Below, one piece after another: positions 1 through 64,000 of a DNA stretch of 64,000 bases. Under the pieces are notes generated by a model, which worked only from the letters and a program-made list of their open reading frames with translations, was not told the DNA's origin and searched no databases. The position numbers were made by a program, and so were the translations under genes. Position 1 is the first letter of the stretch; every line of letters starts with the position of its first letter. The stretch is from Candidatus Moraniibacteriota bacterium. Lineage in GTDB: Bacteria; Patescibacteriota; Minisyncoccia; Moranbacterales; UBA2206. The stretch spans positions 6,359-70,358 of the forward strand of contig JBAQUL010000014.1 of assembly GCA_049297495.1 (NCBI GenBank), in the 5' to 3' direction.

Positions 1-306
1 ATCCACAATCCCATTCCCATCCTCATCTGCAACGATATATATTTCTGGGATATTTGGATGGGGATCGTTTGGGTCCAATAGTCCATCGCCATCACTGTCC
101 TTTTCAATAATTGTTTTTGTGCTGACATTTGTTGTCGTCTTTGTTTCGGTTTTTGCTGAACTACTATTTGAACTATCACGCTCTTCCGAAGAATGCTCTT
201 TTTCATCATCATCGTCATCATCATCGGCCACGACAAAATTTAACGAAGCCAAAAAGGCCACTAGCGATAGAGTGAATAGCAAATAAAATCTTGATCTTTT
301 TTGCAT
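1..306 (-). CDS. Partial (N-terminal) secreted acidic protein with thrombospondin-type-3-like Asp-rich Ca-binding repeats; runs off the window start
   Basis: Own minus-strand translation from the ATG at 304-306 gives MQKRSRFYLLFTLSLVAFLASLNFVVADDDDDDDEKEH...DSDGDGLLDPNDPHPN...DEDGNGIVD. It has a signal-peptide-like N-terminus and DxDxDG motifs. It is not in the ORF track because it is truncated at the window edge. Confidence 0.4.
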   Translation of the reverse strand, partial: MQKRSRFYLLFTLSLVAFLASLNFVVADDDDDDDEKEHSSEERDSSNSSSAKTETKTTTNVSTKTIIEKDSDGDGLLDPNDPHPNIPEIYIVADEDGNGIVD

Positions 307-315
307 ATTTTTTAT

Positions 316-630
316 TTATGATACTTTCGTCGTTTTGCTGCTCGAACCGGATGAACTGGGCTTAGTTACGGTATTATTGGTTGTGGTTGTGATTTGCTGT
401 TTTTTCAACTCCTGTGGCGTGCTATTTAGCGCACGCAGCTTATTCTCCCGATCAGCGGAAATAGCATCCTGAGAAGCCATTATATTCGGATCAATCGGGT
501 CAAGCGTCGAGTTAGTTTCCGTCTTCATTATTAAACTTTTCTGGTCTTGATTTTTAATCACAAGCACCGCAATAGTCATCAGAAGAATATTAATCACAAA
601 GACTAAAATTTTATTGAGATGTTTTTGCAT
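316..630 (-). CDS. Hypothetical small membrane/secreted protein with a Ser/Thr-rich C-terminus
   Basis: ORF of 104 aa with one hydrophobic helix near the N-terminus and a low-complexity T/S-rich tail. No recognisable domain. Confidence 0.3.
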   Translation of the reverse strand: MQKHLNKILVFVINILLMTIAVLVIKNQDQKSLIMKTETNSTLDPIDPNIMASQDAISADRENKLRALNSTPQELKKQQITTTTNNTVTKPSSSGSSSKTTKVS

Positions 631-686
631 AATATTTCTACTTAGCTACTATGGCGAACCTCGGAAAAGTATACCACAAAAAACCC

Positions 687-1391
687 TTAACGTCTAACTC
701 CCATCTTTTCAAAATTTTTCGAAATTTTGTCCTGTATCTTCTCCAGATCAATCTTTTTGCCTTTCGTTTTTAGTTTTAGCTTTTTATCCAAAATCACATC
801 TTCGCGATATTCTTGTAGATAATAGGCCTTTGCTCCGGCTATCCACTTGGCTATTTCCAAAAAATCTTTCTCTGTGTGGATGCCTGGAACGACCGTCGTG
901 CGAAATTCATAAGGCACTCGGCCATTTCTAATCAACTCGACGCTCAACTTTATCCGCTCAGTATCCACTTTCACTCCAACAGTTTTACTATAGTTTTTTA
1001 GTTGATTTTTTATGTCCATTGCCACAAAATCCAACAGTTTTAAATCCAACAGTTTTTTTAAGATATCCGGCCGAGCACCGTTTGTATCGAGTTTGATGCG
1101 AAATCCCAAGGCGCGCACTTTTTTGATGAACTCAATCAAATCCGGTTGCAAAGTTGGCTCTCCGCCCGTAATGCAAACGCCGGCCAATTTCCCCACTCTT
1201 TTTTTGAGAAAAGCAAAAAATTCTTGCTCAGTCTTATTTTGGGTCCCTGAAGCAATTTGACCAGCGCCCAAGACAAGTTCCGGATTATGGCAAAATGGAC
1301 AACGAAAATTGCAACCAACTGTGAAAACAGTAGTCGCCAGAGTTCCGGGAAAATCAATCAGAGTTAATTTTTGATAACCGCCTATATTCAT
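687..1391 (-). CDS. nrdG: Anaerobic ribonucleoside-triphosphate reductase activating protein (radical SAM)
   Basis: GCNFRCPFCHNPEL radical-SAM CxxxCxxC motif typical of glycyl-radical activases. Lies immediately downstream of nrdD on the same strand. Confidence 0.8.
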   Translation of the reverse strand: MNIGGYQKLTLIDFPGTLATTVFTVGCNFRCPFCHNPELVLGAGQIASGTQNKTEQEFFAFLKKRVGKLAGVCITGGEPTLQPDLIEFIKKVRALGFRIKLDTNGARPDILKKLLDLKLLDFVAMDIKNQLKNYSKTVGVKVDTERIKLSVELIRNGRVPYEFRTTVVPGIHTEKDFLEIAKWIAGAKAYYLQEYREDVILDKKLKLKTKGKKIDLEKIQDKISKNFEKMGVRR

Positions 1392-1440
1392 TCTAATTAT
1401 GTCTACTTATTCTTGTAAACTTTTCTTGGACTAGAAAGCT

Positions 1441-1600
1441 CTTCCTCATCCAAAGCCCTCAAATTTTCAATTTCAAATTTTCAATTTTCAATCAATGTCT
1501 AATGATTTAATTTTAAAATTAGAAATTTAGTCATTGGGGTTTGTTTAGAAATTTGAAATTGGAAATTAGAAATTTGAGCGAAATATTAAAGGCAAAAAAA
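1441..1600. repeat. Oligo-repeat element of GAAATTGGAAATT-type units in inverted arrangement (family F3, copy a)
   Basis: aaattttcaatttcaaattttcaattttcaatc ... gaaatttgaaattggaaattagaaatttgag. The same unit recurs at 14521-14560, 46598-46637, 57296-57368 and 57548-57700. Confidence 0.55.
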
Positions 1601-1679
1601 TCATATCCTATTACCTTCTTTAAAAATCAGGACGACACCAGCCATAATGACTAATGTCGCCCCGCCATCTTTCTTTGTT

Positions 1680-1943
1680 TTAGCAAACGCAAGCTGCGTC
1701 ACCCACTTTGAATTCCTTACGATCATCAAATTCTGCCTGCTTGCCACCATTCCATTGCGCTACCGGTCTAATATAACCCACGACGCGCGAATAGACTTCC
1801 GTTCTTTGAAAATTTCGCAGAACCGGATCTGCCTCATGACAGCTTTTGCATTTGCAAAACTCACCGCTCTCCATCACATAATTCATGAATTCTTCATTAT
1901 TCTCAAGCTCTCGGCCACAATCATGGCAAATTTGTTTTTGCAT
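1680..1943 (-). CDS. Stand-alone paralog of the NrdD C-terminal Zn-ribbon plus glycyl-radical domain (87 aa)
   Basis: Protein ends TEVYSRVVGYIRPVAQWNGGKQAEFDDRKEFKV, near-identical to the NrdD C-terminus (TEVYSRVVGYIRPVAQWNGGKQEEFCDRKEFKV). It has its own CxxC...CxCxxC cluster. About 110 nt are ~85% identical to nrdD 2040-2150. Confidence 0.55.
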   Translation of the reverse strand: MQKQICHDCGRELENNEEFMNYVMESGEFCKCKSCHEADPVLRNFQRTEVYSRVVGYIRPVAQWNGGKQAEFDDRKEFKVGDAACVC

Positions 1944-2013
1944 ATTTTTTTAATCTTACTAGGCGTAATTTTAATTTCGTCTAATAAAATATTTTTTATT
2001 TGTTATATTATAT

Positions 2014-4278
2014 TTAAACTTTTTGTTTGCCTTTTACTTTGAATTCCTTACGATCACAGAATTCTTCTTGCTTGCCACCATTCCACTGTGCGACTGGACG
2101 GATGTAGCCCACAACGCGCGAATAGACTTCTGTTTTTTGCTCCATCACGCATTTTGGACAAAAGGGATGCTCACCATTGATGTAGCCATGTACCGGGCAG
2201 ATACTGAAAGTTGGAGTGAGTGTGAAATATGGTAAGGCGTAATTTTCGGCAATCTTTCGCACCAACTGCTTGGTCGTTTCAATGTCCCAAATTCGTTCGC
2301 CCAAAAATCCATGCAGCACCGTTCCTCCGGTATATTTTGTTTGCAATTTATCTTGCAGATCCAGGGCCTCAAAAATATCTTCCGTGTGATGGACGGGCAG
2401 CTGAGAAGAGTTGGTATAATATGGCTCAGCGTTTTTGTCTTTCACATTAGCATTGTTGGCAAAAATAATTTCTGGATGCTTTTTACGATCAATTCGTGCT
2501 AAGCGGTACGATGTGCCCTCAGCAGGAGTGGCTTCCAAATTGTAGAGGTTGCCGGTTTCTTTTTGATACCCGATAATTCTTTGACGCATATGCGTTAGAA
2601 TTTCTTCCGCCATCTTCTGTCCGGCCGGAGTGGTGATATCTTTCCCAATCAGGTTAAGTAGAGCTTCATTCATTCCAATCAGGCCAATGGTGGAGAAATG
2701 ATTAGCCCAATACTGCCCACGACGCATCTTGATTGGAGCAAGGTAGAATTTGGTGTATGGATAGAGCCCGCCTTCAGTCAGTTTTTCCACCATTGTTCTT
2801 TTTGTTTCCAGACTCTCTCTGGCCAAGTCCATCAAATGATTCAATTTTGTCAAAAACTCCTTTTTATTCTTGGCAACATGTCCCAAACGAGGCAGATTGA
2901 TTGTCACAACCCCAATCGAACCTGTGAGCGGATTGGCTCCGAAAAGCCCACCACCGCGCTTATGCAGTTCCCTATTATCCAAGCGCAAGCGACAACACAT
3001 TGAACGAGCATCATCGGGATCCATATCAGAGTTCACAAAATTAGCAAAGTATGGGATGCCATATTTAGCTGTCATTTCCCAAATCGCATCAAATCTTTTG
3101 TCAGTCCAGTCAAAATCCTTGCCGATGTTATAGGTCGGAATCGGGAACGTGAAAATCCGCCCATTCGCATCCCCCTCGGTCATCACTTCCGCAAAAGCTT
3201 TATTAATCACATTCATCTCCTCCTGAAATTCTCCATAAGTTTCTTTCTGAGGAAAGCCCCCAAAAACCACCGCCTCATTTTTCAAATTCTTGGGACAAGT
3301 GATGTCCATCGTAATATTGGAAAACGGTGTTTGAAAACCAACGCGGGTAGAAACATTCATATTGAAAACATAGGACTGAATTTCCTGCTTCACTTCTTCA
3401 TAAGTCAGTTTGTCATAGCGCACAAACGGAGCGAGCAATGTGTCAAAATTTGAAAATGCCTGTGCGCCTGCCACCTCGCCTTGCGTGGTATAGGTGAAAT
3501 TCACCATCTGACCCAAAATTGAACCTAGGTGCTTGGCGGGTTTACACGCCACTTTTCCCGGAACGCCAGTAAAGCCCCGTCGGAGAAGATCTTGCAAATC
3601 CCAACCACAACAATAGGCTGCAAGCAATTGCAAGTCATGAATATGAAAATCCCCTTCCTCATGTGCTTCGCGAATGGCTTTTGTATAGACCCGATTCATC
3701 CAATATTTCGAACTAACAATGGATGATATGTAATTATTCAACCCCTGGAGAGAATAGGCCATGTTGGCGTTTTCCTTCACCTTCCAGTCAATCTCTTGAA
3801 TATATTTATCCACCAGGTTCACAGCCTCATCCAGAGATTGCTCTGCCTCACGCACCTTTCTATGTTGCTCACGATAAAGAATATAGGCCTTGGCAGTTTC
3901 TTCAAAATCCAAGATCATGAGCACTCTTTCCACCAAGTCTTGAATTTCTTCAATCTCCGGCACATAGCCTTCCTTGTGTTTTCGACCGAGTAGTTTTACT
4001 ACTTTTTCTGTTACCTTTTTGGCATCATCCACTGTACCTTCTTTGGTTGAAGAAAGCGCCTTAGCAATCCCTTTAGCAATCTTACCTTCATCAAAATTAG
4101 CAATAACGCCATTGCGCTTGATGACTTTTTTGATCTTAATCGCATTTGCTATTTCTTTTTTCACAACCTTAACCACCACTTTTTTGGCAGCTTCCCCCTT
4201 TTTACTGTTCAGTTTCTTTCCCCCTGTTTTTGGACTGACCTTCTTTCCCCCGTTTTTTTTCTTTTTGTTTTGCACCAT
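2014..4278 (-). CDS. nrdD: Anaerobic (class III) ribonucleoside-triphosphate reductase with a Lys-rich N-terminal tail and ATP-cone
   Basis: 754 aa. Lys-rich N-terminal tail, ATP-cone (VIKRNGVIANFDEGKI), C-terminal Zn-ribbon cysteines and a glycyl-radical loop RVVGY. Followed by nrdG. Confidence 0.9.
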   Translation of the reverse strand: MVQNKKKKNGGKKVSPKTGGKKLNSKKGEAAKKVVVKVVKKEIANAIKIKKVIKRNGVIANFDEGKIAKGIAKALSSTKEGTVDDAKKVTEKVVKLLGRKHKEGYVPEIEEIQDLVERVLMILDFEETAKAYILYREQHRKVREAEQSLDEAVNLVDKYIQEIDWKVKENANMAYSLQGLNNYISSIVSSKYWMNRVYTKAIREAHEEGDFHIHDLQLLAAYCCGWDLQDLLRRGFTGVPGKVACKPAKHLGSILGQMVNFTYTTQGEVAGAQAFSNFDTLLAPFVRYDKLTYEEVKQEIQSYVFNMNVSTRVGFQTPFSNITMDITCPKNLKNEAVVFGGFPQKETYGEFQEEMNVINKAFAEVMTEGDANGRIFTFPIPTYNIGKDFDWTDKRFDAIWEMTAKYGIPYFANFVNSDMDPDDARSMCCRLRLDNRELHKRGGGLFGANPLTGSIGVVTINLPRLGHVAKNKKEFLTKLNHLMDLARESLETKRTMVEKLTEGGLYPYTKFYLAPIKMRRGQYWANHFSTIGLIGMNEALLNLIGKDITTPAGQKMAEEILTHMRQRIIGYQKETGNLYNLEATPAEGTSYRLARIDRKKHPEIIFANNANVKDKNAEPYYTNSSQLPVHHTEDIFEALDLQDKLQTKYTGGTVLHGFLGERIWDIETTKQLVRKIAENYALPYFTLTPTFSICPVHGYINGEHPFCPKCVMEQKTEVYSRVVGYIRPVAQWNGGKQEEFCDRKEFKVKGKQKV

Positions 4279-4334
4279 AGCATTTTTTAATTGTTAATTA
4301 TATTGAAAAAAATTATTTTTTAATTTGTATATTT

Positions 4335-4423
4335 GCCTGCCTGCGCTCCGTGCGCCACCGCTAAAGCTTTAGCGACACACGGTCGGCCATAGCCTTTGGC
4401 GGCGTGCTACCGGTAGGTAGGTA
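4335..4423. repeat. GCCTGCCTGC...CCGGTAGGTAGG palindromic element (family F4) with an internal gctaaagctttagc palindrome
   Basis: gcctgcctgcgctccgtgcgccaccgctaaagctttagcgacacacggtcggccatagcctttggcggcgtgctaccggtaggtaggta. Related short palindromes occur at 46309-46333, 46446-46470 and 57647-57669. Confidence 0.45.
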
Positions 4424-4434
4424 ATTCGTAGTAT

Positions 4435-4884
4435 CTATTTATCAAACGTATCCAATTCTCTTTTGAAACTTTCAATATTGGAAAATGATTTATAGACGCT
4501 GGCAAATCGCACGTAAGCTACTTCATCCAATTCCCGCAGTTTTTTGAGAATAATCTTGCCAATTTCCTTCGTGCTTATCTCTGGTTTTTCCTTGGTACGA
4601 ATTTCATATTCCACCTCTCCGATAAATTGGGTAATTTTTTCTTCCGTCACTGGACGTTTTTCCAGCGCCTTTCTCACGCCGGTCTCAATCTTAGTTTTGT
4701 CGTAATCCACTTTGAGGCCACTCTTTTTCAACACACTTAACCGCAAAAGCTCTATTTCTTCATAGGTACTGAAACGCGCCTCGCATTTCAAACATTCTCG
4801 CCGCCGTCGCGTGATTTTGCCCTCATTAGTTTCTCGCGAATCAACGACCTTTGTTTCAGTGTTGTAGCAAAACGGACAATTCAT
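4435..4884 (-). CDS. nrdR: Transcriptional repressor NrdR (Zn-ribbon plus ATP-cone)
   Basis: MNCPFCYNTETKVVDSR...CLKCEARFSTYE zinc ribbon followed by an ATP-cone. Adjacent to nrdDG. Confidence 0.9.
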   Translation of the reverse strand: MNCPFCYNTETKVVDSRETNEGKITRRRRECLKCEARFSTYEEIELLRLSVLKKSGLKVDYDKTKIETGVRKALEKRPVTEEKITQFIGEVEYEIRTKEKPEISTKEIGKIILKKLRELDEVAYVRFASVYKSFSNIESFKRELDTFDK

Positions 4885-4900
4885 ACTTTTTTTCCTTTTT

Positions 4901-4916
4901 ATACTATATATAGTGT
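4901..4916. promoter_or_regulatory. NrdR box (palindromic operator) 17 nt upstream of the nrdR start
   Basis: The reverse complement of atactatatatagtgt is ACACTATATATAGTAT, matching the NrdR-box consensus acaCwAtATaTwGtgt. Confidence 0.5.
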
Positions 4917-4983
4917 ACCGCCATAGAATTATACCACAACCGAAATTCCTGACAAGGGGTGCATTCTAAGCCAAGAAACGGAG

Positions 4984-4992
4984 TTATCCACA
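4984..4992 (+). promoter_or_regulatory. Perfect DnaA-box 9-mer (TTATCCACA) about 100 nt upstream of nrdR, within the recurring 12-mer AGTTATCCACAG
   Basis: gagttatccacagggg. The same 12-mer is at 47553-47564 and 58264-58275. Confidence 0.3.
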
Positions 4993-5071
4993 GGGGAGAA
5001 TCATGATTTACAACTACGAAAATATTATGGCATATTTCTATTCGAAAATCATCAAACCTAAGGCCAACGGG

Positions 5072-5314
5072 CTACTTTCCCCGCATTCCCAATTTCGCCG
5101 CAATAATCACCAAAGGGCAATAGCCAGTCAAGGAAAAATTGACCAGCATTGCACCAACCAACAAGGCAAAATATTGGAAATTGAAATATCCTGCCAACGA
5201 CATAAGTACCGAAAAAACAACAAGCAAACCCGCAACCAAAAACACTACCCTTTCCAGATACCAATGATCAATATTTTGACGATAGATTTTTTTAGACATA
5301 TTTTTTATTTTCAA
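5072..5314 (-). CDS. DUF2892/YgaP-like small inner-membrane protein
   Basis: 80 aa with two TM helices and a GYCPLVIIAAKLG motif typical of DUF2892. Confidence 0.5.
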   Translation of the reverse strand: MKIKNMSKKIYRQNIDHWYLERVVFLVAGLLVVFSVLMSLAGYFNFQYFALLVGAMLVNFSLTGYCPLVIIAAKLGMRGK

Positions 5315-5328
5315 AAACTATTTTTTAA

Positions 5329-8300
5329 TTATTCCTGCACAGATTTATCCCATTTTTTATGTTCAGAAATGTAATAAGCGATGGGAAAAATGACGAGCGT
5401 GAGAAAAGTTGATGCGGATAGGCCGAAAATAAGTGACCAGGCTAGTCCTTCCCAAACTGGATCAGAGATGATTGTGAGTGACCCCAGGATAGCTGTTAGA
5501 GAGGTCAGCATGATTGGCAGGAGGCGTATCCGTCCTGTTTCAATCAACGCCTCCATCAGGGGTCGCTTTTGTTTTCTGAGCGGTTCCAGATATTTCAGGA
5601 AAATTACCGTATTTTTGACGGAAAGTCCCGCCAGAGCAATCACGCCAATCATCGAAGTTGCGTTGAAATAGGTGCCTTTGATCGCGTTTAAAATCGCAAA
5701 TCCTGGGAAAACTCCAATCAGGCCAAGCGGGATACTCACCATCAAAAGCAGCGGAAGGAATAACGATTCAGATTTAGCTGCCAGCACAAAATATATAAGG
5801 AAAATTGCCACACCCATTGCCAAACCTAAATCACGAAAAACTTCTAGCGTTAATTTCCATTCTCCACCGAGCTGGGCGAAATAATGTTTTCCTGTTTGCA
5901 AATCTTCATACTCTGCCCCAAGCAAATTCCAACTCACAAGCTTTCCCTTTCCATCAGGAAGTTTGTAAGCAATCAGTTTTGGGAAAAAATCAATGACTGC
6001 ATACACGATGCTTCGATCTTGCATTTCTGCGCTAAGGTACGTAGTGGGCCGACGATCATCAGACAAAATTGGCAGATCGGTCGCCACATTTGTTTTTTCG
6101 ATGATTTCCAATAGCGGAATGCCAGTGCCATTTCGCGAAGGAATTTCAATCTTCGACAAATCAGCTTCGCTATCGCGATCATCTTTCGCGAGACGAAGAA
6201 TAATATATTCCTGTTCCGGTTTTCGCAAATCTTCCCTAGTTGCCTCGTGATACAAGCCAATTGCAGCGCCCGATAGTGCGGTATGCAAAAGCGCGGAAAC
6301 ATCACTTGGCGCCACTCCTAAGAGCTCTGCTTTATCAGTCCGAACACGATAGGTATAGTCCAATGTCCGCTCCTTGGTTGATCGATCAATATCAGTCACA
6401 CCACGAATGCCCGCCATGTCAGATTCAAAATCACGCGCTATCTGTTCTCGCACCTTCTCATCATCCCCTTTTACCTTCAGTAAAAATGTTGCGAGAACCG
6501 GTGGTCCAGGTGGATCTTCGACGACTCGCATTTGCGCATTAGGATGCTCCAGGAGAAACCCTTTCGTCCCTGTCACAACTTCCTGGGCAATTTTTTCCGA
6601 ACTGTGTTTGCGTTCATCAATTCCCGTAAGATTCACCCGCAGCGTCGCTTGATTTTGAAAAAATCGAAAGGAACTGCCTCGAAATAAACCATTAAAATCC
6701 ACTATGGGCGACTCCCCGACGAAGCTTTCAATATTTTTTACTTCTGAGTTTTCTAAAATCAGTTCCTCGAGCGATTTGGCTATCGACCGAGTTTCTCCGA
6801 CGGCAGTGCTAGATGGCAAATCAATATAGACATACAATTGCTCCTTATCCGCTTTGGGAAGCATACGGAAAGGAACCAAGGGAGATAATGGCAAGATAAG
6901 TGAAATAACAAAAACAGCAAAAGTAACGGCGATTATTGTTTTGCGCCGCTTATTCGTTTCCAAAAATGCAGCGAGTAGTTTGGCGTAACGCTCTTCAACT
7001 TTTTTGAAAATCCGGAAAAAAAATCCATCTTCATAGCTCTTCTTTTTTGTTAAATCTTTGGGAGTGAAAATCAGTGCCAAAAAAGGATTAATGGAAACAG
7101 AGAAAATGAGCGAGACAAAAAGTGCCGTCGGCACAAAAAATGGGATGGGTGCCATATAAGGTCCCATCATACCACTCACAAAAGCCATCGGGATAAACGC
7201 AATCGCCATGGTAAGTGTAGAAAGTGCGAGTGCCCCTCCCACCTCATCCACAGCCCGCACGATGAGCCTCACACGATTCTCATTTGGATAGAGGCGAAAA
7301 TAGCGGGCCACATTCTCAATGACTACGATGGCATCGTCAACCAAAAGTCCCAGGGATAAAATAAGCGCAAATAGTGTGATACGATTTACCGTTTGCCCAA
7401 AGAGTAGTCCCACGCCAAAAACCGCCAAAAGAACCAAGGGAATGGAAACCGAAGCCATCATCGCATTGCGAAAACCCAAAAACATCATCAGGAGAACAGC
7501 CACAACAAGAATGGATTTCAAAAGGTCAAAAGTAAGCTTTTTAATTTCTTCGCTCGCGGTCTTGCCTTCATCGCGCAAAACCGAAACATTCGTCTCAGAA
7601 GAAAGCAGAGAGCCCCTCAGTGTTTCCAATTTTGCCAAAGCATTTTTTGAAACTGTTGTTGCATTAGTCCCTTTAAGCTTGGAAAGTGCGATATGCACAA
7701 CAGGAACTTCGCCCTGATCTTTTTGAGTCAACGTGACAAAGCTAGTGATCTCTCCTGGTCCATAAGTAATCTTTGCAATATCTCCCAAGCGGAGAATGGA
7801 CGTTCCTTCATGCCTCAGGACCAAGTCTTCCAAATCCTTAACTCCCCGAATATTCCCCGAAACATTCAAAATTGGATTTTGCGTCTGCCCTTCAATCGGA
7901 TTAACACTAAAAACAGAATTCGCTCCCATAATCGCTCCCATGACTTCCGAGAGAGAGATGTTTCGCGCTGAAAGTTCGCCGACGCGTGGTTCAACAAAAA
8001 GATGATTTATGCGTCCGCCTTTAATTTCCACCTTTGATACCCCCTCAGCCTGCTTCAACTCATCAGAAACATCGAAAGCCACCTTGCGCAGGGATCCTTC
8101 AGACAATGTTTTAGAAGAAAGACCGATATCCAAGATTGGCACATCATCAGGGTCGATTGATTGCACGACAGGATTCATTGCTCCAGCCGGCTTTAGACCA
8201 ATATTGTCTTGCAATTTCTGGTTCAATTCAATCTTAGCATCTTCTCGGTTTGATCCGACCAAAAATTTCACGGTCACGACGCTGCGACCACCGGGAAAAG

Positions 8301-8607
8301 TTTGCGAGGAAATATCATCAATCTTGGTCAGTTCTGAAATCTTATCCTCCATCGGACGCGTGATCAATTCATAGACCTCGGAAGCGTCAGCATTGGGAAA
8401 ATCAGTCGTGATAACAAATGCGGGAGCAACGATTTCAGGATTATACTGTTTAGGGGTAAGCACGAATGATAGCACCCCCCAAACTGCGATAATTATTATC
8501 ACTAAAATCGAAAGTTCCTTTTTTTCAAGAAACACTCGCGTAATTTTTCCGGCCAGACCCAATTTTTCCTTGTGAGTCTCATCAAAAGGTTGCTCAGTAT
8601 TGTGCAT
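5329..8607 (-). CDS. RND superfamily efflux transporter permease (AcrB/CzcA-like), 12 TM with two large loops
   Basis: 1092 aa with typical RND topology and motifs (two periplasmic loops, conserved TM4/TM10 regions). Co-oriented with the adaptor gene upstream. Confidence 0.85.
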   Translation of the reverse strand: MHNTEQPFDETHKEKLGLAGKITRVFLEKKELSILVIIIIAVWGVLSFVLTPKQYNPEIVAPAFVITTDFPNADASEVYELITRPMEDKISELTKIDDISSQTFPGGRSVVTVKFLVGSNREDAKIELNQKLQDNIGLKPAGAMNPVVQSIDPDDVPILDIGLSSKTLSEGSLRKVAFDVSDELKQAEGVSKVEIKGGRINHLFVEPRVGELSARNISLSEVMGAIMGANSVFSVNPIEGQTQNPILNVSGNIRGVKDLEDLVLRHEGTSILRLGDIAKITYGPGEITSFVTLTQKDQGEVPVVHIALSKLKGTNATTVSKNALAKLETLRGSLLSSETNVSVLRDEGKTASEEIKKLTFDLLKSILVVAVLLMMFLGFRNAMMASVSIPLVLLAVFGVGLLFGQTVNRITLFALILSLGLLVDDAIVVIENVARYFRLYPNENRVRLIVRAVDEVGGALALSTLTMAIAFIPMAFVSGMMGPYMAPIPFFVPTALFVSLIFSVSINPFLALIFTPKDLTKKKSYEDGFFFRIFKKVEERYAKLLAAFLETNKRRKTIIAVTFAVFVISLILPLSPLVPFRMLPKADKEQLYVYIDLPSSTAVGETRSIAKSLEELILENSEVKNIESFVGESPIVDFNGLFRGSSFRFFQNQATLRVNLTGIDERKHSSEKIAQEVVTGTKGFLLEHPNAQMRVVEDPPGPPVLATFLLKVKGDDEKVREQIARDFESDMAGIRGVTDIDRSTKERTLDYTYRVRTDKAELLGVAPSDVSALLHTALSGAAIGLYHEATREDLRKPEQEYIILRLAKDDRDSEADLSKIEIPSRNGTGIPLLEIIEKTNVATDLPILSDDRRPTTYLSAEMQDRSIVYAVIDFFPKLIAYKLPDGKGKLVSWNLLGAEYEDLQTGKHYFAQLGGEWKLTLEVFRDLGLAMGVAIFLIYFVLAAKSESLFLPLLLMVSIPLGLIGVFPGFAILNAIKGTYFNATSMIGVIALAGLSVKNTVIFLKYLEPLRKQKRPLMEALIETGRIRLLPIMLTSLTAILGSLTIISDPVWEGLAWSLIFGLSASTFLTLVIFPIAYYISEHKKWDKSVQE

Positions 8608-8633
8608 ATTTTTAAGTTTAAATTTGCTATTTG

Positions 8634-9797
8634 TTATAATTCTTTTTCTTCAATGGCATCTCCCTCCCGTAATTGATATTGTCCTTCAATAACAACCCTC
8701 TCTCCCTCACTAATTCCAGAAAGCACCTCTCGTTGCTCTCCCGATGACTCGCCCAGTGTTATCTTTTTTTTCGCAACAACTCCATCATTTTTCGCGACAT
8801 ACAAAAAAGTATCATCATACTCGAAAAGAATGGATTTCTCGGGAATAAGCATGGCTTTTCGCATATTTCCAGACGAAACAACCACACTCACATATTGTCC
8901 AAGAGAAAGCAGCTCACTCTCTTTGGAATCGGCAAATCTAATTTTTAAATTCGACTTTTGAGTCGCACTCCCCGTCCCGTGGGAAGCAGAAAAAACATAT
9001 CCCGGAATCGTTAATCCGGTCTGCCCTTCAGCGTTCACAATTACCGCATCTCCCTTGGAAAGCTTCTCACTGATTGCCCCAGGCACAGAAAGACTTATTT
9101 CCAGATCCGCTGGAGATGAAATGGCATAAAGAGGAGTTCCGGGCGCAGCAAACGACCCAACTGAAGCATATTTTTTAGTAATAACGCCTGAAAAAGGCGC
9201 AACAATCGTTGAATTTTTAGCAGCCATATGCGCCACAAGCTCACCTCCTTGGGCAGCGGCAACATTAGCTTTTGCCCCGGCATTCTGCAAGTCGCGCATT
9301 TTTTTTGCACTACTCACCGCTTCTTCTCCGATCTTAACGTCTTTCTTGGTAGCGTCTCCATCAGAATAGCTTTCTTTAGTTTTTTTAAGCATTGTCTTGG
9401 CTTCATCGACTTTTTGATCATAGAAATTGCTCGTTTCTTCAAGCGTCTTATTAATTGCATTCACTGAAAGCATAGCGCTTTTCTCCATAGCCATAAGCTC
9501 ACTGCCATCAAGCACTGCGAGTATCTCTCCTGATTGAACTGCCTCACCTTCCTCCTTGAGCATTTTTGTCACATAGCCACCGACTTTTGGAGAAACATCA
9601 GTTTGCTTCACGCCAGTGACAAACCCGGAAAATACTTCCGTTGAACGAAAGTCAGACACTACCGCGTCAATCATTCTGACGTTTTTTGTCGCAGAACCAC
9701 CAACCTTCTTTTCTTCCCCCCTGGCGGATAAGCTGGTCCAAACAAAATAGACAACCAGAGAAAAAACCAAAACAACGACAATATTTTTTTTATTCAT
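8634..9797 (-). CDS. Efflux RND periplasmic adaptor / membrane-fusion protein (HlyD/biotin-lipoyl-like)
   Basis: N-terminal TM, lipoyl-like and beta-barrel segments. Positioned immediately upstream of the RND permease. Confidence 0.75.
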   Translation of the reverse strand: MNKKNIVVVLVFSLVVYFVWTSLSARGEEKKVGGSATKNVRMIDAVVSDFRSTEVFSGFVTGVKQTDVSPKVGGYVTKMLKEEGEAVQSGEILAVLDGSELMAMEKSAMLSVNAINKTLEETSNFYDQKVDEAKTMLKKTKESYSDGDATKKDVKIGEEAVSSAKKMRDLQNAGAKANVAAAQGGELVAHMAAKNSTIVAPFSGVITKKYASVGSFAAPGTPLYAISSPADLEISLSVPGAISEKLSKGDAVIVNAEGQTGLTIPGYVFSASHGTGSATQKSNLKIRFADSKESELLSLGQYVSVVVSSGNMRKAMLIPEKSILFEYDDTFLYVAKNDGVVAKKKITLGESSGEQREVLSGISEGERVVIEGQYQLREGDAIEEKEL

Positions 9798-9806
9798 AGT
9801 GATTTA

Positions 9807-10049
9807 TTATTTTTTGATTATTTCTTTCAATAATTTTCCTAATTTCTCCTTGTCACTAACTTTCATCTTTGCGGCACAATCCATTAAATTTTGCTCAGTA
9901 TATTGAATCATTACTCGTTCAAAAGAAGCTTTAGCCGCTTTCATTTGGATAAGCACGGAAAAACATTCATTTTTTCCTGAGAGCATTTTTTTTATTCCTT
10001 CGAGTTGTCCAATCACGTTATTAATTAATTGCTCGTTACTTTTTTGCAT
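9807..10049 (-). CDS. csoR: CsoR/RcnR-family metal-sensing transcriptional repressor
   Basis: 80-aa all-helical protein with conserved Cys (NECFSV) and C-terminal Cys/His positions as in CsoR. Adjacent to copA. Confidence 0.7.
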   Translation of the reverse strand: MQKSNEQLINNVIGQLEGIKKMLSGKNECFSVLIQMKAAKASFERVMIQYTEQNLMDCAAKMKVSDKEKLGKLLKEIIKK

Positions 10050-10089
10050 ATTTTTTATTATTATTACTTAGTGATTCGAAGTTTAGCAT

Positions 10090-10106
10090 ACACCCCCAGG
10101 GGGTGT
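10090..10106. promoter_or_regulatory. Perfect GC-rich inverted repeat ACACCCCCAGGGGGTGT; candidate CsoR operator overlapping a TTGACA -35 (minus strand) upstream of csoR
   Basis: 8-bp perfect arms. Resembles known CsoR operators (pseudo-palindromes of C-tract/G-tract). The minus-strand TTGACA at 10104-10109 overlaps it. Confidence 0.45.
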
Positions 10107-10197
10107 CAAGGGTTTATGTTAAAAAACTTCAAACCCCACAAAAAAAGCCCTCCCCCATCTCCGCAGGAAGCGCTTTTATTGAAAAAATCTAATATTG

Positions 10198-12389
10198 CTA
10201 TTTCGAAACCCTAAGACTATTCAAAACCACCGAGACCGAACTAAAAGACATTGCGGCGGCGGCAATGGCAGGTGTCAGAAAGCCCATCATGGCAAGAGGA
10301 ATCGCTATGACGTTGTAAGAAAATGCCCAAAACAGATTTTGTCTGATAGCTCGAAATGTTTTTCGAGAAATCAAGATTGCTTCAACCACCTTATTAAGAT
10401 TATTTTCCAGCATCACAATTTGCCCCGCTTCTTTGGCAATATCCATCGCACTGCCCATGGCAATTCCGAGATCAGCTGCAATGAGGCTTGGCGCGTCATT
10501 GATTCCATCACCGACAAAAACCACTTTTTCTCCTTGGATTTGAAATTGCTTAATCGCTTCCAACTTTTCATGAGGCATGACTTCAGCGATAACTTTATCA
10601 ATCCCTAATTTTTTTGCCACGACGCGAGCCACAACCATGCGATCACCAGATATCATCCCCACTTTCAGATGCATCTTTTTCAAAGTTGCAATGACATCCT
10701 TAGCCTCATCGCGAATCTCATCTTCAATGAGAAACGCGCCAAGAACCACTCCATCGCACGCCACAAAGAGCAATGCGCCAGCCTGATTGCTCGGCGCTTC
10801 TTCCATCTCAGCTACCCAGGAACTACTCAACTTATTTTCCGTAATTATTTTTGCATTACCCAGGTACACGCGTCTATTTTGGCTATCCACACCAGAAAGA
10901 CCACGACCCTTATCTTCCTTGATATTTTCAAGCACATTTCCATTGGCAACCAAATTCATAGTATTAGCATAGGCTACAATTGCTTTGGAATAGGGATGTT
11001 CAGAATTAAGCGCCAGATCATAAGCCAAACTCAAAAGATCAGCCTTAACCTCTTTTGCTTTGGGATTTATGAGCACTTCTCTGACAGCTGGTTTTCCTTT
11101 GGTAAGCGTTCCGGTCTTATCAAAAAGCACCATTGAAATATCTTTGATTCTCTCAAAGCTCTCTCCACTTTTAAAAAGAATTCCTTGTTTTGCCCCGCGT
11201 CCCGCTCCTACCATAATCGCAGTTGGCGTCGCAAGTCCAAGCGCACAAGGGCAAGCAATGACCAGAACCGAAACAGCATAAATAATCGCTCTCATCATCT
11301 CATGTGCGATCAATGACCAACCTAGAAAAGTCAAAAATGCAAGAATGAGAACTGTCGGCACAAAAATCCGGGAAGTTTTATCGGCCAATTTTTGAATCGG
11401 CGTTTTGGAATTTTGCGCCTCCTCCACTGTTCGGATGATTTGCGCCAGCGCCGTTCCTTCCCCTGTTTGCGCCACACGCACTTTCAATATTCCATCCTCA
11501 TTGAGCATTGCACCAAAAACATAATCTCCCACTTTCTTTTCCACTAAGAGTGACTCACCAGTCAGCATGGATTCGTCAACAGCCGACTGTCCATCAACCA
11601 CAAATCCATCAAGCGGAATTTTTTCTCCTGGGCGCACGACTACGACGTCCCCAATCTTTAATTCCGAAATTTCCACCTCTTTTTCCTCACCGCTAACCAG
11701 AATACGTGCCCGCTTCGCACCAAGTTCCATGAGACGACGCATCGCTTCGCCAGTTTTTTGCACACTAATATCCTCTAAATATTTTCCCAAAAGGATAAAC
11801 ATGATGATGGCAGCTGCCGTCTCAAAGTAGTCTTTTTGACCATTGAAAACCGCCCAGAGACTGAAAAAATAGGCCACCAATGTCCCCATGGAAATCAAAC
11901 TATCCATATTTGCCTCTCCTTTTCTCACCTGAAGAAAGGCCATGCGATGAAATGGCCAACCAAGGATAAATACAACGATTGCCGCCAATCCGACATGCGT
12001 CCACATAACCAAATCAAGTCCGAAAAGCATAATTCCGAATTTAAATTTCCAAACCATCCCAAGTAGAATTGGAAAAGAAAAAATTACAGACAAAATAAAA
12101 CGGACTTTCACATTGCCAAACAGCTCGTTCTTATACTGAGCATATTTATTGACTATCTGATATCTGCGAGAACGTTCTCCGCCAATTCCATAGCCATTGG
12201 AAAGAATGATTTTTTTCACATCACTCTCATTAAGTAGCTTTTCGTCATATTCCACCAAAGCCTTTCTGGTCGCGAAATTAATGGAAGCTTTTTTGATCCC
12301 TGGCGTCTTGGAAAGCGCCCGCTCATTGCTGGCACTGCAACTAGCACAAGTCATCCCGGTTATTTCAAAAATGATTTTTTTATTTGGCA
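10198..12389 (-). CDS. copA: Copper-translocating P1B-type ATPase
   Basis: N-terminal HMA GMTCASC, CPC in TM6, DKTGT phosphorylation site, HP and GDGINDAP motifs. The ORF-track N-terminal extension (to 12513) runs into a repeat element and is rejected; start taken at [18 protein letters not shown]. Confidence 0.9.
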
Positions 12390-12444
12390 TATGTTTAATT
12401 AAACTAATTAATCCCACCTCTAGACTTCTATCCCTAAATAAAGA

Positions 12445-12592
12445 TGTCATCCTGAGCGGAGTTCGTACTCGGACGCAGTCGAAGGATCTGCTTACGATAA
12501 TCCTAGTTTTCACGATTTATTACAAAACCTGCGATAACCTAGAGCAGATTCTTCGACTTCTCCGCCAGCTGGCGGATTCGCTCAGAATGACA
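12445..12592. repeat. MITE-like element family F1 (TGTCATCCTGAGCG...CGCTCAGAATGACA terminal inverted repeats), copy 1
   Basis: ~148 nt with 14-16-bp terminal inverted repeats and internal stems (cgaaggatct/agatccttcg; ccgccagctggcgg). Four copies at 12445, 14009, 44515 and 46982. Confidence 0.7.
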
Positions 12593-12614
12593 AAAATAAA
12601 GACAACGCCAACCC

Positions 12615-13979
12615 CTATTCCACAATAAACTTCCCTCGCACCATTCCCATCCAACAACTAAACGGGATTTCTCCAACCTTGTCCGGGGTAAAATTAACAA
12701 TATTATCACCAGAACTTAGGGCTTGCGAGATTCCCAAACTTGGAACAATGATTTTATTAGTACAACCTGTAATACTATCCCCTTTTATAACCCAGCGAAC
12801 CGGCACGCCTTTTTTCAGACGCAAAACATTTGGTGAAAAACCGGCGCTAGTTACATGCATCTCGACCAGTTGCTCAGTTGCGTCAGTTTTCACATTTTGT
12901 GACTGATTTTTCCCATCATTTTTTCCAGCGTTACTTGGGCGACTGAACAAATTTTCAGAAGCGCCAACTAAAGCTAGCCCGGAATTAAAAGTATAAAAGG
13001 CAAAAAGGACAATCAGCATCCCGGCCACTTTCTGAAATATAGCAGCATTTTTGCTTTTACTCCAAGCAGTTGTCACGCCGAGCGCGAGCAGTGACGGCAC
13101 AGTGCCAAGCGCAAAGAGAAGCATCCCCAAGCCCCCGCGCATAAAGCTACCAGACGCAATCGCCAGAATTTGCATACTCTGTGTGAAACCGCAAGGCAGA
13201 AAAAAGGTCATTACACCCAAGAGAAATGGCGCCGCCGGATTTTCTGACTTTTTTAGTTTGCCCCATGGGGAACTAAAAAATCTCGGCATCCGCATACCAA
13301 GGCTCGCAATATCAGGAAATAGTCCCAAAATATTGAGGCCTAAAATCGCAAGCACGATGGCAATGATTATGGTATAGATCGCGATAAAATTGCCACTAAT
13401 ATTTATCCCACCACCAATCGCGCCAAGTAGTCCACCGAGCACGAAAAAACCACCCAGTCTGCCGAAATGAAAAAATAGATTTGGCTTCACGGCGCCACTC
13501 AAAAATCCATTTTTCTCTCCTCGATATTTTTCCGAAAAAGCAATTACCACTGATCCGACCACCACCAAACAACTAGAAACAGAAGCAACGAGACCAATCA
13601 AAAACGCTGTGCCCAAATCAGCACCCGCTCCAGTCACGCCGATTTTTTGCCCAAGACTGGAATTTTCAAACAGTCTGAAAGCAACTATACCAAGAACGAC
13701 AAGGGCAACCGCCCAAAGCCAAGATTGCCAAGAACTTTTTTGAACTGGCCCAGCAGACGCACCTTCTTTTTCTTGCGATGCAACGTAACCAAATTTTTCC
13801 GCTATCTTTTTGACCTCGAAAAAATCCGGCTCGGCCTTATCATAATCCAGTTCCACAATGCCTTTTTTCCGATCCGCCCGAACGTGCAGAACACCGGGAA
13901 TATTCAAAAGCTCATCGTCAAGTAGCTTTTCGCAACTGACGCAGTGCATGCCTTTGATATAGATTATTTTTGTTTGCAT
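12615..13979 (-). CDS. HMA-domain / polytopic permease (TauE-like?) / C-terminal cupredoxin-like domain fusion protein; probable metal (Cu) handling
   Basis: N-terminal GMHCVSC HMA motif, about 8 TM helices, and a C-terminal beta domain ending FSCWMGMVRGKF (Cys/Met-rich cupredoxin-like). Start trimmed to MQTKIIYIKGMHC because the upstream extension enters an F1 repeat. Confidence 0.6.
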   Translation of the reverse strand: MQTKIIYIKGMHCVSCEKLLDDELLNIPGVLHVRADRKKGIVELDYDKAEPDFFEVKKIAEKFGYVASQEKEGASAGPVQKSSWQSWLWAVALVVLGIVAFRLFENSSLGQKIGVTGAGADLGTAFLIGLVASVSSCLVVVGSVVIAFSEKYRGEKNGFLSGAVKPNLFFHFGRLGGFFVLGGLLGAIGGGINISGNFIAIYTIIIAIVLAILGLNILGLFPDIASLGMRMPRFFSSPWGKLKKSENPAAPFLLGVMTFFLPCGFTQSMQILAIASGSFMRGGLGMLLFALGTVPSLLALGVTTAWSKSKNAAIFQKVAGMLIVLFAFYTFNSGLALVGASENLFSRPSNAGKNDGKNQSQNVKTDATEQLVEMHVTSAGFSPNVLRLKKGVPVRWVIKGDSITGCTNKIIVPSLGISQALSSGDNIVNFTPDKVGEIPFSCWMGMVRGKFIVE

Positions 13980-14008
13980 AATTTTATGATTACAAGACTT
14001 ACGCGCTT

Positions 14009-14168
14009 GAATTAGATTTGTCATCCTGAGCGAAGTCCTGTACTCAGGACGTAGCCGAAGGATCTACTAACCGTAACCCATGTCTTCCTATTTCATAACC
14101 AGACTTGAGATGATAGCAAGCAGATCCTTCGACTTCTCCGCCAGCTGGCGGATTCGCTCAGGATGACA
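14009..14168. repeat. MITE-like element family F1, copy 2
   Basis: tgtcatcctgagcgaagtcctgtactcaggac...ccgccagctggcggattcgctcaggatgaca, with perfect 16-bp terminal inverted repeats. Confidence 0.7.
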
Positions 14169-14217
14169 GAGGTTGGTTATTTTTTCGGCAAACGCATAAG
14201 TTATAAATTAAAAAAAA

Positions 14218-14487
14218 TTATTTGCTCATTTTATTTAGTTGCAAAATCTCATCAATCATTTGTTGTTTTCTTTTTTCATTCGTACCTTTCATGGCCCCTA
14301 TAAAGCAACTATTGAGATGGCGCGCCAAGAGTTTGTCATTGGCCGCTTTCAAAAGTCCCATCACTGCCAGATTTTGCTGCATAATCGAAACGCAATATTC
14401 CCCACCTTCCACCATCGCAATCACTTTGGCCAAATGCGTCCGCGCCTTTTTGAGACCAATTAAAATCTGCCCATCTTCTTTTTGCAT
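14218..14487 (-). CDS. Second CsoR/RcnR/FrmR-family metal-sensing repressor
   Basis: 89-aa helical protein with YCVSIMQQ and HLNSC motifs matching the CsoR-family metal ligands. Confidence 0.65.
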   Translation of the reverse strand: MQKEDGQILIGLKKARTHLAKVIAMVEGGEYCVSIMQQNLAVMGLLKAANDKLLARHLNSCFIGAMKGTNEKRKQQMIDEILQLNKMSK

Positions 14488-14576
14488 ATTGATATAAATT
14501 TAAAATTATTATAATTCGTATTTTTTGAAATTGGAAATTAGGATTTTGAAATTTACCAGACCTCCCCCCTAGGTAT

Positions 14577-14605
14577 AATATACACCCGCCCTAAAATGTT
14601 GTCAA
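14577..14605 (-). promoter_or_regulatory. Sigma70-like promoter on the minus strand (TTGACA-17-TATATT) for csoR-like gene 14218..14487, overlapping a CCTAGGGGGGAGG C/G-tract
   Basis: Minus-strand TTGACA at 14605-14600 and TATATT at 14582-14577. The G/C tract at 14561-14573 is a possible operator. Confidence 0.3.
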
Positions 14606-14640
14606 ATGAAAAAGCATTGATACTGAATCAATGCTTTTCA
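14606..14640. terminator. Hairpin aagcattgat-actga-atcaatgctt (10-bp perfect stem) downstream of the EamA gene
   Basis: Perfect inverted repeat followed by a T-rich run on the minus strand. Confidence 0.4.
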
Positions 14641-14672
14641 GTCTATCTCTGCTCTTAGATAAGCCCATTTTA

Positions 14673-15518
14673 TCACTTCAACAAAATCACCCCCACTGCA
14701 GCGATAATGGCGCCAAAAATTTTGAGTGGGATTTTCTCTCTTTCTCGTAAAAAAATAACCGCCAAGATTACCGTGAGAATAATTTCTGCCCGAAAGAGTG
14801 GTGCCATCTGCGAAGCATTAGCACCCATATTCAGGGCTACGTAATAGCAAATCGCTTGGATTCCATAGAAAAAACAATACAGCGACAAATTTTTGACGTA
14901 AGTTGCGTTAATATAGCTCTTGAGTTTAGTCACTACCCTTGGATTAAACAGCAAAAGGATTATTCCTGGGAGCAGTGACATTACTGGCGTATATGACACG
15001 GCGTCATAGGTTTTCAAGATATGTGTGTCACTAACCACCGCTACTGCATAACACGACCCACCGAGTAGTCCCAGCCACGTCCCCCGCCTTCCTGAAAGAC
15101 TGGTTTTTTTCTGAACAATAATAATTGCAATGAGAATTAGCGCTGTTCCCAAGACTTGTCTCAAAGAAAATGGTTCGCCCAAAAAGATGATCCCTCCGGC
15201 AATCGTGATAATTGCGCTAAAAGCTGTGAGAATCGCCAACTCTGAGGCTTCAATCTCTTTGATCGCTTTGAAAATGAGAAATGTACCGGCTGCATAGAAC
15301 ACGGCGCTATTGAGGAAATACAAGGGAAACTGGGAAAATGGTGGTGCGTGGAATCCATAGAAAAAGGCAAAAACACCGGTGATGAGCGTCAGCACGAGTT
15401 GAAAAAAGATTCCCGCTGCCAGTGGGTCACTCTCAGTTTCTCGCATCGCCAACTTTTGATAGATGTTAGCAATCGCGATGGCAAAAATTGAAATTAATGC
15501 GAAAATAAACCAGGTCAT
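14673..15518 (-). CDS. DMT superfamily transporter (two EamA domains)
   Basis: 281 aa with 10 predicted TM helices and EamA-like repeats. Confidence 0.7.
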   Translation of the reverse strand: MTWFIFALISIFAIAIANIYQKLAMRETESDPLAAGIFFQLVLTLITGVFAFFYGFHAPPFSQFPLYFLNSAVFYAAGTFLIFKAIKEIEASELAILTAFSAIITIAGGIIFLGEPFSLRQVLGTALILIAIIIVQKKTSLSGRRGTWLGLLGGSCYAVAVVSDTHILKTYDAVSYTPVMSLLPGIILLLFNPRVVTKLKSYINATYVKNLSLYCFFYGIQAICYYVALNMGANASQMAPLFRAEIILTVILAVIFLREREKIPLKIFGAIIAAVGVILLK

Positions 15519-15919
15519 TTGTTTGCTTCAGCTAACATATTTTTTAGTCCGGAAACAATATCGTCAATTTTGTCATATTCAATTATCAAATCAGCGATAC
15601 CTTTTGCGGTGTCTTTTAATAAAGTCCCTTTCTTTGCGATCACAATTATTTTTTTGCCCATCGAGAAAGCCATCCCGGCTTCAATAGCGCGACCGGTTGA
15701 TTTATCCGTGAGATCAATGAGCAATGCGTCGCAACCACTTATTTCTTGCCTTGCGCGTATCATTAACTCTCGTGAGTCATCAAAAATTTTTTGATAATTT
15801 TCAACGTCTCGAATAAAACAAAAATCTTCGAAACCAGCCTCTCTCACTAGATTGCAAAGATGTTCTATTTCTAACTTGTTTTCTCCCTGTCTAAATTGAG
15901 CAGTGATAAATATTTTCAT
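15515..15919 (-). CDS. Nucleoside 2-deoxyribosyltransferase-like (Rossmann-like) family protein
   Basis: 134 aa. The motif DLTDKSTGRAIEAGMAFSMGKKIIVI resembles PF05014-type proteins. Confidence 0.45.
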   Translation of the reverse strand: MKIFITAQFRQGENKLEIEHLCNLVREAGFEDFCFIRDVENYQKIFDDSRELMIRARQEISGCDALLIDLTDKSTGRAIEAGMAFSMGKKIIVIAKKGTLLKDTAKGIADLIIEYDKIDDIVSGLKNMLAEANK

Positions 15920-16006
15920 AAGTTTATACTAGAGAATTTTGTGACCCACTTTAATATAATATCCGCGAAAGCTTTTTCCTTTTTGTCATAGCTTAGTCAT
16001 TTCCAC

Positions 16007-16873
16007 CTATTTGACCGTGCCGAGAATTATGATTCCCCCAATCGCTAACCCTGCTGAAATCAGTTTCTTTATTATGCCTTCGGTATGCTTTAAAACAAAA
16101 AACTCAAACAAAATAATTAAAAATATCTGAGAATTATTTATTGCGTCAACGCGCCCAACTTCTCCTCCAAATTTATAGGCAGTGAAAGTGAAGAAGTTAA
16201 ATAGAAAATAGCCTATGCCGGAAATAATAATCGGTCGGTACGCATTCAATTTTTTTCCTTTAATAGAATTTATCACACTCCTGCCTCCCAAGACAAGCCC
16301 CCATAGTGCAACCATAGTAAAGGCCCAAAAGATATACACCAACGGATGAATATCCAGTATTATACTTTTGTCCAAAGTATAAGAAATACCAAAAATAACA
16401 CTCGCCGCCAAACCATAGAAATGATTCTTCTCCAAAATAGCATTCTTATAGTTTGCCACAACAATAGCAACCAAAATAAGTCCGATTCCTATGAATTTTA
16501 AATAACTCGTCGATTCGGAAAAAAAGATAATTCCCAAAGAAGTTGAAACTATCGCTGAGAAAGAGATGAAAATTGCAGAAATACTGATATTTTTCACCTT
16601 AAAACTTTTGAGATACAGCACCATTGATATAGAGGAAATGAAGGTTACCAAAAGAACTTTAGGAAAAATGGTTGGGTTAAAAATAGAAAAAACTTGATTT
16701 GATATCCCAAGCATGAAAAGAAAAGGTATGGTTATGATTGATTGAACCAGAAAAGTCAAAACAGCACTTGCTCTCTCGCCAAATGCATTTTTCATATTCA
16801 ATAGATGCTGCTGAGTCAATTCCGCTACTGCTAAGGCAAAAATCGAAAGGATACTAAAAGTAAACCAAGTCAT
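16007..16873 (-). CDS. DMT/EamA-like transporter paralog
   Basis: 288 aa with 10 TM helices, similar to neighbours at 14673 and 16918. Confidence 0.6.
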   Translation of the reverse strand: MTWFTFSILSIFALAVAELTQQHLLNMKNAFGERASAVLTFLVQSIITIPFLFMLGISNQVFSIFNPTIFPKVLLVTFISSISMVLYLKSFKVKNISISAIFISFSAIVSTSLGIIFFSESTSYLKFIGIGLILVAIVVANYKNAILEKNHFYGLAASVIFGISYTLDKSIILDIHPLVYIFWAFTMVALWGLVLGGRSVINSIKGKKLNAYRPIIISGIGYFLFNFFTFTAYKFGGEVGRVDAINNSQIFLIILFEFFVLKHTEGIIKKLISAGLAIGGIIILGTVK

Positions 16874-16917
16874 TTATTTCGTAATAATATCAATTAAATT
16901 TCCCCAAAAAAAACCGC

Positions 16918-17808
16918 TCAATAAACCATAACAAAAATTCCCAAGATAACGATAACGGCTGCGATTATTTTTTTCGCAAGACCACTTTTTTCTTTATGCA
17001 TAACCGAAGCCACCAAAACATTCAAAAGAACGGACGTCGCCAAAAGCGGTGCTATAAAGATAATTTCGGCGGCCTGCAGAGCGCGAATACTAAAAAGGAG
17101 TAGCAGTCCCCAAGAAATTCCTGTAATTATATAATATTTCTGCCTATTTGATTTAAACTCTTTGCTAATCTCACCTAGAGAATGCCTCCCAGTTAAAAAA
17201 ATAAAGCCACCGGGAATGATAAGCGTGAGCATGACATAGAATGGCAAGTTGAATTGTTTTGAAATGCCCACATCAATCATTAGCGCTGTCGCCATAAAAA
17301 AAGAAGCCGTCACACTCAAAATTACATTTTTATTAAACTTTAGCTTCCCCTTGCGATAAAACAAAAGCACATTTCCCAAAAGGATTAGTCCGCCACCAAC
17401 CAATTTATTCATAACAACCGGCTCATGAAAAAGTGTAATGCCGTACAAAACCATGAAAACCTTGGACAACTGATTTAGAATTGTATATACAGAAACATCC
17501 AAGTTTTTGCGTACCGTTGTCTGCATCCGATCATTGATTGCATAAAAAATCGTAGCTAGCAAAAGTAGCAAATAGATCCACAAATCGTTTGGGAATCGAA
17601 AGGAAAAAAAGGGCACAAAAAAGAGCACGCTGATTCCTGCTACTAGTTGCAAAATTATAGTTGAAGCCCCTTCGCATTGGGTTTCTTTGACGGCTAATTT
17701 ATAGAACTGAATAAGTAAGACTGAAAAAACCAAGCTCATCGCCAGATTAAATTGCCACGAATCAAAAATTATTTTCAATAACTCCATATATCCTATCTGT
17801 AGCATCAA
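16918..17808 (-). CDS. DMT/EamA-like transporter paralog
   Basis: 296-aa polytopic membrane protein with a duplicated 5-TM architecture. Confidence 0.55.
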   Translation of the reverse strand: MMLQIGYMELLKIIFDSWQFNLAMSLVFSVLLIQFYKLAVKETQCEGASTIILQLVAGISVLFFVPFFSFRFPNDLWIYLLLLLATIFYAINDRMQTTVRKNLDVSVYTILNQLSKVFMVLYGITLFHEPVVMNKLVGGGLILLGNVLLFYRKGKLKFNKNVILSVTASFFMATALMIDVGISKQFNLPFYVMLTLIIPGGFIFLTGRHSLGEISKEFKSNRQKYYIITGISWGLLLLFSIRALQAAEIIFIAPLLATSVLLNVLVASVMHKEKSGLAKKIIAAVIVILGIFVMVY

Positions 17809-18452
17809 TTAAACTTCTTCCAAACTCCTTCGGAAATTATCTCTATTTTCCCATCCTCAATTTTAATCGCCGAATTATCATCAAGGGCATAGAAAGTCTC
17901 TGGGAAATCCTTGGCGATTTTTTCCAGGTTTTCCAAATTCAAGCCTGAAAAATATGGAGAATTTAGGTGTGGTCGAATTTGAAAATCCACAAGACCCAAT
18001 CCGTTTTCGTCTTCATGTTCATATTCGCCTTGATAATAAAGCTTAAGAAATGAGTTTTTCCGTGAAGTCACCATTGCTCCGGCGCTAATTCCCACATAAA
18101 CTTTAGTTTTGAGCATTTCTGGCAACAATTCTTTTAGGCCAGATTTTTCCAGCCAATGCATTAAATGAAAAGTATTTCCACCCTCGAACATAAGCACGTC
18201 TGCCACTTGAAGACGCGGAAACCAAAGATCCCTGGGAATAGCCGAAATGTCGACAATATCAATTGATTTAAACCCGAGATTCTTGCAATAAATCAAATCA
18301 TTAATCACCCAATCTTTATCACCCTCTTCCACATTAGACGCCGTCGGGATAAACGCCAAGTTAAGTTCCGAAAACGGTCGTTCAGTCAACTCCAAAAGAG
18401 CATTGGAGATTGATTTATTAGACAATCCTGCTGATGTGAGGAGTAGTTTCAT
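17805..18452 (-). CDS. pepE: Peptidase S51 (dipeptidase E / cyanophycinase-like)
   Basis: GGNTFHL and GISAG motifs of the S51 family. Confidence 0.7.
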   Translation of the reverse strand: MKLLLTSAGLSNKSISNALLELTERPFSELNLAFIPTASNVEEGDKDWVINDLIYCKNLGFKSIDIVDISAIPRDLWFPRLQVADVLMFEGGNTFHLMHWLEKSGLKELLPEMLKTKVYVGISAGAMVTSRKNSFLKLYYQGEYEHEDENGLGLVDFQIRPHLNSPYFSGLNLENLEKIAKDFPETFYALDDNSAIKIEDGKIEIISEGVWKKFN

Positions 18453-18471
18453 GGATTTGATTTAGTGGATC

Positions 18472-19053
18472 TTATTTCATCGTAAAAACTTTCATTAGTG
18501 AACGATGCCGGCTTTCGATTTTTTTCTTGGCAAATGGAAAAAATATTTTTTTATTATAATCCCGATCTAATTTTTCCAACGCACCTTCGTTATAGTCTTT
18601 CGCTGGCACCTCCCCCGTTGTCGCAATTCTCAGATAAAAATCGTTTTCATAATGCGACATTGCATCGGCAGAGGCTAATATTTTGCCTTCGAGTGTTTCA
18701 GGAAGGATGCTGTAGCAAGCATGCGAAAGAATTATCTCTTTCACTTTCAAAATAGTTTTAGCATCATAGCCAAAATCTTTCAGAACTTTTTCCGCTTCCC
18801 TAGCTCCAATTTTCTGATGATCCCCTTCAATATTTCTAACCCTTTGCAAATCATGCAGCCAAACACCCAAAAGGACGACTTCTCTATTTGCCTTAGGCAA
18901 GTTATTTAGCAAAAACTTAGCCGCTTTTTCAACAGCCAATAAATGATTTTCATAGAACCAGTTGTTGGCACCCATAAATTCATCACACTCTTTTTTCACT
19001 AATTGTTTGATTTTGTTGATTTTATCCATTGGTTTGAAATCATCCTTTCTCAA
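18472..19053 (-). CDS. HD-domain phosphohydrolase
   Basis: The H...HD...H...D motif (WLHDLQR) is present. Confidence 0.6.
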   Translation of the reverse strand: MRKDDFKPMDKINKIKQLVKKECDEFMGANNWFYENHLLAVEKAAKFLLNNLPKANREVVLLGVWLHDLQRVRNIEGDHQKIGAREAEKVLKDFGYDAKTILKVKEIILSHACYSILPETLEGKILASADAMSHYENDFYLRIATTGEVPAKDYNEGALEKLDRDYNKKIFFPFAKKKIESRHRSLMKVFTMK

Positions 19054-19373
19054 TAAAGATTCCTAAATTTTAGTTCATCAATAATCGCTCCGTAAAATGA
19101 TGGGCGACTAACCACAACATCCTCTGAATAATTATTTATCCGCTCAATCAGTTCATTGTCGGAATAACCACTAACAACCAAGTCTCTTTTTTTATCAATA
19201 GTATCTTGTCCGAATGAACGCACATTCGCACATTTCAGCGCATTCAATATCTCGAAAACTTCGGTTAATTTTAGGAGATTTAAACCGGCAACCCTTCTGT
19301 CTTTGTTTTCTCTGGGACTTAGTTCTTCTGCATTGCTCTTTTTTGGACCTGGAAATTCAAATAGTTTAGCCAT
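19050..19373 (-). CDS. Hypothetical protein
   Basis: 107-aa ORF whose stop overlaps the HD gene start, suggesting an operon. No recognisable domain. Confidence 0.35.
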   Translation of the reverse strand: MAKLFEFPGPKKSNAEELSPRENKDRRVAGLNLLKLTEVFEILNALKCANVRSFGQDTIDKKRDLVVSGYSDNELIERINNYSEDVVVSRPSFYGAIIDELKFRNLY

Positions 19374-19403
19374 ATATTCAATTTATTTTTCCACTATATC
19401 ATT

Positions 19404-20585
19404 CTAAATACACTTCTCAAAAATATCCAATCCGCTTTTGGCTGTTTTTTGATCGATATTTAAGGCCGGGAAAAGTGTGATTATGTTTTGACTAAGTGTC
19501 GCAAAAATTAGACCACTTTTCCTGCACTTCTCGACAAGCTCGCTTGCATAATTCGCATCACTAAATTCAATCCCAATTGCCAGTCCTTTTATTCGTATTT
19601 CTGCTTTATGCCTAAAAGACATTTTCCCTAACCGTTCTTTAAAATATTTCTCCATTTCAATCACATTCCCCAGGATTCTTTTTTCATTTTTCAATAGATA
19701 TTGCAGATTAGCAATCGTTGCCTCAACACTAAGCGGATGCCAGCCAAAGGTCGAATAGAAACTAAAATCAAACTCCATGGACCTGGCAACTTCTTTGGTC
19801 ATAATCGCTACGCCCAATCCTCCATATCCGCCAGTCAATCCCTTGGCGAGGCACATGATATCAGGATCTAAATCATAATATTCCGACGCAAACATTTTTC
19901 CTGTTCTTCCAAAACCAGTCGCTACCTCATCTATAACAAACAGTGTGCCATATTTCTTGCAAAGCTTCTGCGCTTTTTGCATAAATTCTTTTTTGGGAAT
20001 AACGACACCGAGATTACAAATTATCGGTTCCATCACAAAAGCAGCAATGTCTTTTTGCGCCAGTAATTTTTCCACTTTTACCAAAGCTTTTTCATCCAGT
20101 GGCGGGTTGATTTTATTACAATGAAACAAAAGGTTTTTATACCACTTTCGAAAATCAGACATTCCGATACTCATCGCCCCAATAGAGTGCCCGTGATAGC
20201 TCCCCTCAATTGAAATAAACTTATGTCTTTTGGTGTGCATCATCGCCGCCTGCATCGCAATTTCAACCGCTTCCGTCCCACCAGTTGCGCGAAAACTTTT
20301 TTCCAGTCTCCCTGGTGTCATTTTTGCCAAAAGCTCAGCCAGCTGCGCCCATGGCGCATAGAGATAGGATGGCAAAACATAATCGGGGCCAGCATAGTTT
20401 TTCAGTCTTTTTTTGACTTCCTTATTCCCCCAACCAATATTTCCCACACACCAACCCATCAGAAAATCAATATATCTTTTCCCACTCGCATCAACGAGAT
20501 AATTGCCATCAGAACTGACAATCTCCAATTGCTCAGCTGGAACATCCCTGCCTAGGTATTTTTCGTCTTTTTGTTGGATACTCAT
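19404..20585 (-). CDS. Class-III PLP-dependent aminotransferase (acetylornithine/GABA aminotransferase family)
   Basis: DEVATGFGRTGKMFA signature with PLP-binding Lys. Confidence 0.85.
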   Translation of the reverse strand: MSIQQKDEKYLGRDVPAEQLEIVSSDGNYLVDASGKRYIDFLMGWCVGNIGWGNKEVKKRLKNYAGPDYVLPSYLYAPWAQLAELLAKMTPGRLEKSFRATGGTEAVEIAMQAAMMHTKRHKFISIEGSYHGHSIGAMSIGMSDFRKWYKNLLFHCNKINPPLDEKALVKVEKLLAQKDIAAFVMEPIICNLGVVIPKKEFMQKAQKLCKKYGTLFVIDEVATGFGRTGKMFASEYYDLDPDIMCLAKGLTGGYGGLGVAIMTKEVARSMEFDFSFYSTFGWHPLSVEATIANLQYLLKNEKRILGNVIEMEKYFKERLGKMSFRHKAEIRIKGLAIGIEFSDANYASELVEKCRKSGLIFATLSQNIITLFPALNIDQKTAKSGLDIFEKCI

Positions 20586-20594
20586 AATTAAACA

Positions 20595-21323
20595 TTACCT
20601 GTTAGGAATAATTTTGTTATTGTTTTCAAGTAAATCTAATCTATGCTCAATATTACTAAAACTTTCACTACTTACAATGCAAGTATTTTTAATAAAACCA
20701 TCAAAACCCGCCCAAAGAAAAAGATACGGAATTGAAGCTATAAAAACACCTAATAACAAAAGATTCCAAAAATACCTACTAAAATACTCCTCTGGAAATA
20801 CTATCTTTCTGTCTTCTTTGGTAGCAACCCATTTTTGAGAAAAATAATCAAGTAATATCACGAACCCAGATAAGCAAGAAAAAATAATCAAACTAAAACC
20901 TGCGATCCTCCAAAAATCACATACATAACGTAGAATCTGAATCTCTATCGAAATAAATGTAAAAATTGAAACGAAAAGACCAATGAAAGTAACCCACTGA
21001 GTTTTTGTTTTTTCTATTTGTTTATTTGACTTGTAAATATCGGCCTTTAATTCATCATTCTCCGCAGTTAAATCCTTCATGTTCGCAGAGATTTTATCTA
21101 AAATATTGCTACTGCCTTTTTCGCTATCCCAGTCTAGCTGTTGCTTAATCTTACCAATGTCCCCCTGCATTTTCGAAAATTCCTTGAGCATCTCCTGCTG
21201 GACTTCATCGCTAAACTGGGAAACTGAATCTACCTTACCTTTTATGTCTTCGTCCAAAAAAACACCTGATAAGGCGGTAGATGATTTGCTATATACTTCT
21301 TTTGATTTGTTCTTTTTCTGCAT
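20595..21323 (-). CDS. Hypothetical protein with an N-terminal coiled coil and a C-terminal 4-TM domain
   Basis: 242 aa. Coiled-coil/charged N-terminal half, then four hydrophobic helices. Confidence 0.4.
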   Translation of the reverse strand: MQKKNKSKEVYSKSSTALSGVFLDEDIKGKVDSVSQFSDEVQQEMLKEFSKMQGDIGKIKQQLDWDSEKGSSNILDKISANMKDLTAENDELKADIYKSNKQIEKTKTQWVTFIGLFVSIFTFISIEIQILRYVCDFWRIAGFSLIIFSCLSGFVILLDYFSQKWVATKEDRKIVFPEEYFSRYFWNLLLLGVFIASIPYLFLWAGFDGFIKNTCIVSSESFSNIEHRLDLLENNNKIIPNR

Positions 21324-21326
21324 AGA

Positions 21327-22025
21327 TTAAATATTCGGGAAATCCTTTATAAAATCACACGTCCTGTCAATTGCATAACTAATTATCTCATTAAAATTGT
21401 CTGCTTTTAGATGAGCGGAATCCATTATTTCCGCGATAGTATTTATGTCTGTTTGAATAATTATTATATTTCCTCCCTTGCCATCAATCGTGACTAAATT
21501 ATTCATTTCAAAGTTTCCAGAGTTACCAGCTCGGTTAAAGCGAAATGACAGTTCTTTTGGCTTATTAAATTTATTACTTTGAATAAACTCCTTTTTTAAA
21601 TAGTTATTAGCAGTTTCATCTTCTTCATCTAATGTTATCTCGGCCACAACAATAAATCCAATTCTGGCTACTTCTATTGCTTCGTTAACTAAAAAATTAA
21701 AAATATTTAAGGCGTTATTTTTTTGTGTTTCCAGTAGCACGCTAATATTTTCAAAAGCAGAATCGACTTCAGGAATATTATAAAAAACGTCCGACCTAAC
21801 AGGCGAAACATTGCAACTAAATTTACCATCTAAACTATTCAACACAAACCTTGGAAATTCTGGAGGAGCGTTGCTTGGAATAGGCAGCTGATTTGGCAGC
21901 GCATTAAAAATTGAGCGGGCGTGTTCATTGATTTTTGTCAGCAACTCAGCTCTTCTGACATCATCATTTATACTAAAATTTCTAGTAAAAATTGCGGTTT
22001 GAATTTGTTTAATTTTTTTCTCCAT
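21327..22025 (-). CDS. Hypothetical protein (start placed at the internal Met MEKKIKQ to avoid overlap with the upstream gene)
   Basis: ORF 21327..22082 in the track. No domain recognised. Confidence 0.35.
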   Translation of the reverse strand: MEKKIKQIQTAIFTRNFSINDDVRRAELLTKINEHARSIFNALPNQLPIPSNAPPEFPRFVLNSLDGKFSCNVSPVRSDVFYNIPEVDSAFENISVLLETQKNNALNIFNFLVNEAIEVARIGFIVVAEITLDEEDETANNYLKKEFIQSNKFNKPKELSFRFNRAGNSGNFEMNNLVTIDGKGGNIIIIQTDINTIAEIMDSAHLKADNFNEIISYAIDRTCDFIKDFPNI

Positions 22026-22047
22026 ATATTTTAAAAATTTTTTATTT

Positions 22048-23073
22048 TTATTTCCACCCCTGTCCAATCGCTCTCCAAACAATTTGCTCCTGTGGAATAT
22101 TAATCATTCCTTGTGGAGTTTGTTGTTGGATATTTTGTTGGACTTTTTTAAATTCTAGGGTGATTTCAAAAAATTCACTGTCCAAATCGTTTTCGACAAA
22201 TGCGATTTTGTAGGCTTTTCGGCTGACCGGTCCGTTTCCTCCCATTTCAATTTCCGGATTCCAAATTTCCGTCATTCGCATTTCTTTGTTATATTCCACA
22301 TAAATTTCCGTCATCAAATCAGCTAATTCCTTGTCAGATTCGACTACAGTTTTAATTCCCAATTCCTCCTTGGCTTCTTTGCGTCCAATGTAATATTGAT
22401 GAGAATAGAGATCTTCGGTCAAAAATTTAATAATCTTGTCGACTTCTTCTTCTCTCAGGTGCTCCTTATGACTTTTGAGCAATCTCTTGGCAAGAAGTTT
22501 GATGAGATTATGCGTGCGGTTCACATTGCCCAAGGCCAGAGGATGAATTGATGGATTGCTTTCGACAAATTTATTGAAAATCTTAGTCAGCTCTTCGTCG
22601 CTTTTAATGCCAAATTTGTTTTTAGCTAAATCAAAATAGCTCATCACTTCTTCCACGGAAATTGGAATTCTTGCTTGCGGATTTTGTGGATCAATTGGAT
22701 TGAAAACATTTGAGGTTGATGGATCGATTGGTGAAAGTTCACTCATATCACTCATCACTATTTCATCCGCACCGAGCGAAATCATTGTGGCCGCACTATG
22801 GGCTTTGTAGGGAATGATCACAGAAAATTGATTGCAATATTCGCGAATCATAGAAACCAGGCGCCACGGCACCATAGTATCCCCTCCGGCGCTATACAAA
22901 ACGAGGTCAATCTTTTCTTGTTTTCCGATACGTCGCAATTGAGCGCTAATAACTGGAATAATATCCATGGCTACGCGCGCATTGACTGGTCCTGGTCGGT
23001 CGCTAGTCGCATAGGTAATCACTTTTGATCCGCGCAGCTTCTCAATTTTTTTGATAATTTCTTGTGTATTCAT
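22048..23073 (-). CDS. ClpP/crotonase-fold serine protease of the SDH (PF01972) family
   Basis: N-terminal region LVLYSAGGDTMVPWRLV ... KAHSAATMISLGADEIVM matches the SDH/ClpP-like Ser-His fold. The C-terminal ~200 aa are unknown. Confidence 0.5.
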   Translation of the reverse strand: MNTQEIIKKIEKLRGSKVITYATSDRPGPVNARVAMDIIPVISAQLRRIGKQEKIDLVLYSAGGDTMVPWRLVSMIREYCNQFSVIIPYKAHSAATMISLGADEIVMSDMSELSPIDPSTSNVFNPIDPQNPQARIPISVEEVMSYFDLAKNKFGIKSDEELTKIFNKFVESNPSIHPLALGNVNRTHNLIKLLAKRLLKSHKEHLREEEVDKIIKFLTEDLYSHQYYIGRKEAKEELGIKTVVESDKELADLMTEIYVEYNKEMRMTEIWNPEIEMGGNGPVSRKAYKIAFVENDLDSEFFEITLEFKKVQQNIQQQTPQGMINIPQEQIVWRAIGQGWK

Positions 23074-23272
23074 AGGTTTTTATTAGCTTTTAGTCAGTTA
23101 ATTATCGCATATTGCGGTTTGGATTGCAAGAATTTGAATTATTATAAAATCCACCTCACCCTTTCATCCCCATGCCGATGGGAATGAAATCTCCTTGGTA
23201 AGGAGAGGGAATAAATACAAAAAACACCAACCCCAAGATTGATGCTTTGTTTCCTAGATAACCTCAAAAAAT

Positions 23273-24379
23273 CTAGTGATACTTCCCCATCCCCAAAATT
23301 CCGATGATAATTCCCATCAGCGCTGTGACGGCGGTGAAGATCCAGATGCGCATGGTGACTTTGGTTTCCGGCCAGCCTTTGGCTTCGAAGTGGTGATGAA
23401 TGGGGGCGGCGAGGAATACTTTGCGATGGAAGAATTTTTTGGAAGTCATTTGAATCACCACTGAGCCGGATTCAAGTACATAGATGAAAACAATGATAAA
23501 CAAAACTAGGGTTGAATTGGTGAGCATGGCCACGACGCCCAAGGTCGCACCCAAAGAAATCGCTCCGGTGTCTCCCATGAAAAACCGGGCGGGATGGATG
23601 TTGAACCACAGAAAAGCGAGAAGCGCTCCGGCAATCGCCACGCAAAAAGCGGCCAAGTCCATTTTATTTTGAAAAAAAGCAATGAGACCAAAAGAGCTGA
23701 AAGCGATGAGAAGCACTCCACCATTAAGTCCGTCCAGGCCGTCTGTTTCATTGGAAGAAATTGCGGCAAACAGAATAACGAACATGAAAAGTGGAATGTA
23801 CCAAAACCCAATATTAAAATCCCCCATGGCTGGAACGTGGATGTGGTGCCAATCTAGTTTATAGTAAAACCACCAAGCACCAAGAGCAGAAATGAGAATC
23901 AGCCAGCCAAAACGCGAAAGAAAGCGAATGCCTCCGCCTTTGTTTTTGCCCAGTCCGCGCACGCTCGCCCAATCGTCACAGAAACCCAAGATTCCAGCTG
24001 AAACGAGAGCGAAAAGTGGAAGCCAGACTTGCTTTCTGCTGAGAAAATCGAGACGCGCAAAAAAATTGATCCCCGACCACTGAGCAAATAGAGGGAAAAC
24101 GTAGTGCGAGGCTAAAGCCAGAACTAAAACGGAAAACCAGACCAAAATCCCTCCCATAACAGGCGTACCGCTTTTGTGCTTATGCAGTTCACTGACATAG
24201 GTCAGTTTTTCCCCATCAACCGAATTGGTTTTTATCTTTACCCCAATCTTATATTTATACAAAAAATGGGTCAGGACTGGCGTCAAAAAGAAGGCCAAGA
24301 GAAAAGCCAAAAAACCGGTGAAAAAAACTTTGAGCACATTGAGCACATCGGGAATAGTTTGAATTTGCGCTAGTTCCAT
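23273..24379 (-). CDS. mraY: Phospho-N-acetylmuramoyl-pentapeptide transferase
   Basis: NETDGLDGLNGG, FMGDTGAISLG and the MraY-specific PIHHHFEAKGWPETKV motif. Confidence 0.8.
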   Translation of the reverse strand: MELAQIQTIPDVLNVLKVFFTGFLAFLLAFFLTPVLTHFLYKYKIGVKIKTNSVDGEKLTYVSELHKHKSGTPVMGGILVWFSVLVLALASHYVFPLFAQWSGINFFARLDFLSRKQVWLPLFALVSAGILGFCDDWASVRGLGKNKGGGIRFLSRFGWLILISALGAWWFYYKLDWHHIHVPAMGDFNIGFWYIPLFMFVILFAAISSNETDGLDGLNGGVLLIAFSSFGLIAFFQNKMDLAAFCVAIAGALLAFLWFNIHPARFFMGDTGAISLGATLGVVAMLTNSTLVLFIIVFIYVLESGSVVIQMTSKKFFHRKVFLAAPIHHHFEAKGWPETKVTMRIWIFTAVTALMGIIIGILGMGKYH

Positions 24380-24387
24380 AATATTAT

Positions 24388-24531
24388 GACTTACACATTT
24401 ACCAAAAACAATCTTTAAAGCGCGTGGCTGTTTGTGGTTTGTTTTTTGCTTATTTTAACCCCTAAAACCATTAAAGTTTTCGGGATTAATCCTGGCTACA
24501 AAAAAGCTTATTCTTGGCAAACGTGTAAGTC
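24388..24531 (+). repeat. MITE-like element family F5 (GACTTACGCGTTTACCAAAAACAA...TTGCTTTTGGCAAACACATAAGTC terminal inverted repeats), copy 1
   Basis: 144 nt with ~24-bp terminal inverted repeats. Other copies at 56415-56559 (same orientation) and 59255-59398 (inverted). Confidence 0.7.
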
Positions 24532-24557
24532 CTTAGTGTTACAAGACTTTTTTAAAT

Positions 24558-25610
24558 CTACTTCCATTCATAGTTATTATAAACCCAATTCAAAAGCACC
24601 TTCATATTATCCCAACGCTTTTCATCATTAAGCAGCACGGTGATCACTTTGTGCTTGCCGGTCGGGTCAGTCGATCCCATGAGCAAGGATTTTCCGGCCA
24701 GCGGAGTGAAACCGGTTTTTCCACCTAAGCAGTTCGAGATGTTGCCCAAAAGCAAGTCAGTGTTTTTCAAAAGATGCATATATTTTCCATCAGTCGAATA
24801 GAACTGGCCTTCGGTTATTTTCATTGTATCCCAAATCAAATCATATTTCAAAGAAGCAGCTCCGATTCTAGCGATATCATAGGCAGAAGAATAGCATTCA
24901 TTTTCCCTTCCATCAATTTCTAGTCCGGAAGGAGTACAAAAATGCGTATCAACCAAGCCCAAATCTTTCGCCCGTTGATTCATTCTTTCCACAAATTTTT
25001 CCGGTGTTCCTGCGATATGAATCGCGAGCGATGTCGCGGCGTCATTAGCACTGTTGAGAAGCATCGCTTTGAAAAGATCGATGGCCCGCACCTTCTCACC
25101 GACATACATCCGGTTCCCATTGCAAAATACACTGGTCGGACAACCCACCACCGTCCCCGCAACATTCAAGCCTTCTTTTTTTATCACAACTTCTTCATTA
25201 AAATCCTTGATGTTTTCCACCGCCAAAATTGCCGTCATTATTTTTGTCAGTGACGCAATTTGGGTCTGCTTTCTCCCATCATCATAATGCAAGATTGTTC
25301 CACTATCAACATCAATCGCTACCGAAGAACCGGCCCACATTTTCAAATCAGTACAACTAGGTTTTCTTTTTGGCACCAAACCGGAACCAGCCAAGTTAAA
25401 AGGAGAATACTCTTTTTTCTGTGTCGCCTCAAAATCCCTCGTGACACCATCCCCGGCCACGACCCGAGTTTCTTCTTCACCTAAAACTTTCTGCCCGCCA
25501 CTATTAGCAAAGACGTCATTCTTTATCCGATTAAATTCGCCCGAAATATCCCCAGAAAAAAGACTGGGCAAAAATAGGAAAAATAGAATTGTAGCTATCA
25601 CATTAAACAT
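24558..25610 (-). CDS. dacA: D-alanyl-D-alanine carboxypeptidase (peptidase S11, PBP5-like)
   Basis: SLTKIMT (SxxK), LLNSAND (SxN) and KTG-like motifs, with a signal peptide. Confidence 0.8.
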   Translation of the reverse strand: MFNVIATILFFLFLPSLFSGDISGEFNRIKNDVFANSGGQKVLGEEETRVVAGDGVTRDFEATQKKEYSPFNLAGSGLVPKRKPSCTDLKMWAGSSVAIDVDSGTILHYDDGRKQTQIASLTKIMTAILAVENIKDFNEEVVIKKEGLNVAGTVVGCPTSVFCNGNRMYVGEKVRAIDLFKAMLLNSANDAATSLAIHIAGTPEKFVERMNQRAKDLGLVDTHFCTPSGLEIDGRENECYSSAYDIARIGAASLKYDLIWDTMKITEGQFYSTDGKYMHLLKNTDLLLGNISNCLGGKTGFTPLAGKSLLMGSTDPTGKHKVITVLLNDEKRWDNMKVLLNWVYNNYEWK

Positions 25611-25660
25611 GCAAAAATAACATCGTTAGCGAAATTTATTAGTAATCACTGCTCGCCGTG

Positions 25661-26272
25661 TCAAAGATTTTCCCCATCAGCTGGCAGTTTTTCATTTTCA
25701 GGAGCTTCTGTGGTGGGTTCAGTTTGCTTCTCCGGAGCAGAAACACCACCCTCCTCTATTTTTTTATTTAAGGTTTCCCAATCTGGCAATTTTTCCACGC
25801 TATCCATCCCCAATTTTTTCAAAAAATCAAATGAAATATTGTAGAGATAGCGCCGATTGTCTTTGATATTTTCCGTTCTGTCCAATAGCCCACGGATAAG
25901 CAACGCTCTCAAAGTAAAGCTGCAATTCACACCTCTAATTGCTTCGATCTCTGCGCGTGTGATTGGTCCTCGATAAGCCACAATTGACAACACTTCTAGC
26001 GCAGCTTGGCTCAAATTTTCTTGAATTTCGCTTTTCACCAGTTCAGCCACAAATTCAGCATTATCGGGATTGGAAGCCATCTGGATTGTATCTTTAATTT
26101 TAATAATTCGCAACCCTCGACCCTTTGCATAGTCCTCAGCAAGGCCAGAAATGGCCGCTTCCACTTCCGCCTCAGTAGCATCAGCAACTTTTGCCAATTT
26201 AGTTAACCCCAATGGTTCACCACTGACAAAAAGGATACTTTCAATAATTGATTTTAGTTTTTCTGGATCCAT
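25661..26272 (-). CDS. scpB: Segregation and condensation protein B
   Basis: SIIESILFVSGEPL N-terminal motif and two winged-helix repeats. Downstream of scpA. Confidence 0.85.
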   Translation of the reverse strand: MDPEKLKSIIESILFVSGEPLGLTKLAKVADATEAEVEAAISGLAEDYAKGRGLRIIKIKDTIQMASNPDNAEFVAELVKSEIQENLSQAALEVLSIVAYRGPITRAEIEAIRGVNCSFTLRALLIRGLLDRTENIKDNRRYLYNISFDFLKKLGMDSVEKLPDWETLNKKIEEGGVSAPEKQTEPTTEAPENEKLPADGENL

Positions 26273-26320
26273 AATATTTTATAACTTATTTTTATCGGTT
26301 AAGATAATTTTTGTTTATAT

Positions 26321-26467
26321 CCCCTTCTCCATTAGGGAGAAGGTGGCTGAAAGCCGGATGAGGGTGCTATGAGTAACATCAATGCTTTTAATTTAACTAT
26401 TAGCTTTATCTGCATAGGTAAAAACCCTCACCTGCCCTACGGGCATCCTCTCCCGGAGGGAGAAGAG
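26321..26467. repeat. Structured palindromic element family F2 (CCCCTTCTCCATTAGGGAGAAGG...CTCCCGGAGGGAGAAGAG), copy A
   Basis: ~150 nt between scpA and scpB with conserved hairpins and a covarying long-range stem. Other copies at 41512-41673 and 60180-60333. Confidence 0.7.
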
Positions 26468-26471
26468 AATA

Positions 26472-27182
26472 CTATTCCGTTCCGCTCCGCATACTCAGTT
26501 TAATATCATGAAACAGCTCTTTTTGTTCCACATGAATTATCCGTTGTTTCACCATTTCAAGCATCGCAAGAAAGGACACGATCACATCAATCTTATCCTT
26601 CGCCTGAGCGACTAATTCTGAAAAACAAGTCTCGAGTTTATTGCGCAGCGCAATTTCCAAATCACTGATTCGCTCTTCCAGGGTAACAATCTCACCCACA
26701 ATTTCTTCTTGCAAAACTGACACGACTGGAATTTCCGAAAGCACTTTTTGAAAATAATTTTTCAAATCATAGGCGTTGATGCCTTCTGGCGGATAGAAAA
26801 CTGACCTGATTCCCTGATATGGCGCTTTGGAATATGAGACTTGCTGCGCCATGGCCAATTTCCCAATTTTGGCGGAAATTTCTTTGAACCGCTTATACTC
26901 TGCCAATTGGTGAGCAAGATCCTCAATCTCTTCTTCTTCCTCATCACTAAATTTCAGGATTGGCAAAAGAGCGCGAGATTTAATGAGGATCAGTTTTGCT
27001 GCCACGGACAAAAAATCTGCCAAATTTTCCAGATGGATATTTTTATTATCTTTTATATGCTCCAGATATTGATCAGCTACATGAGCAAGGTTTAGCTCTG
27101 TTATACTCAATTTCTCTTTCTCAATCAATTCTAGGAGCAATTCCAATGGTCCTTCAAATTTTTCCAGCTTTACTTGATACAC
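26472..27182 (-). CDS. scpA: Segregation and condensation protein A (kleisin)
   Basis: ELLLELIEKEKLSITELNLAHVADQYL N-terminal motif. Confidence 0.85.
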   Translation of the reverse strand: MYQVKLEKFEGPLELLLELIEKEKLSITELNLAHVADQYLEHIKDNKNIHLENLADFLSVAAKLILIKSRALLPILKFSDEEEEEIEDLAHQLAEYKRFKEISAKIGKLAMAQQVSYSKAPYQGIRSVFYPPEGINAYDLKNYFQKVLSEIPVVSVLQEEIVGEIVTLEERISDLEIALRNKLETCFSELVAQAKDKIDVIVSFLAMLEMVKQRIIHVEQKELFHDIKLSMRSGTE

Positions 27183-27255
27183 AAATTATATACTAACAAT
27201 TTAACTCTCCCATTTTAGCATCTTTTCTCCAATACTGCCAAATCACCAATTTTTT

Positions 27256-30200
27256 CTAAACCACAATTTTCCTCTTCACAACTCCTCTCTCTTTTAAGGT
27301 AATAGTCTCTTCTTTTTGAGCAAACTGACTGGCATTAGTCATGGTCTTTAGAATGTAGTCTCCCGAGTTAGCCAGTAGAATGTAGCGTCCCTGTTCATCA
27401 GAGATAGTTCTAGCTATCAGTTGTTTGGTGTTACGATCAAGGAGAGAGATGGCGCTAAAAGGTTGCTTGGTGCCTTCTTTGTTGACGACATAGCCCCACT
27501 TGGAACCAAGATGAGTCATATTTCTGATGATGACATTGGCCAGGTAGATGAGTGTGATGAAAAGATTGAGACTAGTGGGGTTGGAGAGCGTGATGAAAAT
27601 GGTGAGAGCAAAACCCAAATAGAAGATAGCAGCAAAGAAGAAGTAGGAGAGGCGCTTGTTTTTGAAAGATTTCTGGTCGGGGTTAGTAGCCTTGAGACAG
27701 AGGTCATAGCAGATGATGCCGGAATCAGTGAAAGTCAGCTTTTTCTTTTCCGGATCAGTCAGGACATTTGTGTAGTAAGTTTTAGCGTCGATGTCATGAC
27801 TGTCAATGACATAGCCACTCTTTTTGATTTCTAGTTGGTATTCGCCCTTGGGAACGAGGAAGTAGTAGCTGCCAAGCTTATCAGTTAATTTTGTTTCTTT
27901 GGTTTTTCCAGTCGCAGCTTCAATCACACTGATGGAAACGAGCGGGATCGGGTCGCCGGTGGCGGAGTCATAGACCGTACCCCACATCTTTTTCTTTTTG
28001 GTTTTAGAAAGCAAACCGAAGAGTCCCAGGGGAAGATCGCGCAGAAGAATAGTCATATTTCGTTTTGCTGCGCGGGCTTGATAGAGTAGCGGAAGGAGTG
28101 AGGTGGAAAGTGCCATGGCCGCGACCGCTTGCGCTTCAGCTTCTTGCTCCTCGGGAATAGCGGGGAAAAGCGGAGGGGCGATGCGCTCCTCTCTATCTTC
28201 GATATTCGCAAGGATCCGTTTCTTTTCTTCTTGCTTTTTTGTTTCAGCTAATTTCTCTTCCTCCTGCTTAGTGGTTTCGGGCGTTGTTGGTTCATTGCTT
28301 GGGTTAGGCGGGATCAGCTCTTCAATTGGCACCGTATTCAATGCAAAGTTCGCCACAGCAAAGATGTTTTTGGTGATACTGGTATCAGTTCTGGGGTTTT
28401 GGACGTTGCCATCACTCCAATCAGTGAAGTGGTAGTTGTTGTCAGGGATAGCGGTGATTGAGGTACCACTCTCCCCTGCTTTTACAGTTTGATTAGCATT
28501 GCCGGAAAGGGTGCCGTTGCCTCCGGAAGTATAGGTGAGGGTGTAGGTTGTGTCTGTGGGAGTTTCTGTGTCGGAAGCAAAGTTGGCGGTGAGAGTGAGA
28601 TCAGCTTTGATGTCAGTATCAGTTCTCACCCTTTCTGTTTTGCCGTCACTCCAGTTAGTGAAGTGATAGTTAGTAGCAGGGAGAGCTTCGACTTCTTCTC
28701 CATCTTCTTTGTATTTCACTGTTTGATTAGCATCTCCTTGGATTGAACCATTGGAGTTGGCATTGTATTTAAGGGTGTATTCCTCTTTTTCAAATTCAGC
28801 GGTGACAGAGAGGTCTTCTTGGATGTTTTTGTCTTTTCTGGGATTACTGTCTTTTCCGTCACTCCATTCTTTGAAGAGATAACCGGTGTTAGGTTTAGCT
28901 TCCACTTCTTTGCCATCTTCGTCATAGCTGATAGTTTGGGTTTCGTCGCCATCAATTTCTCCGTTGCCGTCATCTCGGTATCTTAGAGTGAAAGTGTTTT
29001 TTTCGAAGTTGGCGGTGAGGGTGAGGTCAGTTTGGACGTTGGTATCGGTTCTAGTGGCTGACTCCAGATTGTCACTCCAGCTTACGAAGTGGTAGCCGGT
29101 GTTGGGAGTGGCGGTGACCGGTGTGCCATTGCTGCCGATGGTGACAGTCTGGGGAGTGGTGCCAGTGATGGTGCCGCCTGGGCCGGCGGTGTAGGTGAGG
29201 AGCAGCGCATTGCTAAAGTTGGCACTAACGTTTAGATTGGCTTGGACGTTAGTATCAGTTCTCGGGTTTTGCGTAGAGTTGTCACTCCAGTTCACAAAAC
29301 GATAACCAGCTATGGGAACGGCCGTGATTTGGGTGCCACTTTCTCCATGAGTAACAGTTTGAGAAGTGGTTCCGGTGAGTGATCCATTGGCATTGGCGGA
29401 ATATGTGAGAGTGTAAGAGTTGATGGCAAAGTTAGCGGTGTAGGTCGCATCCGCTTGGATATTGGTATCAGTCCTAGGGTTGTCGATTGAGTTGTCAGAC
29501 CAATCAGTGAAGTGGTAACCAACATTGGGGGTCGCTGTAACTTCCGTACCATCATCACCATAACTGACATTTTGTGGGTTGGTGCCGGTAATGGTTCCGC
29601 CTGAACCGGCGATGTAAGTGAGGATAAGGGCGTTACTGAAGTTAGCGGTAACAGTGATATTGTTTGTTACGTTAGTATCTGTCCTGGGGTTTTCTGTTGA
29701 ATTATCTGACCAGTTGACGAAGTGATAGCCGCTTGCTGGGACAGCAGTAATTTGGGTACCATCTGCTCCATGGTTCACGGTTTGCGGTGTCGTGCCAGTG
29801 AGTGATCCGTTAGCGTCGGCACTGTACATGAGAGTGTAAGAGTTGATCGCAAAGTTAGCAGTGACGGTGAGATTACTTGTTATGTTGGTATCAGTTCTGG
29901 GGTTGTCGGTGGAATTATCAGACCAATCGACAAAGTGGTAGCCGGTGTTGGGGACAGCGCTGACAGCTGTTCCGTCTGATCCGTGATCTATGGTTTGCGG
30001 GGTAGTGCCTGAGATTGTTCCGTTGGTGTCATGATTGTAGGTTAAAGTATAAGTGTCGATGGCAAAACTAGCCACTACGGTGATGTCTCCGGTAACATTG
30101 GTGTCAGTGCGAGCTGGATTGGTGCTGCCGCCATCCCAAGAGACAAAGTGCCAGCCGGGGTTCGGGATAGCAATGACTTCGGTTCCATTGCCTCCATAAT

Positions 30201-33200
30201 TGACTGTTTGGGGAGTGGTACCAGAGATAGTGCCTCCTGTTCCAGGATGGTACGTTAAGGTGTAGGCGTTAATGGCAAAGTTGGCAGTGACGGTAAGATT
30301 GCCAGTCACATTAGTGTCAGTTCTCGGGTTGTCAGTGGAACTGTCGGACCAGTTGACAAAATGATAGTTGGAGTTTGGGACAGCGCTGACAGCTGTTCCG
30401 TCTGCACCATCATTAACTATTTGAGGTGATGTACCAGAAACTCCTCCGTTCGCTCCGGCAGTATAAGTAAGAGTGTGGGTTATGACTGCGTTTTCGGCAA
30501 AGTTAGCAGTGACGGTAATATTGCTGGTAACATTAGTATCGATTCGAGGATTATCAGTATTGCTATCAGACCAATCAACAAAGTGATAGCCCACAGCAGG
30601 AACAGCAACAACTTCTGATCCGTCACCATTTTCAATCACAGATTGAGGAGTTGTTCCTGAGATTGATCCATTAGCTCCGGCAGTATAGGTCAAGGTGTAA
30701 CTCGTAACGCTTCCGAAAGTCCAAAGCTCTCTCCCATTATCACCATTATCAGCCACAAATATTGGCACATTATTAAGATTGACAATCCTGGCATTAGCAT
30801 TTACACCATCACCTCCAACAAAAATATCTTCCACCATCTTCGTTCCAACAGTTGTTCCATCTGATTCCCAAAGTTCGGACCCATGACTCGAAGAACCATC
30901 AGTTGCCTTAAAATACATGATACCATCAACATTGGTCAGCTTACTGGGTTCAGTGGCACCCGCTCCAGAATAGATATCTTTAACTAGGACTGTTCCGCTT
31001 TCAGTTCCATCAGTTTTCCAAAGTTTTCCCGGGTACTGGCCAGCACTAAAATAGAGGCTAACATCGGAAGCGGCATAATTATTTGGGTTGGAAAATGCTC
31101 CCACTGTAATATCCTTTACCAGAACCGTTCCACTTGCGGTGCCATTTGATTTCCAAAGTTCATTGCTATGAACACCATCATCTGCAGCAAAATACACCTC
31201 ATTATTATACACAAAGAGATTATATCCAAAGGACCCATTAGACCCGTCGTAAATATCTTTAACCATTACCGTTCCACCCACTGTACCATCTGATTTCCAA
31301 AGTTCACTGCCATTAATACCATTGCTAGCATTGAAATACAGCGCATTACCGATACTCACTAATGTTTCTATGCCAGAACCATTCGAACCCGGATAAATAT
31401 CCTTGACCATCGTTGTGCCATCACTTGTTCCGTCCGAACGCCACAACTCAGGACCGTTGACATTGTCATTGGCCTTGAAATATAAAATGCCATTCATGCT
31501 GGTGAGCAGATATGGATAGATTGAATCATCTCCCACTCCCGGATAAATATTTTTCACCATCTCCGTTCCACTCTCAGTACCATCTGATTTCCAAAGCTCA
31601 TAGCCATTACCATCATTAGCGGAAAAATAGAAAATGCCATTCACGTCGCCCCTAGCGCTCGCCCAATAATACAAGCCATCTTGCGTACCAATATAAATAT
31701 CTTTCACGAGCACTGTTCCACTTTCTGTGCCGTCTGTTTTCCACAATTCTCTCCCATGCACACCGTCATCAGCCGCAAAATATAGCGTATCGCCCACAAC
31801 GTGGAAAAGACTAGGTGAAGCATAAATTGAATTCCCAAGATTAATATCTTTAACCATGGTAGTTCCAATAATTGTGCCGTCTGTTTTCCAAAGCTCATAG
31901 CCATGAATACCATCGTTAGCAGAAAAATATGTCTCCCCATTAAAGATAGTCAAGTTATCTGGGTATGCACTACCTTTTGTTAGATTCGTATCCCGCACAA
32001 GAACAGTTCCCCCACTTGTGCCATCTGTTTTCCAGGGCTCTTCACCATGATCACCATCACTAGCAGCGAAATACAGTGTTCCACCAGCATCAACCATGCG
32101 TGATGCCAATGAGCCATTAAATCCAGCGAAAATATCTTTCATCATCACTGTTCCCCCTGATGTACCGTTTGATTTCCAAAGCTCCTTCCCATGGACACCA
32201 TCACTGGCCTGAAAATACAATTCTCCCCCAAATCCTCCTGTAATTCTCATGTCACTATAGAAAACCAAAGAAACACCATCAGAAATACCTGGGTTAATGT
32301 CCTTAACCAAGTTAGTGCCAAGATTCGTTCCATCCGACCGCCAAAGCTCATTACCATCAGGACCATCATTGGCAAAGAAATATAATATACCACCAACGTT
32401 GGTCAAGAGACTGGGATAGGAGGAGCCACCAATAACACTGATATCTTTAACAATCGAAGCGCCACTACCATCAGCTTTCCATAACTCAGCACCATGAGAA
32501 TGATGTTGCTCATCAAAAGAATCATAATAATAATCTGTCGCTTGAAAATACAATGCGCCATTCATCGTCTTAAAATAACTCGGATCCGAACCAATCGCTC
32601 CCTCATAGATATCGCCAACTATTGTCGTGCCAGCGCTTGTTCCGTCCGATCTCCACACCTCATCACCAATCGCTCCCGTCCTGGCAACGAAATAGAAAAC
32701 ACCACCAACATTTTCCGCAACCTTAAAACCATTGTTCTTCGCATATCCATAAGTAATAGAATCAAGTCCGCTACTGCTTCCAGCATAAATATCTCTCACC
32801 ATCTCAGTTCCACTAGGCGTTCCATTAGATTTCCAAAGCTCATAACCATTAACACCATCATCTGCCCCAAAATACAAAATTCCGTTGACATCAGTCAGGC
32901 CAAGAATAAATCCACCTGTAGCGCTAGGGTTCGTGTCCTTCACGATCTCAGTTCCAATTTCCGTGCCATCAGATTTCCAAAGAGTGTCGTTACACGCCCA
33001 ATATAAAGATCCACCGCTCGCTACGGGATCTGAATGATCAGCGCAAACTTCAACGCCTGATTTCACCAATACCGTACCAGCTATCGTCCCATCAGATTTC
33101 CACAGTTGATCCTCTGACGCGAAAGTAAGCACTCCATAGAATGCAACTCCATTAACATCAGTTATGTCAATTCTGTCGCTATTCATAAAAGTACCCAGAA

Positions 33201-36200
33201 GCACAGTTCCATCGTGCGTTCCGTCAGAACCCCAAACTTGCATACTATTTCCCGATGTACCTTCCAGTGTGTCACCACCTTTCTCCGTGAAAAAAACCTT
33301 CCCGCCACTTCCTTCCATGCTCCAAATTGTTCCACCAGCATCCGTTGTCTTGTTGATATCAATCATGTACGGATCCCCGAGTATTCTTGTAAAATTAACT
33401 GTAACGGAAATATTGGAATTTATATCAGTGTCCGTTCTGGGATTCTGAGTGGATCCATCACTCCAATCAACAAAACGATAGCCTGCATCCGGAATTGCAG
33501 TTACGACCGTACCATCTCTTCCTGGATTAACTGATTGAGACAGATTGCCCGAAAGAGTCCCTCCGGCTTCTCCGGTATAGCTTAGAGTATAAATAATATT
33601 TGAAAAGGTAGCGGTTACATTAATATTGCCAGTAACGTTAATGTCGGTTCTGGGATTTTGAGTGGATCCATCACTCCAATCAACAAGATGATAGGTAGAA
33701 TCAGGAATTGCCTCAACTGCTGAACCGCTAGCACCATGATTAACAGTCTGTGCTGTTACTCCAGAAAGAGAACCATTGGCCGCAGCAGCATAATTCAACG
33801 AATAAACATTGATTGCAAAATTAGCGGTAACCGCAATATGATTTGTCACGTTCGTATCAGTTCGACTGGCCGTCATCACTCCGTCGCTCCAATCGACAAA
33901 ATGATAACCCGTATCGGAAACGGCAGTAACAGCAGAAGCATCATTACCATCATCAACTACCTGCGGAGAAACACCGGAAATTGTTCCGTTTAATCCGGCG
34001 GTATAGGTTAAAGTGTAGGGAGCAAAAAGAGCCGTGACAGTAATGTTATCCTGAACATTAGTATCGGTTCTTGGATTTTGAGTTGAGCCATCACTCCATC
34101 TCGTGAAATGATATGTCGAATCAGGACTTGCCGTAACCGCGCTACCATCTGCCTCATAGGCAACTGTCTGGGGAGTTGTACCACTAATAGAACCATGCAG
34201 TCCCGCGACATAAGTCAACGTTAAATTTTCTGGAGCAAAATTAGCAGTGACAGAAATATTATTCGTCACGTCCAGATCTGTTCTCGGATTTTGAGTGGAA
34301 CCATCGCTCCAACTGGCAAAATGATAATCTACGTCAGGAATCGCCGTGACCGCCGTTCCATTGGAACGGTAAGCGATAGTTTGAGAAGTTGCGCCAGAAA
34401 GTGTTCCATGCGCTCCTGCGGCATAGCTCAATGTGCGAGTATCATTTTGAAATTCTATCGTAACATCTGAAATTGAGGAGGCATTTCTTCCATCGGACAA
34501 AAGAAAAATTTTATATTGAACATATTGATCATCGGTCTTATCATTCTGAGTATCATCAATCAATTCATCCCCGACAGAATCAGTGAAGTATGTCGTTGAA
34601 CTGCAAGATCCCGCGACGCCATCATTCGGTCCACACCAAGGAGTCCAGTTCGCATTGTCCGGAGAAGTACGAAGCTGAAAATTAATATCAGAACCAGGAA
34701 GCAAAGTTTCATTCCAACGCAACTTTCCCATAATCGCCAGCAGAAGATTCGTGTTATAGCTTGAAGATTGAAGAATTTGATTAGTTGGATAATACTGATA
34801 ATTGAAAGTAATGTCGCTCAAGGTCGGCGTTGCAGTTGTGTCCGTAGTGGCTAAATTCGCACGATACTGAAAATATTGACTTGTACCAAGCGCTGAGATA
34901 CTTGCTCCAGTCGAAACATCAAGTTGCCAATCCGTCCAAGTCCCATCAGGCGTTCCAACACTTCCCGCACGAATATCAATCGTTAGGGTTGTGTTTGCCG
35001 GAGTAGTTTTGGTAAATGCAAGTGTGTCAGGAAAAGATTTTTGACCTGAATCTATGATGGATGAAATGAATGTTCCTGGGGTGCTAAATGTTATCGCGCC
35101 AAAATTAAAATTTGGTCCAGCATCCTTCACTTGAGTTGGTGTGAGTCTTTGTGTCGTGGTCATGTCGCCCAATTGACCATTACCATTATTCCCCCAACAA
35201 TAAACCGTATTGCCTGATTCAAAAGTACAAGAATGTGCATTGCCCGTTGTGACATCGCTAGCACCAGCTAGATTGCCAGATCCACCAACTCCCAAGACTT
35301 GAATTGGAGCTAACTTTTGAACAACAGTATTATCGCCTAGTTGACCATTGGTATTAAGCCCCCAGCAATATGCTGAACCGTCAGATATAGCCGCACATGA
35401 ATAGGCATAACCAGAAGCAATTCGACTAACACCAGCCAAAGTGCCAGCACCGCCCACACCCTTCACTTGGGTTGGGATAAGTCTTTGGGTCGTACTATTA
35501 TCACCCAATCTTCCGTTAGTGTTTAGCCCCCAACAATAAGCCGCACCGTCTGATTTGACAGCGCAAGTATGCGCATCTCCAGCTGAAATTTGATTAACAC
35601 CAGTTAGACTGCCCAATACCTGAACGGGAGCTGGCCTTTGTGTGGTAGAATTATCTCCCAATCGTCCGTTTAAGTTATATCCCCAGCAATAAGCAGTACC
35701 ATCAATTTTTGCGGCGCAAGTATGCGCCATTCCTGCAGAAACCCGACTGACACTTGTTAAGTTTCCCGCACCACCTACGCCCAAAACTTGGATAGGTGCG
35801 TTTCTCTGTGTCGTAGTATTATCTCCCAATTGACCAGTGCCATTACTTCCCCAACAAAAAACTGTATTATCCGTTTTAACAGCGCAAGTATGAAAACTTC
35901 CGGCTTCAACACTACTAACACCCGTCAAAAAGCCACTCCCACCAACTCCCTTCACTTGAACTGGCGTATATCTGATTGAAGTTGTATTGTCTCCAATCTG
36001 GCCACTACTATTACTTCCCCAGCAATAAACTGTGCCATCCGTTTTTAATGCGCAAGAGTGAGAATCTCCCGTTGCTACCTGACTAACGCTGGTTAAATAC
36101 CCAGTTCCGCCAACATCCACCACCTGAACTGGAGCAGATGAACCAGAAGATGAATTATTTCCCAGCTTGCCGCTACTGCCATCTCCCCAGCAATATGCCG

Positions 36201-39200
36201 AGCCATCTGATTTGGCAGCACAACTATGATATGGTCCTGCTGAAATCTGACTCGCGCTTGCGATATCTCCCACCGTTCGCACATATACCGGAGTAGATCT
36301 AGTTGTAACTGAAGTGTCTCCTAGCTGACCGTTGCTATTATATCCCCAACAATAAGCCAAACCATCAGATTTAAGCGCGCAAGTATGAAAAGTTCCCCCT
36401 GCAATTTGCCTGATGTCAGCCAAATTACCAACACCCCCGACGCCCAAAACTTGAACCGGAGTGGTTTTTATTACATTAGTACCATCCCCCAATTGATAAT
36501 AATTATTCCTCCCCCAACAAAAAGTGGAACCATCTGGTTTAACAGCACAAGTATGATATGCCCCCAGAGCTACCTTGCTGACACCTGTCAAAAATCCAGT
36601 TCCTCCCACACCTCTCACCTGAACCGGGGTCAATCGTCCCCAAGGACTCGACCCAACAGTCGTGCCATCTCCCAACTGACCATAATCATTTCCACCCCAA
36701 CAGAAAACCGATTCATCAGATTTGGTAACACAAGAGCTATTACCATTCGACTCTAATTGGGTAGCATCAGTTAAATATCCAACCCCGCCAACTCCCTTAG
36801 TTTGCACCGGGGTTAATGCTTGAATAGTAGAATTATCACCAAGTTGGCCATTACCATTGCCTCCCCAACAAAAAACAGTGCTATCAGACTTAAGCGCGCA
36901 AGCATGCTGATTTCCTGCCGAAATTCGACTCACGTCAGTCAAATTACCCGTTCCGCCAACACCTAGCACTTGCGTTGGTGTAAGCTTTCGCGCGACAGTA
37001 TTATCACCTAATTGACCAGTGCCATTATAGCCCCAGCAATAAACTGAACCATCGGATTTAAGGGCGCAAGTATGAGAACTTCTTGCAACAATCTGACTGA
37101 CTCCGGCCAAAGTATCAACTCCATCAACTCCTAATACTTGAACAGGAGCGGTTCTTTGCACCAGAGAATTATCTCCTAATTGTCCATTATTGTTTCCACC
37201 CCAGCAATAAACTGAACCGTCGGATTTAAGGGCGCACGTATGAGTATACCCTGCCGCAATTTGAACTATACTGGTCAAGTTTCCTGAGCCGCCCACACCA
37301 ACTACTTGTACAGGAACATATCTATCTCCAGTAGTATTGTCGCCCAAATAACCACTAGTATTACTCCCCCAACAAAAAACCGTGCCATCTGGTTTAAGAG
37401 CGCAAGTATGTGTATCGCCTTCAACCACCTGATTAACCGTACCTAAGAGACTTACAGCCGAATTACTACTTTGCGTATTAGAGTTAGTTCCCGCATTAAA
37501 ATCCGCATTAGTGGTTTGAATTTCTGAGCCACCTTTTGATTGAAGTAATAACTCTGTTGTCGCTGCAATATCGCCATCCTTGCTTGAATATTCAGTCCAA
37601 TTTTGGGCATTGCCGGCATGACTCGCAATATCGCTTGACACTCCTCCGATCCAACTAGTCTGCGTCCACGCTTCATGCAAATCATCAATACCGATTGAAA
37701 AATTAGCCGTAACATTAACGTCGCCAGTTATATTGATATCCGTCCTACTAGCTGAAGTTGCCCCATCGCTCCAATTAAAGAAATGATAACCAGTATCAGG
37801 AACTGCGACTACGGTTGAACCACTTGACCCATAATTAACAGTTTGTGGTGAAGTGCCAGTGAAAGTTCCGTTGGGACCGGCGGTGTATGTCAAGGTATGC
37901 GAGTTAATCGCAAAATTAGCGCTAACCGAAAGATTACTTATCACATCCGTGTCCGTTCTGGGATTTTGCGTTGAACTATCGCTCCAGTCGACAAAGTGAT
38001 AGCCCACACTAGGAACAGCTGTAACCGCAGAACCATCCGACCCACGATCGACTGTTTGCGGTGAAGTACCAGAAATTGTTCCATTAGCGCCTGCAACATA
38101 AGTCAATGTATAGGTATCGATTGCAAAATTTGCGGTAAAAGTATTGCTAACTTGAACGTTAGTGTCTGTTCTAGGATTTTGCGTTGAACTATCGCTCCAA
38201 TTAACAAAGTGATAGTTCGCGTTAGGAACAGCCGTAACAGCAGAACCATTACCATCAAAAATAATTGACTGAGAATAGTCGCCAACTATCGTTCCATTGG
38301 AATCTGCAACGTATGTTAACGTGTAAACATTGGAAAAATTAGCAGTCACATTGATATTGCTTGTCACATTAGTGTCTGTTCTAGGATTTTGAGTAGAACC
38401 ATCATTCCAATCTACAAAATAATATCCGCTATCAGGATTTGCGGTGACCGCCGTCCCGCTACCGCCATCGATAATAGTTTGAGGAGATGTCCCAGAAATA
38501 GATCCATTAGATCCAGCCGTGTACGTTAAAGTTCGAAACACAACAGTAGTGTCCAGCGACATTAGTTCAGATCCATTCACGCCGTTATTTCCTGAAAAAA
38601 ACAAGTATTGATCTTTTTTCGTAAAGTTTTCTATCTCGGAGACGGTATTATCAACCTGTATTGTATTGGAACCGTCCGTCTTCCAAATATGACTGTCCCA
38701 CCAGTTCCCGGTATCAAAATATGAGAAATATAAAACATCATTCATGTCAATCATTTCATCACAACCCGCAGTGCTTGTACCACCCATCACAAGCGTAGCG
38801 CCTCCGCTATCAATTTTCCAAAGACCATTATTGCCAACACTGGAATTATAGATAAGCGTATATAGAGCGCCATTTGAGATGACATTGCTGTCTGGATATG
38901 AGTCACCCACCCCCAAGTTAACATCTTCCAATAGGACTGTTCCGCCTTCGGTACCATCAGATTTCCAAAGCTCTCCACCATGAACACCGTCATCAGCAAA
39001 AAAATACAGATTACCATCAAATACTACAAAATCACAGGGATCGCCGTCACTCGTTCCTGGATTAATATCCTTTACCAGTACAGATCCTGATGCCGTGCCA
39101 TCAGATTTCCAAAGTTCATATCCATGCTCAGCATCAGTGGCTTCGAAAAATAGACTTCCATTAAAGACGATAAAATTATAAGGATCAAGACTGGAATCAC

Positions 39201-39870
39201 CACGCAAGACGGTACCAATTTCTGTACCATCTGTTATCCACATTTTCCACTCACCTGTATCATCAGAAGCATTAAAATAAATAAGTCCATTGAACTCAAC
39301 AAAGCTATTCGCATAGCTGTCTCCACTTCCCAGGTTGATATCTTTCAGCATTACTGTGCCAATTTCTGTGCCATCGGACTTCCAAGGTTCAACTCCGTGC
39401 ACACCATCGTTTGCAAGAAAATAAAGAACATCATTAATATTACTGATATTATAAATATCAGCATTGCCAATGCCCGGATTAATATCTTTCACCATTACTG
39501 TCCCGGCTGCAGTACCATCTGACTTCCAAAGTTCATTTCCATGAGTACCATCATCATTAACGGTGAAATAGATTAGGTTGCCCACCGCAAAACTCAGATG
39601 AGGAACGGAATCATCAATGCCCGGATTGATATCTTTCACCATTACTGTTCCGGCTGCAGTACCATCTGACTTCCAAAGTTCTTGTCCGCTAACACCATCA
39701 TTAGCTACGAGATACACCAAATCTCCGACACGAAGAGAATCGGAGATTTGACCGCCATCTGCTCCTGCATAAATATCTTTGACAAGCACTGGACTAGCTG
39801 CACGGACATTCCCTGCACCCAAGAATATGGTACTACAAACCAAACTAAAAAGAAGAACTTTGTATTTCAT
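27256..39870 (-). CDS. Giant (~4200 aa) secreted/membrane-anchored multi-repeat surface protein with ELWxxDGT repeats, Listeria-Bacteroides (Flg_new) repeats, an RCC1 double propeller, and C-terminal TM plus carboxypeptidase-regulatory-like domains
   Basis: Single uninterrupted 12.7-kb ORF (the track gives 27256..39951; start placed at MKYKVLLFSLV, a signal peptide). See the finding for the domain map. Numerous antisense ORFs inside it are ignored. Confidence 0.85.
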   Translation of the reverse strand: MKYKVLLFSLVCSTIFLGAGNVRAASPVLVKDIYAGADGGQISDSLRVGDLVYLVANDGVSGQELWKSDGTAAGTVMVKDINPGIDDSVPHLSFAVGNLIYFTVNDDGTHGNELWKSDGTAAGTVMVKDINPGIGNADIYNISNINDVLYFLANDGVHGVEPWKSDGTEIGTVMLKDINLGSGDSYANSFVEFNGLIYFNASDDTGEWKMWITDGTEIGTVLRGDSSLDPYNFIVFNGSLFFEATDAEHGYELWKSDGTASGSVLVKDINPGTSDGDPCDFVVFDGNLYFFADDGVHGGELWKSDGTEGGTVLLEDVNLGVGDSYPDSNVISNGALYTLIYNSSVGNNGLWKIDSGGATLVMGGTSTAGCDEMIDMNDVLYFSYFDTGNWWDSHIWKTDGSNTIQVDNTVSEIENFTKKDQYLFFSGNNGVNGSELMSLDTTVVFRTLTYTAGSNGSISGTSPQTIIDGGSGTAVTANPDSGYYFVDWNDGSTQNPRTDTNVTSNINVTANFSNVYTLTYVADSNGTIVGDYSQSIIFDGNGSAVTAVPNANYHFVNWSDSSTQNPRTDTNVQVSNTFTANFAIDTYTLTYVAGANGTISGTSPQTVDRGSDGSAVTAVPSVGYHFVDWSDSSTQNPRTDTDVISNLSVSANFAINSHTLTYTAGPNGTFTGTSPQTVNYGSSGSTVVAVPDTGYHFFNWSDGATSASRTDINITGDVNVTANFSIGIDDLHEAWTQTSWIGGVSSDIASHAGNAQNWTEYSSKDGDIAATTELLLQSKGGSEIQTTNADFNAGTNSNTQSSNSAVSLLGTVNQVVEGDTHTCALKPDGTVFCWGSNTSGYLGDNTTGDRYVPVQVVGVGGSGNLTSIVQIAAGYTHTCALKSDGSVYCWGGNNNGQLGDNSLVQRTAPVQVLGVDGVDTLAGVSQIVARSSHTCALKSDGSVYCWGYNGTGQLGDNTVARKLTPTQVLGVGGTGNLTDVSRISAGNQHACALKSDSTVFCWGGNGNGQLGDNSTIQALTPVQTKGVGGVGYLTDATQLESNGNSSCVTKSDESVFCWGGNDYGQLGDGTTVGSSPWGRLTPVQVRGVGGTGFLTGVSKVALGAYHTCAVKPDGSTFCWGRNNYYQLGDGTNVIKTTPVQVLGVGGVGNLADIRQIAGGTFHTCALKSDGLAYCWGYNSNGQLGDTSVTTRSTPVYVRTVGDIASASQISAGPYHSCAAKSDGSAYCWGDGSSGKLGNNSSSGSSAPVQVVDVGGTGYLTSVSQVATGDSHSCALKTDGTVYCWGSNSSGQIGDNTTSIRYTPVQVKGVGGSGFLTGVSSVEAGSFHTCAVKTDNTVFCWGSNGTGQLGDNTTTQRNAPIQVLGVGGAGNLTSVSRVSAGMAHTCAAKIDGTAYCWGYNLNGRLGDNSTTQRPAPVQVLGSLTGVNQISAGDAHTCAVKSDGAAYCWGLNTNGRLGDNSTTQRLIPTQVKGVGGAGTLAGVSRIASGYAYSCAAISDGSAYCWGLNTNGQLGDNTVVQKLAPIQVLGVGGSGNLAGASDVTTGNAHSCTFESGNTVYCWGNNGNGQLGDMTTTQRLTPTQVKDAGPNFNFGAITFSTPGTFISSIIDSGQKSFPDTLAFTKTTPANTTLTIDIRAGSVGTPDGTWTDWQLDVSTGASISALGTSQYFQYRANLATTDTTATPTLSDITFNYQYYPTNQILQSSSYNTNLLLAIMGKLRWNETLLPGSDINFQLRTSPDNANWTPWCGPNDGVAGSCSSTTYFTDSVGDELIDDTQNDKTDDQYVQYKIFLLSDGRNASSISDVTIEFQNDTRTLSYAAGAHGTLSGATSQTIAYRSNGTAVTAIPDVDYHFASWSDGSTQNPRTDLDVTNNISVTANFAPENLTLTYVAGLHGSISGTTPQTVAYEADGSAVTASPDSTYHFTRWSDGSTQNPRTDTNVQDNITVTALFAPYTLTYTAGLNGTISGVSPQVVDDGNDASAVTAVSDTGYHFVDWSDGVMTASRTDTNVTNHIAVTANFAINVYSLNYAAAANGSLSGVTAQTVNHGASGSAVEAIPDSTYHLVDWSDGSTQNPRTDINVTGNINVTATFSNIIYTLSYTGEAGGTLSGNLSQSVNPGRDGTVVTAIPDAGYRFVDWSDGSTQNPRTDTDINSNISVTVNFTRILGDPYMIDINKTTDAGGTIWSMEGSGGKVFFTEKGGDTLEGTSGNSMQVWGSDGTHDGTVLLGTFMNSDRIDITDVNGVAFYGVLTFASEDQLWKSDGTIAGTVLVKSGVEVCADHSDPVASGGSLYWACNDTLWKSDGTEIGTEIVKDTNPSATGGFILGLTDVNGILYFGADDGVNGYELWKSNGTPSGTEMVRDIYAGSSSGLDSITYGYAKNNGFKVAENVGGVFYFVARTGAIGDEVWRSDGTSAGTTIVGDIYEGAIGSDPSYFKTMNGALYFQATDYYYDSFDEQHHSHGAELWKADGSGASIVKDISVIGGSSYPSLLTNVGGILYFFANDGPDGNELWRSDGTNLGTNLVKDINPGISDGVSLVFYSDMRITGGFGGELYFQASDGVHGKELWKSNGTSGGTVMMKDIFAGFNGSLASRMVDAGGTLYFAASDGDHGEEPWKTDGTSGGTVLVRDTNLTKGSAYPDNLTIFNGETYFSANDGIHGYELWKTDGTIIGTTMVKDINLGNSIYASPSLFHVVGDTLYFAADDGVHGRELWKTDGTESGTVLVKDIYIGTQDGLYYWASARGDVNGIFYFSANDGNGYELWKSDGTESGTEMVKNIYPGVGDDSIYPYLLTSMNGILYFKANDNVNGPELWRSDGTSDGTTMVKDIYPGSNGSGIETLVSIGNALYFNASNGINGSELWKSDGTVGGTVMVKDIYDGSNGSFGYNLFVYNNEVYFAADDGVHSNELWKSNGTASGTVLVKDITVGAFSNPNNYAASDVSLYFSAGQYPGKLWKTDGTESGTVLVKDIYSGAGATEPSKLTNVDGIMYFKATDGSSSHGSELWESDGTTVGTKMVEDIFVGGDGVNANARIVNLNNVPIFVADNGDNGRELWTFGSVTSYTLTYTAGANGSISGTTPQSVIENGDGSEVVAVPAVGYHFVDWSDSNTDNPRIDTNVTSNITVTANFAENAVITHTLTYTAGANGGVSGTSPQIVNDGADGTAVSAVPNSNYHFVNWSDSSTDNPRTDTNVTGNLTVTANFAINAYTLTYHPGTGGTISGTTPQTVNYGGNGTEVIAIPNPGWHFVSWDGGSTNPARTDTNVTGDITVVASFAIDTYTLTYNHDTNGTISGTTPQTIDHGSDGTAVSAVPNTGYHFVDWSDNSTDNPRTDTNITSNLTVTANFAINSYTLMYSADANGSLTGTTPQTVNHGADGTQITAVPASGYHFVNWSDNSTENPRTDTNVTNNITVTANFSNALILTYIAGSGGTITGTNPQNVSYGDDGTEVTATPNVGYHFTDWSDNSIDNPRTDTNIQADATYTANFAINSYTLTYSANANGSLTGTTSQTVTHGESGTQITAVPIAGYRFVNWSDNSTQNPRTDTNVQANLNVSANFSNALLLTYTAGPGGTITGTTPQTVTIGSNGTPVTATPNTGYHFVSWSDNLESATRTDTNVQTDLTLTANFEKNTFTLRYRDDGNGEIDGDETQTISYDEDGKEVEAKPNTGYLFKEWSDGKDSNPRKDKNIQEDLSVTAEFEKEEYTLKYNANSNGSIQGDANQTVKYKEDGEEVEALPATNYHFTNWSDGKTERVRTDTDIKADLTLTANFASDTETPTDTTYTLTYTSGGNGTLSGNANQTVKAGESGTSITAIPDNNYHFTDWSDGNVQNPRTDTSITKNIFAVANFALNTVPIEELIPPNPSNEPTTPETTKQEEEKLAETKKQEEKKRILANIEDREERIAPPLFPAIPEEQEAEAQAVAAMALSTSLLPLLYQARAAKRNMTILLRDLPLGLFGLLSKTKKKKMWGTVYDSATGDPIPLVSISVIEAATGKTKETKLTDKLGSYYFLVPKGEYQLEIKKSGYVIDSHDIDAKTYYTNVLTDPEKKKLTFTDSGIICYDLCLKATNPDQKSFKNKRLSYFFFAAIFYLGFALTIFITLSNPTSLNLFITLIYLANVIIRNMTHLGSKWGYVVNKEGTKQPFSAISLLDRNTKQLIARTISDEQGRYILLANSGDYILKTMTNASQFAQKEETITLKERGVVKRKIVV
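35150..37420 (-). repeat. ~14 tandem RCC1 repeats (CWGxNxxGQLGD) inside the giant protein gene (approximate bounds)
   Basis: Repeated CALKSDGSVYCWGxNxNGQLGDNT units read from the minus-strand translation. Confidence 0.7.
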
Positions 39871-40295
39871 CCTATTAAAAGATTTTATCTGACTATTTAT
39901 TTGATTATTTTTTTTAAAACTCTCCGTCTCACATTCATCCGACACCAACATGACGGAAATTTACTCAGAGCCGCCCCTGAAATTTCACTCTAATAATTCT
40001 CAGGCTACATTTAACTAATCTCACTCTAGACATGCATATTTTCAGATTTCAGCTTCAACCCTAATTTTCTTCAACCATTCTTCTTACTTGCTCTACTGTA
40101 TCACAGTTATCAAAAGATAAACACCCCTCAAATAAACAATATTGATTATTACTAAAATAACCAGACCATCATTAAAATCAACACTCCTTCTCCGCACAAC
40201 TCTCACATGAATCATAGCACGGCTAGCGCTTTTTTTGAAAATACAAAACAAACCCGTCACTATTCCCACAATAAGTCAAATCATTAATAGCTTCG

Positions 40296-41501
40296 TTAAC
40301 TTTGGATTGTCTGGCGCCTATTTTTTCTCACTATTTTGTTTTCCGACAAATAAAAAGCTGGAACCAAAGCAGAAAAGACCACTAAGGCCGATAAAATAAA
40401 AATGACAGAGAGGGGCAAGAACAATAAAATCACAAAAGAAAGGCTAGCTGCCAAGATATAGCCGACCGGCATCGCCGTACGAAAAAAACCAATAAGATCA
40501 ACGTCATCACCATCAATTCGCTTATAAAAGTATGAATCGCGTAAAATTTCCACCATCGCCGCCCCAATTCTTGTCAAAAGCAGAACCAGCGACCAAACAA
40601 GAACGCTTGGTGAATTAGTTAAAAACACTAGAATAGCAGAAAAAGCCATGATAAAAAGGGCAAAAAACAATAGTTTTTTTTCTCCCATTTTTTTATCAGC
40701 GAGAAATCCCATTGGATATTGCAAGACCACAAAAGGCAAAAGCATTACGGAAAAAATAATACCAATCTGATCCCAGTTCAACCCCAAATCCATAAGATAA
40801 ATGGGCATATAAATTATCATCAATGCAAAAAAGAACTCCAAAACAAAAGAAATGTAATAGATATACAAAACATTCTTCCGCTTGTAAACTTTCCTTAATA
40901 AATCAATAACAGAAATGTCCGTACTTGTTTTCCCATTCGTATCCCGGAGCTTAAGCAGGGCATAAAAAAAGACTAAAATATTAAATATTAAAAGAAAAAG
41001 GAATATACCGGAAAAATCAAATCTTCCCAAGAGTCGCGTCGAAACAAACGGTCCCAAAAGAAACCCCGCATTTAAAATCGTTAGATGCTTTCCGCGAATC
41101 CTTCCCGACTCCTTGTCGCAAGAGAAAGACTCCAAAATTGTATCAAGACTCACCCACTCTAATCCAGAAGATATCACGTAAAGCATCAATACAAAGATGC
41201 CCCAGCTTGATGGGTGCGAATTAGTCAGAAAAATAAGACTGATTATTTTAAATACCAAAACAAGCAAAAAAACACTAGTTTTCCCTAGTGTTCGCGCTAG
41301 TTTATGCATATTTAAAAGAATCAGGAGTAAAATTGAATACGCAATAAAATAAAAACCACCAACATTCTCCGTTCCAGAGGCTTCCTTAAAATAGGAAGAC
41401 ATCACATAAATCAAAACGGCTTGAGAAAATCCCAAAAAAAAGGAAACATAACCGATGGTTTTTGTTTTTTTTCGATCTAAATGTTCTTTGTGTTTTGGCA
41501 T
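40296..41501 (-). CDS. MFS transporter
   Basis: 12 TM. Start placed at MPKHKEHL because the longer ORF (to 41570) runs into an F2 repeat. Confidence 0.7.
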   Translation of the reverse strand: MPKHKEHLDRKKTKTIGYVSFFLGFSQAVLIYVMSSYFKEASGTENVGGFYFIAYSILLLILLNMHKLARTLGKTSVFLLVLVFKIISLIFLTNSHPSSWGIFVLMLYVISSGLEWVSLDTILESFSCDKESGRIRGKHLTILNAGFLLGPFVSTRLLGRFDFSGIFLFLLIFNILVFFYALLKLRDTNGKTSTDISVIDLLRKVYKRKNVLYIYYISFVLEFFFALMIIYMPIYLMDLGLNWDQIGIIFSVMLLPFVVLQYPMGFLADKKMGEKKLLFFALFIMAFSAILVFLTNSPSVLVWSLVLLLTRIGAAMVEILRDSYFYKRIDGDDVDLIGFFRTAMPVGYILAASLSFVILLFLPLSVIFILSALVVFSALVPAFYLSENKIVRKNRRQTIQS

Positions 41502-41511
41502 TGTAGTAGCG

Positions 41512-41673
41512 TCCCCTTCGCCCTTAGGGAGAAGGTGGCCGAAAGCCGGATGAGGGAGGGAGCTCACCATGAAAAACTAGTTTTTTTATTTTTATTTAAT
41601 ATTATTCTTTTCCTATAGCCTCCTCCCTCACCTGTCACGAGTACGTGACATCCGCTCCCTAAGGGAGAAGAGG
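41512..41673. repeat. Structured palindromic element family F2, copy B
   Basis: tccccttcgcccttagggagaaggtggccgaaagccggatgagggaggga...cctcctccctcacctgtcacgagtacgtgacatccgctccctaagggagaagagg. Confidence 0.7.
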
Positions 41674-41684
41674 CGTAAAAAAAC

Positions 41685-43004
41685 TTACGGCGTAATTCGT
41701 TTTACATCACGAGGAAATAGGATTGCCTCCTTAATGCTTCCCAGAGCAAGAATTTTCTGCACAATCCGTTCCGATCCCAAACCCCAGCCTCCGTGAGCCG
41801 GCATACCAAGTTTAAAAATATCCAAATAATGTTCAAAATCTTCCGGCTTTAGGCCATGCTTTATGATACTGTTTTTTAGTTGCTCATAATCATGAATTCT
41901 TTGCCCGCCACTGGCAATCTCCACTCCGCGAAACAATAGGTCAAATGTTTCGGTATATTGACCATCAACGCTTGGCATGGAATAAAATGGTCGCACACTA
42001 ACAGGATAGTGTGTCAAAAAAACAAAATCCGAATTATGCTTCTTCTTTGCCCATTCGCAAATCAAACGTTCACCTTCAGGATCAATGTCCACATCCTCAG
42101 ATTTTTTGCCATACTCCTTATCTAGAATCTCCAGGGCTTCAGTGAGTCGTAGACGGGGAAATTTATCTGAAAATAAGAGCTCGCCTGCATCATATTCGGA
42201 AAGTTCCACCTGACAATTTTTTGAAATATCCAAAAGCATCCTCTGCATCACTTTCTCCAGCGCGTCCATCACGTCAGAAAAACTGTCAATAAATCCCATC
42301 TCGGCATCAAGTCCCGTATACTCATTGACATGCCGAGTCGTAAAATGCGGCTCTGCTCGAAAAACTGTTCCGATTTCAAATACTCGTTCAAAAGCGCCTA
42401 CTCCAGCCTGCTTGTAGAACTGAGGACTTTGAGCCAGATATGCATCACGCTCAAAATATTTTATCTTAAAAAAATTGGCACCGCCTTCCGTCGCAGCAGA
42501 AAGAATTTTAGGAGTCTTGATCTCGAGAAAAGAATTTTCTCGCATCACATCGCCATACGATTTAATCATTTCTGCGTACACTTTGAAAATGTCATTGATT
42601 TTCTTGTTTCGCAAAACCAAATTACGATTATCCAAAAGCGTATTGAGATTGGCATCCAATTCACTTTTGGCCACATCAAACGGCAGCTCCGCCTCAACTT
42701 TCGAAATAAGCGTTATTTTTGCCGCCTCAAGCTCGATTTTCCCCGTCTTAGCATCTTTCTCCAATCCGCCTGGACGCTCCTTGACGAGTCCTTCGATTTC
42801 CACCACAAATTCGCTACGGATATCCTTAGCATTTTGATAGGCGCTCTCCTTATCGGGGATAACCACGATTTGCACAACGCCACTCCGATCACGAAGATCG
42901 ATAAAGATCAACTTGCCATGATCACGACGCGAATTGACCCAGCCAGCTAATTTAACATATTGCCCAATCATTCTTGGCGCATCCGCTATAAGTGTTCTTT
43001 CCAT
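41685..43004 (-). CDS. aspS: Aspartate--tRNA ligase, archaeal/type-2 form (probably non-discriminating)
   Basis: Class II aaRS motifs (FRAEPHFTTRH, GGWGLGSERI). The C-terminus LFPRDVKRITP is typical of short AspRS2 rather than AsnRS (PFPRTP). Confidence 0.75.
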   Translation of the reverse strand: MERTLIADAPRMIGQYVKLAGWVNSRRDHGKLIFIDLRDRSGVVQIVVIPDKESAYQNAKDIRSEFVVEIEGLVKERPGGLEKDAKTGKIELEAAKITLISKVEAELPFDVAKSELDANLNTLLDNRNLVLRNKKINDIFKVYAEMIKSYGDVMRENSFLEIKTPKILSAATEGGANFFKIKYFERDAYLAQSPQFYKQAGVGAFERVFEIGTVFRAEPHFTTRHVNEYTGLDAEMGFIDSFSDVMDALEKVMQRMLLDISKNCQVELSEYDAGELLFSDKFPRLRLTEALEILDKEYGKKSEDVDIDPEGERLICEWAKKKHNSDFVFLTHYPVSVRPFYSMPSVDGQYTETFDLLFRGVEIASGGQRIHDYEQLKNSIIKHGLKPEDFEHYLDIFKLGMPAHGGWGLGSERIVQKILALGSIKEAILFPRDVKRITP

Positions 43005-43103
43005 AATCTTACTTGTCCCCCACTAACTCAAACAGTGTCCTGGTTAGTTCGGAAAATTAAAGTTTTAATAAAATCAAATCAAAAATCCAGAAGATAATCT
43101 CAG

Positions 43104-43490
43104 CTATCCAAGAGCAGTCTCCTCACCATTTGTCAGTCTTTTGATTTCTTCTACCATTTCACTTGGCGTGTATTGCGATTTTGTAATAAAACCATTTGCC
43201 CCAAGTGCCATCACCTTATCTCGTTCTTCCTTTTGGCTTAGATTGCTTGAAATCACAATCTTAATATTTGGGTCATAGTTACCATTCCTTAAACTTTCAG
43301 TTACTTGAAAACCGTCCATCTTAGGCAAAAGCAAATCCAAAAGGATAATATCCACCTTTTCTCGCTTAACTATTTCCAAAACTTGCTCACCGGAAAGAGC
43401 AGTCAAAACCTCATAACCTTTTTCTGAAAATTTCCGCTGGTATATCTCGGAAATCATCAAATCATCTTCGGCAATTAGAATTTTTGTCAT
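43104..43490 (-). CDS. Stand-alone response-regulator receiver domain (CheY-like)
   Basis: 128 aa with DD...D57-like ILLDLLLPKMDG and a conserved Lys. Confidence 0.75.
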   Translation of the reverse strand: MTKILIAEDDLMISEIYQRKFSEKGYEVLTALSGEQVLEIVKREKVDIILLDLLLPKMDGFQVTESLRNGNYDPNIKIVISSNLSQKEERDKVMALGANGFITKSQYTPSEMVEEIKRLTNGEETALG

Positions 43491-43572
43491 ACTTTATTTT
43501 AAACAATTTCAAACCGACATATTAATGCCCTAATCAAACTTCAATTGAATTATAGCTAATTGGCAGAAAAAA

Positions 43573-44484
43573 TCAAATCTTCACGGCCGTTTCGCCCCAA
43601 AGCTTTGTGCTAAGATATTTTTCTCCACGATCAGGGAAAATAACCGCCAGCCTACCGGAGATATTTCGATTAGCTAATTCGAACGCAGCAAGCATTGCAG
43701 CGCCGGAAGACATGCCCACAAAAACCCCTTCCTCCTTTGCAATTCGCCGTGCCATATCAAAAGCTTTTTCACTTTCAATATTCACAAATTCATCAATTTG
43801 CTTTTTGTCATATATCGCTGGAACAATTGCCTCATCCATATTCTTGAGCCCTTGAATGTAATGACCTTTTTCTGGATAAGCACAAACAATTTTTATATTT
43901 GGATTATACTCTTTCAGATATTTCCCCACCCCCATAATCGTACCGGAGGTGCCAATCGACGAAACAAAATAATCGATTTTTCCATCCATGTCATCCCAGA
44001 TTTCCTTGGCAGTTGTTTCATAGTGAGCAATTTTGTTGTAAACATTAGAAAACTGATCAGGCATAAAGTATTTTTCAGGATTGTTTTTCACCAATTCTCT
44101 GGCTTTTACAATCGCGCCATCTGTTCCTTTGCTCGCATCAGTCAGAATTATTTTTGCCCCAAAAGCCTCAAGCATCTTCCTTCTTTCCATGGAAACCGCC
44201 GCACTCATCACAATTTCCACGGCATAACCCAAGACTGCTCCAATCATGGCGATTCCAATTCCGGTATTGCCCGAGGTTGGCTCGATAATCGTCTTGCTTC
44301 TCGTCAACTCCCCACTCTCAATTCCTTTCTCCAGCATCTTAAGCGCGACGCGATCCTTGATACTTCCGCCAGGATTTTGTCCCTCTAATTTGGCAAAGAT
44401 TTCTAGATTAGGATTTGGGTTGAGTTTGTTGATTTTGATAAGCGGAGTATTACCGATAGTTTCTAAAATATTTTGATAAAGCAT
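43573..44484 (-). CDS. cysK: Cysteine synthase (O-acetylserine sulfhydrylase)
   Basis: PTSGNTGIGIAM PLP-lysine region and a GTSGT glycine-rich loop. Confidence 0.85.
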   Translation of the reverse strand: MLYQNILETIGNTPLIKINKLNPNPNLEIFAKLEGQNPGGSIKDRVALKMLEKGIESGELTRSKTIIEPTSGNTGIGIAMIGAVLGYAVEIVMSAAVSMERRKMLEAFGAKIILTDASKGTDGAIVKARELVKNNPEKYFMPDQFSNVYNKIAHYETTAKEIWDDMDGKIDYFVSSIGTSGTIMGVGKYLKEYNPNIKIVCAYPEKGHYIQGLKNMDEAIVPAIYDKKQIDEFVNIESEKAFDMARRIAKEEGVFVGMSSGAAMLAAFELANRNISGRLAVIFPDRGEKYLSTKLWGETAVKI

Positions 44485-44514
44485 AGATTTTTAAATTATT
44501 ATAACTAAAATATT

Positions 44515-44655
44515 TGTCATCCTGAGCGAAGTCCTGTACTCAGGACGCAGTCGAAGGATCTGCTCGAGGTAATCCTAAGTTTTACCACAAAGAATTAAGC
44601 TAGTGATAACGGTGAGCAGATTCTTCGACTTCGCTACGCTACGCTCAGAATGACA
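44515..44655. repeat. MITE-like element family F1, copy 3
   Basis: tgtcatcctgagcgaagtcctgtactcaggacgcagtcgaaggatctgctcgagg...ctacgctcagaatgaca. Confidence 0.7.
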
Positions 44656-44884
44656 ACAAAAAACAAAAATCCCGACTGTCTCGGGAGTTAGCGTCAAATC
44701 TTTTTCCTATATATTCTTTAACAGAAAAAAGCTGCTCCCGAAGCAATGGCATGATCACAGCAACAACAAAAAAGACTGCCGAGTTGAAAATTCTGAGAAT
44801 TAGACTTTTTTAAATTCATTTTTTTACAAGTTTTAACCTGAAATTAATATAACCTAAAATTTGAAATTAAGCAAATACGTCATA

Positions 44885-44913
44885 TTGCTTATTCTTTTAA
44901 TTAACTATACAAT
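44885..44913 (+). promoter_or_regulatory. Sigma70-like promoter TTGCTT-17-TACAAT upstream of prfA
   Basis: TTGCTT at 44885-44890 and TACAAT at 44908-44913; prfA ATG at 44938. Confidence 0.35.
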
Positions 44914-44937
44914 ACTAAAAGCAACAAAAATATCAAT

Positions 44938-46002
44938 ATGCGCGAACAAATCGAACAAATTAAAGCCGAATATGCTCAAATAGCCGAAGAACTCAGCAAT
45001 CCTTCAGTAGTTTTTGATACGCAAAAAATGACCACGCTATCCAAAAAACAGGCAGAGTTGAATGAGGTTATGCGTAAAATCGAAGAACTTGAACTTGTCG
45101 AAAAAAATATGCGGGAAAACGCCGAAATCGTAAATAGCGAAGAAGACTCCGAAATGAAGCAAATGGCCATGGACGAAAACATTTCCCTTTCAGGGAAAAA
45201 AGCGCTATTGGACAAAGAACTAGAAACACTTCTCTTGCCCAAAGACCCACATGATGCAAAAAATGTTATTGTCGAAATTCGCGCCGGGGCCGGTGGCGAT
45301 GAGTCAGCTCTTTTTGCTGCCAGTCTTTTTCGCATGTATTCCCATTATGCTGAAAACAAGCATTGGCAGCTGGTCCTCCTTAACTCACACCAAAATGGAG
45401 TTGGCGGATTTAAAGAAGTTGTTTTTGAAATAAATGGAACTGGGGCCTATGGCAAGATGAAATATGAATCTGGAGTGCACCGTGTCCAAAGAATTCCTGA
45501 AACTGAAAAAAATGGACGCATCCACACCTCCACTGCCACTGTCGCAGTTCTCCCCGAAGCAGAAGAATTCGATTTCAAGATTGAAGAAAAAGATATTCGG
45601 ATTGATACATTTTGCTCATCTGGCCCGGGCGGCCAATCGGTCAACACAACAAAATCAGCCGTACGCATCACCTATCTTCCCACAGGAATGATCGTTTCTT
45701 GCCAAGATGAAAAATCTCAACTGAAAAATAAAGATAAGGCCATGAAAGTTCTCCGCTCACGTCTTTTGCAAGCCGAGGAAGAAAAGCGCAGTAAAGACCT
45801 AGGCGACCAAAGAAAATCCCAAATCGGCACAGGAGACCGCAGTGAAAAGATCAGAACCTACAATTTTCCCCAAGATCGCATCACTGACCACCGCATCAAG
45901 CAAAACTGGAGCAATATCTATGGCACACTAGAAGGCAATATTGAGCCAATTATCTCCGCTCTCGAAGAAGAAGATATAAAGATAAAACTCGCCAATCTTT
46001 AA
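44938..46002 (+). CDS. prfA: Peptide chain release factor 1
   Basis: GGQ motif ([11 protein letters not shown]) and a PxT-type tripeptide (PET). Confidence 0.9.
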
Positions 46003-46006
46003 ACCT

Positions 46007-46951
46007 GTGACAACAATCCAAGCCATCCTCGACAAATACAGGCAAAAAATAGACCGCCTTGACCTTGAACTCCTCATCGCTCACGAACTGAAAAAGTCTC
46101 GTGAGTTTATTTTGGCGCATCCAGAAGAGACAGTGGACAAGAAACAGGAATCAGGAATCAATAAATTACTAACCAAAAGACTTGAAAATGAACCACTGGC
46201 TTATATCCTGGGCCAAAAAGAATTTTATGGTTTGGATTTTAGAGTTACCCGTGACACTCTCATCCCCCGCCCAGAAACAGAATTGCTTGTCGAAACTGCA
46301 ATATGTAACCTGCCTACCAGACAGGCAGGCATGGAACATATAACATGTAGCAAGAATGAGGCGATAAAAATTATTGATATCGGAACAGGGTCGGGAAATA
46401 TTATTATTTCAATTGCAAAAACAATCGCGAGTAAAAATTTGTTACATGCCTGCCTGTCCGGTAGGCAGGCTTCGGGTTACATGTTGTATGGTATTGATAT
46501 TTCTCAGAAAGCTCTAAAAATTGCAAAATACAATGCCAAAAAACTCGGATTAGATAAAAAAATAAAATTTATTCACGGAAATCTCCTTGATCCCTTAATT
46601 GGAAGTTGGAAATTAGAAATTGGAAATTCCAGAATGATAATTCTGGCAAACCTCCCCTATCTCTCAAAAGAAATATATTCCGCCACCGCGCCAACTGTCA
46701 AAAACTTCGAACCAAAGTCTGCGCTCTATAGTCCAAAGGCCGGACTAGGCCATTACGAAAAACTTCTAAAGCAAATTCAAGACTTGAAAAGACATTGTTA
46801 CGTGTTACATATTACATGCTTCATGGAGTTCAGTCCTGAACAAAAAAAAGGCTTAACAGGTTTAGTTAAAAAAATCCTACCTTCCGCCAAGATTCAATTC
46901 AAGCAAGATTTGGCCGGAAAGTGGCGAATTTGCATGCTTGAGTTAATTTAA
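46007..46951 (+). CDS. prmC: Release-factor glutamine N5-methyltransferase PrmC/HemK carrying three in-frame insertions of palindromic repeat elements
   Basis: DIGTGSG SAM motif and an NPPY-type catalytic motif (ANLPYL). The extra segments LPTRQAGMEHITC, LHACLSGRQASGYM and IGSWKLEIGNSRMII coincide with repeat copies at 46309-46333, 46446-46470 and 46598-46637. Confidence 0.8.
   Translation: MTTIQAILDKYRQKIDRLDLELLIAHELKKSREFILAHPEETVDKKQESGINKLLTKRLENEPLAYILGQKEFYGLDFRVTRDTLIPRPETELLVETAICNLPTRQAGMEHITCSKNEAIKIIDIGTGSGNIIISIAKTIASKNLLHACLSGRQASGYMLYGIDISQKALKIAKYNAKKLGLDKKIKFIHGNLLDPLIGSWKLEIGNSRMIILANLPYLSKEIYSATAPTVKNFEPKSALYSPKAGLGHYEKLLKQIQDLKRHCYVLHITCFMEFSPEQKKGLTGLVKKILPSAKIQFKQDLAGKWRICMLELI
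46309..46333. repeat. F4-type palindrome cctgcctaccagacaggcaggcatg inside the prmC coding sequence
   Basis: Inverted repeat cctgcct/aggcagg. Paired with 46446-46470 atgcctgcctgtccggtaggcaggc. Confidence 0.55.
46446..46470. repeat. F4-type palindrome inside the prmC coding sequence
   Basis: atgcctgcctgtccggtaggcaggc. Confidence 0.55.
46598..46637. repeat. F3-type GAAATTGGAAATT repeat inside the prmC coding sequence
   Basis: ggaagttggaaattagaaattggaaattccagaatg, containing the ggaaattggaaattcc palindrome. Confidence 0.55.
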
Positions 46952-46981
46952 AGAAACACTTACGCATTTTAATTAAAAATA

Positions 46982-47107
46982 TGTCATCCTGAGCGAAGTC
47001 CTGCACTCAGTCTGCTCGAGGTAATCCTAAGTTTTACCACAAAGAATTAAGCTAGCGATAACGGTGAGCAGATTCTTCGACTTCGCTCCGCTACGCTCAG
47101 AATGACA
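46982..47107. repeat. MITE-like element family F1, copy 4 (internal deletion relative to copy 3)
   Basis: tgtcatcctgagcgaagtcctgcactcagtctgctcgaggtaatcctaag...cgctacgctcagaatgaca. Confidence 0.7.
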
Positions 47108-47151
47108 ACAAGGGATTATTTTTTACACAAACAAAGGGTTGCCTCTATAAA

Positions 47152-47184
47152 ACAAAAAACCGCATGTTAGCGGTTTTTTGTTTT
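47152..47184. terminator. Bidirectional rho-independent terminator (aaccgc-atgtta-gcggtt flanked by A- and T-runs)
   Basis: aaaacaaaaaaccgcatgttagcggttttttgtttt, downstream of prmC (+) and of the small basic ORF (-). Confidence 0.55.
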
Positions 47185-47278
47185 ATATTCAACGTTGATA
47201 TAAATTCTATGTCAGGCTACTTAGCCCAAGACATAGAACGCTTCCCGATAAACCAGGAAGCACTGCTATGTAAAAAGA

Positions 47279-47371
47279 CTATTTTTTCTTCTTCTTTGTA
47301 GCTTTCTTTTTAGCGACTTTTTTTACAGTCTTTTTTACAGCTTTTTTAGCTGCTTTTTTCTTTGCTGCCAT
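47279..47371 (-). CDS. 30-aa Lys/Ala-rich highly basic peptide (MAAKKKAAKKAVKKTVKKVAKKKATKKKKK); candidate small nucleic-acid-binding protein
   Basis: Own minus-strand translation: ATG at 47369-47371, TAG at 47279-47281. An upstream aggatggtg purine tract may serve as a ribosome-binding site. Below the ORF-track size cutoff. Confidence 0.35.
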   Translation of the reverse strand: MAAKKKAAKKAVKKTVKKVAKKKATKKKKK

Positions 47372-47554
47372 TTTAATTCACCATCCTTTCTATTTTTATT
47401 TTTTTCCAAAGTTTCGTTTAAGAAACTTCTCTGAAATATTTTTAATAATTTTGTTTCGACCTTTTATTTTACAAAAATTATTTTTAAATTTTTTAGAAAT
47501 AATTTTTGTATTTAAATTATACAACATATATATTTTTATGCAATAGCAAAAAGT

Positions 47555-47760
47555 TATCCACAGTTATTTTTTCAAATAAAATAATATAAAACAAAATATT
47601 TCAATCCAATAGTGAAATTTTTTCAAATAAATAAAATATTTTTGATAATTATTTCAAATAATAATCGCGAGATATTTTATTTATATAATTATTATTCACA
47701 AAATAAAAAAATATTTATCGGCCCCCTGCTCAGCAAAAAATACTAAAACGCTGATCCACA
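47555..47760 (+). promoter_or_regulatory. Cluster of three co-oriented DnaA-box-like 9-mers in a 580-bp AT-rich ORF-free region (candidate oriC-like or DnaA-regulated region)
   Basis: TTATCCACA at 47555-47563, TTATTCACA at 47692-47700 and TGATCCACA at 47752-47760. The surrounding sequence is >80% A+T with no ORFs from 47380 to 47960. Confidence 0.35.
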
Positions 47761-47961
47761 TTTCATTTGCCAAATTACCCCCAAATATACTACAAACTAA
47801 ATTCAACATCTTGTCTAGTTGACGCGCATCTCAGCTTTGCTAAAATTTAATATTAGAAACCCGATTGCTAAAGAGCGATCACAGCTTCAACGCAAGCACA
47901 TTAAAAATTTAAACCCCAAAAGTCCTAACTAATCAGGATATAGGGCAAACTAGAAAGGAAG

Positions 47962-48606
47962 GTGAAAATTATGGAATTTAATCAAGAATCAAGCGATGAG
48001 CAAAATTCAAGCGAAGACATGTTAGATGAGGAAAACAATCAGTCGACAACCCAACAGTGGTTTCAAGACAATCTAAGAATAATCGTGAGCATTTTCATCG
48101 TTGTTATCATTGCTGCTGGTATCTATTCCTATTCCAACCGTTCACAAAATGTCGCTCAAGAGGAACAAACTGAGCAAAGTGATATTTTGAAGGATTTAAC
48201 GAAAAATGACGGGAAGACCGATACTGAAACCTCTAGCGATACTAAGACAGCAGACAAAGCTGAAAATAAAGCCGACAAAACCTCTTCAGTAACAACCAGC
48301 CAAGAAACTGACCAATCATTTATTGAAACAGCTGGCAAAGGAGATGGCACCACTAAGCTAGCGCGTAAAGCTCTAGCGGACTATTTGGAGAAAAATTCAG
48401 ATTCCTCTCTCACCCCAGAACACAAAATCTACATCGAGGATTATCTCAGAAAGAATGTAGGTCATAAGGGAGGAGTGAAGATTGGAACATCAGTAGAATT
48501 TTCCAAAAGCCTAATCGGAGACGCAATTGCCAAGTCTAAAAATCTCAGCGACGGACAACTCAAGAATTTACACAAATATGCGGTAAGAGTACCGTCTCTA
48601 TCATAA
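47962..48606 (+). CDS. Hypothetical membrane-anchored protein with a low-complexity acidic/Thr-rich linker
   Basis: 214 aa. One TM (IIVSIFIVVIIAAGIYSY), a T/S/D/K-rich region, and a conserved-looking C-terminal ~90 aa. Confidence 0.45.
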   Translation: MKIMEFNQESSDEQNSSEDMLDEENNQSTTQQWFQDNLRIIVSIFIVVIIAAGIYSYSNRSQNVAQEEQTEQSDILKDLTKNDGKTDTETSSDTKTADKAENKADKTSSVTTSQETDQSFIETAGKGDGTTKLARKALADYLEKNSDSSLTPEHKIYIEDYLRKNVGHKGGVKIGTSVEFSKSLIGDAIAKSKNLSDGQLKNLHKYAVRVPSLS

Positions 48607-48672
48607 ATTTCAGTAAGCACGATCTTGTAAAATAAAATTCTACTGTTCTTTCTTACAAGCCAAGTATATCAC

Positions 48673-48712
48673 TACTTTCCTTAAAAAACACAAAACCCCG
48701 TTTACGGGGTTT
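48673..48712. terminator. Strong bidirectional rho-independent terminator between convergent genes
   Basis: aaaaaacacaaaaccccgtttacggggttttgtgtttttt has a perfect 14-bp stem, a tttA loop, and A/T runs on both sides. Confidence 0.7.
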
Positions 48713-48735
48713 TGTGTTTTTTAAGTGAAAGAATA

Positions 48736-49770
48736 TCACATCGACTCGCTCTTTCTAATTTTGGACAATTTTTTATTTATAATAAAAGAAGCGATGAGCA
48801 TAATTGAGACAGAAATCAATAGCGTAATGCTTTTGCCAATAATTCTTGTATTAAGTGCAATAAGAGCAACTATTGCTGTCATGACGTAATAACAAATTGC
48901 AATTTTTTTCTGCGACCAACCGATATCTAAAAGCTTATGATGCAAATGATTGTTATCTGGCTTAAAAATTGGCTGCTTACGCCTTATTCTTTCCCCAATA
49001 ACCCAAATAAAATCAATAATCGGTATCACGAGCACTAAAATTGCCGTTGCAATTTTAGTGCCAGAAAAAATCGCCAGAATTGAAAGCGATAAACCCATAA
49101 ACATCGCGCCAGAAGTTCCAGCTAACACTCGAGCCGGATTAAAGTTGAAAATCAAAAAACCTAAGATTGCTCCAAATATCACACAGGAAATAATCGCCAC
49201 TGGCGGTTGATTGACTTCCGGTTTAAAACTGAGAAGGAAAATCGTTCCGATAGAAATTAAGCTAATCCCACCAGACAAACCATCAACCCCATCGATCCAA
49301 TTCACTGCATTCATCACAAAAACAATCCAAAACACAACCAGGGCCAACGAGATGAGAACTGTGCCTCCTGAATCTAAGTTAATAATCCCACCAGTCAACG
49401 GATTTGTTATATAGTAAATCCTCACACCAAGAATAAAAATAAGAAAGGCAGTAGACATTTGGAAAAAAAGTTGCGTTTTCCAAAACATTTCTCTTATGTC
49501 ATCTCGAATTCCCACCAACATCAAAATAACGGAGGCTAACATGAAGCCCAAAAGCTCAGGCGTCATGACAAGATTGGCGTCAAGGATAACGGTTAAATTA
49601 AAAGCTAATACCATTGCGACTCCCCCAATCCGATAAACACCCTTTTTATGAATATGCCTACCAAGACTTCGCCCACTCCAATGAATTTTTTTTGCCACCG
49701 GTAAAATAATACTGACGATAAGCACGGTGAAAAAAAAGGCTTCTATGAATGGAGTAAGGTATTTTAGCAT
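48736..49770 (-). CDS. Polyprenyl-phosphate N-acetylhexosamine-1-phosphate transferase (WecA/TagO-like, MraY/WecA family)
   Basis: NAVNWIDGVDGL motif and 10-11 TM helices. It lacks the MraY-specific HHH motif found in 23273..24379. Confidence 0.7.
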   Translation of the reverse strand: MLKYLTPFIEAFFFTVLIVSIILPVAKKIHWSGRSLGRHIHKKGVYRIGGVAMVLAFNLTVILDANLVMTPELLGFMLASVILMLVGIRDDIREMFWKTQLFFQMSTAFLIFILGVRIYYITNPLTGGIINLDSGGTVLISLALVVFWIVFVMNAVNWIDGVDGLSGGISLISIGTIFLLSFKPEVNQPPVAIISCVIFGAILGFLIFNFNPARVLAGTSGAMFMGLSLSILAIFSGTKIATAILVLVIPIIDFIWVIGERIRRKQPIFKPDNNHLHHKLLDIGWSQKKIAICYYVMTAIVALIALNTRIIGKSITLLISVSIMLIASFIINKKLSKIRKSESM

Positions 49771-49808
49771 AAGCGGTAATCTTATTAGGAATAGTCAAGC
49801 GATCTTTC

Positions 49809-51545
49809 TTATTTCTGTTTTTCGACACTTTTTTTCGGAGTTACCCAAAACTCACCAAAATATTTACCCAGCATAATTCTTGTTTGAGAATCAATGGCTG
49901 GGAGCGAACCAAGCAATGGAGCAATAATCGGCACAAGTACCCATTGCAAAAGCATATACACATTTCGCCAGCGAGAATATTTCGCAGGACGCGGAGGAAG
50001 AAGGAGAAAGCTTAGCGACATTGAAACAGCCAAGCCAATCATAGCGAGCGTCATCAGATAGCGCGTATAGATCGGTAAATTCTTTGCTATAACTTGCTGA
50101 TTAAATTCATCTCCACCCAAAATCAAGGGCAACCAACCCAAGATCGCTAAAATTAGCGATGAGGTCGCCCAAGAATGATGCCCCTCTAGCATTTCAAACG
50201 CCGTTCTGAATTTCTGTCTAAAGCCAATTTTCCTATTCGGCCCGATTGCTCGCATAATCACAGGAAAGTTTTCAATTCCATAGGCCCAGCGTCTTTTCTG
50301 CTTATATTGATTCACAATCGTTTTCCAATAAGTATCAGCAAGAACCGCATCCAGTGAAATCGGTAAATAAATCGGCTTGACACGATAATCTCCATTATAA
50401 TAGGTAAAGCACTTCCAATAAATAATCGAGTCCTCACTGATCATATTTACCGGCCAAAAATCAACATTATAGAGCGTATCAAAAGGTTCACTGTGAGAAG
50501 AAAAAGTTACCATACCATCCAATCTCGTACTTTGAAAGATGTGCCAAAAACTAGAACCAGTCACGATCACGCGCACGAAAGCGTTGGTATCCCAAAGATT
50601 GTTGTGATACATCGGAAGAGGCTGATAACTCCGTTGCAGTCTTTTTGGGTCAATGATGTAATGATAAGTCAAAGCAGCAAAATATTCCTTATGCGCCACA
50701 CTATCACAGTCAAAATTGGAAAAAATCACCCTGCGAAAGTCAATATTCTGCGCTCTCAAGTATTTAACCAACTCCCGCGCGGCAAAAGTGGCGTTCGCTC
50801 CCTTCGCCTTCATTTCATCATCGCGAACTCGATGTGTCGTCACAATAAACTCACGAAATACCCCTGCAAACTTATTTTTGAGATAATCCACTTTCTGCGT
50901 TCTATGCGCTTCATCCTCCCGCTCTTCTGTAGCCAAGAGAATAATGATTTGCTCATTAGGAAAATTCGCTTCTTTAATCGCAGCGATTGAAGGCTCAATC
51001 ACTCCAGCTGGCTCACCAGCCGTAGGGAGCATGATTACATGGATGATTTCCCTCCAATCCAAAACATCACTCGAAATCTTCTCTACTTCCTGTACCTCTT
51101 GTAAATATTTTTTTTGCCGCTTCAATTCCCCTTTCAAAACCCGCACCTCTCTCCTCGCCATACCATTTCGATCATGTAGACTCTCTTCCATTTTCAAAAT
51201 TCGCGCACTAATCAGTTCTATGTATTTCTTAGGATTGCTAATATTTTGACAGCGCTCCCACCAATCAATTGTTTTGCCATCATTTAGCTTTTTATACCCA
51301 TCGATCGAATAGTAAGCAATAAAAATTGTGCGCAAAATCCAATAAATATCAAAAGTAATGATAAAATAAGCCACCCAGTCAGGTAGAAAAAAAGAAAAGG
51401 CAAACATGCCAATAATCGTAAACCAGGTCAAAATACCAGGAATTACCTCCAATGTGCGCTGTATTCTCCGCTCTTTTGGGTTTTTAGTCTTTGGATCAGG
51501 AAATGCGAACATAATTGATGTATTAATAGTTAATAATGATGACAC
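49809..51545 (-). CDS. Processive family-2 glycosyltransferase (cellulose/chitin/hyaluronan-synthase-like) membrane protein
   Basis: Cytoplasmic GT-A domain with D,D,D residues and the QxxRW-type motif YKQKRRWAYG, plus N- and C-terminal TM helices. Confidence 0.65.
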   Translation of the reverse strand: MSSLLTINTSIMFAFPDPKTKNPKERRIQRTLEVIPGILTWFTIIGMFAFSFFLPDWVAYFIITFDIYWILRTIFIAYYSIDGYKKLNDGKTIDWWERCQNISNPKKYIELISARILKMEESLHDRNGMARREVRVLKGELKRQKKYLQEVQEVEKISSDVLDWREIIHVIMLPTAGEPAGVIEPSIAAIKEANFPNEQIIILLATEEREDEAHRTQKVDYLKNKFAGVFREFIVTTHRVRDDEMKAKGANATFAARELVKYLRAQNIDFRRVIFSNFDCDSVAHKEYFAALTYHYIIDPKRLQRSYQPLPMYHNNLWDTNAFVRVIVTGSSFWHIFQSTRLDGMVTFSSHSEPFDTLYNVDFWPVNMISEDSIIYWKCFTYYNGDYRVKPIYLPISLDAVLADTYWKTIVNQYKQKRRWAYGIENFPVIMRAIGPNRKIGFRQKFRTAFEMLEGHHSWATSSLILAILGWLPLILGGDEFNQQVIAKNLPIYTRYLMTLAMIGLAVSMSLSFLLLPPRPAKYSRWRNVYMLLQWVLVPIIAPLLGSLPAIDSQTRIMLGKYFGEFWVTPKKSVEKQK

Positions 51546-51933
51546 TAATAGCAGAAATAAGCAAGCTCAATTGCACCATTAGCGCAGTTAACAGCACCAC
51601 GTAGCTGGCCACACGCTCCTTTTGAACATAGAAAAAGAAGGAAAGCATTACATTGAAAAATAGGATAATGGTGCCGATAAATGGCAAGATATAGGCGCTT
51701 CGCGCCGCTCCCATGGAATCGACGCCAAAATACACATTATAATGCAAAATCACATAACTTTCAGCTGGGGGTAGCAAAATTTTCAATACAGACCAATTGA
51801 CGATATCAAACAAGACGCCAAAGAAGAGTAGCCAGACAATAATTCGACTTTTGAAATACTCCCGACCAAAAAAAAGCTTGATTTTTTCATTCAAGCTTTT
51901 TGCAAAAAAAATTTTATCCGTATTTTCAACCAT
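51523..51933 (-). CDS. Hypothetical small membrane protein
   Basis: 136 aa with four hydrophobic helices. Overlaps the GT2 gene start, so the true start is uncertain. Confidence 0.3.
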   Translation of the reverse strand: MVENTDKIFFAKSLNEKIKLFFGREYFKSRIIVWLLFFGVLFDIVNWSVLKILLPPAESYVILHYNVYFGVDSMGAARSAYILPFIGTIILFFNVMLSFFFYVQKERVASYVVLLTALMVQLSLLISAISVIIINY

Positions 51934-51938
51934 TTTTA

Positions 51939-52541
51939 TTATAGTTTTCTTTTTGCAATAAACTGCTTCAAGCCGATGATCTTATTGATTACTTCTTCAT
52001 TGGGACCTTCAAGAAATTCCAGAACAAACTTATCCAGCATATTCAAGCGATATTTAAATTCGTCCATTGTCATAAGGACAAAGCTGATCTCTTTGCCAAT
52101 TTCCGCTTCCAGACTACTCATCAAATTTTTCAATTTCGCCTTACCAATATCATCTCCCACAATAATCATATCCGCTTTGCTTTTGTGATAATTAATAAAA
52201 ACGCCACTGATTACCGCCAACTTCACATTACCGATATTGCCAATTTTCTCGAGACTTTTGCATTGCGGAGAAGTGTTTGACTTGGCAATTAAATTTTTCA
52301 ATTCTGGATAGAAATCAAAATCTTGGTTGAGACGGTAATAATACTTGCCCTTTTGAGTGTTTTTGATAATAAACTTTACCCGCACAAGCATTTCAATTTC
52401 TCTTCTAATTTTCGCTCCTTTGAGCATGTTTCTCCTGGCAATTTCCGCTGATTCAAAATGACTTTCCGGGTTTTGTAAAAAAAATCGAAGTAAACGAGCA
52501 CGTTCCTTGGAACCAAAAAGGCTTTCTAAAATTTCAGACAT
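51939..52541 (-). CDS. Hypothetical protein (possible N-terminal winged-helix)
   Basis: 200 aa. No confident domain call. Confidence 0.35.
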   Translation of the reverse strand: MSEILESLFGSKERARLLRFFLQNPESHFESAEIARRNMLKGAKIRREIEMLVRVKFIIKNTQKGKYYYRLNQDFDFYPELKNLIAKSNTSPQCKSLEKIGNIGNVKLAVISGVFINYHKSKADMIIVGDDIGKAKLKNLMSSLEAEIGKEISFVLMTMDEFKYRLNMLDKFVLEFLEGPNEEVINKIIGLKQFIAKRKL

Positions 52542-52660
52542 CTGGGTGTTGTTAATTAAAGATTAATTTGATAGCTACTATTAAGTATAGCTTTTGGAAA
52601 TAAAAAAGCAACTACCCTGATAAACAGCCTTCTCTAAGCACAAAGTGTTTTTTTAAAGAT

Positions 52661-54049
52661 TTACATTTCTTGCCACGGTCTATCTTTCCACTCCGGATTT
52701 TGACGGCAAAGCAATTCTTCGGCGCGATTCGGCTCAGCCATAACTTCTTCCACTACTTTTTCCATACGCATTCCCTGTGAACCCTTGACCAAAACCACGT
52801 CGCCTGAGCGCAATATTTCTTGCAATTTTTTCCCCGCCTCCATTGGACTCCTAAATTCGTAAATTTCTCCAGCAAACTTGTGCTTTCGCAACTCATCAGT
52901 GGCAAATTTCATCCTCACGCCAACTGCCAAAAATACATCACCACCGACTTCCAGAAACTTTTTTGCAACTTGGCGATGTTCTACTTCCGTATTCGGACCA
53001 ATCTCCAGGATATCCCCCAGCACCGCAATCTTTCTACCATTTCTAAATTCTCGCAACACCTCCAAAACACCTTCGACAGATGTAATGGAAGAAGAATTAT
53101 AGGTATCATCAATGATATTGGTGTTTTTTATTCCTCGGATCAAATTGGTCCTACCAGAAGGCAAGATAAATTTTTCCAAACTCGCAGCAATATCCACCAA
53201 GTTGACTCCCAATTCGATACCAACCGAAACACCCGCAAGCGCCGCATATATGCTGTGACGAGCGAGAACGTTGTTCAGTCGCAATGGCATTGTCGTACCC
53301 TTATAGTTCAACTTAAAACTCAACCCATTGACCTCTTTTCCGGACAAATCATTTTCATCTCCGTGATAATTCATAAATACATCCATCGCGCGTGCGTCAG
53401 CATCCTCTTCAAATCCAAAAGAAAATATTCGACCAGTCACTCCAAATTGGCGCGGATTTTCTTTAATTTTCAAAAGATACTTGTTGTCCGCGTTGATAAC
53501 CAGCAAACCTTTTTCCGATAGGACTCGTGCCAATAGCATCTTTTCCTTAAAGATAGCGTCAGTATTTTTGAAAAATTCCAAATGGCTGGAGGCTATTTCT
53601 GTGATAACGGAAATATCAGGCCGAGCCAAGTCGGTAAGATATTTCAGATCGCCCGGCTTGTCCGCTCCCATTTCCAAGATTATTATCTCTGGAAATTTTA
53701 AGGGAAAAATGAAATACAAAAACCAACGCAGAAAAACACCAATCCATTTCAGGAGAGACTTGCCACCACTTTCCGCACCGATAATCGTCAGAGGAACGCC
53801 AATTTCGTTATTGTAGTTTTTCTCACTTTTGCGAACAGAATAGCGACCAGAGATTACAGCAAAAATCGCTTCTTTTGCCGAAGTTTTCCCAACCGAACCA
53901 GTCACCGCGATTATTCGTGGCGTATATTTATTCAAAAGAGTTTTCGCCATGAAAAACAAAAATCTCTCCATTTTTGTTGCTCGTCGCTCTGAAACTTCGT
54001 TCGGTTTATTTTTTCTTTGTTTTTCTTCCATCTTTTTTATCAACTTCAA
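52661..54049 (-). CDS. murF: UDP-N-acetylmuramoyl-tripeptide--D-alanyl-D-alanine ligase
   Basis: Mur ligase P-loop AVTGSVGKTSAKEA and its position in the dcw cluster after ftsI. Confidence 0.8.
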   Translation of the reverse strand: MKLIKKMEEKQRKNKPNEVSERRATKMERFLFFMAKTLLNKYTPRIIAVTGSVGKTSAKEAIFAVISGRYSVRKSEKNYNNEIGVPLTIIGAESGGKSLLKWIGVFLRWFLYFIFPLKFPEIIILEMGADKPGDLKYLTDLARPDISVITEIASSHLEFFKNTDAIFKEKMLLARVLSEKGLLVINADNKYLLKIKENPRQFGVTGRIFSFGFEEDADARAMDVFMNYHGDENDLSGKEVNGLSFKLNYKGTTMPLRLNNVLARHSIYAALAGVSVGIELGVNLVDIAASLEKFILPSGRTNLIRGIKNTNIIDDTYNSSSITSVEGVLEVLREFRNGRKIAVLGDILEIGPNTEVEHRQVAKKFLEVGGDVFLAVGVRMKFATDELRKHKFAGEIYEFRSPMEAGKKLQEILRSGDVVLVKGSQGMRMEKVVEEVMAEPNRAEELLCRQNPEWKDRPWQEM

Positions 54050-55919
54050 TATTTAACTTGTTCCCACCGTCTCTTTCTTCTTCCGGTTCATCTTCTTTAA
54101 TAAATGAATTTCCCAACGTGTGTGTTTGACTGAATTTGTCCACGTCAGCTTGTGTGTATTTTTCGGTTGGTTCAATATGGTAGTATTCCAGTAAAAATTT
54201 CATCAACTCTCCAAATGTCGGCGCCGCACTAGACTCTGCCCACTGCACCGTCTTGGGGTCATCCAAACGGACAAGAATTGTGAATTTCGGATTATCAATC
54301 GGTGCATATCCCGCAAATGATCCGATGCTTTTTCCATCTTCATAGCCGCCACTTGGTCCCACGACCTGAGCTGTTCCAGTTTTACCTCCGACTAAATAAC
54401 CAGGGACATTCGCTTGCTTCCCATGGCCGTCCACAACGACGCTCCGCAGCATTTGAGATATTTGATAGGCACTCTGTTGTGAAATCACTCGGCGCACTTC
54501 TTGAGTTGACGACTCAGACACACTACCATCGCTATGCATTACACTATCAATAATTTGTGGCTTCAGAAGAATTCCATTATTTGCCAAAACGTTATAGGCC
54601 ATAACTAATTGCAATGGTGTCACAGTAATTCCCTGCCCAAAAGATGCGGTAAAATATTCGATATTTCTCTTTTGATTAGAAAGATTGGAAATATTTCCCG
54701 GAACTTCGGCAAAAATATCCACTCCGGTTGATTCGCCAAAGCCAAATTTCTTGATATAATCGCCGAAAACTTGATTTCCCATGAGCCTTTCCGCATAAAT
54801 CACCCCCGTATTTAAGGATTTTTCCAAAACTTGTGTCATCGTCTGCACACCATTAGATTTGAGATCTGAATTTTTGATTACATACCCAGCCTCGCTAACT
54901 GCCCCGGTATCAACATAGGTTGTCTCCGGACTGATTTTTCCTGCATCAATGGCTGAAGCCAATGTGAAGGACTTGAACACACTGCCACATTCATAAGGAT
55001 CACTAACGGCCAAATTCCTAAATACCTCCATATTTTCCACCTTGGCATATTCATTAGGATTGAAAGTAGGATAGCTTGCCATGGAGATGATCTTGCCCGT
55101 CGCAGCTTCCACGACAATTACAGTGCCCCTTTCCGCTTGATATTTTTCCACTGCCGCTGCCAAAATTTTTTCCACCTTATACTGCACACTATGATCAATA
55201 GTCAAGATTAAATTATCACCATTTTTTGCGTAAGCGATATCTCGCTCGCCTGTTGCAATCCACCTCCCTGATGCATCCTTATTTTGGAAAAGCTTCCCAT
55301 TTTCACCCCGAAGCTCTGATTCGAAAAATAATTCACTGCCATATCTCCCTCCAAATTCGTTATCTTTCCAACCAACAAAGCCCAATATATGTGAAGCGAG
55401 TTCTCCTGCCGGGTAATAGCGAAAGTCTTCATTCGTCAAATGCACGCCTTTCAGTTTTAAATTTTTTATTCCAGTTATCTCATCATCACTAAGTCGATGC
55501 TTTAACACTTCATACATATCGTCCTTCTTGTCCAACTTAACGAGCAGTTCACCATGTTCCAAGCCTAAAGTTGCCGCTAAACCAGTGCTAGCAGCAGTCA
55601 AATCCTCAATCTCTTTTGGCACCGCATATGCCATCTTTGTCTCTCGATTAACTGCAACAGGATAAAGAGCATCTCGATCCTTCAAAAAAATCTCTCCGCG
55701 TTCCGGAATCAGTTTACGAAAAAGTGAATGTTGATTCTCAGCAAGTGCTCGGTAATATCCCTGACTGCTAACTTGCAAAAAATATATTCTTCCAATGATT
55801 ATAAAAACAATAACGACAACCAAGAAGGCCAAAGCATAAATCCTTGGTTTTTTTATGTTTTCCTCGGGAGAGTTCCGAGCGCTAACTCCATATTTTTTAT
55901 TCCTTTGCGCATTGGACAT
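54006..55919 (-). CDS. ftsI: Penicillin-binding protein 2/3 (FtsI-type transpeptidase)
   Basis: N-terminal TM anchor, SVFKSFT (SxxK), SLN (SxN) and GKTGTAQ (KTG) motifs. Confidence 0.85.
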   Translation of the reverse strand: MSNAQRNKKYGVSARNSPEENIKKPRIYALAFLVVVIVFIIIGRIYFLQVSSQGYYRALAENQHSLFRKLIPERGEIFLKDRDALYPVAVNRETKMAYAVPKEIEDLTAASTGLAATLGLEHGELLVKLDKKDDMYEVLKHRLSDDEITGIKNLKLKGVHLTNEDFRYYPAGELASHILGFVGWKDNEFGGRYGSELFFESELRGENGKLFQNKDASGRWIATGERDIAYAKNGDNLILTIDHSVQYKVEKILAAAVEKYQAERGTVIVVEAATGKIISMASYPTFNPNEYAKVENMEVFRNLAVSDPYECGSVFKSFTLASAIDAGKISPETTYVDTGAVSEAGYVIKNSDLKSNGVQTMTQVLEKSLNTGVIYAERLMGNQVFGDYIKKFGFGESTGVDIFAEVPGNISNLSNQKRNIEYFTASFGQGITVTPLQLVMAYNVLANNGILLKPQIIDSVMHSDGSVSESSTQEVRRVISQQSAYQISQMLRSVVVDGHGKQANVPGYLVGGKTGTAQVVGPSGGYEDGKSIGSFAGYAPIDNPKFTILVRLDDPKTVQWAESSAAPTFGELMKFLLEYYHIEPTEKYTQADVDKFSQTHTLGNSFIKEDEPEEERDGGNKLNIEVDKKDGRKTKKK

Positions 55920-55928
55920 TTTTATTCT

Positions 55929-56333
55929 TTATCTTATCGCGACAGTGCTATTAACTTCTAAATAAGTTACATTGACAGGACTAACTAAGTTAAAATCTTG
56001 GGCAGATTTTTCAATCACATACATTGATCGCAACTCCATTTCCCGAATCTGCATCTGCTTATTTTCCTTCTCCAACTCACTGATTTTATTTTCCAATTCA
56101 CGAATATCATAACCCTTAACCGCCAGATCATTTACTTGAAACAAATAATAGGCACAAGAAAAAATTACAAAAAATGCCACCAAAAACCCCGTACTTGCCA
56201 AGCCAATCCTAACACTACCTTTCTTGGATGCAACCAACCCAATCAAAGAAGATTTGTTCTCCTGAACTTTTCTGGATGCCCTTTCGTGATAATTTTGCGA
56301 ACTATGCTTGTTAATGATAAGAATTTTTGCCAT
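55929..56333 (-). CDS. ftsL: FtsL-like cell-division protein (single TM plus coiled coil)
   Basis: 134 aa. TM helix followed by the coiled-coil ELENKISELEKENKQMQIREMEL. Its position between rsmH and ftsI is canonical. Confidence 0.5.
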   Translation of the reverse strand: MAKILIINKHSSQNYHERASRKVQENKSSLIGLVASKKGSVRIGLASTGFLVAFFVIFSCAYYLFQVNDLAVKGYDIRELENKISELEKENKQMQIREMELRSMYVIEKSAQDFNLVSPVNVTYLEVNSTVAIR

Positions 56334-56414
56334 TTTTGTTTTACTATCCAGTTAAGTTGCCATAAGTCCGATTTTTTATGGCAGGATCAACAAGATATTT
56401 TTTTGTTTTTTTAT

Positions 56415-56559
56415 GACTTACGCGTTTACCAAAAACAATCTTTAAAGCGCATGGTTTCCTGGAGTTTGTCTTTTGCTTATTTTAACCCCTAAAACCATTA
56501 AAGCTTTTCCGGATCAATCTTGGCTATAGAAAAGCTTGCTTTTGGCAAACACATAAGTC
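56415..56559 (+). repeat. MITE-like element family F5, copy 2
   Basis: gacttacgcgtttaccaaaaacaatctttaaagcgc...gcttattttaacccctaaaaccattaaagc...aagcttgcttttggcaaacacataagtc. Confidence 0.7.
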
Positions 56560-56567
56560 CTGTTTTT

Positions 56568-57545
56568 TTATTTTGAGATAAATTCACAAACGCGGAGCTT
56601 CGCACTCCTCGCACGTGGATTTCTTTCGACTTCATCAGGACCCGCAATGACTGGTTTTTTTGTTATTATCTTTAATTTTGCCAATTTTTCACAAAGACAG
56701 ACTGGGAAATCTTGGGGACAAATGCATCCCCTAGCATTTTCCCTAAATATTTCTTTCACAATTCTGTCTTCTAATGAATGAAAGGAAATTACCGCGAGCC
56801 TCCCTCCAAAACTGAGCATTCCTATCGCTGCTGACGTAAACTCACGCAAACTGTCCAATTCTTGATTAACTTCAATGCGAATTGCCTGAAATGTTTTTGT
56901 GGCTGGACTGATTCGCCCCCTTCGATATCCATCAGGCACATGGCTCTCAATTATAGAGACCAGCTCTCGCGTACTTCCAATTCTTTTTTTCGCCCGATAG
57001 TCCACAATTCCTCTGACAATATTTTTACAAAATCTCTCTTCTCCATAATTTTTGATAATTCTCTCTAAATCTTCCCGGCTATACTCATTCACGATTTTCT
57101 CAGCTGTCAACTCTTGTGATTGGTCAAAGCGCATATCCAGCGGTGCGTCTAACTGAAAACTAATTCCTCTTTCCGCATCTTCCAGTTGATCAGAGGAATA
57201 GCCAATATCAGCCAAAATCGCATCCACCTTCTCAATTCCTATCGCCTGCAATACATCTTTTAATCCAGAAAAATTATTATTAACTAAATAAATGTTTTTA
57301 AATTTGAAAATTGGGATTTGGAAATTGTTTGGAAATTTAGATTTGGAAATTGGAAATTCCGCAAACCGCTCTATTGCTTTAATATCAGCATCCAAAGCAA
57401 TCAATATTCCCTTATCACCAATAACTCTTAGTATTTCGCGGCTGTGTCCGCCTCCACCAAGCGTTGCATCCACCACAACAGAACCTTCTTTTAAATTCAG
57501 AGCTTCAATTGTTTCTTCCAGTAAAACCGATTTATGGATAGTCAT
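56568..57545 (-). CDS. rsmH: 16S rRNA (cytosine1402-N4)-methyltransferase carrying an in-frame F3 repeat insertion
   Basis: MraW/RsmH motifs (DATLGGGGHS, DIGYSSDQL). The segment FPISKSKFPNNFQIPIFKFKNIY corresponds to the GAAATT repeat at 57296-57368. Start placed at MTIHKSVL because the upstream extension lies in a repeat. Confidence 0.85.
   Translation of the reverse strand: MTIHKSVLLEETIEALNLKEGSVVVDATLGGGGHSREILRVIGDKGILIALDADIKAIERFAEFPISKSKFPNNFQIPIFKFKNIYLVNNNFSGLKDVLQAIGIEKVDAILADIGYSSDQLEDAERGISFQLDAPLDMRFDQSQELTAEKIVNEYSREDLERIIKNYGEERFCKNIVRGIVDYRAKKRIGSTRELVSIIESHVPDGYRRGRISPATKTFQAIRIEVNQELDSLREFTSAAIGMLSFGGRLAVISFHSLEDRIVKEIFRENARGCICPQDFPVCLCEKLAKLKIITKKPVIAGPDEVERNPRARSAKLRVCEFISK
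57296..57368. repeat. F3-type repeat (tttggaaattgtttggaaatttagatttggaaattggaaattcc) within the rsmH coding sequence
   Basis: Tandem (T)TTGGAAATT units ending in the ggaaattggaaattcc palindrome. Confidence 0.55.
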
Positions 57546-57547
57546 GG

Positions 57548-57700
57548 GCTTAATTTTCAATTCACAATTTTCAATTTTCATCAAATTTACAATGTCTCAA
57601 TTTCCAATTATTTTTGATTTTGAAAATTTTAAATTGAAAATTGATTGCCTGCCTGCCGGTAGGCAGGTAAATTGTAAATTGGTTATTGAAAATTTTATTA
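57548..57700. repeat. Composite F3 plus F4 repeat block between rsmH and mraZ (inverted GAAAATTG arrays flanking gcctgcctgccggtaggcaggta)
   Basis: aattttcaattcacaattttcaattttcatc ... ttgaaaattttaaattgaaaattgattgcctgcctgccggtaggcaggtaaattgtaaattgg. Confidence 0.55.
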
Positions 57701-58171
57701 ATATACTCCCAGCTTACCTAGTTGTTCAGCAATCTCATCAGTATTTTTTTCAGCATTCTTTTTATATTCATTCCATTTTACTTCGTCCCAGATTTCCAGG
57801 CGATTATAGATTCCGGCGATAATCACATTTTTGTCCAAGCCGGCATATTCTTTCAAATAATCTGGAATCAAGATTCTCCCTTGCTTGTCAGTTTCCACAT
57901 CAGTCGCTCCCGCAAGCATAAGTCGCACAAAACTTCTCGTGCCTGACTCTCCAACTGGAATCGCTCCCAGTTTTTCAGCTAACGCTTGCCAAACCTTCAT
58001 CGGATAAATAAAAAGGCATTTGTCGAGTCCGCGCGTCACAACCACTTTGTTTTTCAACTCATCGCGAAACTTGCTTGGCACCGCCAATCTTTTTTTTGGA
58101 TCAATCGAATGTTGGTATTCGCCGATAAACATAAGTGTTTTTTTATCAATTCCCCACTTTTCACCACTCAT
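57698..58171 (-). CDS. mraZ: Transcriptional regulator MraZ (tandem SpoVT/AbrB-like domains)
   Basis: MFIGEYQHSIDPKKRLAVPSKFR with a duplicated DxxxR motif. First gene of the dcw cluster. Confidence 0.85.
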   Translation of the reverse strand: MSGEKWGIDKKTLMFIGEYQHSIDPKKRLAVPSKFRDELKNKVVVTRGLDKCLFIYPMKVWQALAEKLGAIPVGESGTRSFVRLMLAGATDVETDKQGRILIPDYLKEYAGLDKNVIIAGIYNRLEIWDEVKWNEYKKNAEKNTDEIAEQLGKLGVY

Positions 58172-58193
58172 ATAGACTACAAATCTATTTTAC

Positions 58194-58218
58194 CCCACTA
58201 GCTCGCACTCGTCAACAC
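58194..58218 (-). promoter_or_regulatory. Three direct GTGNN repeats at 10-bp spacing upstream of mraZ (candidate MraZ autoregulatory boxes)
   Basis: On the minus strand: GTGTTgacgaGTGCGagctaGTGGGgtaa, 25-50 nt upstream of the mraZ ATG. E. coli MraZ binds GTGGG repeats with the same periodicity. Confidence 0.4.
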
Positions 58219-58265
58219 ATTTAGCATAAACTAAAAACGCCTAGCTTAAGCCTTTATTAAAAAAG

Positions 58266-58290
58266 TTATCCACAGGATGTGGACAAAATT
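58266..58290. promoter_or_regulatory. Inverted pair of DnaA-box-like 9-mers (TTATCCACA ... TGTGGACAA)
   Basis: aaaagttatccacaggatgtggacaaaa in the mraZ / 58462 divergent intergenic region. Confidence 0.3.
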
Positions 58291-58396
58291 TCGCTTTTCC
58301 CATATTTCAAAATAAAAATCATTCATCACTCATTAAAAAAATACTTTTCATCGATTTTAAAAAATAATAAAATATTCCATTCTCCAAAAAAATTAC

Positions 58397-58425
58397 TTGC
58401 ACAATAATCCTAAAAAATGTATAAT
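58397..58425 (+). promoter_or_regulatory. Sigma70-like promoter TTGCAC-17-(TG)TATAAT for gene 58462..59229
   Basis: TTGCAC at 58397-58402, extended -10 TGTATAAT at 58418-58425, and ATG at 58462. Confidence 0.4.
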
Positions 58426-58461
58426 TGCTTTATAAAATAAAAATACTAAAACAAAACAAAG

Positions 58462-59229
58462 ATGGAAGAAAAAAATATTAACGATGACAATAAGAACGCG
58501 GAAAAAATTCAAGCACTCCGTGATATGATTTCTACGGCTGAAACAACTCTGCAAGGAGCCAAATCAATGCTCTTGCAACTTGAAGGCAAGAAGAAAGTCG
58601 GCAGAAGAAGAAAAGCTGAAGACTCCGATGATGAAAAAGTAATTGAAGGAACTTTCGATGGTCAGATTATGCTAGGAACTGATGGAAAACAATACCCTGT
58701 TCCAGCTAACTACGCTTCAAAATCAAAATTAGTCAAAGGCGACATGATGAAGCTGTCAATCACTAGTGACGGCTCTTTTATCTATAAACAAATCGGACCA
58801 GTCATAAGAAAGATGGCAATTGGCACAGTCAATCAAGACACTGATGGAAACTATTTTGTCGTGGCCGAAGGCAAGGCCTATCGAGTCTTACTTGCTTCCA
58901 TCACATACTTCAAAGTGGAGCCGGGTGATGAGGTAACGCTAGTCACTCCTCGTGATCTCGACTCCGAATGGGGTGCAATTGAAAATCTCTTACAGAAATC
59001 TCGTGAAAAAGAAACACCAAAAAGAGAGATTTCCCAAGACATTGGCGGATTCAAAAAAATTGACGATATTTTCAATGAAAAACCAACATCGGTTGAGCCA
59101 GTCACAAAGACAGCACCAACACTAAAAAATGAAGTCATCCCCAGTAGCGATAATCTTTCAGCTATCGACGAATGGATGCCCAACCTAGAGGAGCTACGAA
59201 AAGAACTTGAAGAAAAAACGAACGAATAA
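58462..59229 (+). CDS. Hypothetical protein (coiled-coil N-terminus)
   Basis: 255 aa with no recognised domain. Confidence 0.45.
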   Translation: MEEKNINDDNKNAEKIQALRDMISTAETTLQGAKSMLLQLEGKKKVGRRRKAEDSDDEKVIEGTFDGQIMLGTDGKQYPVPANYASKSKLVKGDMMKLSITSDGSFIYKQIGPVIRKMAIGTVNQDTDGNYFVVAEGKAYRVLLASITYFKVEPGDEVTLVTPRDLDSEWGAIENLLQKSREKETPKREISQDIGGFKKIDDIFNEKPTSVEPVTKTAPTLKNEVIPSSDNLSAIDEWMPNLEELRKELEEKTNE

Positions 59230-59254
59230 AAAATACTAACTTTAAAAAAATCAG

Positions 59255-59398
59255 GACTTACGCGTTTGCCAAAAGCAAGCTTTTCTATAGCCAGAATTGA
59301 TCTGGGAAAAACCTTAATGGCTTTAGGGTTAAAATAAGCAAAAACAAACTCTAAAAAACCAAGCGCTTTAAAGATTGTTTTTGGTAAACGTGTAAGTC
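59255..59398 (-). repeat. MITE-like element family F5, copy 3 (inverted orientation)
   Basis: gacttacgcgtttgccaaaagcaagcttttctatagcc...ggtaaacgtgtaagtc is the reverse complement of copies 1 and 2. Confidence 0.7.
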
Positions 59399-59410
59399 AT
59401 AAAAATAAAT

Positions 59411-60061
59411 ATGGAAGAAATAAAAATGACGAGAAAAGACGTCGCGTTTGCAACTGGCGCCGGCCTTCTTATTGGACTTCTGCTGCTCCCAGTTCTAAAA
59501 ACCGCCAAACCAGAACTCTATTACAGTCTATCACTCTGGATTGTGCCATTTTTTCTCATTGCCACTCCCTTTGGGCTAACTGTCGCCTATTATATCAGCA
59601 AAAAAATTGCCGTCATCTGGCAACTAGGGAAATTCGGTGTCACAGGAGTGATGAATGTTTTGGTTGATATGGGCGTCCTCTCTCTGCTGATCGCCTTTTT
59701 CAGGGATTCATTTAGGATTAATGCCAAAGATGCGGTCATAGCTGGACTGGGAATTCTCACTTTCTATTCCCTCTATAAAGCCGCTTCCTTCATCATTGCC
59801 AACATCAACAGCTACCTTTGGAACAAATATTGGACCTTCAATCAAACTGGTGAAAAGAAAACTGAATTTATCCAATTTTTTCTCGTCAGTGTTCTTGGCT
59901 TCATCATCAACGTCACTGTCGCATCACTAGTTTTCCGCTTGGGCAATCCCACTGGCGATCTTTCACAAGGACAATGGGGTCTAATCGGCGCCGCCATGGG
60001 AAGTATTGTCGGCCTGGCTTGGAATTTCATTGGTTACAAGTTTTTCGTTTTCAAAAAATAG
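59411..60061 (+). CDS. GtrA-family membrane protein with an N-terminal 2-TM extension
   Basis: KFGVTGVMNVLVDMGVL and YLWNKYWTF motifs of the GtrA family. Confidence 0.55.
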   Translation: MEEIKMTRKDVAFATGAGLLIGLLLLPVLKTAKPELYYSLSLWIVPFFLIATPFGLTVAYYISKKIAVIWQLGKFGVTGVMNVLVDMGVLSLLIAFFRDSFRINAKDAVIAGLGILTFYSLYKAASFIIANINSYLWNKYWTFNQTGEKKTEFIQFFLVSVLGFIINVTVASLVFRLGNPTGDLSQGQWGLIGAAMGSIVGLAWNFIGYKFFVFKK

Positions 60062-60179
60062 CTATTTTTAACCAAAAATCCTGTCACTTAGGCAGGATTT
60101 TTCTTTTTGTCTAAATGGTGGTAAGCTAGGAATATAAGAAGCGCCAAAGCTTACAATCCGGAAAAGTCTTTATTTATTT

Positions 60180-60333
60180 CCCCTTCTCCATTAGGGAGAA
60201 GGTGGCCAAAGGCCGGATGAGGGCAAGGGTGTTATATTGAGCAAAAACGAAGCTAGTTTAGATTATTCCTAATATATAGCCCTTGCCCTCACCTGTCACG
60301 TGCTCGCGACATCCTCTCCCGAAGGGCGAGGAG
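60180..60333. repeat. Structured palindromic element family F2, copy C (upstream of dnaX)
   Basis: ccccttctccattagggagaaggtggccaaaggccggatgagggcaagggtg...cccttgccctcacctgtcacgtgctcgcgacatcctctcccgaagggcgaggag. Confidence 0.7.
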
Positions 60334-60361
60334 ATTAGGTACTAAAATCGCAAAAAAAATC

Positions 60362-62029
60362 ATGTCCCAAACCCTTTATAGAAAATATCGTCCAAAAAAC
60401 TTTTCGGAAATTATCGGACAAGCGCACATTGTGCGCACTCTTTCCAATGCCATCAAAAATAACCGTGTCGCCCACGCCTATCTTTTTACTGGTCCCCGCG
60501 GTACCGGAAAAACCACTTTCGCCAGAATCTTCGCGAAAACCATTAACTGCCAGGACCACGCCGATATCAATGCTTGCGAAAAATGCCCAGCTTGCCTCAC
60601 CATTCAATCAGGAAAAACTCTCGATATCATCGAAATTGACGCGGCCTCCAATACCGGTGTGGACAATATCCGCGAGCTAAAAGAAACAATTGCTCTTCCT
60701 CCAACCCTCTTGAAATATAAAGTCTATATTATTGACGAGGCCCACATGCTTTCGACCGGAGCGTGGAATGCTCTGCTCAAAACCCTTGAGGAACCACCTG
60801 CCCATGTCATCTTTATCATGGCCACAACTGAGATTCATAAAGTTCCGGCCACCATCGTTTCTCGCTGTCAGAAATTCGACTTTCCGCGCTGGCCAATGGC
60901 TGACATCATTGAAAAGCTAACCTTAATTGCTAAGGAAGAAAAAATTACCGTTGAAAAAGAAGCGCTGGAGATGATCGCGCTATCAGCCGAAGGCGGAATG
61001 CGCGACGCTGAATCACTACTTGGTCAAATCATTGCGCTTGAAAATCAAACTATTTCTGCTAAAGATGTGGAAGAAATTTTGGGTACAGTGGATAAGAGTT
61101 TTATTGGCGATGTGGCGGAAGAAATTGTCTCGAAAAATACGAAAAAAGCACTAGAGAAAATCAATGAACTCATCTCTGGTGGCTATGATTTGCAGATATT
61201 CAACAAAGCCCTTACTAATCATTTCAGACAACTAATGCTTCTCAAAATTGATGAAAATTTCAAAACCTATTTCGTACGCGAACTGACCCAAGATAAGATT
61301 GAAAAACTCGTCGCACAAGCAAAGAAAAGTGAGCTCTCGCAAATTGTAGCCACCATTGATTTGCTCTTGGTCGCACAAAATAAATTATTCTCCTTCCTTC
61401 TCCCCCAGCTCGCACTCGAAATTGCCATCATCAAAGCCACGCAGAAGTTTCCCGCACCGGCTCAAATGATATCTAGTATCAAGTATGAGGTAGCTAGTAT
61501 AAATGCGGAGAATAAACCAGTAGCTAAGCTAGGTGAGCAGGAAACAAGAAATGCCACTCCCCTTTCCGCTCACAAGATAGAACCTGATTCGAAGCCAGCG
61601 CAATCACAACAGACGAAGAGCACTGCCATAAATTCCGCTGTGGAAATTGACCGTGATATGCTCAAGAGCCGTTGGAACCGCCTGCTCATCGATATCCGCC
61701 CCTACAACCACTCCCTCTGCGCACTCCTTACCAACTGCCAAATTTTGACCACAGAAGGCAATCTCATCACACTTGCCACGCCCTATGAGTTCTATAAGGA
61801 AAAACTAGAAGATCCGCAAAATAGATTGACAATCGAGGAAGTTTTTAGTAAGATTTTAGAATTGGCCGTTCGGATTCAAGTGGTCGTCGACAAGACCCTG
61901 GCTCCTGTTCAAAACTCCTGCGCCGACGACGAAATCGAGCAAGCCAAAGAAAAAGAAAAAACCACCCACGAACAATCATCTCTTCTCAGCTCCGCAATGG
62001 AAATTATGGGTGGGAAGATTGTAGAATGA
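60362..62029 (+). CDS. dnaX: DNA polymerase III subunit gamma/tau
   Basis: Walker A GPRGTGKTT, Zn module CQDHADINACEKCPAC and an SRC sensor motif. Confidence 0.9.
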   Translation: MSQTLYRKYRPKNFSEIIGQAHIVRTLSNAIKNNRVAHAYLFTGPRGTGKTTFARIFAKTINCQDHADINACEKCPACLTIQSGKTLDIIEIDAASNTGVDNIRELKETIALPPTLLKYKVYIIDEAHMLSTGAWNALLKTLEEPPAHVIFIMATTEIHKVPATIVSRCQKFDFPRWPMADIIEKLTLIAKEEKITVEKEALEMIALSAEGGMRDAESLLGQIIALENQTISAKDVEEILGTVDKSFIGDVAEEIVSKNTKKALEKINELISGGYDLQIFNKALTNHFRQLMLLKIDENFKTYFVRELTQDKIEKLVAQAKKSELSQIVATIDLLLVAQNKLFSFLLPQLALEIAIIKATQKFPAPAQMISSIKYEVASINAENKPVAKLGEQETRNATPLSAHKIEPDSKPAQSQQTKSTAINSAVEIDRDMLKSRWNRLLIDIRPYNHSLCALLTNCQILTTEGNLITLATPYEFYKEKLEDPQNRLTIEEVFSKILELAVRIQVVVDKTLAPVQNSCADDEIEQAKEKEKTTHEQSSLLSSAMEIMGGKIVE

Positions 62030-62130
62030 TGTATTAAGTAGGATGTATAATGTATAATGTATTTTAATTTAAAAAATCTTTCAGATTTTTTTTGCTTGAT
62101 ACTTAATACTCAATACATAATACTTACCCA

Positions 62131-62205
62131 GTGGGGAGTAGCCAAGTGGTAAGGCACCCCGCCTCGGCGGGGCATGCGAAGGTTCGAATTCTACAGCCCC
62201 AACAT
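62131..62205 (+). pseudogene. tRNA-like degenerate copy (5' half identical to tRNA-Gln; aberrant anticodon and T arms)
   Basis: The 5' portion TGGGGAGTAGCCAAGTGGTAAGGCA is identical to the tRNA at 62490. The anticodon arm ccccg-cctcgg-cgggg has a 6-nt loop, and the T-stem and acceptor 3' strand pair poorly. Confidence 0.4.
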
Positions 62206-62219
62206 TGTGTAAAAAAATT

Positions 62220-62471
62220 ATGTTCTTTTTTGTTTATATTCTCAGAAGTATTAAAGATAATAAGCTCTATATTGGTCAAACCAATAATTTAGAAGATAGA
62301 CTCTTGAGACACAATGCTGGTAAAGTTACTACTACGAAAAATAGAAGACCATTTGCTATGGTTCATAAAGAAGAATACCTGAGCAGAGCGGAAGCAATGC
62401 AACGAGAAAAATATTTGAAATCGCTAAAAGGAGATTTAGAAAGAAAATTGAATATAAAATTTGGAAATTAA
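62220..62471 (+). CDS. GIY-YIG nuclease family protein (YhbQ/UPF0213-like)
   Basis: FFFVYILRSIKDNKLYIGQTNNLEDRLLRHNAGK ... YLSRAEAMQREKYLK is a GIY-YIG-type motif, closely resembling E. coli YhbQ. The track ORF begins at a TTG at 62205; an ATG at 62220 is preferred. Confidence 0.7.
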   Translation: MFFFVYILRSIKDNKLYIGQTNNLEDRLLRHNAGKVTTTKNRRPFAMVHKEEYLSRAEAMQREKYLKSLKGDLERKLNIKFGN

Positions 62472-62489
62472 ATAAATTGCACCCAGAGT

Positions 62490-62561
62490 TGGGGAGTAGC
62501 CAAGTGGTAAGGCAGGGGCCTTTGAAGCCCCCATGCGAAGGTCCGAATCCTTCCTCCCCAA
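62490..62561 (+). tRNA. tRNA-Gln (anticodon UUG)
   Basis: Manual fold: acceptor TGGGGAG/CTCCCCA (U1:A72), D-arm GCC-AAGTGGTAA-GGC, anticodon arm GGGGC-CTTTGAA-GCCCC, variable CATGC, T-arm GAAGG-TCCGAAT-CCTTC, discriminator A. 72 nt. Confidence 0.8.
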
Positions 62562-62579
62562 CCTTGTGTGTAATATCAA

Positions 62580-62637
62580 AAGTGTAAGGCACCCCGCCGT
62601 GGCGGGGCATGCGAAGGTCCGAATCCTTCCTCCCCAA
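62580..62637 (+). pseudogene. Partial tRNA copy (3' two-thirds: D-loop remnant, aberrant anticodon arm, intact T-arm and acceptor 3' strand)
   Basis: agtgtaaggcaccccgccgtggcggggcatgcgaaggtccgaatccttcctccccaa. The 3' 31 nt are identical to tRNA-Gln and the middle resembles copy 62131. It lacks the 5' acceptor strand. Confidence 0.4.
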
Positions 62638-62726
62638 CATAGGTCATGTAACTTACCACGTTACCAAAAAATAAGCCTTACCTAAAAATAGCTATGAATT
62701 ACTCTTAGGTTGGAAGAAATAAAAAT

Positions 62727-63272
62727 ATGAACGAACAAATAAAAAATCAATTTCAGAAAACTCAGGTTGAAAAAGAATCGACTTCCCTTTTCAAATCTGA
62801 GCTATACGATCCGTGCAAAATATCCTGGGATGAAATTAAAGAGACTGTTTTTGATTTAATACGCACTAATTGTGGTGAAGAAATATTCAATGATCCATAT
62901 TTCACTAAAGAAGTAATAGAAACTCTCTTTAATGATCCGCAAAGTATTGTTGTATTATTGCGAAGCGCAGAGAAAAAAATTATTGGATATCAACTCGCCG
63001 TTCCTGATTCTGAACAGCCGGAAGGTACGGCGTCCTATATCTACGCAACCGATATTTATCCCGAATTTCAGGGAAAGAGTTTAGTTGAAAAGCTTTCAAA
63101 ATTAACGGAGGATGAAATGAAAAGAAGAGGCTATCAATTTATGACTCGTGATTCAGCGATCTATAATGGTTATGCGCTAGCTATTGAAAAAGCCTATGGA
63201 GATCGAATTATAGAAAAGAAAAATCACCGTAGCGACTATGGTGCCCAACGATATTTTAAGATTAAATTGTAA
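62727..63272 (+). CDS. Possible GNAT-family N-acetyltransferase
   Basis: IGYQLAV...YIYATDIYPEFQGKSLVEKL resembles GNAT motif A. Weak call. Confidence 0.4.
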   Translation: MNEQIKNQFQKTQVEKESTSLFKSELYDPCKISWDEIKETVFDLIRTNCGEEIFNDPYFTKEVIETLFNDPQSIVVLLRSAEKKIIGYQLAVPDSEQPEGTASYIYATDIYPEFQGKSLVEKLSKLTEDEMKRRGYQFMTRDSAIYNGYALAIEKAYGDRIIEKKNHRSDYGAQRYFKIKL

Positions 63273-63344
63273 AAAGTTCTATCTTTTTATTAATTTTCAA
63301 AATATACGCTCTAATAACGTCCCACAGCCCCAACAAATTAAATT

Positions 63345-63869
63345 ATGACCGAAAAAAAATATTACAATATATTACTCATTGCCGAAAAAAAGTCTTGTCT
63401 ATCTCTAGAAAATCTAAGGATGGATCTTGTTGGCTCAAAACTTGTCGATCTTCAGCCTCCGCACGTGACGATAAAAAGGAAGTTTTCGCTGAAAAATAAC
63501 TTTTCAGAAAAAGACTTAGTTGAATTATTAAAAAATTTTGAAATGTCAAAAATAATTTTTCCTTTTGATAAATTGGAGCGATTTGGCGATGCAATAGTAC
63601 TGTCTGGAAAAAATAGGGTGCTTTTTGAAAAACACAAAGAGCTTGTCGCATTATTAAAAGATTACACGCAAACGGTAAATCCTGAGTGGGAAGAGAACAA
63701 TTTCACAGCACACCTGACGATTGTTCAAGATCCCGAAAATCGCTTCCAGATTAAGAAAGAAGACTTGGGAATAAAAGAAATTCCTTTGGATGAAATTCGG
63801 CTTGTCGAAATAGATCCTGCTCCCATCAAAATTCATTCGAGGCTACTTTATTCAAAAATTTTAATTTAA
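63345..63869 (+). CDS. 2H phosphoesterase superfamily protein (LigT / 2'-5' RNA ligase-like)
   Basis: Two H-x-T-x motifs (PPHVTIKRKF and TAHLTIVQD) at the expected spacing for a 2H fold. Confidence 0.55.
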   Translation: MTEKKYYNILLIAEKKSCLSLENLRMDLVGSKLVDLQPPHVTIKRKFSLKNNFSEKDLVELLKNFEMSKIIFPFDKLERFGDAIVLSGKNRVLFEKHKELVALLKDYTQTVNPEWEENNFTAHLTIVQDPENRFQIKKEDLGIKEIPLDEIRLVEIDPAPIKIHSRLLYSKILI

Positions 63870-64000
63870 GATAATTAAGTTCTAACTTCGTCCCACAACC
63901 TCAACATGGAAAAAAGAGGCTTAAACAATGCCTCTTTTTTGATGAGAAAGCTTGTGCTTTAAATAAATATCTCAGACCTTGCTTTTATTGGCCAGAAATG

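Follow-up and report, generated by a model that had tools for sequence, protein, structure and literature searches.

The window, the 64,000-nucleotide stretch of Candidatus Moraniibacteriota DNA analysed here, carries a class III RNR gene cluster that is read entirely from the reverse strand. The cluster is headed by nrdR (4435..4884), which encodes an ATP-cone/Zn-ribbon repressor (Pfam Zn_ribbon_NrdR, 8e-19; ATP-cone, 1.2e-19) and has a promoter-like site at 4955-4928; the GC-rich segment at 4320-4434 folds no better than shuffled sequences (z -1.3). It is followed by nrdD (2014..4278), whose 754-aa product is a full-length class III RNR catalytic subunit (Pfam NRDD, 1.4e-195; ATP-cone, 6.7e-22; 1077 bits against NCBIfam NF006126, exceeding the cut-off) made up, from N- to C-terminus, of a Lys-rich segment, an ATP-cone, a barrel with an SMCCRLRL finger loop, a CPVH...CPKC (Cys/His/Cys/Cys) ribbon and a glycyl-radical domain (GRD). 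Downstream of nrdD is a small gene (1680..1943) that we annotate, from the ORF call and a match to Pfam NRDD, as an 87-aa autonomous NrdD-type glycyl-radical protein consisting of a Zn ribbon, a GRD and a Cys-containing C-terminal tail. Sixteen nucleotides past its stop codon lies a terminator-like hairpin (1628..1664, reverse strand; 17 pairs, then a run of T), for which an alignment shows a GC counterpart kept in relatives L001, L002 and L005, and which would thus end an nrdD-small gene transcript ahead of nrdG. The last gene, nrdG (687..1391), encodes a radical-SAM activase (Pfam Radical_SAM, 4.7e-23; TIGR02495 NrdG2, 212 bits, exceeding the cut-off) that presumably charges the radical glycines of both NrdD (G724) and the small protein (G56); a promoter-like site ahead of it (1390..1419, reverse strand; TTTACA-18-TAGAAT) was called by consensus match alone. 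An Rfam search of positions 1-6000 gave no real match, which counts against an intron or riboswitch at the junction of nrdD and the small ORF, and an intron is excluded by the conserved coding signal in the Zn-ribbon half of the small gene.

The earlier note on this DNA had reported that the tail of nrdD is duplicated in a separate 87-aa ORF at about 85% nucleotide identity, and we recover this repeat: positions 1705-1808 and 2036-2139 align over 104 nt without gaps at 84% identity (89/105, or 85%, if two 1-nt gaps are allowed). At least 87 matches in 104 positions would arise by chance with a probability of about 1e-29 at p=0.3 (about 5e-20 after correction for all offsets in 64 kb), and the stretch TEVYSRVVGYIRPVAQWNGGKQ is identical in the two proteins. 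The copy at 2036..2139 is NrdD's own GRD, with G724 at codon 2107-2109, and the copy at 1705..1808, which contains TEVYSRVVGYIRPVAQWNGGKQ, is the GRD half of the small gene, with G56 at codon 1776-1778 (both on the reverse strand, and both codons read straight from the sequence). The duplication extends to the GRD half only; the Zn-ribbon half (1839..1928, reverse strand; codons 6-35) matches nothing in nrdD at the nucleotide level. The ribbon that had been claimed is present, but its ligand set requires correction: across 103 sequences the invariant cysteines are C6, C9, C32 and C35 (CHDC...KCKxCH), and C30 of the 'CKCKSC' first put forward is not conserved. In the same 103 sequences residues S52, R53, G56, Y57, I58, R59 and P60 of the GRD half are invariant, and as SRVVGY this segment fits the glycyl-radical fingerprint RVxG[FWY].

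With its GRD spanning residues 46-80 of 87, the small protein is essentially a stand-alone glycyl-radical domain. It matches positions 509-562 of the 562 in Pfam NRDD (PF13597; E=1.5e-12, 47.4 bits, where the gathering score is 26.2), the sole Pfam match at E<=0.1, with no match to Gly_radical. NCBIfam returns only the C-termini of NrdD models (for example, 38 bits against TIGR02487, whose cut-off is 326). Because the profile match covers the last 54 positions only, the NrdD barrel with its finger-loop cysteine and its substrate and effector sites is absent from the 87-aa protein. An AF2 model (mean pLDDT 78.6) places beta-hairpins at 4-6, 19-24 and 27-32 and a helix at 33-38 in the Zn-ribbon half, followed in the GRD half by a strand (49-52), the G56 loop, a second strand (57-60) and a helix (61-71). 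Foldseek comparison of this model with the PDB returned just weak similarities to Zn-ribbon ribosomal proteins (best E 0.026), and a profile search of PDB sequences with the small protein returned none at E<=0.01.

The small gene belongs to a large family in Patescibacteria (CPR): we found 612 homologous clusters (80-113 aa, 60-92% identity) and confirmed 588 stretches of the gene in species genomes, among them the complete genome of a named strain, Minisyncoccus archaeiphilus PMX.108 (L069), an organism that grows in co-culture. The ORF is intact in the close relatives (loci L001-L007, L081-L083 and L106), and the order nrdR-nrdD-small gene-nrdG is kept in approximately 70 loci. Most of the loci L001-L069 that reach far enough have nrdG downstream of the small gene, and eight loci lack nrdG over a distance of about 5 kb (L014, L062, L065, L067, L068, L071, L073 and L074). 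Purifying selection is strong, with dN/dS of 0.02-0.1 for both halves of the gene, a pN/pS of 0.18 for the Zn-ribbon half, and dN of 0.064 against dS of 1.42 for the paralogous GRD pair in the window. Small-protein distances follow those of the NrdD core (Spearman 0.79).

Many of the NrdDs encoded next to the small gene lack a GRD of their own. Such proteins (34 of the 69 NrdDs adjoining the small gene) end at a median of 16 residues past CPxC, without RVVGY, and all 34 retain SMCCRLRL together with the other catalytic motifs. The losses are polyphyletic on the tree, with at least six independent events, and in L005, whose NrdD is 93% identical to that in the window, a clean deletion of about 120 nt removes exactly the GRD. 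In a sample picked by NrdD, not via the small gene, the small gene is adjacent to 16 of 16 GRD-less NrdDs versus 20 of 55 full-length ones (Fisher p=3.6e-6). The strict association with GRD-less NrdD argues that the small protein can provide the radical in trans, and suggests that what it contributes to NrdD is the radical-bearing tail; the 35 of 55 related full-length NrdDs without an adjacent small gene suggest that the module is dispensable to the full-length enzyme. The resulting two-piece architecture (an NrdD core without GRD, an adjacent small gene and nrdG) is found in relatives such as L005, L008, L009, L020 and L111-L127, but not in this window, where NrdD retains its GRD. Collapse of the repeat can be rejected as a source of GRD-less NrdDs: it would fuse nrdD to the GRD of the small ORF, L005 retains the whole small ORF and lacks the nrdD copy only, and the GRD-less tails vary among lineages.

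Where both copies of the GRD are present, they resemble each other within a genome more than between genomes. The small GRD shares 91% identity with the NrdD GRD of its own genome, versus 82% with those of other genomes (median rank 1/35), and lineage-specific residues are common to both copies (for example, RIVGY..NAGK.EEY), so that by these comparisons the two copies evolve in concert. Some pairs are 93-98% identical at the nucleotide level, and part of the co-variation is therefore plain gene conversion, which means homogenisation and not necessarily a common docking site.

Nothing in the window's own cluster ties the small gene to oxygen stress; the evidence for such a tie is the gene neighbourhood of a sister subfamily (at least 584 clusters). 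There the gene immediately follows one of the Fur family, for which PerR models give the best scores, and Fe/Mn SOD, rubrerythrin or desulfoferrodoxin lie further downstream. The promoter of these genes is conserved and contains AT-rich palindromic hexamers; the canonical Bacillus PerR box (TTATAATnATTATAA) was not found above the level of shuffled sequences upstream of the Fur-family genes. At one sister-subfamily locus class I nrdAB is next door. Genes for stand-alone GRD proteins of NrdD type are also present on verified phage contigs, and neither nrdD nor nrdG lies within 6 kb of them. They fall into several architectures, including proteins of 110-135 aa that combine an N-terminal helix with a long Zn ribbon, and proteins of 45-65 aa that consist of the GRD only. 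A cluster look-up of the long-class proteins returned no names or taxa. A protein search that asked whether genomes with the sister subfamily also encode nrdD returned NrdDs named Portnoybacteria, Parcubacteria and Paceibacterota, whose GRDs share the 'QQWH.GK' signature; this is a protein-level match and not a genome-level link.

The earlier note had proposed a GrcA-like role for the small ORF, and the proposal gains from each of these lines: GRD losses that occur only beside the small gene, GRDs that change in concert, PerR-like/SOD operons and phage copies. With the conservation, selection and synteny described above, all of them observed at the sequence level, they make it probable in our judgement that the 87-aa ORF is a functional free-standing glycyl-radical module of class III RNR, acting in this genome as a GrcA-like spare. 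The small gene would be co-transcribed with nrdD, and NrdG would take a hydrogen from G56, which is predicted to sit in the same SRVVGYIRP hairpin as G724 of NrdD and, as in NrdD, beside a Zn ribbon, leaving a glycyl radical. The radical hairpin and its helix could then dock in the NrdD barrel at the site of NrdD's own C-terminal GRD, where the hairpin would adjoin the finger-loop cysteine of SMCCRLRL, and catalysis would proceed as usual. Oxygen irreversibly cuts glycyl-radical enzymes at the radical glycine, and the one repair known for such damage is GrcA/YfiD, which serves pyruvate formate-lyase. Since NrdD here retains its own GRD, the module would serve as a replacement, taking the place of a cis GRD that has been cut at the glycine by oxygen or has not been radicalised; its use in a full-length NrdD would require an intact cis GRD to leave the barrel first. 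In many sister lineages, in which the cis GRD is deleted, the module would be the enzyme's sole radical carrier.

In the alternative that best survives these data, class III RNR would be a two-piece enzyme that routinely draws its radical from the small protein, or an evolutionary intermediate; the NrdD-borne GRD of genomes like this one would be redundant and on the way out, and oxygen damage would play no specific part. Loss of the cis GRD is indeed complete in about half of the lineages, the window gene lies within the nrd cluster and not in a stress operon, and the ratio of small-protein to NrdD-core distance hardly differs between genomes with full-length NrdD (1.55) and those with GRD-less NrdD (1.54), so that, by this measure, the small protein is constrained equally whether or not NrdD retains its GRD. 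Yet in genomes with both copies the GRD motif of NrdD is kept in 35 of 35, which together with a paralogue pN of 0.06 against a pS of 0.57 indicates that the cis GRD is not drifting; the state with both copies is found across deep branches of the tree, and the PerR/SOD operons of the sister subfamily point to a stress role. We regard this alternative as unlikely, and infer a spare rather than a constitutive-subunit role in this genome.

Less plausible again is a role as a regulator or buffer, in which the small protein would be a decoy substrate of NrdG, a radical reservoir or a chaperone-like adaptor between NrdG and NrdD, and never the catalytic radical site. The position of the gene between nrdD and nrdG would suit such a role, as would the combination of a Zn ribbon with a Gly hairpin, taken to be the elements that NrdG needs to generate the radical. 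It leaves unexplained, however, the radical source of the otherwise intact and conserved GRD-less NrdDs, whose invariable association with the small gene requires a supplied glycine, and phage copies without a nearby nrdG are a better fit to a supplied part; we hold it to be improbable. We give still less credence to a different partner (another glycyl-radical enzyme, or an RNR-unrelated function of the Zn ribbon such as nucleic-acid binding): sister-subfamily and phage genes do not lie beside nrdD and one sister locus neighbours class I nrdAB, but the GRD is solely NrdD-type in Pfam and NCBIfam, it tracks the NrdD GRD of its own genome, and no other glycyl-radical enzyme gene occurs in the neighbourhoods examined (nrd-cluster and sister-subfamily loci). 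Finally, the reading raised in the earlier note as its alternative, in which the ORF is what a tandem duplication at the 3' end of nrdD left behind and is decaying without function, has the 104-nt repeat itself in its favour and can be set aside with near certainty, because hundreds of family members are intact, the gene is found in all closest relatives and in conserved order, the non-duplicated Zn-ribbon half is conserved, and dN/dS is low in both halves with saturated dS.

A spare-part module thus stays our preferred reading of the small gene, which would be a widespread candidate spare part for anaerobic RNR, the source of DNA precursors in anaerobes, and the first candidate outside pyruvate formate-lyase (PFL). 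The repeated natural deletion of the cis GRD amounts to the key experiment already run by nature, and makes the question directly testable. The module may help to explain how the ultra-small, host-dependent Patescibacteria maintain DNA synthesis through oxygen exposure, it offers a minimal substrate of 45-90 aa for the study of NrdG target recognition and GRD docking, and it points to phage auxiliary genes of a new class. By a slight balance of probability we also favour a broader joint reading: a large unrecognised superfamily of autonomous NrdD-type glycyl-radical proteins in Patescibacteria and phages, which would comprise the first spare-part system not of PFL type, naturally two-piece class III RNRs, versions that oxidative stress induces by way of a PerR-like regulator, and phage mini-GRDs of 45-65 aa that re-arm oxygen-damaged host NrdD in the course of infection.

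Database entries of 85-145 aa named 'anaerobic ribonucleoside-triphosphate reductase' (from CPR metagenome assemblies and, as AJP62049.1, from ANMV-1 virus) are the same proteins, auto-named by homology with a label that suggests a reductase or part of a reductase. In the literature searched, no paper recognises them as a stand-alone family in their own right or describes them as spare parts, and neither NCBIfam nor PHROG has a model for them; spare parts are known for formate lyases only, and PMC13450708 (a 2026 review) and PMC8683613 leave it as an open question whether other glycyl-radical enzymes have them. The homologous region of known proteins is the NrdD C-terminus (phage T4, Thermotoga maritima and Streptococcus thermophilus), which has the same order of metal site, strand, Gly loop, strand and helix. 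The small protein differs in not being covalently joined to the barrel, in a ribbon with a 20-residue insert and CxxC...CxxC ligands (versus CPVH...CPKC in this NrdD), and in a conserved Cys-containing C-terminal tail that is absent from this NrdD. According to PMC12662201, the GRD of NrdD swings out of the core to be activated by NrdG, and a GRD that comes as a detachable piece is plausible on that ground.

The closest functional parallel is GrcA/YfiD of Escherichia coli, likewise a small free-standing copy of the C-terminal radical domain of a large glycyl-radical enzyme with an RVxG[FWY]-type motif, which receives its radical from the activase of that enzyme and then replaces the oxygen-cleaved GRD (PMC13450708, PMC8683613); we propose, by analogy, the same logic for the small protein and NrdG. 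Natural GRD-less NrdDs end approximately where oxygen would cut. They often retain a short E-[YF]-x-x-[VA] strand, reminiscent of the strand that cleaved PFL must retain for rescue by YfiD (PMC13450708). By domain assignment, the small protein is an analogue of GrcA and not a homologue: it belongs to NRDD (PF13597) and not to Gly_radical/PFL (PF01228; GrcA, InterPro IPR011140), and its GRD is preceded by a folded four-Cys Zn ribbon, whereas the N-terminus of YfiD is disordered. Its partner NrdD, moreover, is GRD-less in many lineages, in which the module would therefore be obligatory, a state not mentioned for PFL in PMC13450708 or PMC8683613. The phage genes that stand without nrdD or nrdG nearby recall Y06I of bacteriophage T4, a virus-encoded autonomous GRD for a host enzyme; Y06I is PFL-type, whereas the phage proteins described here are NrdD-type and come in several architectures, and the gene in the window is cellular.

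The four minus-strand genes between window positions 600 and 4900 are nrdR (4435-4884), nrdD (2014-4278; 754 amino acids, with Pfam ATP-cone and NRDD matches, E 1.4e-195, and NCBIfam NF006126 above cut-off), the 87-amino-acid ORF (1680-1943; positions 509-562 of the 562 in Pfam NRDD, above the gathering score) and nrdG (687-1391; Radical_SAM, with TIGR02495 NrdG2 above cut-off). Because a terminator-like hairpin of 17 pairs (1664-1628) lies directly 3' of the small ORF and nrdG is preceded by a promoter-like site of its own, nrdD and the small gene are probably co-transcribed as a single transcript. Most of the 288-nt spacer before nrdG is occupied by an imperfect palindrome (1458-1578; 56-nt arms, 75% complementary, AAATTT/GAAATT-like units) that occurs once in the window; it is missing in the close relatives at loci L001 and L005, whose spacers are much shorter, and therefore looks like a lineage-specific insertion. 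From the nrdR stop to the nrdD start (4320-4434) runs a GC-rich stretch amid AT-rich surroundings; it has no Rfam match, and its folding does not exceed that of shuffled sequences (z -1.3). Ahead of its ATP-cone, NrdD carries about 48 residues of Lys-rich, low-complexity sequence at the N-terminus (residues 1-48; 4135-4278), and similar, variable extensions are found in relatives.

As the earlier note had claimed, the nrdD tail is duplicated in the separate ORF: the repeat (1705-1808 versus 2036-2139) spans 104 nt at 84% identity, against a chance expectation of about 5e-20 for the whole window. Residues 46-80 of the small protein repeat the NrdD tail, and TEVYSRVVGYIRPVAQWNGGKQ is the same in both proteins. 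The N-terminal half, for which nrdD holds no nucleotide counterpart, is a Zn ribbon; its description as a four-Cys ribbon stands for C6, C9, C32 and C35, the ligands conserved in family alignments, but not for C30 (in CKCKSC), which is not conserved. In an AlphaFold2 model (mean pLDDT 78.6) ribbon hairpins (residues 4-32) and a helix (33-38) are followed by the glycyl-radical domain (GRD) as a strand (49-52), a loop with the radical glycine G56, a strand (57-60) and a helix (61-71). An NrdD GRD would be expected to have the layout seen in this model; no structural match to a solved NrdD tail was obtained.

At 34 of the 69 loci that were picked by the small gene and have an intact adjacent NrdD, that NrdD lacks a GRD of its own, ending a median of 16 residues past CPxC without the RVVGY motif (the window NrdD has its radical glycine 14 residues past CPKC). 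The GRD-less NrdDs are 690-770 amino acids long and keep the SMCCRLRL finger loop (34 of 34), together with a Zn ribbon of their own and the remaining conserved motifs, which rules them out as pseudogenes. A neighbour-joining tree of NrdD cores shows them to be polyphyletic, the GRD having been lost independently at least six times; in the latest loss, at L005, an NrdD 93% identical to the window's has suffered a clean deletion of about 120 nt, exactly the GRD, and the small ORF is untouched. Since this sample had been chosen by the small gene, we drew a second with NrdD as query (metagenome contigs L081-L160), obtaining 71 informative loci, two of them corrected by eye. Here the small gene was adjacent to 20 full-length NrdDs and not to 35, and the corresponding counts for GRD-less NrdDs were 16 and 0 (Fisher p = 3.6e-6). 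Class III RNR needs a glycyl radical to function, as is established for the family (see also PMC12662201), and for this reason the small protein, judging by gene content, must supply the radical in trans in GRD-less lineages. The window's small protein has the same family and gene position as in those lineages.

At least one Cys stands within the last 8 residues of 52 of 69 small proteins, often paired (AC-C, CC); the small ORF ends ...GDAACVC (1680-1700), the window NrdD's tail has no Cys, and a few GRD-less NrdD tails (L030, L039, L042 and L068) end CC or CCK. Such a Cys-bearing tail, which recalls the pairs of Cys at the C-termini of class I/II RNRs, could be redox-active or metal-binding. 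In one complete Moraniibacteriota genome (CP064994.1; L063, 2581-4810) nrdD is split into three ORFs of 421, 125 and 241 amino acids, which could be a pseudogene or assembly indel errors; the small GRD gene (4986-5324) is unbroken, with nrdG about 1.8 kb downstream. Related NrdDs of 1015-2034 amino acids also exist (protein-search entries P0449 and P0476; contigs L200, L206, L215 and L222); those with Pfam data have intein/LAGLIDADG domains (PF14528, PF14890), and they are therefore read as intein-interrupted nrdD genes of CPR and viral contigs.

Among the 35 genomes holding both copies, the small GRD matches its own genome's NrdD GRD at 91% and those of other genomes at 82% (median rank 1 of 35), and lineage-specific residues are common to both copies (for example, RIVGY...NAGK.EEY or ...SQWNEGKQ.EF.ER). 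Own-pair nucleotide identity ranges from 0.70 to 0.98; both occasional gene conversion and longer-term co-evolution are behind the pair similarity. Distances between small proteins track those between NrdD cores (Spearman 0.79), and the small/core divergence ratio stands at 1.55 where NrdD is full-length versus 1.54 where it is GRD-less; by this measure the module is equally constrained where seemingly redundant and where indispensable. Such sequence comparisons suggest that the module and the cis GRD (NrdD's own copy) fit one and the same NrdD socket.

The reading that we favour, with fair though not strong confidence, is that NrdG would install the radical on G56 and the module would dock into the NrdD barrel where the cis GRD normally sits; its role in this genome would be to substitute for a GRD cleaved by oxygen or carrying no radical, and in GRD-less lineages it would be the only radical carrier. 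Natural truncated NrdDs stop about where oxygen cleavage would cut, and many retain a short E-[YF]-x-x-[VA] strand, which recalls the strand retained in cleaved pyruvate formate-lyase (PFL) and required for rescue by YfiD. A limit to the favoured reading is that 35 of the 55 full-length NrdD relatives have no adjacent small-gene copy. It is conceivable, if unlikely, that the small protein is a constitutive subunit and the cis GRD the redundant part. A decoy, reservoir or adaptor for NrdG is improbable and would leave the GRD-less enzymes unexplained, and we give still less weight to service to some other partner.

Searching 5.8 billion proteins with the small protein gave 612 clusters at E<=1e-3; the top 120 of these are all 80-113 amino acids long, 60-92% identical and under CPR names; the nearest database relatives are from metagenome-assembled Candidatus Moraniibacteriota (Patescibacteria/CPR) genomes. 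Scanning genomes, one for each species, confirmed 588 stretches, and such ORFs, which the earlier note had proposed seeking beside nrdD in related genomes, do occur there, the order nrdR-nrdD-small-nrdG recurring in about 70 of the 80 loci kept. Purifying selection, likewise raised, is borne out: across a set made up of the window and its seven nearest relatives, the Zn-ribbon half and the GRD half each show dN/dS of 0.02-0.1, and pooled pN/pS is 0.17, dS being almost saturated. Between the window's two GRD copies dN is 0.064 and dS 1.42, and both are old and held by selection. The clusters, the syntenic loci and the dN/dS values refute a decaying duplicate, to which we attach practically no credence.

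A sister subfamily (95-110 amino acids), not adjacent to nrdD, comprises at least 584 clusters, and some of them bear the name Staskawiczbacteria. Its gene directly follows a Fur-family gene, often overlapping it, at four of seven genome-scan loci (those without nrdD within 5 kb) and in six of six further look-ups; PerR models score this regulator 35-45 bits above Fur or Zur models, though still below their curated cut-offs. Downstream are Fe/Mn superoxide dismutase, or rubrerythrin and desulfoferrodoxin, and conservation extends to the operon's promoter, where an AT-rich hexamer/palindrome block covers the -10 box and continues past it. These surroundings, an association found at relatives' loci rather than in the window, are those expected for a part needed after oxidative damage. 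Between the small GRD and superoxide dismutase genes of the PerR-like operon lies a tiny conserved ORF of 52-58 amino acids with no Pfam match (L242 8328-8504; L243 1679-1855; L244 8337-8495; L248 4311-4484). L242 also holds class I RNR nrdA (with ATP-cone) and nrdB (2419-5988), 2 kb from this operon, and its organism therefore has an oxygen-dependent RNR as well. Directly upstream of the Fur-family/GRD pair, two loci have a reverse-transcriptase gene (RVT_1, 350 amino acids; L245 6536-7588; L246 475-1527). At L070, L072 and L078 (around position 5000) the small GRD gene has neither nrd nor recognised oxidative-stress genes as neighbours, L070 and L072 having a common neighbourhood that includes an FAD-type oxidoreductase-like ORF.

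Searched with a profile, a set of 1.84 billion representative proteins yielded 3906 matches at E<=1e-3, of which 508 reach E<=1e-10, and the top 150 all measure 42-159 amino acids; in one class among the matches (110-135 amino acids) the ribbon is longer and there is a helix at the N-terminus. Genes of this kind occur on about 36 IMG/VR contigs, and neither nrdD nor nrdG lies within 6 kb of them. About 20 more of these viral contigs encode GRD-only mini-proteins of 45-65 amino acids, a short basic leader and then CEVYSRVVGYLRPVxQWNxGKxxEFxDRK, without the Zn ribbon; contigs of this sort (around position 6000 of L198, L201, L209, L212, L214, L219-L224, L228, L233, L238 and L239) show no NrdD-like ORF within 6 kb. 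Eight viral contigs checked are real phages (portal, major head, terminase, tape-measure, endolysin and Mu-like transposase genes), and L198, L212, L221 and L233 are the confirmed phages among the mini-protein contigs. The one GenBank case, AJP62049.1 of archaeal virus ANMV-1 (KP703175.1; 144 amino acids; L241 5914-6348), is auto-annotated 'anaerobic ribonucleoside triphosphate reductase' and is actually a stand-alone Zn-ribbon and GRD protein of the long class; its gene lies in hypothetical-gene surroundings, with a prohead protease close by.

No NCBIfam or PHROG model covers the small protein, and full-text searches of openly accessible literature found nothing that describes an NrdD GRD as stand-alone or split. 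According to recent reviews, spare parts are validated for PFL only, other glycyl-radical enzymes being an open question (PMC13450708, PMC8683613). What seems new is the apparent extension of the known spare-part principle to another class of enzyme, together with a putative two-piece RNR architecture. Phage-borne NrdD-type GRDs parallel Y06I of T4, a phage-borne PFL spare part. In its proposed working the small protein resembles GrcA/YfiD, the E. coli spare part for PFL, but it stands outside that family (NRDD, not Gly_radical), and where the N-terminus of YfiD is disordered it has a folded Zn ribbon.

Follow-up and report, generated by a model that had tools for sequence, protein, structure and literature searches.

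The window analysed here, a 64 kb stretch of DNA from a Candidatus Moraniibacteriota MAG (Patescibacteria, CPR), carries in three places a structured repeat (F2) of about 150 nt, and the question is what kind of object this repeat is. An earlier note, based on the letters alone, proposed a novel ncRNA or a highly structured MITE. In our opinion, each F2 copy probably consists of two different intrastrand triplex motif modules in inverted arrangement, of the same kind as the E. coli BoxC/PIT/TMECO elements, in which a small hairpin stands for the usual 3-nt second loop; on this reading F2 is a DNA-level repeat and not an RNA gene.

Three copies and their modules

The copies are located at 26323-26466 (A), 41515-41671 (B) and 60182-60332 (C), all on the + strand and all intergenic, in the places where the earlier note had put them, and the conserved blocks listed there are present in them. 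A covariance model built from hairpin-bearing modules (CM R1) detects exactly six modules in the window, three on the + and three on the − strand, with E-values from 1.6e-14 to 1.7e-7, and neither further copies nor solo modules elsewhere in the 64 kb. Each copy consists of two inverted GC-rich modules of ~42-47 nt (GC 0.57-0.67, compared with 0.41 for the window) around an AT-rich centre of 60-68 nt with GC 0.27-0.34. The centres of A, B and C can scarcely be aligned with one another, so the description of the middle part as an unconserved AT-rich insert was accurate.

The gene context given earlier agrees with Pfam: copy A is flanked by the ScpA and ScpB genes, copy B by AspS-type tRNA-synt_2 and MFS_1 genes, and copy C by GtrA-like and DnaX genes. 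Copy A starts 4 nt past the scpA stop codon, within the scpAB operon. Since A and B lie amid minus-strand genes and C amid plus-strand genes, orientation relative to transcription varies: in A and B the element runs antisense to its operon, in C it runs in the sense direction. The MFS gene is an example of the spurious ORFs and N-terminal extensions that such repeats produce, with peptides like ...LLPKGEG...

Each module runs from a pyrimidine arm (CCTTCTCC) through a short loop to a purine arm (GGGAGAAGG), then to a small hairpin and finally to a 9-nt purine tail (GGATGAGGG) that mirrors the purine arm. All six window modules are parsed as Y(9)-loop(3)-R(9)-linker-R'(9), and the same parse holds family-wide in the CM alignment. 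Canonical Y-R*R triads make up 7-8 of the 9 in each window module, about one triad per module being non-canonical.

The left module of copy A, of the alpha type (26323..26364, + strand; CM R1 65.3 bits, E=1.6e-14; 8/9 canonical triads), includes the pyrimidine arm CCTTCTCCA (26323-26331), the loop TTA (26332-26334), the purine arm GGGAGAAGG (26335-26343), a single T (26344), the hairpin hp2 GGCTGAAAGCC (26345-26355) and the mirror purine tail GGATGAGGG (26356-26364), all on the + strand. As ssDNA it is predicted to form two hairpins with the tail left unpaired. It is followed by the variable AT-rich centre (26365..26424, 60 nt, GC 0.27), the edges of which lengthen the tail-to-tail stem (GGGT/ACCC), and by the right module of the gamma type on the − strand (26425..26466; 63.2 bits, E=5.2e-14; 8/9 triads), which reads TCTTCTCCC-TCC-GGGAGAGGA-T-GCCCGTAGGGC-AGGTGAGGG.

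Copy B has the same plan. Its alpha-type left module (41515..41556, +; 63.9 bits, E=3.5e-14; 8/9 triads) carries in its pyrimidine arm (CCTTCGCCC) the T->G change 'mm', which recurs in the family, and an hp2, GGCCGAAAGCC, with a C.A mismatch; the AT-rich centre (41557..41624) is 68 nt long with GC 0.28, and the gamma-type right module (41625..41671, −; 37.2 bits, E=1.7e-7; 7/9 triads) contains a 16-nt hp2 (GTCACGTACTCGTGAC on the minus strand). In copy C, an alpha-type left module with hp2 GGCCAAAGGCC (60182..60223, +; 64.5 bits, E=2.5e-14; 8/9 triads) precedes a 62-nt AT-rich centre (60224..60285, GC 0.34) that is in itself a long imperfect palindrome (GGGCAAGGG.../...CCCTTGCCC), and the gamma-type right module (60286..60332, −; 45.7 bits, E=1.3e-9; 8/9 triads) has the 'mm' pyrimidine arm TCCTCGCCC. 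One A.C mismatch of its 16-nt hp2 on the + strand is a G.T pair on the − strand.

Folding of the copies as RNA is far beyond that of shuffled sequences, with z = -4.3 (A), -6.5 (B) and -6.4 (C), which bears out the earlier view of a highly structured element. When folded as DNA, the two strands are equally good (z = -5.0 for + and -4.8 for −). In A and C, the long-range stem is indeed extended differently in each copy, with matching complementary changes, as described earlier; the right arm quoted for B, 'tccctccctc', was wrong and is actually cctcctccctc, and about 8-10 bp pair there.

Covariation in hairpins and in mirror register

The small hairpin covaries among the copies in the way that had been noticed, with GGCT/AGCC in A and GGCC/GGCC in C, while B is intermediate (GGCC/AGCC, with the C.A mismatch). 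The proposal that the hairpins are kept by compensatory changes is confirmed in the family as a whole: 96% of hairpin cells are paired, double changes occur in 8 of the 13 pairs, and none of 500 shuffles matches this.

A second kind of covariation connects the purine arm with the tail. Among 90 distinct modules free of search-pattern constraint, 98.0% of arm/tail positions are canonical in mirror register, compared with 85% in direct register and 50-55% when the tail is slid by 1-2 nt. At the two variable arm/tail positions of these modules, the corresponding values are 95.6% for mirror, 69% for direct and 43% for swapped arrangements, and the canonical count of 172/180 contrasts with 122.7 +/- 4.8 when tails are shuffled (0/2000). 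The arm GGGAGAAGG is combined with the tail GGATGAGGG in 55 modules and GGGAGAGGG with GGGTGAGGG in 74, the two cross combinations being found once each; where the scan set the tail to GGA.., the arm was GGGAGAAGG in 120/122 cases. Mutual information amounts to 0.70 bit (r7-t3) and 0.27 bit (r9-t1) and is ~0 off-register. Rare variants such as GGGGGAGGA/AGGAGGGGG, a perfect mirror, and GGGAGAAAT/CAATGAGGG also obey the mirror rule.

Natural variants thus alter arm and tail jointly in mirror register, which goes beyond the published descriptions found. This covariation is carried chiefly by three large subfamilies and represents few independent events; part of the signal is trivial because GGGAGAGGG is its own mirror image, and several singletons violate the rule, for example by four arm changes at r4 without a change in the tail. 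In the window itself, comparison of the left tail with the complement of the right tail gives one G.T and one A.C, and these fall precisely on the pair of positions at which a tail has to fit its own arm. Retention of these mismatches at the own-arm-matching positions indicates that the mirror rule outranks the long-range stem.

A probable variant of the BoxC/PIT/TMECO family and its distribution

The E. coli repeat known as BoxC is the same as the PIT (potential intrastrand triplex) element (Hoyne/Maher 2000, 2002) and the triplex motif TMECO (Holder et al. 2015, NAR 43:10126, PMC4666352). CM R1 matches two of these motifs in E. coli MG1655, TMECO 1 (164547-164580, 38.7 bits, E=6e-9) and TMECO 2 (164597-164631, 35.8 bits, E=3e-8), which are nos. 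1 and 2 of Table 1 of Holder (PMC4666352) and form in the hrpB-mrcB spacer a tails-inward pair, like F2. The building block of F2 is therefore a known one, and the word novel in the earlier proposal is not supported. Both repeats have three 9-nt blocks on one strand, pyrimidine, purine and mirror purine (class II), which are G-rich with the core TC.CCC / GGG.GA / TGAGGG; both are intergenic, occur solo or as inverted pairs of two types with tails inward, show the same recurring mismatch ('mm', T->G) in their pyrimidine arms, vary in presence among close relatives and are found without an associated transposase. In E. coli the motif is invariably intergenic, type A is always joined with type B in inverted pairs, and a link to local genomic variability was reported (PMC4666352). 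Oligonucleotides of TMECO form a stable triplex by CD and NMR with Tm of 70-82 C, and in vivo DMS footprinting in E. coli gave no sign of a stable triplex (PMC4666352).

The differences concern mainly the second loop, which in F2 has 12-17 nt with a covarying 4-7-bp hairpin, whereas in TMECO it has 3 nt (TTA/CCG). The published consensus is CCCTCNCCC-N3-6-GGGNGAGGG-N3-GGGNGAGGG; the window modules depart from it, the left ones being CCTTCTCCA-TTA-GGGAGAAGG-(12 nt)-GGATGAGGG and the right ones TCTTCTCCC-TCC-GGGAGAGGA-(12-17 nt)-AGGTGAGGG. F2 is therefore a variant and not a literal TMECO; its loop 2 also exceeds the 1-6 nt that the ITxF search allows. In F2 the arms combine with the tails as GGGAGAAGG/GGATGAGGG and GGGAGAGGA/AGGTGAGGG, in TMECO as GGGNGAGGG/GGGNGAGGG, and the spacer between paired modules has 60-68 AT-rich nucleotides instead of about 17 nt in E. 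coli. Finally, F2 resides in a Patescibacteria/CPR genome and its variant in many non-proteobacterial phyla, while the triplex is known from E. coli oligonucleotides only. The hairpin in loop 2, A-containing triads and the CPR host are what is new in comparison with the known family. Single elements in which a canonical short-loop motif is paired with a hairpin-bearing module occur at loci of Geobacteraceae, Kuenenia and Planctomycetota.

The module is present in many phyla, either solo or as heterotypic inverted pairs, and the linkers differ in 84 of the 85 inverted pairs. Among the best 300 CM matches, 130 modules are solo, and the pairs are tails-inward in 46 cases, tails-outward in 39 and tandem in only 6; a regex classification had inflated the solo count, and many weaker partners were revealed by the CM. 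Tandem arrays and nested insertions of modules were also seen. Modules of the F2 type are abundant in replicons of Sinorhizobium, Shinella and Rhizobium. The Rhizobium-specific intergenic mosaic elements (RIME, Osteras 1995) are, like F2, mosaic palindromic intergenic repeats; their identity with F2 was rejected, as the palindromes of the S. meliloti chvI-chvG type locus differ, are AT-richer and have no CM R1 match at E<=1. A literature search by sequence or peptide strings found no match.

Between close relatives the element is gained, lost and flipped. In a small sample, relatives with 88-92% ScpB identity have no element at the scpA-scpB site: the site is empty in L122 and L124, and the spacer of the P0002 contig, 115 nt long, is too short for one. 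At the aspS-MFS site of L124, the element is wholly flipped relative to the genes, and the centre of copy B significantly resembles that of the flipped element in element orientation (score 11 vs shuffle mean -7.0 +/- 3.3). Recombination between the L and R modules was rejected as the cause of the flip, since these distinct modules have themselves swapped sides. A phage vector was rejected as well, since 50,697 phage records gave 3 weak matches and IMG/VR gave 18 loci.

RNA, mobile element or DNA triplex

If F2 were a structured ncRNA or a cis-regulatory RNA, one would expect it to be transcribed and to work through the five-helix fold of the transcript. The very stable predicted folds, the covarying hairpins and a surplus of internal G.U along the module strand fit this idea, as does the placing of solo modules, whose hp1 side tends to come after the 3' end of a gene in the same orientation (51 vs 19, with genes called crudely). 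In S. meliloti, a pSymB copy lies under small-RNA array signals on both strands (Schlueter 2010 supplement), for which cross-hybridisation among repeats is possible. However, comparison with Rfam, which the earlier note had suggested, gave no family at the gathering threshold in the window or in 20 loci of other phyla, and in E-value mode only sub-threshold noise of miRNA-precursor hairpins. The complementary strand folds as well, the centre is unconserved, and orientation to flanking genes differs among A, B and C and is the opposite one where a relative has the orthologous aspS-MFS site; the absence of the scpA-scpB copy from relatives together with this flip argues against a strand-specific ncRNA. 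The mirror purine tail, which among the single-stranded blocks is the most conserved, has no base-pairing role in RNA, and purine-motif triplexes are not formed by RNA (PMC4666352). E. coli PIT elements have no promoter or terminator activity and leave RNA polymerase and termination unaffected, and the F2 hairpins are followed by no T-tract on either strand, so an intrinsic terminator was rejected. A ribozyme core was rejected too, as the hammerhead-like CGGAUGAG departs, by eye, from CUGAUGAG at a conserved U and has no Rfam support, and so was a small peptide in the centre, the ORFs from the ATG of GGATGAGGG having only 4-22 unconserved codons. The ncRNA part of the earlier proposal is hence very improbable. 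A milder version, in which REP/BIME-like GC-rich mRNA hairpins shield upstream messages from 3' exonucleases or tune operon expression and are tolerated or selected, would account for elements that are intergenic and mostly downstream of genes, for their near absence from divergent promoter regions ('-+' context 5/43 and 1/26), for the place of copy A just behind scpA inside its operon, and for the finding of S. meliloti REP-type repeats in small-RNA fractions. The strand and orientation arguments and the behaviour of the E. coli PIT elements towards RNA polymerase and termination count against it as well, it leaves the mirror tail unexplained, and the gene calls are crude, with 41/127 modules 'inside' called ORFs; we consider it quite improbable. 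The gene-orientation bias and the G.U/A.C asymmetry suggest, tentatively in view of crude ORF calls and non-independent copies, that the module strand matters. The crude gene-orientation counts point to a bias unseen in E. coli studies, a point against the triplex-motif explanation.

A non-autonomous transposable element would have inverted modules serving as terminal inverted repeats or as hairpins that a transposase from another place in the genome recognises in trans, and would be copied to new intergenic sites; candidate enzymes would be RAYT-like HUH proteins acting on ssDNA hairpins, or those of the IS630 type. Two inverted modules with a spacer correspond to the REPIN architecture. F2 resembles REPIN, REP-RAYT and BIME systems in that two inverted short palindromic units and a spacer give a long hairpin and mosaic modules occur in many intergenic copies in alternating orientation, and it resembles MITEs such as Correia/NEMIS, RUP, Nezha and Chunjie in its ~150 nt length, inverted ends, intergenic location, including that within operons, and long stem-loop potential. 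Presence or absence and opposite orientation at orthologous sites agree with mobility, near-identical modules across many phyla imply horizontal spread, and the CPR copies have an AT-rich (t)ttatat left flank in common. G.T pairs number 69 on the strand of the module itself and 25 on the opposite one, an excess which fits a single-strand substrate. Nevertheless, no transposase, RAYT or recurrent protein family stands beside the 120 loci studied, where all-against-all clustering of 2689 ORFs gave generic families only (ABC ATPase, histidine kinase, SDR); this coincides with the observation of Holder that the E. coli motif is not associated with transposons, phages or plasmids (PMC4666352). Genes between distant module pairs are ordinary (enolase, a TPR protein), and neither these ORFs nor the neighbours at the 120 loci include a parent IS with matching terminal inverted repeats. 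Across 11 CPR copies there is no consistent direct repeat that could be a target-site duplication, the empty sites being too diverged for junction mapping. Copying of one master element would not be expected to leave ~40% of modules solo or to produce heterotypic pairs both tails-inward and tails-outward, and single half-elements are, unlike in MITEs, as common as pairs. REP sequences are lineage-specific, whereas the F2 module is cross-phylum, has a mirror purine tail without a REP counterpart and lacks the conserved GT[AG]G head, GTGG being found in alpha-type modules only (GGTGGC) and replaced by GGATGC/GGATGT in gamma-type ones. The module is also rare in viral contigs. The MITE part of the earlier proposal was thus not borne out, and we think a mobile element of this kind unlikely, though it concerns spread and is partly compatible with the triplex-motif explanation.

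The triplex-motif reading, which we prefer, suggests the following course of events. When the DNA is transiently single-stranded, as in the lagging-strand template, a transcription bubble or repair, the pyrimidine arm would pair with the purine arm into hairpin 1, the hp2 hairpin would serve as a compact turn, and the 9-nt purine tail could fold back antiparallel on the purine arm through reverse-Hoogsteen G*G-C, A*A-T and T*A-T triads (class II purine-motif triplex). Alternatively, the two tails of a pair might bind together into the long hairpin that the earlier note had seen. Structures of this type may stall polymerases and promote template switching, which would explain why elements appear, vanish, flip, nest and form tandem arrays among close relatives. 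The anatomy, the hairpin and mirror covariation, the link to E. coli TMECO and the gain, loss and flipping among relatives are observations of this analysis; triplex formation by the hairpin-bearing variant, its occurrence in vivo and any resulting instability or spread are our inference.

A bolder interpretation sees in the hairpin-bearing module a DNA element under structural constraint that many bacterial phyla have retained, even in CPR genomes of about 1 Mb, and in the coupled changes of the two arms and the tail evolutionary evidence of an in-cell triplex under selection. The element would then be no by-product but a signal for the apparatus of replication, repair or recombination, or for some conserved protein as yet unknown. 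We regard it as speculative and on balance doubtful. If true, a DNA triplex in vivo would for the first time have evidence of the covariation type in its favour, and the 30-year-old question of the BoxC/PIT role would be reopened. The joint mirror changes of arm and tail, if upheld by phylogeny-aware analysis, bear directly on the existence and importance of such triplexes in vivo.

In practical terms, a false lead is removed, as the F2 elements are not a new RNA gene, and such repeats give rise to spurious ORFs and N-terminal extensions and mark unstable intergenic sites. A covarying hairpin of 12-20 nt can take the place of the motif's second loop, and published triplex searches with loops of <=6 or <=10 nt would miss modules of this kind. 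The family extends well beyond Proteobacteria to Patescibacteria, Planctomycetota, Acidobacteriota and others, and a repeat of CPR bacteria is now tied to a known, poorly understood bacterial repeat family that folds as a DNA triplex in vitro.

Organization and genomic setting of the F2 element

The window derives from a MAG of Candidatus Moraniibacteriota (Patescibacteria/CPR), its ScpB being 100% identical to a protein assigned to that group by NCBI. The F2 element is present, as the earlier note had claimed, in three copies, located at positions 26323–26466 (copy A), 41515–41671 (copy B) and 60182–60332 (copy C), every one on the plus strand. Each copy consists of two inverted GC-rich modules (GC 0.57–0.67; window 40.7%) flanking an AT-rich centre of 60, 68 and 62 nt in A, B and C, respectively (GC 0.27–0.34), and these centres are hardly alignable to one another. 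On its own strand, a module is composed of a 9-nt pyrimidine arm, a 3-nt loop and a 9-nt purine arm, the two arms making up hairpin 1, followed by one T, a small hairpin (hp2, 11–16 nt) and a 9-nt purine tail. The consensus of the left module is CCTTCTCC(A)-TTA-GGGAGAAGG-T-GGCYRAARGCC-GGATGAGGG, and that of the right module, read on the minus strand, is TCYTCKCCC-NNN-GGGAGMGGA-T-hp2-AGGTGAGGG. The covariance model R1, made from 16 hairpin-bearing modules of 42 positions each, found precisely the six modules of A–C in the 64-kb window (E = 1.6e-14 to 1.7e-7) and no further ones. The earlier description of the element was accurate except for two details of copy B: its right arm, quoted as tccctccctc, is actually cctcctccctc, and its small hairpin has a C.A mismatch. 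In most copies from Patescibacteria (CPR), AT-rich (t)ttatatC stands just ahead of hairpin 1 (window 26313–26322 and 60172–60181; loci L009, L143, L155, L158 and L238), and in some of them gATATTT follows the right module. The CPR unit may extend about 8 nt past the modules, or insertion may prefer AT-rich sites of that kind.

The gene context claimed for the copies was borne out by Pfam. Copy A separates scpA from scpB (both minus), beginning 4 nt past the scpA stop codon, copy B between the genes of an AspS-type class II tRNA synthetase and an MFS transporter (both minus), and copy C between a GtrA-like gene and dnaX (both plus), so the element is antisense to its neighbours twice and sense once. 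The longest-ORF call of the MFS gene (40296–41570, minus) enters element B and thereby acquires a spurious N-terminus (MVSSLPHPAFGHLLPKGEGD...); the true start is probably the methionine of MPKHKEHL... near 41498. A giant ORF of 4231 aa (27256–39951, minus), with many internal repeats of periods of about 144–213 nt, lies between the MFS gene and scpA. In the related genome L124 the MFS gene adjoins scpA, and the giant ORF is thus an insertion/deletion difference between relatives.

The window contains other repeats as well. A second family of about 100–165 nt (82–91% identity) occurs at 24379–24480, 56408–56569 and, inverted, at 59245–59407. Its first and last copies are directly upstream of gene starts (23273–24379, minus; 59411–60061, plus), and the two inverted copies bracket a 2.7-kb segment. 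The family has the appearance of a common leader or promoter-type repeat. Another intergenic family is found at 12471–12592, 14047–14168, 44543–44664 and 47011–47111; 44559–44659 and 47011–47111 are 98% identical, and the remaining copies 62–77%. Short AT-rich simple repeats of the GAAATT/GGAAATT type occupy several intergenic spacers (1545–1576, 14524–14555, 46599–46644, 57297–57360, 57613–57644). A tRNA-Gln(ttg) at 62490–62563 (plus) was called by both Rfam and ARAGORN, and a weak tRNA at 62132–62202 (plus) by Rfam, barely over threshold (30.8 bits), with no ARAGORN call.

Covariation in the hairpins and in the mirror register

In a model-fitted alignment of 150 matches (137 distinct), which leans towards the model, standard pairs filled 96.0% of hairpin cells, compared with 88.4% after shuffling (0/500) and 48–74% with the partner slid, and changes on both sides were found in 8 of 13 pairs. 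Within hp2 of the same alignment, 99.6% of cells were paired and all four pairs covary; its sequences are diverse yet always self-complementary, for example GGCCGAAGGCC, GCCCGTAGGGC, GTCGCGAAGCGAC and GTCACATAGTGAC. The compensatory changes preserving the fold that had been proposed are therefore real in spite of the leaning of the alignment, and a structured repeat with compensatory changes is the correct reading of F2. In the window itself, the small hairpin does have T-A in copy A and C-G in copy C, with copy B as an intermediate carrying a C.A mismatch.

The 9-nt tail has no complementary stretch inside its own module, and the predicted fold of an isolated module comprises two hairpins with the tail left unpaired. 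Instead, the tail mirrors the purine arm, except that T stands for A at one position: GGGAGAAGG goes with GGATGAGGG, GGGAGAGGG with GGGTGAGGG and GGGAGAGGA with AGGTGAGGG. Positions distinguishing the types co-vary in mirror register, together with the Watson-Crick partner in the pyrimidine arm. Among modules free of search-pattern constraint, on which the mirror counts were taken, the two main arm/tail combinations accounted for 55 and 74 modules and the cross combinations for one each; GGGAGAAGG was the free arm in 120 of the 122 modules whose tail the scan pattern had fixed. Mutual information amounted to 0.70 bit between arm position 7 and tail position 3 and 0.27 bit between arm 9 and tail 1, and was about zero off-register.

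In 90 distinct unconstrained modules, G*G-C, A*A-T or T*A-T triads in mirror register occupied 98.0% of positions, as against 50–55% when slid by 1–2 nt and 85% in direct register. With the count restricted to the two variable positions, the canonical share was 95.6% (mirror), 43% (swapped) and 69% (direct), and shuffling of tails among modules gave 122.7 +/- 4.8 canonical triads versus 172 observed (0/2000). Rare variants, GGGGGAGGA/AGGAGGGGG and GGGAGAAAT/CAATGAGGG, obey the rule, several singleton modules break it, and all six window modules have 7–8 canonical triads out of 9. The long-range stem of the earlier note would pair the left tail (GGATGAGGG) with the right one, but against the complement of the latter (CCCTCACCT) one G.T and one A.C are retained in the window copies, exactly where each tail must fit its own arm; hence, the mirror rule outranks that stem. 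Judged by sequence, the layout of the module (pyrimidine strand, loop, purine strand, loop, antiparallel third strand) is that of a putative intramolecular purine-motif triplex.

Affiliation with BoxC/PIT/TMECO and distribution

The motif CCCTCNCCC-N3-6-GGGNGAGGG-N3-GGGNGAGGG was first known as the E. coli BoxC repeat, later as the PIT element of Maher's group, and was renamed TMECO (Holder et al. 2015, PMC4666352). CD and NMR show that the motif folds stably into a class II triplex in vitro (Tm 70–82 °C), and it occurs 3610 times across 262 proteobacterial genomes, always in intergenic regions, and marks strain-variable intergenic sites. Inverted pairs, each of type A plus type B, are present at 5 of 18 sites in E. 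coli MG1655 (PMC4666352). R1 matched TMECO nos. 1 and 2 of Holder's Table 1, from the hrpB-mrcB spacer of MG1655, with 38.7 and 35.8 bits (E = 6e-9 and 3e-8), the alignments having 3 nt in the place of hp2. These two form a tails-inward pair like the window copies, but with a 17-nt centre. In loci of Geobacteraceae, Kuenenia and Planctomycetota, canonical short-loop modules partner hairpin-bearing ones within one element. The T->G change in the pyrimidine arm known as 'mm' (13/23 in MG1655; PMC4666352) also occurs in two of the six window modules (41515–41523, 60324–60332) and in 36 of 137 metagenome modules. This change (CC.TCGCCC, with G opposite A at purine-arm position 4) is shared by alpha, beta and gamma modules and by distant phyla, and is either a structurally favoured variant or a hotspot of mutation.

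It may be concluded from these sequence comparisons that F2 consists of two intrastrand triplex motifs of the BoxC/PIT/TMECO type in inverted arrangement, the triplex in the F2 variant itself being putative. Unlike TMECO, the variant has a covarying hairpin in loop 2, extra A-T positions in the arms and a CPR bacterium as its host. Two published searches would have missed it because of their loop limits, 1–6 nt in ITxF and 0–10 nt in that of Hoyne (PMC4666352).

A scan of one genome per GTDB species with the exact pattern GGTGGCNNNNNGCCGGATGAGGG gave at least 120 loci. Those listed belong, by record titles, to Geobacteraceae, Planctomycetota, Thermoanaerobaculia, many Alphaproteobacteria, Ca. 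Kuenenia, Patescibacteria, Chloroflexi, Clostridia, Elusimicrobiota, Verrucomicrobiae and others. A CCTTCTCCC-loop-GGGAGAAGG hairpin was immediately upstream in 126 of the 137 matches listed, so these are homologous modules rather than chance matches. The right-module pattern is also widely matched in metagenomes, where the counts are lower bounds. Replicons of Sinorhizobium, Shinella and Rhizobium commonly carry the module, which is rare in phage records and viral contigs.

Among the 300 best matches of the covariance model, there were 130 single modules, 46 tails-inward pairs as in the window (median gap 41 nt), 39 tails-outward pairs and 6 tandem pairs. Paired modules are seldom alike, linkers differing in 84 and tail types in 64 of 85 pairs. 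Whole units form tandem arrays at loci L055 and L104, one element is nested within an additional 20-bp inverted repeat, and the left module of L164 and L238 is interrupted by an inserted unrelated small hairpin. That hairpin, CCTGCCTGCCGGTAGGCAGG, sits between hairpin 1 and hp2 in these metagenome relatives and closely resembles the GC-rich hairpin CCTGCCTACCAGACAGGCAGG, found as an inverted pair in the window (46309–46341 / 46437–46469). Thus, small palindromic units nest in one another.

RNA gene, mobile element or DNA structure

The novel structured ncRNA gene proposed in the earlier note is not supported. Treated as RNA, whole elements do fold much better than shuffled controls (z = -4.3, -6.5 and -6.4), but both strands fold equally well, with z = -5.0 (plus) and -4.8 (minus) as single-stranded DNA, and neither strand has a T-tract after the hairpins. 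Purine-motif triplexes are not formed by RNA (PMC4666352). At gathering score, no Rfam family matched the window or any of 20 related loci of other phyla, and the permissive mode yielded only generic miRNA-precursor hairpin noise far under threshold. The element is also absent between scpA and scpB of relatives: the spacers of L122 and L124 (ScpB 88% identical) have 104 and 163 nt without it, and that of a relative with 92% identical ScpB, 115 nt, is too short to hold it. In the aspS-MFS spacer of L124 the element is present in reverse orientation relative to the genes. Since its centre significantly resembles that of the window copy in element orientation (score 11 versus -7.0 +/- 3.3), the whole unit, including the distinct left and right modules, is flipped there. 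These differences between relatives speak for an unstable repeat at the DNA level. Some asymmetries were observed, all counted on non-independent copies: internal G.T pairs in hairpin 1 number 69 on the module strand versus 25 on the complement and, with genes delimited by crude ORF calling, single modules more often lie with their hairpin-1 side behind the 3' end of a gene in the same orientation (51 versus 19) and avoid divergent promoter regions. They point tentatively to a single-strand-specific role, of RNA or ssDNA alike; in E. coli, Hoyne and Holder found no orientation bias of the motif (PMC4666352). The tails-outward pair L121 (S. meliloti 1021 pSymB 930388–930507) coincides with 'sRNA' signals of microarrays and Affymetrix chips for both strands in the supplementary tables of Schlueter et al. 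2010, which could be real repeat transcription or cross-hybridisation among repeats.

The view of F2 as a MITE is unproven, as no target-site duplication was resolved among CPR copies and the empty sites of relatives and no parent IS was found around the loci examined. TMECO is not linked to transposons, acts neither as promoter nor as terminator and leaves conjugation unaffected (PMC4666352). Clustering of 2689 ORFs from the 120 genome loci listed revealed no recurrent protein partner, every family obtained being a generic one (ABC ATPase, histidine kinase, SDR, sulfatase, ECF sigma and others), and distant module pairs enclose ordinary genes, among them those of enolase and a TPR protein. 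REPINs consist of two inverted units like F2, but no RAYT was found at the loci examined, the modules lack a conserved GT[AG]G head, and their sequence is shared across phyla. RIME was rejected too, its type locus in the S. meliloti chvI-chvG spacer having other, AT-richer palindromes and no match to the model.

In our opinion, the interest of this pair of triplex-type motifs would be higher only if the arm/tail covariation reflects selection for a DNA triplex in cells. Repeat-derived peptides, such as that in the MFS gene call, are a likely source of bogus hypothetical proteins and extensions across many genomes.

Follow-up and report, generated by a model that had tools for sequence, protein, structure and literature searches.

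A giant repeat-built candidate surface protein of Candidatus Moraniibacteriota and its widespread C-terminal membrane anchor

Here, we propose with moderate confidence that a single gene of an uncultured member of Candidatus Moraniibacteriota (Patescibacteria/CPR) encodes a giant, Sec-exported surface protein that is anchored in the membrane at its C-terminus and forms a long, acidic, adhesin-like binding fibril. The gene, which lies in a 64,000-nt stretch of genomic DNA (the window), is intact and real in this genome. Proteins encoded on its flanks are identical to ones from NCBI 'Candidatus Moraniibacteriota' MAGs, and the Logan run SRR28062512 contains identical flanks. A preliminary description had called its product a modular surface protein, and a modular protein that is secreted and membrane-anchored is supported by a signal peptide, an acidic repeat ectodomain (net charge approximately -240) and a basic C-terminal transmembrane module (approximately +16). 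That module, a widespread C-terminal membrane anchor that has so far gone without a name, is the most interesting part of the gene.

The gene and its locus

The 12.6-kb single gene for a product of ~4200 aa, as originally described, is borne out: one minus-strand ORF of 4231 codons runs without internal stops, its frame remaining open over 12.7 kb (Table 1). The likely coding sequence is 27256-39870, which starts at M28, matches the upper coordinate first given and encodes 4204 aa. We favour M28 because a canonical signal peptide opens there and because an ortholog fragment (L010), which has an in-frame TAA immediately upstream of its start Met, begins at the equivalent residue. The exact full-length product, in either its M1 or its M28 form, is absent from the gene index.

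The gene sits between an MFS gene at its 5' end and scpA, and the protein accession numbering of four deposited records has exactly one CDS between these two. Independent contigs that include 3585-3594 codons of the gene or more connect its 5' end with MFS; in L010, too, MFS is contiguous with the same signal peptide and with the first ELWxxDGT repeat. At the other end, scpA/scpB are independently joined in a further contig (L007) to the anchor, the linker and Flg_new_2 domains 10-11. Neighbouring genes include a DD-carboxypeptidase, a GT4 gene and an mraZ/mraW/PBP/Mur cluster, i.e. envelope and division functions. The gene is accessory: in a related Moranbacteria contig (L009), the syntenic junction between MFS and scpA lacks a 13.1-kb segment (27241..40386) comprising the gene and its 5' region, and since a related species lacks it, it is not essential.

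Repeat divergence and assembly

The internal repeats had been thought highly similar at the nucleotide level, and hence prone to assembly collapse and to recombinational length variation. We find them old and diverged, with mean pairwise identities of 63.1% (RCC1), 60.6% (Flg_new_2) and 62.7% (ELWxxDGT), a maximum of 74%, and a longest exact repeat of 32 nt. Tandem Repeats Finder at its default score reports no array in the gene. Self-BLASTN segments are 62-70% identical, reaching at most 76% for those of at least 100 nt, and just one pair is close, sharing 90% identity over 87 nt (39468-39554 and 39615-39701). A collapse risk arising from high similarity is thus unsupported. The locus does appear difficult to assemble, in that several short-read contigs from this or related populations end inside the gene (L001, L007, L010 and two ERZ contigs), one of which (L001) breaks off 4 nt away from the exact 32-nt repeat. 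Evolutionary plasticity is seen on the scale of whole modules and in whether the gene is present at all, and slippage in repeat number was not found. Two genes of 3594 and 3585 aa at the same locus in related contigs were considered as length variants and rejected, both being cut by contig ends, so that these lengths (for the latter, 18158 - 7403 = 10755 nt, or 3585 codons) are lower bounds.

The gene is also a compositional mosaic. Codon usage in the third that encodes stalk and anchor differs sharply from the remainder, with C-rich third positions beginning abruptly at the domain boundary where the last block of eleven Flg_new_2 domains starts.

Domain architecture

From N- to C-terminus, the protein comprises a signal peptide, two ELWxxDGT arrays, three blocks of Flg_new_2 domains, an RCC1 cassette, a linker and the anchor (Table 1). 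Module positions from our own repeat HMMs differ by no more than tens of nucleotides from those first proposed, so the order and boundaries stand, as do the signal peptide, the Pro/Thr/Glu/Lys-rich linker and the membrane module at the C-terminus, in which there are two transthyretin-like sandwiches. The family searches suggested as a check place TIGR04534, PF09479 and PF00415 all above their cut-offs.

Table 1. Features of the giant gene, in window coordinates (aa numbered from the first codon of the ORF)
Feature	Position	Strand	Basis
Complete ORF including stop codon	27256..39951	-	4231 codons
Sec-type signal peptide, aa 28-51, predicted cleavage MKYKVLLFSLVCSTIFLGAGNVRA/AS	39799..39870	-	sequence; hydropathy peak aa 31-49; conserved in ortholog L010
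ELWxxDGT array 1, aa 53-470	38542..39795	-	TIGR04534, own HMM, regex
Flg_new_2 (divergent InlB B-repeat) x4, aa 472-753	37693..38538	-	PF18998, own HMM
93-aa spacer, aa 754-846, 'AWTQTSWIGG...', first part of RCC1 cassette	37414..37692	-	colinear with P0035 N-terminus
RCC1 x14, contiguous, aa 847-1625	35077..37413	-	PF00415 x14, PF25390
Two tandem beta-rich domains of ~100 aa, aa 1626-1837, end of RCC1 cassette	34441..35076	-	conserved in P0035
Flg_new_2 x5, aa 1838-2189	33385..34440	-	PF18998, own HMM
ELWxxDGT array 2, aa 2190-3073	30733..33384	-	TIGR04534, regex, own HMM
Flg_new_2 x11, membrane-proximal stalk, aa 3084-3871	28339..30702	-	PF18998, own HMM, composition
Pro/Thr/Glu/Lys-rich linker, aa 3872-3940	28132..28338	-	57% P+T+E+K
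C-terminal anchor module, aa 3941-4231	27259..28131	-	PF13715, hydropathy, alignment A1, AlphaFold2, Foldseek
Anchor: hydrophobic helix A	28081-28131	-	
Anchor: helix B, amphipathic or hydrophobic	28006-28056	-	
Anchor: transthyretin-like sandwich 1	27688-27981	-	
Anchor: transmembrane hairpin, invariant P-x3-N turn	27511-27666	-	
Anchor: sandwich 2	27262-27495	-	

The match to TIGR04534, a family defined by the ELWxxDGT repeat alone, reaches 1126.6 bits (NCBIfam cut-off 65) over 22 stretches. A regular expression finds 24 copies of the motif and our own HMM 25 repeats, giving 22-25 overall, with the consensus ELWKSDGTxxGTVxVKDINxG...NGxLYFxAxDGxxG. Array 1 holds 8 clear repeats of ~48 aa and a degenerate one at aa 421 (8-9), and array 2 holds 17 motif-bearing repeats and a degenerate final one (17-18), rather than the ~16 first counted for this correctly located region. 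These arrays probably adopt beta-propeller-like folds; a PDB profile search with the repeat returned nothing significant, and a literature search found no paper mentioning ELWxxDGT.

The Flg_new_2 family (PF18998) matches at 705.8 bits (cut-off 23.6) over 20 stretches, and the related model PF09479 at 157.5 bits (cut-off 27). Our own HMM divides the domains as 4 + 5 + 11. Together with Pfam it confirms the earlier counts of four for the first block and ~11 for the last, as well as the ~14 RCC1 repeats; the middle block exists with five domains, not the six reported. The linker that follows the last block differs in length and sequence in L007.

As in UVR8, the HERC2 RLD and RCC1 itself, RCC1 repeats are clearly recognisable here: PF00415 matches at 421.6 bits (cut-off 21.7) over 14 stretches and PF25390 at 529.2 bits (cut-off 150). 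Each repeat has two Cys, 10 residues apart, accounting for 28 of the protein's 38 Cys, a pattern that fits an extracytoplasmic fold. The array had been described as a 14-blade propeller, for which we find no support. All solved relatives in the PDB are 7-bladed propellers of ~370 residues, and UVR8 can be aligned over its whole length with seven of the repeats (aa 1183-1549, E = 8e-43). Since, in addition, exactly 14 repeats recur in another protein, P0035, we prefer to read the array as probably two 7-bladed propellers (2 x 7). We looked for a period-7 duplication signal among the repeat identities and found none; an AlphaFold2 model of aa 798-1667, made from the single sequence without an alignment, has a pLDDT of 30.

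In P0035 the whole cassette of spacer, RCC1 repeats and two beta-rich domains is present alone on the same anchor. The spacer has no Pfam match, and the two beta-rich domains have no significant match in Pfam or, by phmmer, in the PDB. These two domains are the unassigned ~250 aa of the preliminary description, which we find to be 212 aa long and to be complemented by the 93-aa spacer before the RCC1 array. Among the proteins retrieved, no other combines ELWxxDGT, Flg_new_2, RCC1 and this anchor, and elsewhere in the window there are no further copies of the anchor or of the three repeat families.

The C-terminal anchor

The anchor reads as a helix, a Lys/Arg cluster (between helix B and sandwich 1), a sandwich, a hairpin with a P-x3-N turn and a second sandwich, always C-terminal, whereas the PF13620 and PF13715 models describe a single sandwich only. 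Sandwich 1 matches PF13715 (CarbopepD_reg_2) over aa 3991-4059 at 36.5 bits against a cut-off of 32.2, and sandwich 2 is seen only in an AlphaFold2 model and through homologs carrying two PF13620 stretches. The model shows two sandwiches and a helical hairpin with a pLDDT of 81; its pTM of 0.43 means that the relative placement of the domains is not reliable. By Foldseek, the sandwiches match transthyretin-like, carboxypeptidase-D (domain II) and SdrD-B folds, and the best TM-score of the whole unit against solved structures is 0.26. No Pfam or NCBIfam model covers the anchor as a unit.

An exhaustive phmmer search with the anchor returned matches in 3,401 representative clusters with E <= 1e-3, 1,760 of them with E <= 1e-10. 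The match always lies at the very C-terminus, followed by a median of 4 further residues, in proteins of 243-5920 aa. Genes with the anchor are found in genomes of Patescibacteria, Saccharibacteria and Yanofskybacteria, and the named relatives come from Moranbacteria. Only 3 of the top 150 relatives share any repeat family with the giant protein; ectodomains on the same anchor include the propellers SBBP, DUF5122 and Rax2 as well as filamin, invasin D3, PKD, fn3, F5/8-C, TSP3, TIG, DUF2341 and cadherin domains. We define the two-sandwich anchor family by an alignment (A1) of 20 sequences of ~30-35% identity with 18 invariant positions, built with the giant protein as query, which makes its own match a given; alignments of independent members cover 250-290 residues, with identities of 28-66%. 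Besides lying at the terminus, the family is marked by WGxVYD..TGxPIP after an R/K cluster, the transmembrane hairpin with its invariant P-x3-N, and ARTIxDExGRY in the second sandwich, and aa 3941-4231 contain all of these motifs. A genome scan with a narrower profile (A2) found 5 anchor loci, and word-index searches with the anchor profile and the unassigned region returned few or no relatives. A literature search found no paper linking CarboxypepD_reg domains to anchoring in Patescibacteria.

The stretch preceding sandwich 1 carries a family-wide net charge of +3.7, and those on either side of the hairpin +1.8 (before) and +1.7 (after); the hairpin turn itself is neutral and of fixed length. 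Because Lys/Arg clusters thus flank both sandwiches, the positive-inside rule would place both in the cytoplasm, an unusual location for a transthyretin-like fold that leaves the topology ambiguous.

Comparison with known systems

Giant proteins have been described in another CPR bacterium, Candidatus Vampirococcus lugosii, whose ten longest proteins (1392-4163 aa) are proposed host-attachment fibres (PMC8080830). Compared by description, the two sets are alike in size class, CPR host, predicted membrane location, protein-interaction repeats and proposed fibrous surface. The Vampirococcus proteins carry WD40, TPR, PKD, integrin, fibronectin and DUF11 domains rather than ELWxxDGT, Flg_new_2 and RCC1 repeats, and no common C-terminal anchor is described for them (PMC8080830).

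The overall plan of signal peptide, putative distal binding domains, stalk of small beta domains, Pro-rich linker that could span the wall and C-terminal anchor resembles that of Gram-positive wall-anchored adhesins with repeat stalks, namely MSCRAMMs such as SdrD and internalins with B-repeats; the anchor sandwiches resemble the SdrD B domains in fold, and the stalk is built from domains of the InlB B-repeat family (PF18998). The giant protein differs in having neither leucine-rich repeats nor DEv-IgG binding domains, and in its predicted anchoring by a 290-aa membrane module instead of LPXTG: the sole LP.[TSA][GAN] match (aa 3757) lies inside a Flg repeat, and NCBIfam gives no sortase-signal match. 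Nor does it resemble RTX or type 1-secreted adhesins of the LapA or SiiE type, as it has no GGxGxDxUx motifs, no adjacent T1SS genes and, contrary to that type, an N-terminal Sec-type signal peptide. Giant proteins of Oscillospiraceae carry RCC1 repeats along their full length and are reported without transmembrane anchors (bioRxiv 10.1101/2023.11.21.568195), whereas here a fixed 14-repeat cassette with flanking domains is part of an anchored, multi-family protein.

Proposed role and alternatives

What might the giant protein do at the cell surface? We suggest that the ~290-aa anchor, with its membrane-crossing helix, two sandwiches and transmembrane hairpin, would hold it in the cytoplasmic membrane, and that the Pro/Thr/Glu/Lys-rich linker, next outward, could cross the wall. 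Beyond it, eleven InlB-B-repeat-type domains would form a stalk leading to ELWxxDGT x17-18, RCC1 x14 and ELWxxDGT x8-9 as three probable propeller arrays, kept apart by shorter stalks of five and then four B-repeat domains. Several propeller faces may thereby be presented for contact with a partner cell or surface, whose proteins or glycans they would bind. Among the domain matches there is none of a catalytic, lectin or toxin type that would point to a specific ligand. The label of candidate adhesin given earlier is reasonable by analogy, in that proteins on the same anchor carry adhesion-type domains and giant CPR proteins provide a precedent (PMC8080830).

It is very unlikely that the long ORF is instead a chimera or collapsed array, an artefact of joining paralogous repeat genes. 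Short-read contigs do repeatedly stop inside it, its codon usage switches abruptly and its exact product has no counterpart in the gene index. The open frame, however, argues against this, and repeats only ~61-63% identical in DNA make collapse improbable. A chimeric join at the codon switch is rejected, as the switch falls on a domain boundary and is reproduced in the independent ortholog L007, which also ties the anchor to scpA. The independent MFS linkages, the room for exactly one CDS in the deposited records and the recurrence of 14 RCC1 repeats in P0035 speak against an artefact as well.

Two other readings accept the gene and change the function. An improbable one is a structural envelope or coat protein, such as an S-layer-like or glycocalyx scaffold, that would serve to shape the surface or to protect it, and not to bind a specific partner. 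A very large, acidic, repetitive ectodomain with 98 N-x-S/T sequons, a position among envelope and division genes and the many different surface proteins using the same anchor speak for it. A core envelope component should be conserved, however, and the gene is missing from a related genome of otherwise conserved synteny; moreover, to carry propeller arrays on long stalks is typical of a binding protein, and Pfam and NCBIfam reveal no S-layer homology or self-assembly domain. Somewhat less probable still is a transmembrane receptor, in which ligand binding by the propellers would be relayed through the anchor to cytoplasmic transthyretin-like domains engaging an intracellular partner. The family-wide charges that put the sandwiches in the cytoplasm agree with this, and the invariance of 18 positions exceeds what a passive anchor needs. 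Yet the usual location of transthyretin-like, CarboxypepD_reg and SdrD-B-type domains is extracellular, Pfam and NCBIfam find no kinase, cyclase or other output domain, and a response-regulator gene nearby has two unrelated genes between it and the giant gene and is conserved where the latter is absent. An anchored, adhesin-like binding fibril thus remains the reading that we prefer.

More speculatively, and with considerable doubt, the anchor could be a dedicated Patescibacteria device for anchoring or sorting surface proteins. One helix would cross the membrane and the sandwiches would lie on the cytoplasmic side of the hairpin, coupling giant fibrils to an intracellular partner or serving as a recognition tag for a sorting machinery. 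Stalk and anchor cassettes would be swapped between genes by recombination, which would account both for the abrupt codon-usage switch where the last block of Flg_new_2 domains starts and for the RCC1 cassette being used again, on the same anchor, in P0035.

Biological meaning

To our knowledge, little is known of how the ultra-small CPR/Patescibacteria attach to and recognise partner cells beyond type IV pili. A giant repeat-built surface fibre is of a kind already reported for CPR bacteria, and one more candidate is unsurprising by itself. The anchor reaches further: marking 3,401 clusters of otherwise unrelated surface proteins, it offers a sequence handle for listing them, and it poses the testable question of how the surface proteins of Patescibacteria are anchored or sorted. 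The presence or absence of the gene between related genomes, along with its mosaic codon usage, suggests that whole modules are exchanged as these surface proteins evolve, which is relevant to host range.

The giant gene and its surroundings

The giant gene is an intact, single open reading frame of 4231 codons that encodes a signal peptide and a mapped set of domains. Position 39870, where the preliminary description had placed the upper end of its one gene, corresponds to M28, which is probably the true start, because a textbook signal peptide begins with it (MKYKVLLFSLVCSTIFLGAGNVRA/AS; hydropathy peak at residues 31-49) and because the gene of a related population (contig L010) has its start at the corresponding Met, immediately preceded by an in-frame TAA. 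Curated models matched every repeat and domain family that had been named by eye: ELWxxDGT (ELW; TIGR04534, 1126.6 bits against a cut-off of 65), Flg_new_2 (Flg; PF18998, 705.8 bits, 20 stretches), PF09479 (157.5 bits), RCC1 (PF00415, 421.6 bits, 14 stretches), the RCC1-like domain (PF25390, 529.2 bits), and CarbopepD_reg_2 (PF13715, 36.5 bits against a cut-off of 32.2). The earlier domain coordinates agree to within tens of bases with our map, which uses HMMs made from the repeats of the protein itself, but two counts were off: the middle Flg block has five domains instead of 6, and the second ELW region has 17-18 repeats instead of about 16.

Modules of the giant protein, segments without counterpart in the related contig L009, and other elements
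Feature	Window positions (strand)	Protein residues	Details
Giant gene	27256-39951 (-)	1-4231	
Signal peptide		28-51	
ELW x8-9		53-470	
Flg x4		472-753	
Spacer		754-846	no family
RCC1 x14	35077-37413	847-1625	
No-family region		1626-1837	two domains
Flg x5		1838-2189	
ELW x17-18		2190-3073	
Flg x11		3084-3871	
Linker		3872-3940	57% P+T+E+K
Anchor (membrane module)		3941-4231	model, in anchor residues: long N-terminal helix (low confidence); sandwich 56-153; helices 161-188 and 192-212; sandwich 218-295
Giant gene and 5' region	27241-40386		no counterpart in L009
Second segment	14617-23271		no counterpart in L009; three EamA-family transporters, nucleoside deoxyribosyltransferase-like gene, S51 peptidase, HD protein, class-III aminotransferase, two genes without family, SDH-type protease
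Structured element, about 160 nt	41512-41673; 60161-60333; 26298-26364 (partial)		in L009: 5958-6125; 13436-13609; 18477-18654
HMA/DsbD_2 membrane/cupredoxin fusion	12615-14024 (-)		
Heavy-metal P-type ATPase	10198-12513 (-)		
tRNA-like match	62132-62202 (+)		
tRNA-Gln	62490-62563		

The flanking proteins are identical to those of NCBI MAGs of Candidatus Moraniibacteriota bacterium, a group within the Patescibacteria (CPR). Four deposited records list their accessions in the order scpB, scpA, one protein, MFS, and AspRS, and the one accession between scpA and MFS is as expected if the giant gene is annotated as one CDS. Its neighbours are housekeeping genes throughout (downstream scpA/scpB, a DD-carboxypeptidase, and GT4; upstream MFS, AspRS, a response regulator, and RF1/PrmC; farther out a mraZ-mraW-PBP-Mur cluster). 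No gene for a sortase, a secretion system or a partner lies close by, and the domains of the giant protein are absent from all other ORFs in the window. The window as a whole (1-64000) has a strong strand asymmetry, plus-strand GC skew being negative almost throughout and almost every gene from 0.3 to 44.5 kb lying on the minus strand, a bias that probably reflects co-orientation with replication.

The giant gene is accessory, since exactly this gene and its 5' region are missing from L009, a contig of a related Moranbacteria genome (GCA_026396175.1) that runs colinear to the window (75-81% nucleotide identity) and in which scpA follows the MFS gene after 67 nt. Other relatives do carry the gene after MFS, on contigs holding at least 3585 and 3594 codons; both genes are cut by contig ends, which rules out reading these lower bounds as length variation. 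On the short-read contig L007, scpA, scpB, and the carboxypeptidase gene come after the anchor, which is 88% identical. The second segment absent from L009 spans 8.6 kb.

A widespread anchor module

In an exhaustive phmmer search, the C-terminal 331 residues of the giant protein matched 3,401 representative clusters (E <= 1e-3), of which 1,760 reach E <= 1e-10 and 55 reach E <= 1e-30; the matched proteins are 243-5920 aa long, and in the 92 with a full-length match a median of 4 residues follows it. Repeats in common with the giant protein occur in only 3 of the 150 top matches. Sampled ectodomains comprise propellers (SBBP, DUF5122, Rax2) as well as filamin, invasin D3, PKD, fn3, F5/8-C, TSP3, TIG, DUF2341, and cadherin domains, and the organisms named for members of the family are Moranbacteria/Moraniibacteriota, a Patescibacteria single-cell genome, Saccharibacteria, Yanofskybacteria, and two MAGs labelled, as deposited, Bdellovibrionales. 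Judged by these searches and an alignment of 20 sequences, the anchor is a conserved terminal membrane module common to many proteins with adhesion-type ectodomains; conserved are an R/K cluster followed by WGxVYD..TGxPIP, a hairpin with an invariant P-x3-N and Tyr, and KWGxV...ARTIxDExGRY. An AlphaFold2 model built with this alignment (pLDDT 81) gave only single-domain Foldseek matches, to transthyretin, carboxypeptidase D domain II, and SdrD B domains (TM-score at most 0.26). No Pfam or NCBIfam model spans the whole unit, and our literature search found no paper on a two-sandwich anchor.

How might the anchor sit in the membrane? Family-wide net charge is +3.7 right before the first sandwich; on the two sides of the hairpin it is +1.8 (before) and +1.7 (after), with a neutral hairpin turn of five residues. 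Under the positive-inside rule, these charges favour a topology in which there would be one membrane crossing, both sandwiches would be cytoplasmic, and the hairpin turn would lie outside. Alternatively, there may be two hairpins, with both sandwiches outside.

Cassettes and a break in codon usage

Two other proteins ending in this anchor bear on how the giant protein was put together. The 1647-aa protein P0035 is colinear with residues ~760-1835 (41% identity over 1120 residues), a stretch that takes in the spacer, the full set of 14 RCC1 repeats, and the two no-family domains, and then continues with a linker region of its own and the same anchor. Hence the RCC1 cassette is an evolutionary unit and 14 a conserved repeat number. 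In P0003, the anchor is 64% identical and preceded by at least 9 Flg domains.

The giant gene is also divided by composition. Third positions have G3 0.17, C3 0.16, and T3 0.46 over residues 28-3130, against 0.11, 0.40, and 0.29 over residues 3180-4231, and the break (window 27256-30700 versus 30700-39870) is abrupt and coincides with the beginning of the last Flg block, at whose first residue G3 drops. The two parts also use different codons for the same amino acids: Asn codons are AAT 49/AAC 9 in the first two Flg blocks versus 27/51 in the last, and Ile codons ATT 19/ATC 7 versus 5/23. No other gene of the window exceeds C3 0.34; the other minus-strand genes have G3 above C3 (about 0.24 versus 0.15), with plus-strand genes reversed, and the C-rich third positions account for the only stretch of positive GC skew, at 28-30 kb. 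The orthologous fragment on L007 has the same signature (C3 0.41, G3 0.10), its scpA, scpB, and carboxypeptidase genes being normal in this respect; thus, the switch is real and predates the split of these populations. We read the stalk and anchor as a cassette that may have had a separate history and whose composition has not ameliorated.

Repeats: putative propellers, similarity and assembly

The RCC1 region had been described as a 14-blade propeller, which is unlikely because every solved relative is 7-bladed and spans seven repeats; by analogy, the 14 repeats would form two propellers of seven blades each. All 14 have exactly two Cys, 10 residues apart (HTC...YCWG), together 28 of the protein's 38 Cys, a pattern that would fit an extracellular disulfide in each blade.

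The preliminary description's view of the internal repeats as highly similar at the nucleotide level did not hold. Tandem Repeats Finder at its default score reported no array, self-BLASTN gave 62-70% identity (at most 76% for segments of at least 100 nt), and repeat units average 63.1% (RCC1), 60.6% (Flg), and 62.7% (ELW) pairwise, with a maximum of 74%; protein identity averages about 54%. The sole close pair is 87 nt at 90% identity and contains the longest exact repeat (32 nt, 39503-39534 and 39650-39681). The repeats are old and under purifying selection, not recently homogenised. The gene is nonetheless difficult for short-read assemblers, as independent contigs from this population or close relatives of it terminate within it: Logan contig L001 at 39685, 4 nt from the 32-nt repeat, L010 within the first ELW repeat, L007 (which begins there) within Flg domain 10, and two ENA contigs (ERZ1426753/ERZ1426830) ~3,590 codons in.

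Other elements in the window

A GC-rich, structured intergenic element recurs in the window and in L009 (72-80% identity between genomes), with two hairpins, a long-range helix round an AT-rich variable centre, and two further hairpins; 5 of its 39 predicted pairs show compensatory changes, and no Rfam family matches it. One copy, in the scpA-scpB spacer, is syntenic, unlike the rest. The element may be a small mobile repeat, or else a structured RNA or a terminator. A site about 290 nt ahead of a clear tRNA-Gln scores 30.8 bits (cut-off 29) with the Rfam tRNA model but is not called by ARAGORN. The adjoining HMA/DsbD_2/cupredoxin fusion and P-type ATPase genes are kept in L009, there beside a CsoR-type (PF02583) repressor gene.

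Novelty and proposed role

The repeat families of the giant protein's ectodomain have all been catalogued before, and CPR genomes are known to encode giant membrane proteins; what goes beyond the known is the widespread, unnamed two-sandwich anchor, the reuse of cassettes as modules on it, and the codon-usage break inside the gene. Sortase-anchored adhesins carry an LPXTG signal and RTX adhesins RTX repeats; the giant protein has neither, which rules out both classes. We propose that it would be exported by Sec and retained by its C-terminal module. It would form an acidic fibril with a net charge of about -240, in which the stalk of eleven B-repeat domains and the linker rich in P/T/E/K would keep three propeller-type arrays off the membrane. 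It had been called a candidate adhesin; binding to a partner cell or surface would be its most likely role, in line with the similar, partner-binding interpretation given to the giant membrane proteins of Vampirococcus, also a CPR bacterium (PMC8080830).
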